Below, in pieces: positions 1-32,000 of a DNA stretch of 32,000 nucleotides. This DNA comes from Candidatus Saccharimonadota bacterium (lineage in GTDB: Bacteria > Bacteroidota > Bacteroidia > Flavobacteriales > Blattabacteriaceae), in the NCBI RefSeq assembly GCF_964030875.1, contig NZ_OZ034981.1, forward strand, positions 256,649 through 288,648, written 5' to 3'. Position 1 is the stretch's first letter; every line of letters begins with the position of its first letter. The position numbers were made by a program, and so were the translations under genes. The notes under the pieces were generated by a model. That model ran no database searches. It had not been told where the DNA came from and worked only from the letters and a program-made list of their open reading frames with translations.

Positions 1-68
1 TTATTCTTAAAAAGGGTAAAGAATTAGGTTTGTAATAACATGCTCTTTTTACTGCGGACCCTGGCTGC

Positions 69-941
69 TTAATGTATGTGTTTATATGCATGATAAGAAG
101 AACGTACCAACGCACCGCTTTCTACATGTCTAAATCCCATTTTTAACCCTATTTCTTCATATTTTTTAAATTGTTTTGGAGTTATAAACTCTTTTACCGG
201 GAAATGTTTTTTTGTCGGTTGTAAATACTGTCCTATAGTGATGATATCTACGCCTGAAGATTTTAAAACTTCCATCAGTTCAAGAACTTCTATTTCAGTT
301 TCTCCCAATCCTAGCATAATTCCACTCTTTATTCTAGGTTGTCCCATTCTTTTTAAATAACGTAATACTTCTAGGCTACGATAAAATTTCGCTTGTATTC
401 TTACCTCTCTACTTAGTCTAGAAATAGTTTCCATATTATGAGAAACAACTTCCGGACGTTCACGAAGGATTTTATCTAAAAAAAATGTATTTCCTTTAAA
501 ATCAGGGATAAGAGTTTCTAGTGTGGTGCTTGGATTGAATATCCGAATTTTTCGTATGGTATCTACCCAAATAAACGAACCCATATCCTTTAGATCGTCT
601 CGATTTACCGAAGTAATAACTGCATGTTTTATATGCATTAGTTTTATAGAGATAGCTATCTTTTTAGGCTCTTCCCAGTCAATATTTTCTGGTAGGCCTG
701 TTTTTACGCCACAAAATCTACAAGATCTCGTACAAATATTTCCAAGAATCATAAAAGTAGCTACCCCTCTACCCCAGCACTCTCCTATGTTTGGACAGAT
801 TCCACTTTGACAAATGGTATGAAGATTATATTGGTCAACCAACCGACGAATTTTCCTATAATTTTCCCCTGTAGGTAGTTTAACACGAATCCAATTAGGT
901 TTAACAGAATTTTTCTTAGGTGGATCTTTCTTTTCTCTCAT
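69..941 (-). CDS. lipA: lipoyl synthase (radical SAM)
   Basis: 290-aa ORF. It carries the CPNIGECW and [10 protein letters not shown] cysteine motifs and a C-terminal RSSYHA, the LipA signature. Confidence 0.95.
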
Positions 942-1120
942 AGTTTCAATCTACTGTTTTTTTTTTACAATGATAATACAGTAGTAGATTTTGCTCTTGG
1001 GCTACGAGGGATGTGTAATCACCCTTATCACGAAATCCCCAAGGGTATACAGACTTCTTAAGTTTTATTGCATGTATACGGCATTCTCCTCTTCTAGATC
1101 ATACTAGCCGAATAAGTTAC

Positions 1121-1128
1121 TAAATTTG
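1121..1128 (+). promoter_or_regulatory. candidate Bacteroidetes -7 promoter element (TAnnTTTG)
   Basis: TAAATTTG lies 26 nt upstream of the ATG at 1154. No clear -33 TTG partner was seen. Confidence 0.3.
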
Positions 1129-1153
1129 AGGTTACTCACATAAGAAAATCAGT

Positions 1154-1912
1154 ATGATTAGGAAATTACAAGAAGTTACTGTAGAAAAAAAGCTTAGAGA
1201 TTTGTATGACTTACAAATCATAGATTCTCGTATAGACGAAATAAACTCTCTTATAGAGAACTTTCCAATAGAAATTCAAGAAATTGAAAATGAAGTAAAA
1301 AAGTTACAAAAGAAAGTTGAAAAAATCCATAAAGAAATTTATTTCTATCGCAGTTCCTTACAGAAAAAAAAAGAAATGATAAAAGAGGACGAAAATGATA
1401 TAAAAAAACAGCAAGATAAAATCCGGAATAATCGTGAATTAAAATCTTTAAGTAAGGAAATAGAATCCCAAGAACTTGAAATAGAGTTAGCTAACAAAAA
1501 CATTAAGGATTTTGAAATGAAACTCTCTCAAAAAGAGTCTCTCCTTGAGGAATCCGAAATTCTTTACAAGAAAAAGAAAGAACACGTTTTGAAAAAAAGA
1601 AAAGAACTTTATAGAGTTATACAATACTATCAAAAAGAGCAAAAAATATTATTAAAATATTCGGTGATTTTTTCAAAAAAAATAGAACCTCATTTATTAA
1701 AAAAATACAATCGGATACGTTCTAAAGTTAAAAATGGTTTAGCTATTGTTACAGTAGATAGAGGGGCTTCAGGTGGATCTTTCTTTATCATTCCGATGCA
1801 GGAATATTTAGACATCATACAACGGAAAAAAATAGTTATTGATGCACATAGCGGATGTATAGTAATTGACGCTGCTTTAGCAGAAGAGGAACGTAAAAGA
1901 ATTTTGTCTTAA
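1154..1912 (+). CDS. coiled-coil protein with DUF164 / HP0958-like zinc-ribbon architecture; ribbon cysteines not conserved
   Basis: 252-aa ORF. A long Lys/Glu-rich coiled-coil is followed by VTVDRGASGGSFFIIP...DAHSGCIVID, which has the layout of C4 zinc-ribbon DUF164 proteins. Family assignment is from memory of the architecture only. Confidence 0.6.
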   Translation: MIRKLQEVTVEKKLRDLYDLQIIDSRIDEINSLIENFPIEIQEIENEVKKLQKKVEKIHKEIYFYRSSLQKKKEMIKEDENDIKKQQDKIRNNRELKSLSKEIESQELEIELANKNIKDFEMKLSQKESLLEESEILYKKKKEHVLKKRKELYRVIQYYQKEQKILLKYSVIFSKKIEPHLLKKYNRIRSKVKNGLAIVTVDRGASGGSFFIIPMQEYLDIIQRKKIVIDAHSGCIVIDAALAEEERKRILS

Positions 1913-1932
1913 ACAATTATAGCCCATTAAAT

Positions 1933-1956
1933 AAAAGGATTTTTCCTTACTATTAT
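1933..1956. repeat. 24-bp exact copy of dnaJ 3' coding sequence, abutting the mnmA stop codon
   Basis: AAAAGGATTTTTCCTTACTATTAT is identical to 3165-3188 in the same orientation. Confidence 0.9.
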
Positions 1957-3114
1957 TTAGTCAATTATTCCTGAGCCAATGAGTTCTTCACCAAGATACC
2001 AAGCAACAAACTGTCCTTCAGTAATTGCCCATTGTGGTTGTTCAAATATAGTATAAAGTCCAATTTTTACTTTATGTAAAAAAGCTCTCTGTAGAGGTTG
2101 TCTGTATCGTATTCTACATGTAACTTCTAGGCTTTTACCATTATTCAATGCTAGATCAGATCTGACCCAATGAATATCATTTTCCTTAATAAATAAGGCT
2201 CTTTTATAAAGTCCTGGATGATTTTTTCCCATACCAACATATACTATATTTTTCTCAATATCTGTATCTATAACAAAAAGCCTTTCAATCTGTCCTCCTA
2301 TTCGTAACCCTTTTCTTTGTCCTTTAGTGAAATAATACGCACCAGGATGGGATCCTATCACCTTTCCACAATTCCTGTTATAAATCGTCTTTTTTGCCAT
2401 CATCGACCACGTTTCTTCTTTATGTTCCGTAAACACTACATGATTTGAAGGAATCTTTATAATATCTCCATATTGGGGTTTTATTTTTTTCTTAAGAAAA
2501 TCAGGTAGTTTAACTTTTCCTACAAAACAAAGCCCTTGTGAATCTTTTTTATGAGCTGTTATTAACCCAATTTTTTCAGCATATTTTCTTACCTCCCTTT
2601 TTTTTAGTTTCCCTAATGGAAAAAAACTTTTACTCAATTGTTCCTGATTAAGTTGACAAAGAAAATAGGATTGATCTTTCTCATGATCTATTCCTGCTAA
2701 CAATCGGTATATATCACGATGGTTCTTAAATAATTTTTCTCGTCTAGCATAATGACCTGTAGCAATAAAATCAGCTTTAAGTGAAAGTGATTTTGTCAAA
2801 AACAAATCGAATTTTATTTCACGATTGCATAATATATCTGGATTAGGGGTACGTCCATTAGCATATTCTTGAAACATATATTCTATAATACGTTTATCAT
2901 ACATTTCACTCATATCTAGTATATGAAAAGGTATCCCTAGTTGTTGTGCCACAAACATAGCATCAGTACTATCTTCTCTCCAGGAACATTCTTGCTCTGC
3001 ATTGTTACAATGATGCATAAAAACACCTATAACTTCATAACCTTGTTCTTTTAATAGCCATGCTGCTACACTAGAATCTACTCCTCCCGATAGACCTACT
3101 ACTACTCTTGGCAA
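1957..3114 (-). CDS. mnmA: tRNA-specific 2-thiouridylase
   Basis: 385-aa ORF with the PP-loop GLSGGVDSS at the N-terminus and MnmA-like CNREIKF and DSQGLCF blocks. The start codon is TTG. Confidence 0.93.
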   Translation of the reverse strand: MPRVVVGLSGGVDSSVAAWLLKEQGYEVIGVFMHHCNNAEQECSWREDSTDAMFVAQQLGIPFHILDMSEMYDKRIIEYMFQEYANGRTPNPDILCNREIKFDLFLTKSLSLKADFIATGHYARREKLFKNHRDIYRLLAGIDHEKDQSYFLCQLNQEQLSKSFFPLGKLKKREVRKYAEKIGLITAHKKDSQGLCFVGKVKLPDFLKKKIKPQYGDIIKIPSNHVVFTEHKEETWSMMAKKTIYNRNCGKVIGSHPGAYYFTKGQRKGLRIGGQIERLFVIDTDIEKNIVYVGMGKNHPGLYKRALFIKENDIHWVRSDLALNNGKSLEVTCRIRYRQPLQRAFLHKVKIGLYTIFEQPQWAITEGQFVAWYLGEELIGSGIID

Positions 3115-3138
3115 GACGTTAAATTTTTATTGTATAGA

Positions 3139-4242
3139 TTAAAACATCTCTCTGACACGATCAAAAAAGGATTTTTCCTTACTATTATGTGGAAGAAAAT
3201 TATCGTCCTCTTTCATTTTTTCAAACATTTCTCTTTGTTCACGACTGATTTTTTTAGGAATCCATACATTAATATGGATTAGCATATCTCCATGACCACG
3301 TCCTTCAATATTAGGGATTCCCTTTCCCTTAAGACGTAAAATTTTTCCTGAGGGGGTTCCGGATTCTATAGTAATGCGTGCTTTACTTCCTAAGGTAGGC
3401 ACTTCTTTAGTGGTTCCTAAAACAGATTCAGGTATAGATATATACAGGTCATAGTGTAAGTTTATACCTTCACGTTGGAGTTTTTCATGTGGAATTTCTT
3501 CAATTAAAGCAATCAAATCTCCATTCAGACCCTCAGGGGCTTCATTTCCTTTTCCAGATACTTTAAGCTGCATACCTTCTGTTACTCCCGCAGGAATCTG
3601 GATCTTTACGAGTTCCTCCTCCTTAATCATCCCTTGACTATTAGCTCCAACAGGAATATGATCTATAATTTTTCCTCTGCCTTGGCATGCTCCACAAGTA
3701 CTCAGAGTTTGCATTCTTCCTAAGAAAGTATTGGTAATCTTAGAAAATTGTCCATTTCCCTTACAATGTCTACATATTTTAAAGCTTACCCCTTTGGCCA
3801 TTTTCATTCTACGGACTTTTACTTTCTTTTCTACACCCTTGTAAATTTCTTCTAAGGAGAGTTTTATTCTAATTCTAAGATCACTTCCTTTTATACGTTT
3901 TTTTCTAGTATCTCCTCCAAAACCTGAAAACGCACCTTCAAAAGCATCACCAAAAATCTCCCCCAAATTAGCAAAGATATCCTCCATATTCATGCCTGCT
4001 CCCTCAGAATAGGAGTTGACGATGCCGGAATGTCCAAACTGATCATATTTTTTTCTTTTCTCAGGAGAACTCAACACTTCATAAGCCTCAGCAGCTTCCT
4101 TAAATTTTTCTTCTGCTGTCTTATTTCCAGGATTTTTATCGGGATGATAATGTATAGCAAGTTTCCTATAAGCTTTTTTAATCTCTTCTGCAGAGGCATT
4201 TCTTGAGACTCCTAATATTTCGTAATAATCTCTTTTTGCCAT
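3139..4242 (-). CDS. dnaJ: molecular chaperone DnaJ
   Basis: J domain (DYYEILGV...HPDKN), Gly/Phe-rich linker, CxxCxGxG motifs and C-terminal client-binding domains. I start it at the ATG giving [12 protein letters not shown] (4242) rather than at the longest ORF (4260). Confidence 0.93.
3165..3188. repeat. 24-bp repeat partner lying inside dnaJ coding sequence
   Basis: Identical to 1933-1956. Here it encodes part of ...[10 protein letters not shown]... on the minus strand. Confidence 0.9.
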
Positions 4243-4249
4243 GACATGT

Positions 4250-4717
4250 TTATTTACCAACGATAACTTTCGCGTGTCGAATTACTTTATTATGTAAACT
4301 GTAACCACTTTCTACTATTTCTATAATCCTTCCTTTTAATTCTTCTGAAGGAGATAACGTCTGAGTAATAGCTTCATGATAATCTGTATTAAAAGAATCT
4401 CCTTTTTTAACTTGTATTTCTTTAAGCCCGTTTTCTTTAAGAATTCGGAACAATTTATCTTGTATTAATTCAACACCTCGAATAATGTCATCATTTTTTG
4501 ATTTTTTTATTTCCGATATACCTCTTTCAAAATCATCTAGTACAGGAATTAAGGTTATCATAACATCCTTATGAGCAGTTTTAAATAGATCTATTCGTTC
4601 TTTATGAATACGTTTTTTATAATTTTCAAATTCAGCAAAAATCCGCAAAAACTTATATTTTTCTTTTTCTAATTTTTTTGTAAGTTCTTGTTTAAGTGAT
4701 GTATTCATAAGTGACAT
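4250..4717 (-). CDS. grpE: nucleotide exchange factor GrpE
   Basis: [14 protein letters not shown] block and a GrpE C-terminal domain. The longest ORF starts at 4774, but its first 19 codons (Cys/Trp-rich) look non-native, so the ATG at 4717 is preferred. The stop lies 7 nt upstream of the dnaJ start. Confidence 0.88.
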
Positions 4718-5168
4718 TTGGCAAAAAAAATTACAACATTCTTGCCACAAAATATAAATCTCTAAAGATGTCATTATTAAAGCGCATTAGTATTATATTC
4801 AGAGTAAAAATAAAATGGATATCTCTGATTTAATTATCATCGGTTCTGGACCGGGTGGTTCCGCTATACGAGCAGCGCAACTTGTATTTAAAACAGCTAT
4901 TATTGAAAAGTATTCGACTCTTGGGTGGACTACGTCGTATGTCTTCCTTCTAAAACGCTATTAGACTCTTCAGAATATTACCAAAATGCACGACAAAATT
5001 TATTTCATTAGTTTTTTATAAAATGATGGAGAGAAAAAACCAAGTTGTATTTAAAACCTGTGAAGGAATAAAGTACCTAATAAAATTTATCATGGAACAG
5101 GTGTTTTCAAAATAAAATCTCAAGATCGTACTTCTAAAGAAATTTCTTTTCGAAACGCTATTATAGCT

Positions 5169-5182
5169 ACTGGATACTGGAT
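5169..5182. repeat. 7-bp tandem duplication (ACTGGAT x2) that frameshifts lpdA
   Basis: Removing one copy restores GCT ACT GGA TCA AAA CCA TCT, which reads ATGSKPS, the conserved Lpd block. Confidence 0.85.
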
Positions 5183-5669
5183 CAAAACCATCTAGTTTTC
5201 CTTATTTAAGGATAGACAAAAATAGAATCATTAGCTCTACTGAAGCTCTTTCATTAAAAGAAATACCCAACCGTTTGGTTATTATTGGAGGAGGGGGAAT
5301 TGGTATAGAAATAGGTTCTCTATATTGAAGACTAGGTAGTGATACAACAGTCATTGAATTGTTCCTTTCATGGATCTTTCTGTGTCTAGAGAACTTAAAA
5401 AAGTCAGTAATAAAATTTGATATTTCTACCTAAGTTACTTACGCTGAATCAAATGGTAAAGAGGTCATAGTGTTGGCAAATCCAAAATATGGAGAATCTC
5501 TTTCCTTGGTATAAGATTATGTGCTGGTAGCTGTTGGTCGAAAGCCTCAGACAAAAGAATTGCAAAGATCGGATTAAGGGATTTAAATAAAAGATTGCAA
5601 AGCACTTGTGATAACATATATGCTATTGGGTATGGGGGAGCTATGTTAGCTCATAAAGCTGAAGAAGAA

Positions 5670-5683
5670 GGTCTTTGGTCTTT
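5670..5683. repeat. 7-bp tandem duplication (GGTCTTT x2) that frameshifts lpdA
   Basis: Removing one copy restores GAA GGT CTT TTT GTA GTT GAA CAT ATG, which reads EGLFVVEHM and continues the AHKAEEEG block. Confidence 0.85.
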
Positions 5684-6072
5684 TTGTAGTTGAACATATG
5701 TACGTACAGTACAAAATACGCATATTAACTATGAATTGATGCCTTCAGTAATATATACTTCTCCTGAGGTGGCTACAGTAGTACTCTATAAATCTTGTCA
5801 ATTCCCTATGCGTGCCTTAGGTAGAACACGTGCCAGTGGCAATTTAATCCTGATAGGAGCTCGTGCTTCTGACATGATCATGGAAGCTATTATAGCTATG
5901 GAATTTTCAGCTGATGCTGAAGATATTGCTATAATTTCACATACACATCCTTCTTTTACAGAAGCCATTCGTGAAGCAGCGCTAGCAACTACTGAAAATA
6001 GACCTAAAAATACATGGTAATAAAAGCTGCTGAAAATTAACCTAGAACGATTAGTAAATGTATAATTACGTT

Positions 6073-7433
6073 ATGTTTAATCAAGATACCATTGTAGCTT
6101 TAGCTACTCCTGATGGCCTCGGAGCTATTTCTGTTATACGAATTTCAGGGTCGAAGGCTTTTTCAATAGTTGAGCAAGTTTTCAAGCCGTTTAAAAAAAA
6201 AACTTAAAATTTCAACATTCTTATACATTGCATCTTGGTCATCTTGTTGATAAAGAGGAAATTTTAGACCAAATTTTAGTTGCTGTATTTAAAGCCCCAC
6301 ATTCTTATACAGGTGAAGATCTTCTAGAAATTTCTTGCCATGGCTCTCCTTATATCGTACGTCGTGTTATTCAATTATTTATTAGAAAAGGAGCTCGTTC
6401 AGCCAGTGAAGGGGAATTCACATTACGTGCTTTTCTTAACGGAAAAATAGATTTATCTCAAGCTGAAGCTATATACGATTTAATCTCTTCAACATCAAAA
6501 ACTGATCATCAATTAGCAATGCATCAACTTAAAGGAGGAGTTTTAAATAAAATTCTATACCTCCGAAAGAAACTTATCGAGTTTTCCTCCCTTATAGAAT
6601 TTTCTCTAGATTTTCCAGAAGAAGATGATTCGACGTATGATAAGACACAACTTTCAAAGTTCCTAATACGGATTAAAAAACATATTCAGACTTTACTTGA
6701 CTCTTTTGCCTTAGGAAATGCAATAAAAGAAGGAATTCCTGTAGTTATTGTAGGTAAACCCAATGTCGGAAAATCTACATTACTTAATGTTTTATTAAAT
6801 GAAGAACGAGCTATTGTTTCAGATATTCCTGGAACTACACGAGATCTCATTGAAGATGAAATAATAATTGACGGTATACGTTTTCGTTTCATTGATACAG
6901 CAGGAATCCGTAACACACAGAATCGTGTAGAAGTTTTGGGTATTAATAAAACTTTTGAAAAAATGCAACAAGCAAAAGTAATTTTTTATATGTTTGATGC
7001 AACCTATTTTAAAAAAAAAACTGTTGTAGAAGAAATACAAAATTTACATACAACGTATACTGACAAAACTATTTTTATTATTGCTAATAAATCAGACCTG
7101 ACTCAGGTCAAAGATTTCCCTTATGTTTTTTTTAGGATTTCAGCGAAAAAAAAAGAAGGTATACTTAGTTTATTAAAAGCACTTTATTATACGATTGATC
7201 GTAGTATGTTACAAAATCGGACTATACTGACCCATATAAGACATTATAACGCTTTACATAGATCTTTAAAGGCTATTTGCAATATTGAAAAAGGAATTCA
7301 AGAAAATCATTCAGGAGATCTACTAGCAGTAGATATACGACAAGCATTAGAATCTATGGGAGAAATCAGTGGTGAGATTAGTAGTGAAGAATTGCTGAAA
7401 AATATTTTTTCCAAGTTTTGTATTGGAAAGTAA
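6073..7433 (+). pseudogene. mnmE: tRNA modification GTPase MnmE, split by a frameshift in an A10 homopolymer (possibly still expressed)
   Basis: From ATG 6073, [26 protein letters not shown]... runs into a TAA at 6205. The remainder ([17 protein letters not shown]...GKPNVGKSTLLN...DTAGIR...CIGK) continues in another frame (track ORF 6228..7433). The two frames meet in the A run at 6193-6202. Confidence 0.85.
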
Positions 7434-7438
7434 CTATG

Positions 7439-7511
7439 TGACCTGGCTGGGGCTTGAACCCAGGACCCTTACATTAAAAGTGTAATGCTCTACCAACTGA
7501 GCTACCAGGTC
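7439..7511 (-). tRNA. tRNA-Lys (anticodon UUU)
   Basis: 73-nt cloverleaf. Acceptor GACCTGG/CCAGGTC, D arm GCTC-AGTTGGTA-GAGC, anticodon stem TTACA/TGTAA with loop CTTTTAA, T arm CTGGG-TTCAAGC-CCCAG, discriminator A. CCA is not encoded. Confidence 0.9.
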
Positions 7512-7589
7512 CCTTTATTCGTAAAATGTACAATTATTTTTTGTCTTTTACAAGCTATAATTTAAATTAGGTACTAATTCTAGAAAATT

Positions 7590-8108
7590 GTGCGAGTTGT
7601 TTTAATAGGATATATGGGAAGTGGTAAAACTACTATTGGAAGAATAGTAGCTAACTATTTAAAGTATCACTTTTATGATCTAGACGAACTTATAACAATA
7701 CAGGAAAAACAAAGTGTTCGAAAAATCTTTTTAGAAAAGGGTGAAGATCATTTTAGATCTATAGAAAAAAATCTTTTAGCACTGTTTTTAAAATCGAAAA
7801 AAGAGTATGTTCTTTCTGCAGGGGGAGGTACACCATGTTATGATAACAATATTTCAATAATGAAACAATTCGCGAAGACAATTTATCTACGTTTAACTCC
7901 AGATATAATATTTAAACGTGTTTTGACTCAAAAGGATCAACGTCCTATCATATCTCATCTCTCTGAGGAAAAACTTTTCGAATTTATTTCTCATCACCTT
8001 ATACAGAGAGTCCCTTTTTATGAAAGGGCTCATTATACAATAGATGTTTATGATAAATCTATTGACGAAATAGCTAGAGATATCCACGATTTCTTATTAT
8101 CTCTATAA
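7590..8108 (+). CDS. aroK: shikimate kinase
   Basis: 172-aa ORF with a GTG start, Walker A GYMGSGKTT, and AroK-like size and layout. Confidence 0.9.
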   Translation: MRVVLIGYMGSGKTTIGRIVANYLKYHFYDLDELITIQEKQSVRKIFLEKGEDHFRSIEKNLLALFLKSKKEYVLSAGGGTPCYDNNISIMKQFAKTIYLRLTPDIIFKRVLTQKDQRPIISHLSEEKLFEFISHHLIQRVPFYERAHYTIDVYDKSIDEIARDIHDFLLSL

Positions 8109-8111
8109 TTT

Positions 8112-9059
8112 ATGGATTTAAGATTATCTTTTTTCAATAACTTTAATAAAATACTGCCATCAAATACTAGACATATTTTAGTGGCGGTGAGTGGTGGAGT
8201 AGATAGTATGGTATTACTAGATCTTTTCCAAAATTCTATTTTTTCATTGAGCGTGGCACACGCTAATTTTCAGTTGCGTTCTATAGAGTCCGATGCTGAT
8301 GAGGATTTTGTCAAAAACAAATGTCTCCAAAAACAAATACCATTTTATGGTAAACGTTTTGACATTCTTACTCATGCCAGAATGAATAAATGTTCTGTAC
8401 AAATGTCTGCGAGGACTTTACGTTATAATTGGTTTTATCATTTGGTGAAAAATCTTCATTGTGATTGTATAGTTTTAGGTCATAATCTCAATGATGAAAT
8501 AGAAACTTTTTTTCTTAACTTGTCAAGAGGAACCGGGTTAAAGGGATTACTTGGAATTCCTAAAAAGGTAGGACCTATATTACGTCCGTTATTACCTTTC
8601 ACTAGAAAACAAATTATGCTATATGCTAGGAGCCGGAATCTTCATTGGAGAGAGGACTCCAGTAATAAAGAATATAAATATTTACGAAATGTTATCCGGC
8701 ATCGTGTAGTCCCTGTTCTCTTTAAAATTTTCCCGAATTTTGAACAAAATTTTTCTAAGACTCTCTATCACCTAAATCAGTATTATTCTCTTTCAGAACA
8801 AGCAGTTCATATATCACGAATACAAATTACAGTGATGAAGAAGATTGATCCTTTTTTATGGGAAATAAATACTGAAGTTTTAAAAAGATTTTATCCCCTA
8901 AACGGTTATCTTTTTCGTTTATTTTCTCCCTATGGGTTTAAAAATTTGCCTGATTTAAAACGTCTTTTACAAGCACAGCCTGGAAAACAACTGTTTTCAA
9001 AATATTATCGTCTTGTAAGTGGTCAAAATCGTTGGTTACTCATGCAAAAAAAAAGATAA
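8112..9059 (+). CDS. tilS: tRNA(Ile)-lysidine synthetase, short form
   Basis: 315-aa ORF with an N-terminal PP-loop (VAVSGGVDS) and the conserved TilS HNLNDExET block. It lacks a long C-terminal extension. Confidence 0.88.
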   Translation: MDLRLSFFNNFNKILPSNTRHILVAVSGGVDSMVLLDLFQNSIFSLSVAHANFQLRSIESDADEDFVKNKCLQKQIPFYGKRFDILTHARMNKCSVQMSARTLRYNWFYHLVKNLHCDCIVLGHNLNDEIETFFLNLSRGTGLKGLLGIPKKVGPILRPLLPFTRKQIMLYARSRNLHWREDSSNKEYKYLRNVIRHRVVPVLFKIFPNFEQNFSKTLYHLNQYYSLSEQAVHISRIQITVMKKIDPFLWEINTEVLKRFYPLNGYLFRLFSPYGFKNLPDLKRLLQAQPGKQLFSKYYRLVSGQNRWLLMQKKR

Positions 9060-9078
9060 CAGATTTAATATTATTTAT

Positions 9079-9086
9079 TATTTTTG
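9079..9086 (+). promoter_or_regulatory. candidate Bacteroidetes -7 promoter element (TAnnTTTG)
   Basis: TATTTTTG lies 27 nt upstream of the pdhA ATG. Confidence 0.3.
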
Positions 9087-9112
9087 TTCTGTGAATAGAA
9101 TCCGATTTAAAC

Positions 9113-10114
9113 ATGAAGAAAATTACTCAAAATGATTATTTGCAATGGTTTACTGATATGTTTTTTTGGAGAAGTTTTGAAGACAAATGTCGTTCTCTAT
9201 ATTTAAAACAAAAAATAAGAGGTTTTTTGCACTTATATAATGGACAGGAAGCCATTCCTGCTGGATTAATGTATGCTATGGATCTTAGTAAAGATAGGAT
9301 GATTACTGCTTATAGATGTCATGTATTGTCTATGTCTATGGGGGTGGATCCTAAAAGTATTATGGCTGAACTTTGTGGAAAAGTAACTGGAACCTCCAAG
9401 GGTATGGGAGGTTCTATGCATATTTTTAGCAAAAAACATCGGTTTTATGGAGGACATGGTATTGTTGGAGGACAGATTCCACTAGGAGCGGGAATAGCCT
9501 TTGCGGATAAATATTTCAACAGAGACTCAGTCACCGTTACTCTAATGGGCGACGGGGCCGTTCGTCAAGGTGCGCTCCATGAAACATTTAATTTATCTAT
9601 GATTTGGAAACTACCGGTAGTGTTTATCTGCGAAAATAATGACTATGCTATGGGGACTTCCGTAAAAAGGACCACGAATGTACAAAATATTTACCAGATT
9701 GGCATAGCATATGATATGCCCTCAGAACAGATAGATGGAATGGATCCAGCGATAGTAGCTGAAAAAACGTACAAAGCTATTGAAAAAGCACGTTCCGGAG
9801 AGGGACCAACGTTTTTGGAAATTAAAACCTATAGATTTAGAGGACATTCCATGTCAGATGGAGAATCTTATAGAAACAAAAACGAAATTGAGGAGTCTAA
9901 AAAAAGAGACCCGATTTTAAAAGTCAGATCCGTTTTATTGAAAAAAAAGTGGGCTGATGAAAATAAGCTTAAAGCTATAGAAGCACAAGTTAAGAAAGAT
10001 GTAGAAGAATGCGCCCGATTTGCTGAACGTTCTGATTTTCCTCCTATTGAGCAAATGTATGAAGTAGTGTATAATCAAAAAGATTATCCTTTTTGGTTAA
10101 AAGATCCAGACTGA
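9113..10114 (+). CDS. pdhA: pyruvate dehydrogenase E1 component, alpha subunit
   Basis: 333-aa ORF with the TPP-binding region LMGDGAVRQGALHE...CENNDYAMGTS and the YRFRGHSMSD loop. Confidence 0.92.
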   Translation: MKKITQNDYLQWFTDMFFWRSFEDKCRSLYLKQKIRGFLHLYNGQEAIPAGLMYAMDLSKDRMITAYRCHVLSMSMGVDPKSIMAELCGKVTGTSKGMGGSMHIFSKKHRFYGGHGIVGGQIPLGAGIAFADKYFNRDSVTVTLMGDGAVRQGALHETFNLSMIWKLPVVFICENNDYAMGTSVKRTTNVQNIYQIGIAYDMPSEQIDGMDPAIVAEKTYKAIEKARSGEGPTFLEIKTYRFRGHSMSDGESYRNKNEIEESKKRDPILKVRSVLLKKKWADENKLKAIEAQVKKDVEECARFAERSDFPPIEQMYEVVYNQKDYPFWLKDPD

Positions 10115-10130
10115 AAAATAAAAAAATAAT

Positions 10131-11234
10131 ATGGTAGAATTAATCACTATGCCTCGTTTAAGTGATACTATGGAGGAAGGCACTGTAGTAAAATGGTATA
10201 AAAAACTGGGAGATAAAGTATCCGAAGGAGATTTACTTGCTGAAATAGAAACGGATAAAGCTGTTCAAGAATTCGAATCTGAATATAACGGATATCTTCT
10301 ATACATTGGTATTCCAGAAGGTCAAAGTGCTACCGTAGACAGTGTATTGGCTGTTATAGGCCCTACTGATGTAAAACCCGTATACCACAAGGAAAAAACT
10401 AATAAGAAAAGGATTTTCTCTTCTCCATTAGCTAGAAAAATTGCACGAGAAAAATCTATTTCACTTTCAAAAATAAAAGGAAGTGGTGAAAACGGTCGTA
10501 TAATAAAAAGAGATTTAGATAGTTATCTTGAAAAGCCCCAAAAAGTAACTACTCCTGTCCGAGAAGTTATGCTTTCCCCTATGCGAAAAGTCATTGCAAA
10601 TAGATTGGTTGAATCGAAGTTTACAGCCCCGCACTATTATTTAATGATAGAAGTAGATATGAAAAATACTGTACAATATCGTAAAGTTATTAACGAAAAT
10701 TTAAAATATATTAAAATCTCTTTTAATGATTTTATAATCAAGGCATCTGCCATGGCTCTCAGAGAACACCCCAAAATTAATTCTACGTGGAAAGAGGATC
10801 AAATTATTTATCACGATAATATTAACATAGGAATAGCTGTTGCCTCAGAAGAAAGTCTGTTCGTTCCGGTAATTTTACAAGCTGATAAAAAAATGTTACG
10901 TCAAATTTCAGTAGAAGCAAAAGACAAATATAGCCGTGCCAGAGAAAGAAAAATACAATCAAAAGAAATGGAAGGAAGTACTTTTACCATTTCTAATTTA
11001 GGAATGTTCGGTATAGAAATATTCACTTCTATTATTAATCAACCTAATTCCTGTATTCTTTCTGTAGGAACTATTTTGGAAAAACCCGTTATAAAAAACG
11101 GTAAAATTGTTACTGGAAATATTATGAAACTTAGCTTAGCATGCGATCATCGGACAATAGATGGTGCTACAGGCAGTGCGTATTTGCGCACGCTTAAACA
11201 GTTTCTAGAAAATCCGATTATGATGATTGTTTAA
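10131..11234 (+). CDS. pdhC: dihydrolipoamide acetyltransferase (PDH E2)
   Basis: Single lipoyl domain with ETDKA, a subunit-binding domain (SPLARKIAREKSISLSKIKGSGENGRI) and a catalytic domain with DHRTIDGA. Confidence 0.9.
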   Translation: MVELITMPRLSDTMEEGTVVKWYKKLGDKVSEGDLLAEIETDKAVQEFESEYNGYLLYIGIPEGQSATVDSVLAVIGPTDVKPVYHKEKTNKKRIFSSPLARKIAREKSISLSKIKGSGENGRIIKRDLDSYLEKPQKVTTPVREVMLSPMRKVIANRLVESKFTAPHYYLMIEVDMKNTVQYRKVINENLKYIKISFNDFIIKASAMALREHPKINSTWKEDQIIYHDNINIGIAVASEESLFVPVILQADKKMLRQISVEAKDKYSRARERKIQSKEMEGSTFTISNLGMFGIEIFTSIINQPNSCILSVGTILEKPVIKNGKIVTGNIMKLSLACDHRTIDGATGSAYLRTLKQFLENPIMMIV

Positions 11235-11506
11235 AATATTTACTGTTCAATGATTAAAAAAAATAGTTAATGCAACTTTTATTTATAAATTTTTTATACT
11301 TCTTGTACTTCTTGTAGCCTTTTTAATTTTTGGCCATACAGAGCACGCTAAAAAAATATCCGTTATTTTCATAATGTTACTCAAGAAATGCAACGGGCAA
11401 TATGGGAAGTTCCTGAGAAAAGCCCATATAATACAGTAAGTAAGGAAACAAAATAGAACGAAATCTATGAAAATTTATCCTGACCTGTTCAACGACATTG
11501 AGACAT

Positions 11507-13288
11507 TTATGTGGTTCTAAAATCGTTTTTATTTTTAAACTGTGACAACTCCCCTAGTAATGTCAACTTATCAACGTGTTGCTTCTTTGTTATTTTTTTA
11601 ATATGTTTTTTCTCCTCTTCTTTAGAAAGAGAGATTGGAGAAATCACAATTTTTCTTAATTTGTTATGAAACTCTATGATTTTGCAATAAATTTTTTTAT
11701 ATTTTTTTACGGTTTCTTGTTCAAGAACACGCAAAGGCATGAATGCTTTAACGTTTTTATCTTCCAATTGAACAGTAGCGCCCTTCTCTAAAAGATCTAT
11801 AACTTTTCCGGGATGAATGCTTCCAACAATATATTTTTTTTCGTAATATTCCCAAGGATTTTTATTTATCTGTTTATGACCCATAATAATCCGTTTTTTG
11901 TTCTTATTCAACTCTAAAACTACAGTTTCTATAGAGTCTCCTATCTTGAATAGTTCTGAAGCATGTTTTATTTTTTTATACCATGATAAATCCGATTTAT
12001 AAACCATCCCTTCTATATCTTTTTCAAGGTATACAGATACGCCGGAGTTCGTGAAACTCCGTATAATACGAGTGTGTTTTGATCCTACAGAATATTTTTT
12101 TTGGATATAAATCCATGGATCAGGTGTCAGCTGTTTCATTCCTAATGACATTTTTCTCTCGTTCCGATCTAACGTCAGTATAACGCATTCTACTGTATCA
12201 TCTATTTTTACCAAATCCTTTGCTCTTCTCAACCGTAACCGGTTATCCCATGACATTTCAGAAACGTGTAACAAAGCTTCTATTCCAGTAAAATTTTCTA
12301 TTTCTACAAATGCACCATATTCAGTGATAGCTTTTATCTGACCTTTTACTCTATCACCCACTTTGATATTTTCATTGAGACTATTCCATGGATGAGAAAC
12401 AATTTGTTTCATTCCTAACTGAATGCGATTTTTTTCCTCATTGAAATTGAGGATAACCACTTTTATTTCTTGATTTACTTTCAGAACTTCTGAAGGATGA
12501 TTTATTCTTTTCCAAGAAATATCGGTATGATGTATCAAACCGTTTATCCCCCCCAGATCACAAAAAGCTCCATAGTTAGTAATATTTTTTACAGTAGCCA
12601 GAACTACTTTACCGGGCTTAAGGTCAGCCAGAAATTCTTTTTTTTGTTTTTCAATATCTTCTTCTATGAGTGCTTTATGAGATACTACCACATTTTTTAA
12701 CTTCTCATTTATTTTAATAATTTTCAATTCCATTGTTTTATTATAGGAATCAGTAAAAAAAGCATCAAAATCAGAAAGTGGGTTATGAGAAATTTGAGAA
12801 CCAGGCATAAAGGCTTCAATATGGGTCAGTATCTTTACAATCAGACCACCTTTAGTCCTTCCAATAATTTTTCCCGGAATAATCTCCTTTTTATTATAAG
12901 CTTCCTTAGCACGTTTCCAAGCAAGTAATATATTTGCTTTACGATGAGAAAGAATTAGTTGTCCTTTATATTCTCGTTTTTCCACCATAACATAAATTCG
13001 ATCACCTACCTTAATATTAAGGTGGTCACGAAATTCGCTTAATGGAATAAGACCTTCATATTTAAAATTTATATCTACTACAATCTCCTTGTCCAGTATT
13101 TTTGTAATCCTTCCTAGTAGGAGTTCATGTTCGTTTATATTGGTCAAATGCTCGTTATATAGGGCACTTATTTCTTCTTTTTTTACATTATTACCACAGT
13201 AGTCACTCCAGTCAAATTCTTCTAGAGGAACATTGGCATTGGAATCTGCGATAATATTTTTTATTTCTGTTTCGGCCTGTACGTACAT
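11507..13288 (-). CDS. rpsA: 30S ribosomal protein S1
   Basis: 593-aa ORF made of repeated S1/OB-fold modules (...GKVxxxxxxGAFVxx... pattern recurs). Size is typical of Bacteroidota S1. Confidence 0.93.
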   Translation of the reverse strand: MYVQAETEIKNIIADSNANVPLEEFDWSDYCGNNVKKEEISALYNEHLTNINEHELLLGRITKILDKEIVVDINFKYEGLIPLSEFRDHLNIKVGDRIYVMVEKREYKGQLILSHRKANILLAWKRAKEAYNKKEIIPGKIIGRTKGGLIVKILTHIEAFMPGSQISHNPLSDFDAFFTDSYNKTMELKIIKINEKLKNVVVSHKALIEEDIEKQKKEFLADLKPGKVVLATVKNITNYGAFCDLGGINGLIHHTDISWKRINHPSEVLKVNQEIKVVILNFNEEKNRIQLGMKQIVSHPWNSLNENIKVGDRVKGQIKAITEYGAFVEIENFTGIEALLHVSEMSWDNRLRLRRAKDLVKIDDTVECVILTLDRNERKMSLGMKQLTPDPWIYIQKKYSVGSKHTRIIRSFTNSGVSVYLEKDIEGMVYKSDLSWYKKIKHASELFKIGDSIETVVLELNKNKKRIIMGHKQINKNPWEYYEKKYIVGSIHPGKVIDLLEKGATVQLEDKNVKAFMPLRVLEQETVKKYKKIYCKIIEFHNKLRKIVISPISLSKEEEKKHIKKITKKQHVDKLTLLGELSQFKNKNDFRTT

Positions 13289-13342
13289 AATTTTTAAAGG
13301 ATTTATCTCCTGATCCTATTGTAGATCAAGATTAAAAGTTAT

Positions 13343-15796
13343 TTATTGAATTTCTTTATTTTGCCCTACTTTGGCTACTGCTGCAATTTCATCACCCTCT
13401 CTGAGATTAATTAATCGAACTCCCTGTGTTGAACGGCCTATTAGACGTATATCCGACACTGATATTCTTATAGTTATACCATATTTTGTGATGATCATCA
13501 AGTCGCTGGTATTATAAACGCTTGTAATAGAAATAAGTTTACCAGTTTTTTTAGTAATATTGATGGTTTTTACACCTTTTCCTCCACGGTTAGTTAGACG
13601 ATAATTCTCCAAAAAAGAACGTTTACCATAACCTTTCTCTGAAACCACTAGTATATCTTCTTTATTATCTGGTTTTACACAGACCATACCTATGACTTTG
13701 TCATCTTCCTCGCTCATACTAATACCCTTTACTCCACAAGCAATACGTCCCATCGTCCGGACTTTTTTTTCCGAAAACCGAATCGCTTTTCCACTTTTTA
13801 CTGCAATAAGTACTTCGCTGTTACCACTGGTAAGTTTCGCTTCCAAAAGAGTATCCTTTTCTCGGATGGTAATGGCATTGATTCCGTTTCGTCTAGGCCT
13901 TGAATATTTTTTTAGGGGGGTTTTTTTAATAATTCCCGATTCAGTAACCATTATAACATATCGGTTTTTTATATACTTTTCATCATCAAGATCTCCACTA
14001 AGAATATAAGCACATATTCTATCATCCTGAGAAAGACGAATCAAGTTTTGTATAGCACGTCCCTTAGACGTTTTTGAACCTTCTGGAATTTCATAGACTC
14101 GTAGCCAGAAACACTTTCCTTTTTTAGTGAAAAAAAGTGTATACTGATGAGTGGTTGCTACGAACAAGTGTTCTAAAAAATCTTCTTCACGAGTTTTGGC
14201 TCCAATATTTCCGATTCCTCCACGTAATTGACGTTTATATTCTGAAAGTGGCGTTCGTTTTATATAGCCATTATGCGATATAGTCAATACTACATATTCA
14301 TTCAGTATAAGATCTTTCATTGTTACCTCTTTTCCAGAGGATTCAACCATAGTTCTTCGATCATCTTTATATTTCTCCTTGATTTCTAGTAACTTATCTT
14401 TTATTATTTGCATCCGAATTGGTTCTTTATCAAGAATTTCTTTAAACCTTTCTACCTTTTTAGAGAGGTCATTGTATTCTTTTTCTAGTTTCTCACGTTC
14501 TAGAAACGTAAATCGTTGCAATCTCATATCAAGAATAGCTTTTACTTGAGTTTTCGTCAGTTTAAATTGCATTCTTAGTTTATCAGAAGCTTCATCAGGA
14601 GTTTTTGAACCTTTAATCAAGTCGACAGCTACATATAAATGACTTAAAGTCAAAAGCAATCCTTCTAAAATATGATATCTATCCTGTGCTTTTTTAAGGT
14701 CATATTGAGTACAACGAATAGTTACTTCATGACGATGATCTACAAAATAACGAATCATATCTTTTAGATTAATTTGCATCGGTTTTCCCATTACTAAAGC
14801 AACATTATTGATGTTAAATGATATTTGTAATGATGTCTCTTTAAAAAGATTATTCAATACTATCTCAGGTACAGCATTTTGTTTTAATACATATACAATA
14901 CGCAGACCTTCCCGATCGGATTCATCGCGAATGTTAGCTACTCCCTCTAATTTTCCTATTTTTATTAAATTGGAGGTCTTAACAATAAGGTCCACTTTAT
15001 TTACTTGATAAGGTATCTCTTCTACAATAATACATTCTCTATGCTTAATTTTTTCTAATCGTGTCTTAGCACGTAAAATAATGCACCCACGTCCAGTCTT
15101 AAAAGCTTCTTTTACACCTTGATATCCATAAATAACGCCACCAGTGGGAAAATCAGGTGCTTTTATGTATTGCATTAATTCATCTATACTTATCGCTGTA
15201 TTGTCTATATAAGCACAAATCGCCTCAATGCATTCTTTTATATTATGTGGAGCTATATTAGTAGCCATTCCTACAGCGATCCCAGAAGACCCGTTTACTA
15301 ACAAATTAGGAACACTTGCAGGTAAAACACTAGGTTCTTCTAATGAGTCATCAAAATTAAGTTGATAATCTACTGTTCCTTTCTCAATATCAGTAAGCAT
15401 TTCTTCGGAAATATGTTGTAATCTAGCTTCAGTATAACGCATAGCTGCTGGAGCATCTCCATCTATTGAACCAAAATTGCCTTGTCCGTCTATTAAACAA
15501 TAACGTAAAGACCATTTCTGAGCCATGCGTACCATAGCATCGTATACAGAATTATCTCCGTGAGGATGATATTTAGCTAATACTTCACCAACTACACGCG
15601 CAGATTTTTTATAAGGTCTATTAGACAACATGCCTAATTCATGCATTCCAAAAAGGACACGTCTATGAACAGGTTTTAACCCATCTCTAACATCTGGAAG
15701 AGCTCTTGAAACAATAACCGACATCGAATAATCGATATAGGAAGTTTTCATTTCATCTTCAATATAAATTGGGATAAGTTTTTCTTTTTTAATCAT
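13343..15796 (-). CDS. gyrA: DNA gyrase subunit A
   Basis: 817-aa ORF with HPHGDNSVYDAMVRMAQ, the active-site AAMRYTEARL, and a C-terminal beta-pinwheel repeat region. Confidence 0.96.
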   Translation of the reverse strand: MIKKEKLIPIYIEDEMKTSYIDYSMSVIVSRALPDVRDGLKPVHRRVLFGMHELGMLSNRPYKKSARVVGEVLAKYHPHGDNSVYDAMVRMAQKWSLRYCLIDGQGNFGSIDGDAPAAMRYTEARLQHISEEMLTDIEKGTVDYQLNFDDSLEEPSVLPASVPNLLVNGSSGIAVGMATNIAPHNIKECIEAICAYIDNTAISIDELMQYIKAPDFPTGGVIYGYQGVKEAFKTGRGCIILRAKTRLEKIKHRECIIVEEIPYQVNKVDLIVKTSNLIKIGKLEGVANIRDESDREGLRIVYVLKQNAVPEIVLNNLFKETSLQISFNINNVALVMGKPMQINLKDMIRYFVDHRHEVTIRCTQYDLKKAQDRYHILEGLLLTLSHLYVAVDLIKGSKTPDEASDKLRMQFKLTKTQVKAILDMRLQRFTFLEREKLEKEYNDLSKKVERFKEILDKEPIRMQIIKDKLLEIKEKYKDDRRTMVESSGKEVTMKDLILNEYVVLTISHNGYIKRTPLSEYKRQLRGGIGNIGAKTREEDFLEHLFVATTHQYTLFFTKKGKCFWLRVYEIPEGSKTSKGRAIQNLIRLSQDDRICAYILSGDLDDEKYIKNRYVIMVTESGIIKKTPLKKYSRPRRNGINAITIREKDTLLEAKLTSGNSEVLIAVKSGKAIRFSEKKVRTMGRIACGVKGISMSEEDDKVIGMVCVKPDNKEDILVVSEKGYGKRSFLENYRLTNRGGKGVKTINITKKTGKLISITSVYNTSDLMIITKYGITIRISVSDIRLIGRSTQGVRLINLREGDEIAAVAKVGQNKEIQ

Positions 15797-15827
15797 CTTA
15801 TAAGTTTTTCTTTTTTAATCATCTTAT
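15776..15827. repeat. 26-bp x2 perfect tandem duplication spanning the gyrA start codon
   Basis: AAGTTTTTCTTTTTTAATCATCTTAT occurs twice head to tail. On the minus strand each copy reads ATAAG-ATGATTAAAAAAGAAAAACTT. Confidence 0.93.
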
Positions 15828-16951
15828 AAATTGTTTCTTTTTAAAGATTGAAAACTTTGTTTTATAATATCATTGGAAACTTTATGGTTATAAGTACATA
15901 TACCAATTTCTCTCAGTAATGAAAAATGAATATCTTCTTGCAATTTTTTTTTATCCTGACGTATATACTTTAGTATTTGGTTTAAAATTTGTTCATTAAT
16001 TTCTCGTAAAGGGTATATACTTAATAAAGTTTTAGAAATTTCTTCGTGTTGTTTCTGTGAAAGTCCATTCATTTTCCAAGAAATCCAAGATTCGCAAACC
16101 ATTCCCAGAGCTATAGCTTCTCCATGGAGAAGAGGAGAATAGGTCGTAAGAAAATAACTTTCTATACCATGTCCTATAGTATGTCCAAAATTTAAAATTT
16201 GACGAAGACCTTTTCGTTCATATGGATCTTCAGTAACAATATTATTTTTAATAAAATTTGATTGATAAATGAATTCATTCCAATCATACCAATGCATCTT
16301 TTTTGATCGGTTCTTTATTTCTTCCCAAAAAAAATTATCTGCAATAAGACCATATTTAAAAAGTTCAGCCATTCCTGATTTTAATTCCCTATTAGGTAAA
16401 GTTTTTAGATAATGTTTATCTATGATAAGTAGATCTGGATAGTTGAATCCACCAATTTCATTTTTCATATTGTCGAGATTTATTCCAGTTTTTCCACCAG
16501 TGGAAGCATCTACCATAGCTAATAAAGTTGTTGGAATATTCAAAAAATATATCCCTCTTTTAAAAATTGAGGCCAAAAAACCGCCCAAGTCGGTAATAAC
16601 CCCGCCTCCTAGATTAATCAGCAAACTCTTTCTGTCGGCATTTTCCTTATTTAGTTGACGACATATATCAAGACAATTTTGGATATTTTTTTCCTTTTCT
16701 CCAAAAGGAATGCAAAAAATGCGTGCTTTTTTTAAATCTGGTAGATATTTCAGTAAATGTTGCAAGCATAATTTAGACGTTTGGGGATCCGTCAGAATAA
16801 ATAAGCTAGAGTAATTTGTCAGTTTATTTTGTAGAGTAATATAACCTTCTCCATTAAAAAATATGGTATAATGAATGGTTTTTAGAACGTTCTCTGTCAC
16901 CGATAAAAATTTTAAAGAGAACATAATATAATGAATACGGTGAAAATCCAC
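15824..16951 (-). CDS. aroB: 3-dehydroquinate synthase
   Basis: 375-aa ORF with the nucleotide-binding GGGVITDLGGF and metal-binding HGEAIALGM / GHTIGHG blocks. The true start may be the internal ATG at 16924. Confidence 0.9.
   Translation of the reverse strand: MDFHRIHYIMFSLKFLSVTENVLKTIHYTIFFNGEGYITLQNKLTNYSSLFILTDPQTSKLCLQHLLKYLPDLKKARIFCIPFGEKEKNIQNCLDICRQLNKENADRKSLLINLGGGVITDLGGFLASIFKRGIYFLNIPTTLLAMVDASTGGKTGINLDNMKNEIGGFNYPDLLIIDKHYLKTLPNRELKSGMAELFKYGLIADNFFWEEIKNRSKKMHWYDWNEFIYQSNFIKNNIVTEDPYERKGLRQILNFGHTIGHGIESYFLTTYSPLLHGEAIALGMVCESWISWKMNGLSQKQHEEISKTLLSIYPLREINEQILNQILKYIRQDKKKLQEDIHFSLLREIGICTYNHKVSNDIIKQSFQSLKRNNL
16696..16751. repeat. 56-bp dispersed repeat, copy inside intact aroB
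   Basis: TTTCTCCAAAAGGAATGCAAAAAATGCGTGCTTTTTTTAAATCTGGTAGATATTTC is identical to 17240-17295. Here it encodes KYLPDLKKARIFCIPFGE on the minus strand. Confidence 0.95.
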
Positions 16952-17054
16952 TATACGTCTCTATCGTGCCCATCTTCTTATATCGGGTTTTTAAATTTGA
17001 TACAATAAATGGTATACTGTTCAATTTTAACTATACACTCCTTAGCATAAGAAA

Positions 17055-18134
17055 TATGAATATACCGTAATGTAATTTAAAAACAGTTTCATTATAAGTG
17101 CAGTATTTGGAGTATTACAAATCGCAAGCAAACTGATAAGAACAATTTAAAATTTGAACAACTACCACACTTTTCAGTCACTTTTGTCTAAAGTAGCTAC
17201 TAATTCTATTACGCATCCTATACGCACAATTATTAAAAATTTCTCCAAAAGGAATGCAAAAAATGCGTGCTTTTTTTAAATCTGGTAGATATTTCCTCTG
17301 ATTACCTTATCAGAGCTACTGGATCTCCCACCAATTTTTTTGGTAATAAGAATATTGAACGTTATGCTTTACCAATAAAGTCTGTTATGGAAGCAATAAA
17401 ATTGCGAAGCTTAATTTTGCAAAGTTTTTAAACTGCCTTATTTACTAAAGATGTAAAAGAACGTGATCGATTAATGACTTTTGTCATTGCTGGAGGAGTA
17501 GAAATTTCTGGTGCTTTAAGTGAATTGAAAAACTTTATATTACCAAAGGATTATCCTGATCTAAGCCGTATGAGCATACATATAATTCAGGCTACATTTC
17601 GATTAGTTTCTGGTATGTCCCAAGCATCATCATATGCCACTATGAATTATATAAAAAAATCCGTAGTAAACATATGGCTTAACTGTCTTGTCAAAGATTA
17701 TGATGGAAATCCCGTTTATATAGATAATGGTAAAAAGATAGAATCTGGTCCCTAATAGATGGAATTGAAAATGTCTCTATAGAGGAAGGGCGTTTTCTAG
17801 TAGATGCTATGGTAAAAAATGATTCAGGGGTTTAGGAGATGTAGCTGCTCTGAAAATAGATAAACGTAATGCCTTACCAATGGTAGCTAAACCAGCTATT
17901 CAGCAAGGTATACATAACCTTTAGCAGAAGGTAAAGAAATGATACCTTATAGCTATTATTGTTCTAAATAAAGCGGTTTGTGATTTCCCCTGGTTACAGT
18001 TTAAAGGTTTTGGATATGTTAGAATAATCGTACTTCCAAATTGGATTATTCAATACTATCAGTCTAACAAAAGTATACGTTTAATCATACAATCTTATAA
18101 AAGAATTCTCCCAGAAAAGAAAGAAGTACAGTAA
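17055..18134 (+). pseudogene. ndh: type II NADH dehydrogenase (NDH-2), frameshifted, with stops and an internal deletion
   Basis: Ordered NDH-2 blocks appear in different frames: NNYHTFQSLLSKVAT..HPIRTIIKN, DYLIRATGSPTNFFGNKNIE..LPIKSVMEAIKLRSLILQSF(stop), LMTFVIAGGVEISGAL.ELKNFILPKDYP (track ORF 17474..17755), PMVAKPAIQQG, and C-terminal FKGF...NW...RLII. Confidence 0.82.
17240..17295. repeat. 56-bp dispersed repeat, ectopic copy inside the ndh pseudogene
   Basis: Exact copy of aroB-internal 16696-16751 in the same orientation. It replaces the NDH-2 segment between the PIRxIIK and DYLVIATG blocks. Confidence 0.95.
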
Positions 18135-18190
18135 CCTACTCCTATGTTATATAAGAACAAAGCATGCACTTTTAATAAAAAAAATGATAT

Positions 18191-19309
18191 ATGGTGGGAA
18201 ATACTTTTGGAAAACTTTTTAGGGTAACTACTTTTGGGGAGAGTCATGGACCTGCGATAGGAGGTGTAATAGATGGTTGCCCTTCAGATTTTAAACTTAA
18301 TTTACAACAAATTCAGAAAGAGTTGAATCGTCGTCTTCCTGGACAATCTAAGATCGTAACTCAACGACGTGAAACCGATAAAGTACACTTTTTTTCAGGT
18401 CTTTATGATAATAAAACTACTGGGACTCCGATCGGATTTGTCATTTACAATCATGATCAACAATCTAAAGATTATCTTCATCTTAAAGAAGTTTATCGTC
18501 CTTCACATGCAGATTTTACTTATATGAAAAAATATGGGGTGAGAGATTACCGGGGGGGAGGACGATCATCTGCACGTGAAACAGCCACTCGTGTCGTAGC
18601 TGGATCCGTTGCTAAACAATTGCTTAATCAGATCAGTATACATGCATTTGTTTCATCTGTAGGACCTATTACTTTAAATAAATCTTATAACGAATTGGAT
18701 TTTTCTAAGATTGAGGATACTCCAGTTCGTTGTCCTGATGAAAAAATTGCTTTAGACATGATTTCTTTTATTAATAAAATCCGTGAAGAAGGAGATACAA
18801 TAGGTGGAATTGTTAGTTGTGTAATACAAAATGTTCCTATAGGATTAGGAGAACCTGTTTTTGATAAACTCCATGCAGATCTAGGAAAAGCTATGCTCTC
18901 TATAAATGCTGTAAAAGGATTTGAATATGGTAGTGGATTTATTGGGACACAAATGCGTGGTTCAACTCATAATGATTTGTTCAATCCAGATGCAACAAGT
19001 ACTAAAACTAATTTTTCAGGAGGGATCCAAGGTGGGATATCAAATGGTATGGATATTTATTTCCGTGTAGGTTTTAAACCTGTATCTACCATTATGAGAA
19101 CGCAAACAAGTGTTGATTATTCTCATGGACAAAAAGTATTAGTGGAAGGTAAAGGAAGACATGATCCTTGTGTAGTTCCTAGAGCCGTTCCTATTGTAGA
19201 AGCTATGGCAGCACTTGTATTGGTAGATTACTGGCTTTTAAATAAAATTTCTAGATATGAAAGGAACACTTATCACGCTCATAGGTCCGACCGCGATTGG
19301 AAAAACTAA
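18191..19309 (+). CDS. aroC: chorismate synthase
   Basis: 372-aa ORF with N-terminal [15 protein letters not shown], the [10 protein letters not shown] block and [10 protein letters not shown]. The 3' end overlaps miaA by 53 nt. Confidence 0.93.
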
Positions 19310-20174
19310 TATATCCTTAGTTTTAAGCGAAAAATTTAAAACCGAAATTATTTCCTGTGACGCCAGAAAGTTCTATAAAGAACTAAAAATAGGAACAGCT
19401 ACTCCTGACGAAGAAGCACGTAGAAGAATCCCGCATCATTTTATTGGACATTTGAGTATTCATCAATATTATTCCGCTAGAGATTTTGAAATAGATGCAC
19501 TAAAAAAATTGGAAACACTTTTCGACCGTTATTCCGTAGTTATAATGGTAGGAGGCTCTGGATTTTATGAAAAGGCACTAACACAAGGATTAGACATATT
19601 TCCAGAAACCTCTCCTAAAATACGTAAAGATTTGATAACCTTCTTTAAGAAGGAAGGATTGATTCCATTACAAAAAGAACTTAAAAAAAAAGATCCAGTT
19701 TATTACCAAATGGTAGACAAAAATAATCATCAAAGAATTCTTCGTGCCTTGGAGATTATTCGGACTAGTTGTCTACCATTTTCTTCTTTCTTGTTTCATA
19801 AAAATAAGAAAAACCGTTTTTTTCGTACGATCAAAATAGGATTAAATTCACCACGTGAATTTCTTTACGAACGTATAAACCAACGTGTAAATGATATGAT
19901 GCAAAAAGGGCTTCTAGAAGAAGCACGGATTTATTTTCCTAATAAGGATTTAAATGCCTTAAAAACCGTAGGATATAGAGAATTGTTTTCTTATTTTGAG
20001 GGAAGACTTTCCTTAGAAAGAGCTATTGAAGAAATAAAGAAAAATACTCGTAATTATGCAAAAAGACAGCTAACATGGTATAGAAATGATCCAGAGGTTA
20101 CATGGTTTGAACCATATAATATAAATGAAATTTTGGCATATCTTAAAAAGATTATGACCTCAAAAAGTTTTTAG
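19257..20174 (+). CDS. miaA: tRNA dimethylallyltransferase
   Basis: 305-aa ORF with the P-loop GPTAIGKT and the MiaA blocks GGSGFY and QLTWYR. Confidence 0.92.
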
Positions 20175-20240
20175 ATTTTCTGCCAAAGTGTATTATTTAT
20201 ACTATATGGTATAGCCTTTGCCCCCTTTCCTAATAAAATT

Positions 20241-22091
20241 ATGTCCATGGGAACTATTAACGTTACTGCGGAAAATATATTTCCAATTATTAAAAAATTT
20301 CTTTATTCCGATCATGAAATTTTTCTAAGAGAGCTAATTTCTAATGCTACGGATGCTACTCTTAAGCTTAGAGCTCTTGCCGAATTTGGAGAGATAGACC
20401 AACTTGGGAATCCTCAAATAGAGATAAAAATTAATAAAGAGAAAAACACACTACATATCCTGGATCAAGGAATAGGTCTGACAGAAGAAGAAATAGAAAA
20501 GTATATCAATCAAATTGCATTTTCTGGTGCTGAAGAGTTTCTTAATAAGTACAAAAATAAAACTGATACAACTCACGGAATGATTGGACATTTTGGGTTA
20601 GGATTTTATTCCTCCTTTATGGTATCTGATAAAGTGGAGATTTTTAGTAAATCGTACAAGAAAGAATTTCCAGCAGTTCATTGGAGTTGTGATGGTTCAC
20701 CTAAATTTTCACTTGAAATACAAGATAAAAAAGAACATGGTACCGAAATTGTTTTGCATATAAATGAAGATAGTAAGGAATTTCTTGAAGAGTACCGTAT
20801 TCTAGAATTACTTAATAAATACTGTAAATTTATGCCTATTCCGATAAAGTTTGGAGAACGTGAAACAACGGATAAAGAATCTACAATAGACAATATTATA
20901 AACGATCCGACTCCTGCCTGGACAAAACAACCTTCTACACTCGTAGAAGACGATTATAAGAAATTTTATAGAGTACTTTATCCCTCCCAGTTTGAAGATC
21001 CACTCTTTTGGATACATCTTAATATAGATCATCCCTTCCATTTAACAGGAATTCTTTTTTTTCCTAAACTAAAAAATCATATAGAAATACAAAAAGATAA
21101 AATTCAACTTTATCAAAATCAGGTCTTTGTTACTGATAATGTAGAAAATATCGTTCCAGAATTTCTTCATTTACTTCGAGGTGTGATTGATTCTCCGGAC
21201 ATTCCTCTCAATGTTTCCCGTTCTTATTTGCAATACGATGCATCTGTAAAAAAAATCTCTGGATATATTACTAGAAAAGTAGCTGATAAGCTAGAAAGTA
21301 TTTTTAAAAATGACAGAAAAGATTTTGAAATAAAATGGGAATATATAAAAATAATCATCGAGTATGGTATGCTTAGCGAGGCTAAATTTTTTGATAGAGT
21401 AAAACAAATCGCTCTGTATCCTAATACAGAAGGGATTTTCTATACTTTTGACGAATTTACAGAAAAGATAAAAGAAATACAGACAGATAAAAATGGAAAA
21501 TGTATTTATCTGTACGCTTATAACAAAGAAGCTCAACATAGTTCTATTCAATCGGCTAAAGAAAAAGGTTATGAGGTAATACTTTTAGATAGTCCACTTG
21601 CTCCTCATCTTATACAAAAACTTGAGGAAGAATACAAGGATGTCTCTTTTTCTAGAGTAGATTCTGATAATATTGATAATATTATTAAAAAAGAAGAAAA
21701 CAGAATTTCCAAATTATCTGAAAATGATAAAAACGAACTAAAAAAACTATTAGAAAGTAATATAGATAAGCATCAATTTACTATCAATTTAGAAAATTTA
21801 AACAGTAAGGTTTCTCCTTTTATAATTACTATTCCTGAGTTAATGCGACGTATGAAAGAGATTAGGCAAATGAGTGGAAGGGGAATGTTAGGAATCCCTG
21901 AAGGATATAATTTAGTTGTTAATATAAACCACGAATTAATACAAAGAATTTTGTCTGAATCAGACGAAGTAAGAAAAAAACAACTTATAGAAAAATCTAT
22001 GGAATTAGCTCTGATTTCTCAGAACCTTTTACACGGAGAACGTCTTAGTCAATTCGTTTCACGTTCTTTTAACGAGTTGATAGAAAAATAA
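20241..22091 (+). CDS. htpG: molecular chaperone HtpG (HSP90 family)
   Basis: 616-aa ORF with ELISNATDA, IGHFGLGFYS and LLRGVIDSPDIPLNVSR. Confidence 0.95.
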   Translation: MSMGTINVTAENIFPIIKKFLYSDHEIFLRELISNATDATLKLRALAEFGEIDQLGNPQIEIKINKEKNTLHILDQGIGLTEEEIEKYINQIAFSGAEEFLNKYKNKTDTTHGMIGHFGLGFYSSFMVSDKVEIFSKSYKKEFPAVHWSCDGSPKFSLEIQDKKEHGTEIVLHINEDSKEFLEEYRILELLNKYCKFMPIPIKFGERETTDKESTIDNIINDPTPAWTKQPSTLVEDDYKKFYRVLYPSQFEDPLFWIHLNIDHPFHLTGILFFPKLKNHIEIQKDKIQLYQNQVFVTDNVENIVPEFLHLLRGVIDSPDIPLNVSRSYLQYDASVKKISGYITRKVADKLESIFKNDRKDFEIKWEYIKIIIEYGMLSEAKFFDRVKQIALYPNTEGIFYTFDEFTEKIKEIQTDKNGKCIYLYAYNKEAQHSSIQSAKEKGYEVILLDSPLAPHLIQKLEEEYKDVSFSRVDSDNIDNIIKKEENRISKLSENDKNELKKLLESNIDKHQFTINLENLNSKVSPFIITIPELMRRMKEIRQMSGRGMLGIPEGYNLVVNINHELIQRILSESDEVRKKQLIEKSMELALISQNLLHGERLSQFVSRSFNELIEK

Positions 22092-22161
22092 TGGATTTGT
22101 TCTTAAATTGACTGAATATTTCTAACGATATAAGCACATGCAAATTATTGCAGTTAATATT

Positions 22162-22317
22162 CTATCGTTTATATCTGACATTACTTACCGTCAGATTTTT
22201 CCTCCCTTTTGCACGTCTTCTAGACAATATTTTTCTTCCTCCTTTAGTTCCCATTCGTTTTATAAATCCGTGAACATTTCTCCTTTTTCTTCCCGATGGT
22301 TGATAAGTTCTTTTCAT
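22162..22317 (-). CDS. rpmH: 50S ribosomal protein L34
   Basis: My own minus-strand translation gives 51 aa: [51 protein letters not shown]. This is the classic L34 sequence. It is absent from the ORF track because it is short. Confidence 0.9.
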
Positions 22318-22495
22318 AATGTTTGTATTTTTTCGACTAAAATGTTGTTCTTTTTATTTTCAATATAAAAAGCATAGATTTTATGAGTCTTAATATATAA
22401 AATATTATATGGATTTTTTCTTGAAAAGGAAATATTTCCATCTTTAATTCATTAGGTAATGAAAGGGATCAGCTATTATTATAATAATTTCTTTT

Positions 22496-22580
22496 CTCCC
22501 TAGTAATCTCCCTAGTAATCTCCCTAGTAATCTCCCTAGTAATCTCCCTAGTAATCCTCCCTACTAATCTCCCTAGTCAG
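22496..22580. repeat. 12-bp tandem array, 5 perfect plus 2 degenerate copies (CTCCCTAGTAAT)
   Basis: Read directly. Perfect copies span 22496-22555, followed by CCTCCCTACTAAT and CTCCCTAGTCAG. Confidence 0.95.
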
Positions 22581-22634
22581 TTTAATATTCGTATTCGGTT
22601 ATTGGGTAAATAGGCAGATAAGAGTCCCAAAAAA

Positions 22635-22749
22635 TCCCGTCATAAGCAATATCCCCAAAATTCCCCGTCATAAGCAATATCCCCAAAATTCCCCGTCATA
22701 AGCAATATCCCCAAAATTCCCCGTCATAAGCAATATCCCCAAAATTCCC
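22635..22749. repeat. 28-bp tandem array, about 4 copies (CCCCGTCATAAGCAATATCCCCAAAATT)
   Basis: Read directly. Three perfect copies span 22663-22746, with one near-perfect copy before them and a partial copy after. Confidence 0.95.
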
Positions 22750-22859
22750 ACTAAAAGAAAGAAAAATAAACGTCTTGTAAAATTCATGGTTTAAAGCAAC
22801 AACGGGTCAGACATTTTAATTCGTGTATTCTTCTTAGGCAAATATTTAAGACGTTACCA

Positions 22860-23130
22860 TCTACGTAAAAAACACTTATTAAAGAAATTTTGTTTAATTG
22901 TACTTAACACAGGAAAGTTTTAACCCTGCACAAGAAAATCCAGGTTTTATATTTGTTCGTATCGATATTCCAGAAAAACCTAAAAAACCTAAAAGACCTA
23001 AAAGACCTGCTTGAAAATGGAGTGAACATGTATTGGCTGCATTAATAGTAGCTTATTTATATTATGGATGGGTCATCACTGCCTTTTCTTAAAGCGATTG
23101 AACAAGCAGGAATTATTACTGTATACGACA
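22860..23130 (+). pseudogene. lpxC: relic of lpxC (lpxC/fabZ) UDP-3-O-acyl-GlcNAc deacetylase, N-terminal third only
   Basis: Three conserved LpxC blocks appear in the correct order but in different frames: (LNTGK)F.NPAQENPGFIFVRIDI, WSEHVLAAL (TVEHLLAAL) and MDGSSLPFLKAIEQAGI (IMDGSSxPF). The rest of the gene is missing. Confidence 0.62.
22970..23008. repeat. 9-bp tandem array, about 4 copies (CCWAAAARA)
   Basis: CCAGAAAAA CCTAAAAAA CCTAAAAGA CCTAAAAGA CCT. It is in frame with the lpxC relic and reads PEK PKK PKR PKR P. Confidence 0.9.
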
Positions 23131-23253
23131 TCAATGGTACTAAACCTATGGCTCAAGCAGTAGGGAGCAGGAGGGAGGATTATTAGAATGCAAGGACATG
23201 GTTATAACAAATAGGCTTAAATTACTGCCCAAGTAATCAATAACGTATAAAAT

Positions 23254-23814
23254 ATGGCATATACTTCAGATATTAGAAAAGGTCTGTGCATTCGTTTTAA
23301 TAATAACGTGTATAAGATCATAGATTTTCTTCATGTAAAACCAGGTAAAGGACCAGCTTTCGTACGGACAAAACTTAGAAATTTTACAACCGGTAAAGTA
23401 TTTGATAAGACGTTCCCAGCAGGACATAAAATAGAAAAAGTATTCTTGGAATCACATAATTATCAGTTCCTTTACGAGGACAAAGATAGTTATCATTTTA
23501 TGAATACACAATGTTATAATCAAGTGCAACTGACTAAAAATTTCATTAGTAAAAAACAATTTTTAAAAGAAGGTATGGAAGTAACTATTACTTTCCAAAA
23601 ATATGATGAAACTCCCTTGAGTGTAGAAATACCTACCGAAAGTATTCTAAAAGTCATTTATACTGAACCAGGACTTAAAGGTGACACCGTTACCAATGCT
23701 AGAAAACTGGCTACTTTGGAAACCGGAGCTGTTATACAAGTTCCATTGTTTATTAAAACAGGTGATAACGTAAAAATAAATATTGAAAATGGTGTCTATA
23801 TAGAAAGAGTATAA
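23254..23814 (+). CDS. efp: elongation factor P
   Basis: 186-aa ORF with the N-terminal KPGKGPAFVRTKLRN loop and EF-P three-domain length. Confidence 0.95.
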   Translation: MAYTSDIRKGLCIRFNNNVYKIIDFLHVKPGKGPAFVRTKLRNFTTGKVFDKTFPAGHKIEKVFLESHNYQFLYEDKDSYHFMNTQCYNQVQLTKNFISKKQFLKEGMEVTITFQKYDETPLSVEIPTESILKVIYTEPGLKGDTVTNARKLATLETGAVIQVPLFIKTGDNVKINIENGVYIERV

Positions 23815-23843
23815 TATTTTAGAGTTTTATATGTTATTTCACT

Positions 23844-24746
23844 ATGAGTATACTCGTTAATAAAAATTCACGTGTTATTGTTCAGGGATTCACTGGTAAA
23901 GAAGGAACTTTTCATTCCCAGCAAATGATCAATTATGGGACATTGTTGGTTGGTGGAATTACACCGGGAAAAGGTGGGAATAAACACTTAAATATCCCGA
24001 TTTTTGATACTGTTGAACAATCAATTAAGGCTACTAGGGCGAATGTAAGTATCCTTTTTGTACCTCCTGCATTTGCCGCTGATGCAATAATGGAAGCAGC
24101 TGATGCTGAAATAGATCTTATCATATGCATTACGGAGGGGATTCCGATCTCTGATATGCTTAAGGTTAAGCAATATATTAAGCATCGAAATGCCCGTCTT
24201 ATTGGACCTAATTGTCCTGGCGTCATTACTTCAGAAGAATCTAAAGTAGGTATTATGCCTGGTTTTGTTTTTAAAAAGGGGGGAGTAGGTATTGTTTCTA
24301 AATCCGGAACTCTAACTTATGAAGCTGCATATCAAATAGTTAAATATGGATATGGTATTTCTACGGCTATAGGTATTGGAGGAGATCCCATTATCGGGAC
24401 AAACATGCGAGAAGTGATTTCTCTTTTTATGGAAGATTCGGAAACCGATGCTATTGTAATGATCGGAGAAATTGGAGGACAAATTGAAACCCAAGCCGCT
24501 CAATGGGTGAAGGAATCCATGAATAAAAAACCCATCATTGGTTTCATTGCCGGAAAAACTGCTCCAAAAGGTAGGACTATGGGGCATGCAGGTGCAATTG
24601 TCGGAGATAAAAACGAAACCGCTGAAATTAAGATTGATATTCTTAGAGATTGCGGAATCCATGTAGTGGAATCTCCAGCTGAAATAGGAGTAACCGTCGC
24701 AAAAGTTTTATCTTATAGAAGAAATAAAATCTCTAAATTTTTTTAA
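23844..24746 (+). CDS. sucD: succinyl-CoA synthetase, alpha subunit
   Basis: 300-aa ORF with VQGFTGKEGTFH, SKSGTLTYE and the phosphohistidine loop MGHAGAIV. Confidence 0.95.
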   Translation: MSILVNKNSRVIVQGFTGKEGTFHSQQMINYGTLLVGGITPGKGGNKHLNIPIFDTVEQSIKATRANVSILFVPPAFAADAIMEAADAEIDLIICITEGIPISDMLKVKQYIKHRNARLIGPNCPGVITSEESKVGIMPGFVFKKGGVGIVSKSGTLTYEAAYQIVKYGYGISTAIGIGGDPIIGTNMREVISLFMEDSETDAIVMIGEIGGQIETQAAQWVKESMNKKPIIGFIAGKTAPKGRTMGHAGAIVGDKNETAEIKIDILRDCGIHVVESPAEIGVTVAKVLSYRRNKISKFF

Positions 24747-24757
24747 AAACATTATTT

Positions 24758-25393
24758 ATGGCGTTATTAGTTGGAAAAAAGGCTCCTGATTTTAGAGTCA
24801 ATGCCGTAGTAAACGGTAAAGAAATTGTTAGTGATTTCACACTAGAACAGTTCCAATATAAAAAATATGTTCTTTTATTTTTTTATCCTAAAGATTTTAC
24901 GTTTGTATGTCCAACAGAATTACATGCTTTTCAGGAAAGATTAAAAGATTTCGAGTCTAGAAATGTGCAACTCATCGCTATTTCTACAGACACCGAGCAA
25001 TCTCATTGGGGCTGGCTACAACTTCCAAAAAGTAAGGGAGGGATACAGGGTATTACTTATCCAATTGTAGCCGATACAAATAAATATATTTCTTACAACT
25101 ATGGTGTATTAGCTGGAGAGTTGTATGTCAAAAATATACATAGTGTGTATACTAATGAAGAACTTATTGCCTATAGAGGTCTTTTTCTTATAGATAAAAA
25201 AGGAATTATCCGTCATCAGCTAGTGAATGATCTCTTTTTAGGTCGAAATGTAGAAGAATCTCTTCGTGTTGTTGATGCTTTGCAATACTTTGAAAGACAC
25301 GGAGAAGTGTGTCCGGCTAATTGGAAAAAAGGAAAAAAAGGAATAAAGGCAAATCATAACAGCATAGCTGAATATTTTACTAATAATATGTGA
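24758..25393 (+). CDS. ahpC: typical 2-Cys peroxiredoxin (AhpC/Tsa family)
   Basis: 211-aa ORF with the peroxidatic FTFVCPTE and resolving EVCPANW motifs. Confidence 0.9.
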   Translation: MALLVGKKAPDFRVNAVVNGKEIVSDFTLEQFQYKKYVLLFFYPKDFTFVCPTELHAFQERLKDFESRNVQLIAISTDTEQSHWGWLQLPKSKGGIQGITYPIVADTNKYISYNYGVLAGELYVKNIHSVYTNEELIAYRGLFLIDKKGIIRHQLVNDLFLGRNVEESLRVVDALQYFERHGEVCPANWKKGKKGIKANHNSIAEYFTNNM

Positions 25394-25401
25394 TCTCTGC
25401 G

Positions 25402-26688
25402 ATGAGAGTCGCTTTTTATACAATGGGATGCAAATTAAATTTTGCTGAAACTTCCACTATTTCTAGAACTTTTTTAATTCAAGGATATTCTGTTGTAAAA
25501 TTTGAAGAAAATGCTGATATCTATGTGATTAGTACTTGTTCGGTAACTAAAAAAGCGGAGAAAGAATTCATACATATTGTTAGAATGGCTTTAAAAAGGA
25601 ATCCAAAAGCCTTTATTATTGCCATAGGTTGCTATGCTCAACTAAATCCTGAAGAACTATCTCGTATTTCCGGGGTGGATTTAGTATTAGGAATAAATGA
25701 AAGATTCAAAATTACAGATTATCTTTATGATCTTTCTAAAAAAGAAAGAGGATATATTCATTCCTGTTCTCTCGGAACTACGTATATTGGTTCCTATTCG
25801 ATTGGAACTAGAACTCGAGCCTTTCTTAAGATCCAAGATGGATGTGATTATAAATGTAGTTATTGCACTATTCCATTAGCACGTGGAATCTCTCGCTCAG
25901 ATAGTTTGGAAAATGTTGTAAACAATGCTAAGGAAATCTCTCGTCATGGAGTGAAAGAAATTGTATTAACTGGAGTAAATATTGGAGAATTTGGTAATAA
26001 AACGCACCAAAATACTTTTTTAGAACTCATTGAATCACTAGATGGAATAAAAGAGATTGATCGGTTTCGTGTTTCTTCTATAGAACCCAACTTACTTCGC
26101 AATGAAATTATAGAATTTATAGCTCAAAGTAGGAAATTCGTTCCACATTTTCATGTTCCTCTACAATCAGGTAGTAATGATATTCTTCGAAAAATGCGAA
26201 GACGTTATCTTAGAGAGCTATATGCTGATAAGGTAGAAAAGATTAAGTTACTTCTCCCTCAAGCTAGTATAGGAACTGATGTAATCGTCGGATTTCCATA
26301 TGAAAGTGATAAACATTTCATAGAAAGTTTTCGCTTTTTAAGCGAAATAGATATATCATATCTTCATGTATTTACTTATTCTGAAAGGAAGCGTACGGAG
26401 GCTATCCAAATGGAAGGCATAGTTCCTAAAAATATTAGATATAAACGAAATCAAGTTCTTAAAGGTTTATCAGTTAAAAAACGGATACAATTTTACGAAA
26501 GCCAAATAGGAACCGAACATACCGTGCTTTTCGAAGATAAAAAAAAAGAAGGTTGCCTCTTCGGTTATACCGAAAATTATGTAAGAGTGAAAGCTCCATT
26601 AGGAGAAGCAATCCCCAATACTTTACAAAAAGTTCGTTTAAAGTCTATAGATAGAGACGGTATAATGTTAATGGAAAAAATTAGATAA
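25402..26688 (+). CDS. mtaB: tRNA methylthiotransferase, MtaB-like (radical SAM)
   Basis: N-terminal FYTMGCKLNFAE, radical-SAM CDYKCSYCTIP and a TRAM-like C-terminus. The ATG at 25402 is preferred over the GTG at 25390. Confidence 0.87.
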   Translation: MRVAFYTMGCKLNFAETSTISRTFLIQGYSVVKFEENADIYVISTCSVTKKAEKEFIHIVRMALKRNPKAFIIAIGCYAQLNPEELSRISGVDLVLGINERFKITDYLYDLSKKERGYIHSCSLGTTYIGSYSIGTRTRAFLKIQDGCDYKCSYCTIPLARGISRSDSLENVVNNAKEISRHGVKEIVLTGVNIGEFGNKTHQNTFLELIESLDGIKEIDRFRVSSIEPNLLRNEIIEFIAQSRKFVPHFHVPLQSGSNDILRKMRRRYLRELYADKVEKIKLLLPQASIGTDVIVGFPYESDKHFIESFRFLSEIDISYLHVFTYSERKRTEAIQMEGIVPKNIRYKRNQVLKGLSVKKRIQFYESQIGTEHTVLFEDKKKEGCLFGYTENYVRVKAPLGEAIPNTLQKVRLKSIDRDGIMLMEKIR

Positions 26689-26785
26689 AAATAAATATTC
26701 ATCAGACCATTAAAATGATTAATTACTATATTAGTAGCAATGATGTAATTATACATTTTTATGGAAGAGTTACCTTAAAATTATA

Positions 26786-26915
26786 ATGGTAGTAGAAAAG
26801 TTATGGGTAATATGGTAGTAGAAAAGTTATGGGTAATATGGTAGTAGAAAAGTTATGGGTAATATGGTAGTAGAAAAGTTATGGGTAATATGGTAGTAGA
26901 AAAGTTAGGGGTAAT
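26786..26915. repeat. 26-bp x5 tandem array built from the pfkA start codon and first 8 codons
   Basis: ATGGTAGTAGAAAAGTTATGGGTAAT occurs four times perfectly (26786-26889). The gene-proximal fifth copy (26890-26915) differs at one base (TTAGGG instead of TTATGG). Confidence 0.96.
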
Positions 26916-27861
26916 GACTTCAGGAGGTGATTCTCCTGGAATGAATGCTGCTATTCGCGCTGTGGTTCATACTGCTGCACAGTACGAAATACAATGTTTC
27001 GGTATTCGATTAGGATATAAAGGTCTCATTGAAGGAGATGTCCTAGAATTGGAAACTAAAGATGTTAGAAATATTATCCACCGGGGAGGAACTTTTCTAA
27101 AGACAGCTAGATCTTCTAAATTCAGAACTTTTGAGGGTCGTAAAAAAGCTTATGAAAACATTCAAAAATATAAAATGGAAGGGTTAATCATAATCGGTGG
27201 AGATGGGTCTTTTACTGGAGCTAAGGTATTCGGAAGTGAATATGATATTCCTATTATTGGGATACCTGGCACCATAGATAATGATATTTATGGAACAGAT
27301 TTTACTGTCGGTTATGATACTGCTTTAAACACTGTGGTAAATGTAATAGACAAAATTGTCGATACAGCGACATCTCATAATCGTTTATTTTTTATAGAGG
27401 TTATGGGTCGTGATTCTGGTTTTATTGCCCTTAACAGTGGAATTGCTACCGGTGCACTTGATATTCTCATTCCGGAGAAAGATTATACTCTTGATAAGTT
27501 ATTCTCCTCTGTAGAACGAGGAAGCAATCAAGGAAAATCATCTAGTATTATCGTAGTAGCAGAAGGTAAAAAGCTTGGAAGAGTATATGCTTTGGCCAAA
27601 GCTACACAAATAAAATACCCCTATTACGATATTCGAGTTTCTATTCTTGGACACGTTCAACGTGGAGGAAATCCTAGTTGTTATGATCGTGTGTTAGCTA
27701 GTAGATTTGGGGTAGAAGCAGTGGAGGCTCTGTTACATGGTAAAAGAGAAGTTATGATTGGTATTAGAAGCGGGAAAATTATTTTTACACCTTTTGGAGA
27801 GGCAATACAGAAACAAAAAGAAATCAATAAAGATCTCATTAAGATATTAGATGTTATATAG
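26890..27861 (+). CDS. pfkA: ATP-dependent 6-phosphofructokinase
   Basis: MTSGGDSPGMNA, IIGGDGS, PGTIDND, MGRDSG and GHVQRGG are all present. An in-frame ATG at 26881 (the track start) is an alternative start. Confidence 0.92.
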   Translation: MVVEKLGVMTSGGDSPGMNAAIRAVVHTAAQYEIQCFGIRLGYKGLIEGDVLELETKDVRNIIHRGGTFLKTARSSKFRTFEGRKKAYENIQKYKMEGLIIIGGDGSFTGAKVFGSEYDIPIIGIPGTIDNDIYGTDFTVGYDTALNTVVNVIDKIVDTATSHNRLFFIEVMGRDSGFIALNSGIATGALDILIPEKDYTLDKLFSSVERGSNQGKSSSIIVVAEGKKLGRVYALAKATQIKYPYYDIRVSILGHVQRGGNPSCYDRVLASRFGVEAVEALLHGKREVMIGIRSGKIIFTPFGEAIQKQKEINKDLIKILDVI

Positions 27862-27864
27862 GTT

Positions 27865-28045
27865 TGAACGTGTGACTTTGGTAACTACGGTTACGGTCAG
27901 CTCAACTATAGCGGAACTTTCTTCCACAGCTGTAGGTAAAGTAATTTTAGTGGCGTGTGCCTCCAGCAAATGTTTTCTACAGCCTGGTATACCGCTTTGG
28001 TCCAATCACTTAGGAACAATGCAGTTGAATATACACCACGATTTT
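27865..28045 (+). pseudogene. gapA: internal relic of glyceraldehyde-3-phosphate dehydrogenase (about 60 of about 330 codons)
   Basis: GAPDH blocks are spread over frames: LW.LRLRSAQL.RNFLP (DWRGGRSAxxNIIP), SSTAVGKVI (STGAAKAVGKVIP) and WRVPPANVFYSLVYRF...T.EQC (FRVPTxxVSVVDLTVRLEK..TYEEIC). The segment looks more G+C-rich than its surroundings. pfkA-gap adjacency is common in flavobacteria. Confidence 0.5.
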
Positions 28046-28069
28046 TTAATCCTAAAAATTTATTAAAAA

Positions 28070-29077
28070 ATGGAACGCTATGAAAAAATTATTTACGATT
28101 TCATCAATAAACGATATAAACCAATTTATTTTTTTATGGGTGAGGAATCATACTACATTGATTTAATTAGCCGTTTTATAGAAAAAAACATCTTCTCTAA
28201 AGAGGAAAAGTTTTTTAATCAAATTGTTCTGTACGGTCCAGAAACCGATATAATAAGTGTTATAGAAAAGGCCAGAAAATATCCAATAACAAGTAAATAT
28301 ATAGTAATTATTTTAAAAGAGGCTCAAATGATGGAAAAAAGTATAGAAAAATTAGCTGTTTATGTAGAGGCTCTTATAAGAAGTACGATATTGGTAATAT
28401 GTTATAAAAACAAAGTACTAGATAAGAATAAAAAATTATATAAACTGATACACCATCATGGTGGTGTAGTGTTCAATAGTCAAAAATATCGAGAATACCA
28501 AATTCCCGATTGGATTTCTCGTAAAGTAAAGAGTATGAATAGAAGCATTACTTCAAAAGCACAACAGCTTTTATCTGAATATGCTGGAACTTCTTTATCT
28601 ACTATTGTTCAAGCACTTGAAAAAATTGATTTAGCTTTACCGGAAGGTGCTGAAATTACTCTTTGGGATATTGAGCAGTATACTGGTATAAAAAAGAATT
28701 TAAATATTTTTTCGTGGCAAAGGGCAATAGCTGAGAAAAATTTTCATAAAACGCAAGAAATATCTTTTTTTTTGGGGAAAAACTCCAAAGAATTCCCTAT
28801 CATTTTTTTAATTAACGTGCTTTATCGATTTTTTGTCAATCTTGTAAAGTACCATCTAAGTATTCCTGATTCTAGAGAGAATCTCTCAAAGAGATTAAAT
28901 GTTTTTCCATATATTATAAAATATTATGAAAAAGCCGCACATCATTATTCTTTACAAGAAAATATAAAGATCTTTTACGATCTAAGAGAAGCCGATAAAC
29001 AGTCCAAGGGGATTGATTATCCTCCTCTGTCAGAAAATAATATTTTGCCAGAACTTATTTGTAATATTTTTTTCTAA
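28070..29077 (+). CDS. holA: DNA polymerase III, delta subunit
   Basis: 335-aa ORF. The N-terminal KPIYFFMGEESYYIDLISRFIEKNIFS..EKFFNQIVLYG...IVIILKEAQ matches flavobacterial HolA. Confidence 0.85.
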   Translation: MERYEKIIYDFINKRYKPIYFFMGEESYYIDLISRFIEKNIFSKEEKFFNQIVLYGPETDIISVIEKARKYPITSKYIVIILKEAQMMEKSIEKLAVYVEALIRSTILVICYKNKVLDKNKKLYKLIHHHGGVVFNSQKYREYQIPDWISRKVKSMNRSITSKAQQLLSEYAGTSLSTIVQALEKIDLALPEGAEITLWDIEQYTGIKKNLNIFSWQRAIAEKNFHKTQEISFFLGKNSKEFPIIFLINVLYRFFVNLVKYHLSIPDSRENLSKRLNVFPYIIKYYEKAAHHYSLQENIKIFYDLREADKQSKGIDYPPLSENNILPELICNIFF

Positions 29078-30042
29078 TGGATATAAAATCTATATTAATG
29101 TTAAAAGAATCTGTTCATAATTGTGTTATAATAGGTTCGGGACCAGCAGGTTATTCTGCTGCTATCTATACAGCTCGTGCTGGTCTTAACCCTTTAGTAT
29201 ATGCAGGAAAAAATCCTGGAGGACAGCTTACTACTACTACGCTAGTAGAAAATTATCCTGGTTATCCTAACGGTATAACCGGACCTGAATTAATGGAAAA
29301 TATGAAAAAACAAGCTGAATCTTTTGGTGCCATTGTAAAAAGGCAAACAATTGTAAAAGTTTCCCTAGTTAAGGAAAAAAATGGTATAAATAAACTATAT
29401 ACAGACAATAATGAAAAAGTACTGGCCAAAGCTATCATTATAGCTACAGGAGCTTTATCTAAAGATCTAGGGTTAGAAAGTGAAGAACGATTCAAAGGAT
29501 ACGGAGTTTCTTCGTGTGCTATTTGTGACGGTTTCTTGTATAAAGATAAAGTAGTAGCTGTCGTTGGAGGAGGTGATACAGCCCTTGAAGAAACAATTTC
29601 TCTTTCTCAGAGATGTAAAATAGTATATTTATTGGTGCGAAGTGGTGAATTAAGAGCCTCAAAGGCTATGCAATGTCGTTTATGGAAAATATCGAATCTA
29701 AAAATTTATTTTTATCATGAAATTAAGGAAATTTTAGGTGAGAGGTTTGTTGAAGGTGTGCGAATCATTAACAATAAAAATAAAAAGGAATCTATTCTAT
29801 CCATAGAAGGTATTTTTATAGCTATTGGTCATATTCCTAATACAGCTATCTTTAGGGGACAAATTAATTTGGATCAAATGGGTTATATAATTACTAAAAA
29901 AGGAAGTACACACACCAATATACCTAGTGTTTTTGCTGCTGGAGATGTCCAGGATGCGGTTTACCGTCAAGCGATAACTTCATCTGGTACTGGTTGTATG
30001 GCAGCACTTGATTTAGAACGTTATCTGATGGAAAATCATTAA
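29077..30042 (+). CDS. trxB: thioredoxin-disulfide reductase
   Basis: 321-aa ORF with FAD GSGPAGYSAA, redox-active CAICDG and NADPH GGGDTALEE. Its ATG overlaps the holA TAA (TAATG). Confidence 0.94.
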   Translation: MDIKSILMLKESVHNCVIIGSGPAGYSAAIYTARAGLNPLVYAGKNPGGQLTTTTLVENYPGYPNGITGPELMENMKKQAESFGAIVKRQTIVKVSLVKEKNGINKLYTDNNEKVLAKAIIIATGALSKDLGLESEERFKGYGVSSCAICDGFLYKDKVVAVVGGGDTALEETISLSQRCKIVYLLVRSGELRASKAMQCRLWKISNLKIYFYHEIKEILGERFVEGVRIINNKNKKESILSIEGIFIAIGHIPNTAIFRGQINLDQMGYIITKKGSTHTNIPSVFAAGDVQDAVYRQAITSSGTGCMAALDLERYLMENH

Positions 30043-30298
30043 TTAATTAGTCATGAAGCGTTCTGTATTTATATTTTCGACAGATTCTTACAGTGGTTAA
30101 TTTGCATCTTTTGGGGAAAAACTCCAAATGTGGCTTTTCTTTTACCGATTAAAGAAAATAACAGTGTTATAGATGATTATACTACTACAGTAGTAGACTA
30201 TTTTCAGTTAAAAATGCAGCATGAAGAAACTTTTGTTTTTATTGTTTTTACTAAAAGTGAAGCTGTTACATTATATAATACTGGGAAAAAAAACTAGA

Positions 30299-30335
30299 AG
30301 AATTTTATAGTGGTAGAATTTTATAGTGGTAGAAG
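30299..30335. repeat. 16-bp tandem duplication, about 2.3 copies (AGAATTTTATAGTGGT)
   Basis: Read directly. It lies inside the pta pseudogene and duplicates native sequence that encodes ..NFIVVEG. Confidence 0.9.
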
Positions 30336-30496
30336 GTTATAATTCTATAGCTAAACACCTTCATCTTCCATTTATCACGAATATTTTTCAACAAATAAGG
30401 GTTTAATTTCGGAACTATGATGGTTTACAAAGGATTAGCTTCCGGAATGGTCTCTGGAGCCGTAAATACTACTGCGCAAACTATTCGCCCTGCTCT

Positions 30497-30573
30497 TAAA
30501 CTGTTCCTAAACTGTTCCTAAACTGTTCCTAAACTGTTCCTAAACTGTTCCTAAACTGTTCCTAAACTGTTCC
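30497..30573. repeat. 11-bp x7 perfect tandem array (TAAACTGTTCC)
   Basis: Read directly. Seven identical copies start inside the pta codons for ..IRPALK. Confidence 0.96.
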
Positions 30574-31004
30574 TGTAGTAAACACAGTTTCTTCTATTTT
30601 TTTCATGCTTTTACACGATCGTGTGCTCGTTTATGGAGATTGTGCTATTGTTCCTGATATTACTATTGCTTCGTAAAAAACTGCTCAATATTTTGTGCCG
30701 CAGTAGAGCATAGATACAAAAATTGCTTTACTTTCTTATTCTTCAGTAAATTCTGGTTCAGGAATCCAAGTGGAAAACCGAGCTCCGTCGGACCTATTCA
30801 ATCCTACGCCGCAGTAGATACTATTACAACAAATACCCCATTCTCCTGTAGCCGTACAGTCTAAGGCTAATGTGCTTATTTTTCCTGATCTTAATCCGGT
30901 TACTTATAAAGCAGTGCAAAGAGAAACTAAATCTTTAGCCGAAGGGCTTAATTATTTTAGTCGCGGAGCAACTGCGACTATTATTGTTCCCTCTCAACAT
31001 ATTT

Positions 31005-32000
31005 ATGATTATTAATTCCGTCAGTTCCTCTATAAAATATCAACTCATGGAGATGCCTGAAAATAAAGTCTTTGCCAAAGGGCTCATAGAACGAATAGGA
31101 GGACATCTTCATAAGAAATACTTTAAAAATGGTTCTTGGCAAGAATTAAAGAAAAAAATCTCCTATAACATTTCAGGTTTTGAAAAAATAAATATTTTAC
31201 TATATGATAGCCAAATAGGAGTTATTAAAATTCCTGATGAGATCTTCGCTATTGGTCATAGAGTGGGACATGGGAAAACTATAGAAATTTATAAAAAAGT
31301 AATTCGTTCTGTTTTTCCCTTAAATATTATGGGTATAGAAAAAGTTTTCCCTAAAGCGAAAGAGTTTGCCGTTGCTTTTCATCATAAAATTACTGAAAAA
31401 GCCCATAGGTATGCTTTAATATTTTATATACGTTATGACGTATATCATGGAATAAGTCATCAATCTGTTTACCGTCCTGCAATAAAAATTATTACTCTTC
31501 ATTTAGGAAATGGAGCTAGTATAGCGGTTATTAAGGAAGGCATTTCTACAGATCCCAGTATGGGGTTCGGTCCCAATAGCGTACTTATTATGGTGACTCG
31601 TAGTGGAGATTTAGATACAACAATAATTTTTGACTTTTTAAGTCAGTCGTATAGCCCTGAATCTCTTTACGAGATATTGAATAAAAAAAGTGTAGCCCTA
31701 TCTGGAAACAGCGATATGCGAGATAGTATCCTAAATTAGCCTCTGATATGTATGCTTATCGTATTAAAAAATATATTGGATATTATATAGCAACGGTAAA
31801 CGTAATTGAGGCAATAAGATTTACAGTAGGAGAATTTGTACGAAGTATGATTTGTGATGAAATGGATTTTTTAGGTCTCATCCTAGATGAAAAGAAAAAT
31901 ACTATTAAAGCCTCTGAATACAATAAAAGTCGGGTAAAAATTTTTATAATTCCTACCGATGAAGAAATTGCTAGAGAGGTTTTTTATAAGATGTGGTTAC
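31005..32000 (+). pseudogene. ackA: acetate kinase, degraded (internal deletions, lost motifs, frameshift); runs to the window edge
   Basis: MIINSVSSSIKYQL resembles INSGSSSxKYQL. The HNPANL and DTAFH motifs are absent or degraded, and there is a stop at 31737-31739. The C-terminal part (DMYAYRIKKYIGYY...FIIPTDEEIAREV) continues in another frame. Confidence 0.85.

Follow-up and report, generated by a model that had tools for sequence, protein, structure and literature searches.

A five-copy tandem array at the pfkA start codon in the Walczuchella symbiont of Icerya purchasi, probably a young and tolerated product of slippage

The Candidatus Walczuchella strain of Icerya purchasi, the cottony cushion scale (ICPU; Choi et al., 2025; PMC12188211), carries a pfkA gene whose start region is preceded by four further copies of itself, raising the question of whether this ladder of start codons regulates the gene, marks the onset of its decay or is a tolerated by-product of mutation. 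The array was analysed within a 32,000-nucleotide stretch of DNA (the window), where it occupies positions 26786-26915 of the forward strand. Each of the five units is 26 bp long and consists of the pfkA start codon and the next 23 nt, with unit starts at 26786, 26812, 26838, 26864 and 26890. TRF returned a period of 26 with 5.0 copies and 99% matches (score 253), and a pattern search recovered four exact copies and one with a single mismatch compared to 0.00 expected (100 shuffles). These near-identical head-to-tail units, far above chance, constitute a tandem repeat, and the flanks do not continue it. Copies 1-4 (26786-26889, forward strand) are identical to one another, have the sequence ATGGTAGTAGAAAAGTTATGGGTAAT and make up the inserted part of 104 bp, with a derived T at unit position 18 (TTATGGG). 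Copy 5 (26890-26915, forward strand) has the ancestral G at this position (TTAGGGG) and leads directly into the intact pfkA ORF (26890-27861, forward strand; 323 aa); alignment with sister strains identifies its ATG at 26890 as the orthologous start of pfkA. TRF and the pattern search agree with a first-pass annotation of this DNA, which had described five 26-bp copies of the pfkA start, the upstream four identical and separated from the fifth by one base (TGG compared to GGG). Upstream of the array lies the native mtaB-pfkA spacer (26689-26785, forward strand; 97 bp), which contains a 23-codon ORF (26715-26786) whose TAA overlaps the first array ATG as TAATG. The sole promoter-like motif in this spacer is a weak TACATTTT at 26752.

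All four upstream ATGs open the same 10-codon reading frame (MVVEKLWVIW), which ends with a TAG at bases 5-7 of the following unit (ATGGTAG). The resulting uORFs, all on the forward strand, are uORF 1 (26786-26818), whose ATG lies in the native upstream context and whose TAG falls within unit 2, uORF 2 (26812-26844), uORF 3 (26838-26870) and uORF 4 (26864-26896). The TAG of uORF 4 (26894-26896) lies inside pfkA and overlaps its start region, with the real ATG at 26890. The sequence thus bears out the earlier description of 10-codon ORFs that end just past the next ATG, the last of them inside the gene. That description had not included a second set of start codons: copies 1-4 each gain an additional ATG from the derived T, at 26803, 26829, 26855 and 26881. 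Those at 26803, 26829 and 26855 open 13-codon uORFs (MGNMVVEKLWVIW), which are longer forms of uORFs 2, 3 and 4, respectively. The fourth, at 26881, shares the pfkA frame, and two public records take it as the start of a 326-aa protein (26881-27861, forward strand; MGN-MVVEK...). This start of MGN-PfkA is produced by the repeat and is an annotation artefact. Overall the leader gains 104 nt with eight AUGs and four short uORFs ahead of the real start. The context of the start codons also differs along the array, copy 1 having A at -3 and -6 (the native context) and copies 2-5 having G at -6.

To date and polarize the array, the pfkA neighbourhood was compared to those of the sister strains from I. 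seychellarum (ICSE), two Crypticerya species (CRGE and CRMU) and Llaveia (LLAX), together with two Logan re-assemblies. A single unit, ATGGGAGTAGAAAAGTTAGGGGTAAT, was present in a nearly invariant context in ICSE, CRGE, CRMU, LLAX and both re-assemblies, and the extra sequence in ICPU compared to the four sister strains was exactly 104 bp. The array is therefore a derived state, confined to the I. purchasi lineage. It follows that the real start is now 104 bp further from its native upstream region, as the first-pass annotation had it; its further suggestion, that one mutated copy had been amplified, is upheld by the sister strains, in which the gene-proximal G is the ancestral state and the T is derived. 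The uORF ladder was missing from all four sister strains. Synonymous divergence (dS) of ICPU was ~0.02-0.04 from ICSE, CRGE and CRMU and ~0.10 from LLAX, and with copies 1-4 identical these values indicate that the amplification is recent. A GGA to GTA change at codon 2 (G2V) is specific to ICPU and is found in all five copies, and is therefore most simply older than the duplication. The 97-bp spacer is almost unchanged across all strains compared; this was considered as a sign of constraint and rejected, because a dS of 0.02-0.10 is too low to be informative. Scanning genome contigs with PfkA returned relatives only, at no more than 61% identity, and a scan of metagenome contigs with the conserved 5' sequence of pfkA gave no match.

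Comparison with the ICPU chromosome CP170564.1 (288,943 bp), which encodes the 326-aa PfkA, gave 0 mismatches over 19.8 kb (window positions 12162-32000) and one 11-bp gap. This gap is one unit of an 11-bp array in the pta/ackA pseudogene region (30497-30574, forward strand), which has 7.1 copies in the window compared to 8.1 in CP170564.1. Owing to this difference of one unit, the window and CP170564.1 are different assemblies, and the window presumably stems from a separate project that assembled this symbiont independently. The deposit of Choi et al. is PRJNA1129605, and PRJEB75090 is named in PMC13459715. Slippage is ongoing in this lineage, with the 11-bp array differing in copy number between otherwise matching assemblies. 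The pfkA array had 5.0 copies in both of the two assemblies compared, without the copy-number heterogeneity of a contingency locus. Five copies in both assemblies, beside another array that varies, would fit either stability or selection on five in this sample of two.

Tandem arrays are abundant throughout these genomes. Array density, expressed as arrays with a TRF score of at least 100 per 100 kb and based on small samples that include decaying regions, was 15.6 in ICPU, 33.9 in ICSE, 19.8 in CRGE, 14.3 in CRMU and 0 in LLAX, compared to 0.58 in free-living relatives (1.21 Mb of pfkA neighbourhoods), a contrast of ~25- to 60-fold for the Icerya and Crypticerya strains. TRF identified seven clear arrays in the window, none of them wholly within an intact gene, though intact coding sequence makes up, by a rough count, ~80% of the window. 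Arrays with a period not divisible by three were confined to sites spanning start codons and to decaying DNA (the rpmH-efp spacer, the pta/ackA pseudogenes and an ndh relic), and the only periods inside intact genes were 18, 21 and 30; the genome-wide excess of arrays is thus filtered out of coding sequence. Homologous stretches of ~20 kb from ICSE, CRGE and CRMU also held many arrays, often at orthologous sites with a differing unit or copy number. One shared site has 6.8 copies of a 12-bp unit in ICPU compared to 8.6 copies of an 18-bp unit in ICSE, and another has 2.2 copies of a 16-bp unit in ICPU compared to 5.2 copies of a 24-bp unit in CRGE. The first of two readings offered in the first-pass annotation, a neutral product of slippage, fits this genome-wide pattern of young arrays. 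Walczuchella is without dnaB, dnaG, mutL and genes for recombination and repair (PMC12188211, PMC3971599), and mutS is retained in only three of the seven genomes (PMC12188211).

Two further start codons in these strains have been duplicated. The first spans the start of gyrA (15774-15842, reverse strand; TRF period 26, 2.6 copies), confirming that pfkA and gyrA share a unit length, as had been noted before. This duplication creates a uORF, MIKKEKLIR, with a TGA that shares bases with the real ATG (ATGA); the duplication is found in both I. purchasi assemblies and is absent from LLAX, CRGE and ICSE. The unduplicated gyrA of CRGE contains an 8-bp microhomology, AACTTATC, twice and 26 bp apart. 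A direct repeat at the spacing of the unit is the textbook substrate for slipped-strand duplication. The second is an independent duplication at the start of mtaB in CRMU, also present in a Logan assembly, which has a 26-bp unit flanked by GATG and a uORF (MIVAFYTMG) whose TGA likewise overlaps the real ATG. Microhomology was thus found at gyrA (8 bp) and mtaB (4 bp). No flanking microhomology at 26-bp spacing was found for the pfkA unit, where the only exact direct repeat is TAATG, 24 bp apart. Microhomology is typical of slippage repeats and is not obligatory. The first duplication step at pfkA is for this reason explained less cleanly than those at gyrA and mtaB.

All three start-spanning duplications are 26 bp long, with phases relative to the ATG of +1 to +26, -10 to +16 and -1 to +25. 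A shared length of this kind is not predicted by a purely random process. With a length of 3n+2 the stop falls right at the real start (ATGA or ATGGTAG), clearly an advantage for pfkA and mtaB over 3n+1, with which the uORF would extend ~40 nt into the gene. With a 3n+2 filter the triple coincidence has a post hoc probability of ~p = 0.04 for units of 16-30 bp. The coincidence of 26 bp at three starts is suggestive.

We consider it likely that the array is a young slippage product of the I. purchasi lineage, tolerated as its last copy keeps pfkA intact, and not a regulatory device. Replication slippage, or unequal misalignment of sister strands, would have generated it in a genome nearly devoid of DNA repair and recombination. 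The most parsimonious order of events would begin with the GGA to GTA change at codon 2, followed by a 26-bp duplication across the start codon, a G to T change in the upstream copy and finally the amplification of this T-bearing copy to four. Its persistence is explained by the gene-proximal copy, from which pfkA retains an intact start and reading frame.

For translation, the array would probably be of some cost. Neither a sigma-70 scan nor a scan for the Bacteroidetes motif TAnnTTTG found a promoter-like motif within or across the array, which should therefore lie in the leader of a transcript that begins at the weak motif at 26752 or reads through from mtaB. Folding predictions leave the array RNA unstructured. 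Initiation in Bacteroidetes is SD-independent, is helped by A at -3, -6, -12 and -13 and is sensitive to RNA structure (PMC6847099), and the surroundings of genuine starts are depleted of AUG triplets (Baez et al., 2019; PMC6847099). With ribosomes blind to SD sequences and AUGs depleted near starts, the upstream AUGs should act as decoys. They should capture ribosomes, the first of them in a native initiation context, and as each uORF stops on the next AUG some of these ribosomes may reinitiate. Some PfkA would then probably come from direct initiation at 26881 or 26890 and some from termination-reinitiation, with total output most likely lowered; a start at 26881 would merely add Met-Gly-Asn. 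Four serial steps of reinitiation should attenuate output. By placing eight additional AUGs within 104 nt ahead of the real start, the array breaks the rule of AUG avoidance (PMC6847099), and it is therefore best read as a tolerated, mildly harmful mutation and not as a designed feature. An RNA hairpin is also predicted at the gene start (26890-26954, forward strand), in which AUGGUAGUA (26890-26898) pairs with UGCUGCUAU (26946-26954). This pairing is permitted by the ICPU-specific G to T change at base 5 of the gene, and the fold, predicted from a single sequence, has -25.4 kcal/mol and a z-score of -2.6 in ICPU compared to a z-score of -0.9 in the sister strains, where the start is unpaired in the centroid. 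It is conceivable that, as uORF 4 ends inside the predicted helix, coupling could act by unfolding it, and we give this little weight. Termination-reinitiation at the array is possible as a side effect.

Three other explanations of the array were weighed against that of a tolerated slippage product. The assembly of CP170564.1 used SPAdes and Pilon on PCR-free Illumina reads at 1,523x coverage, its authors note uneven coverage at repetitive sequences (PMC12188211), and the ~123-bp periodic stretch is near the maximum k-mer size and read length; the array or its copy number could on these grounds be an artefact of short-read de Bruijn graph resolution. This is extremely improbable, as two assemblies that are distinct by the 11-bp unit elsewhere agree on the copies at pfkA, and a RefSeq protein from a separate project (WP_342226849.1) has the sequence of the 326-aa MGN-PfkA, an N-terminus that needs at least two units. 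Only real reads could have given rise to the junction sequence and the T/G variant, and analogous duplications in CRMU were reproduced by an independent assembler. Decay of pfkA is possible, and the first-pass annotation had raised the array as a first step towards it. On such a view PfkA would be dispensable, a damaging leader would have been fixed by drift and lesions that break the ORF would follow. Glycolysis is indeed incomplete in Walczuchella LLAX, where gapA, fbaA, eno and pgk are absent (PMC3971599), and genes of energy metabolism are reported as eroding. In free-living relatives gapA immediately follows pfkA, and the first-pass annotation had called the neighbouring gapA a relic. tblastn with GapA of free-living relatives, however, found no significant relic in the pfkA-holA spacer, and what stands of the claim is a faint trace of ~9 residues resembling TAVGKVI (E 0.17-1.4 against a tiny database). 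Rfam gave no match in this GC-richer spacer at the gathering threshold or at E up to 1. The gene itself argues against decay. All five strains examined encode a full-length PfkA; that of ICPU shares 97-99% identity with its sister proteins, and its Pfam PFK match (E 2e-109) covers profile positions 1-277 of 277. The dN/dS of pfkA in ICPU compared to each sister was 0.15-0.29 (Nei-Gojobori; small counts, with limited power) and falls inside the range of ten neighbouring genes (e.g., sucD ~0.05, aroC 0.19-0.46, holA 0.39-1.2, trxB 0.44-0.78). A comparison with sister strains for lesions or relaxed selection, as the first-pass annotation had suggested, thus does not show decay. Across seven Walczuchella genomes pfkA has the highest dN (Choi et al., 2025; PMC12188211), presumably driven by the two Drosicha strains (DRCO and DRPI), and the figures of the same study give an omega of ~0.2. 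The essential gene gyrA has a similar lesion at its start, so a start duplication by itself is no sign of a dispensable gene. That the array marks the onset of pseudogenization is accordingly unlikely.

The remaining explanation is that the array is a selected leader, in which a relay of four uORFs would load ribosomes and pass them by reinitiation to the real start, tuning dosage or compensating for the hairpin, with copy number as a heritable dial. Several features are consistent with this. The stop of each uORF overlaps the AUG that follows, translational coupling works at short overlaps (Huber et al., 2019, 2023; PMC6728339, PMC10666635) and all three start-spanning duplications have 3n+2 units with a stop on the real start. 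The last uORF ends in the 5' arm of the predicted hairpin that pairs the real AUG, a fold predicted to be better than shuffled sequence only in ICPU, and both assemblies have five copies. The same constancy of copy number, however, tells against a dial, and the ladder is in no sister strain. Serial reinitiation should attenuate rather than boost expression, the hairpin is a prediction from one sequence and the genome is full of plainly non-functional arrays. Moreover, pfkA encodes an orphan enzyme of an incomplete pathway, with no obvious need for fine control. The second reading in the first-pass annotation, a leader of variable copy number that tunes translation, has no support on these grounds, nor could a change in copy number shift the frame of pfkA. 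We therefore regard a selected leader as very unlikely. An extended version, to which we would give just as small a chance, would make 26-bp (3n+2) start duplications a recurrent and selectable class, in which the pfkA ladder would compensate for the G2V hairpin, its unpaired start copies would load ribosomes blind to SD sequences, serial reinitiation would melt the hairpin and copy number would set dosage.

Other roles for the repeat were considered and rejected. As iterons or protein-binding repeats the units would be poorly placed: 26 bp is ~2.5 helical turns, the array lies within a gene start ~10 kb from the GC-skew minimum and none is found in relatives. Readings of the unit as a DnaA box (a likeness judged by eye) or as a promoter were likewise set aside, the array having no promoter-like motif, and a phase-variable contingency locus was rejected because the last unit carries the start, keeping pfkA in frame at any copy number, and because of the same lack of a promoter-like motif.

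As a tolerated slippage product, the array is a clean and datable case of mutation in the genome of a repair-deficient endosymbiont, where short tandem duplications arise throughout and are kept only if they fall in decaying DNA or if the gene remains whole behind a duplicated start. The main text of PMC12188211 does not contain the word 'tandem' or mention the abundance of arrays in the Walczuchella of Icerya and Crypticerya, and these arrays bear on the theme of accelerated pseudogenization developed in that study. They could seed frameshifts, mislead gene callers and explain differences in size between assemblies. The pfkA array is also a natural test case for decoy AUGs in an SD-independent system.

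Among known systems, Moxon and colleagues reportedly described simple-sequence contingency loci, in which phase variation is driven by repeat copy number. These likewise have a slippage-prone tandem repeat at the 5' end of a gene. In contrast to them, a change in copy number at pfkA leaves the frame intact, the two assemblies show no variation and pfkA is a housekeeping gene of a vertically inherited symbiont. Translationally coupled genes (PMC6728339, PMC10666635) resemble the array in that an upstream stop overlaps the next AUG. The duplications at gyrA and mtaB recreate the canonical ATGA of such pairs, and the native leader ORF of pfkA ends in TAATG. The overlap in the pfkA array is, however, 7 nt (ATGGTAG) compared to 4 or 1 nt in coupled genes (PMC6728339, PMC10666635), and its uORFs are accidental 10-codon copies of its own start and not genes as in coupled pairs. 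The closest likeness is to Portiera aleyrodidarum of Bemisia tabaci (Sloan and Moran, 2013; PMC3673631), which like Walczuchella is an obligate insect endosymbiont with a tiny genome that has lost replication and repair genes. Both have undergone a lineage-specific burst of tandem repeats, mostly in intergenic or decaying DNA and with indels in a repeat context, and both have a sister lineage that lacks the repeats (Portiera TV, PMC3673631, and Walczuchella LLAX, respectively). They differ in phylum (Gammaproteobacteria for Portiera compared to Bacteroidota for Walczuchella) and in unit length, Portiera showing a sharp spike of 7-bp units (PMC3673631) compared to units of 6-30 bp in Walczuchella. 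Several arrays in Walczuchella also duplicate the start codons of intact genes, which is not described for Portiera (PMC3673631). The pfkA array adds one more case, unusual in its placement at a start codon, to a known kind of event, the proliferation of tandem repeats in a repair-poor endosymbiont.

A tandem duplication also spans the gyrA start (26 bp; window 15774-15842, minus strand), and it is specific to the Icerya purchasi symbiont (ICPU). The upstream ORF that it creates (MIKKEKLIR) has a TGA stop overlapping the real ATG as ATGA. The duplication shifted the aroB stop in ICPU, where aroB and gyrA lie 27 nt apart, compared to an 8-nt overlap in the Llaveia symbiont (LLAX) and the Crypticerya symbiont CRGE. 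At the unduplicated gyrA start of CRGE, AACTTATC occurs twice with a spacing of 26 bp. A further 26-bp duplication, flanked by GATG, was identified at the mtaB start of a second Crypticerya symbiont, CRMU (L086, 8590-8645), and was also present in the Logan re-assembly of the same run (L087, 2431-2486). This duplication is independent; its upstream copy carries one substitution, and the TGA of its upstream ORF (MIVAFYTMG) likewise overlaps the real ATG. The unit was 26 bp in all three start-spanning duplications seen.

The native pfkA leader contains a 23-codon ORF (MINYYISSNDVIIHFYGRVTLKL; window 26715-26786) with a TAA stop that overlaps the first pfkA-type ATG (TAATG). This ORF is the same in all strains, at a divergence too low for identity to indicate constraint. 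A hairpin is predicted to pair the real pfkA AUG (window 26890-26954) and is stronger through the ICPU-specific G2V substitution, with a z of -2.6 in ICPU compared to -0.9 in the sister strains. At the opposite end of the gene (window 27859-27861, compared with 10976-10978 of the LLAX sequence L082), PfkA terminates in ...ILDVI in ICPU, CRGE, CRMU and the Icerya seychellarum symbiont (ICSE), and in ...ILDVISV, two residues longer, in LLAX.

Arrays were also found away from gene starts. The non-coding rpmH-efp spacer (window 22318-23253) is dense with them (22495-22577, 22625-22749 and 22974-23008), with units of 12, 28 and 9 bp. The spacer of ICSE, CRGE and CRMU likewise has arrays, at related positions but differing in unit length and copy number; in LLAX the spacer is without arrays and a 127-aa ORF was called. 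The spacer looks like a hypervariable remnant of a lost gene. In the pta/ackA region (window 30043-31739) the two pseudogenes are fragmented and bear arrays at 30299-30341 and 30497-30574. One site in this region has a 16-bp unit in ICPU compared to 24 bp in CRGE and CRMU, and near it ICSE has a 13-bp array of 10 copies and a 6-bp array of 20.

For the array at 30497-30574, built from the 11-bp unit TAAACTGTTCC, the copy number is 7.1 in the window against 8.1 in CP170564.1, the other assembly of the I. purchasi symbiont (L081, 13617-13705; L088, 12428-12516). This copy number was the sole difference between the two over 19.8 kb, and because of it the window represents a separate assembly; the array is either variable in copy number or affected by the assembly method. 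Strong tandem arrays were almost absent from the same region of LLAX (L090, L082), the largest genome, compared to the other strains. The array burst may be peculiar to the clade of Icerya and Crypticerya symbionts; alternatively, arrays may have been collapsed in the 2014 LLAX assembly.

Cumulative GC skew reached its minimum at about 16900-18200 of the window, where gene orientation flips from the minus strand on the left to the plus strand on the right, and this may be the replication origin region. The interval is a non-coding relic; its LLAX counterpart is an intact ndh-like gene.

The pfkA-holA spacer (window 27862-28069) is GC-richer than its surroundings and gave zero matches to Rfam. 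The only trace of GapA within it was a faint TAVGKVI-like motif; in free-living relatives, gapA lies immediately 3' of pfkA.
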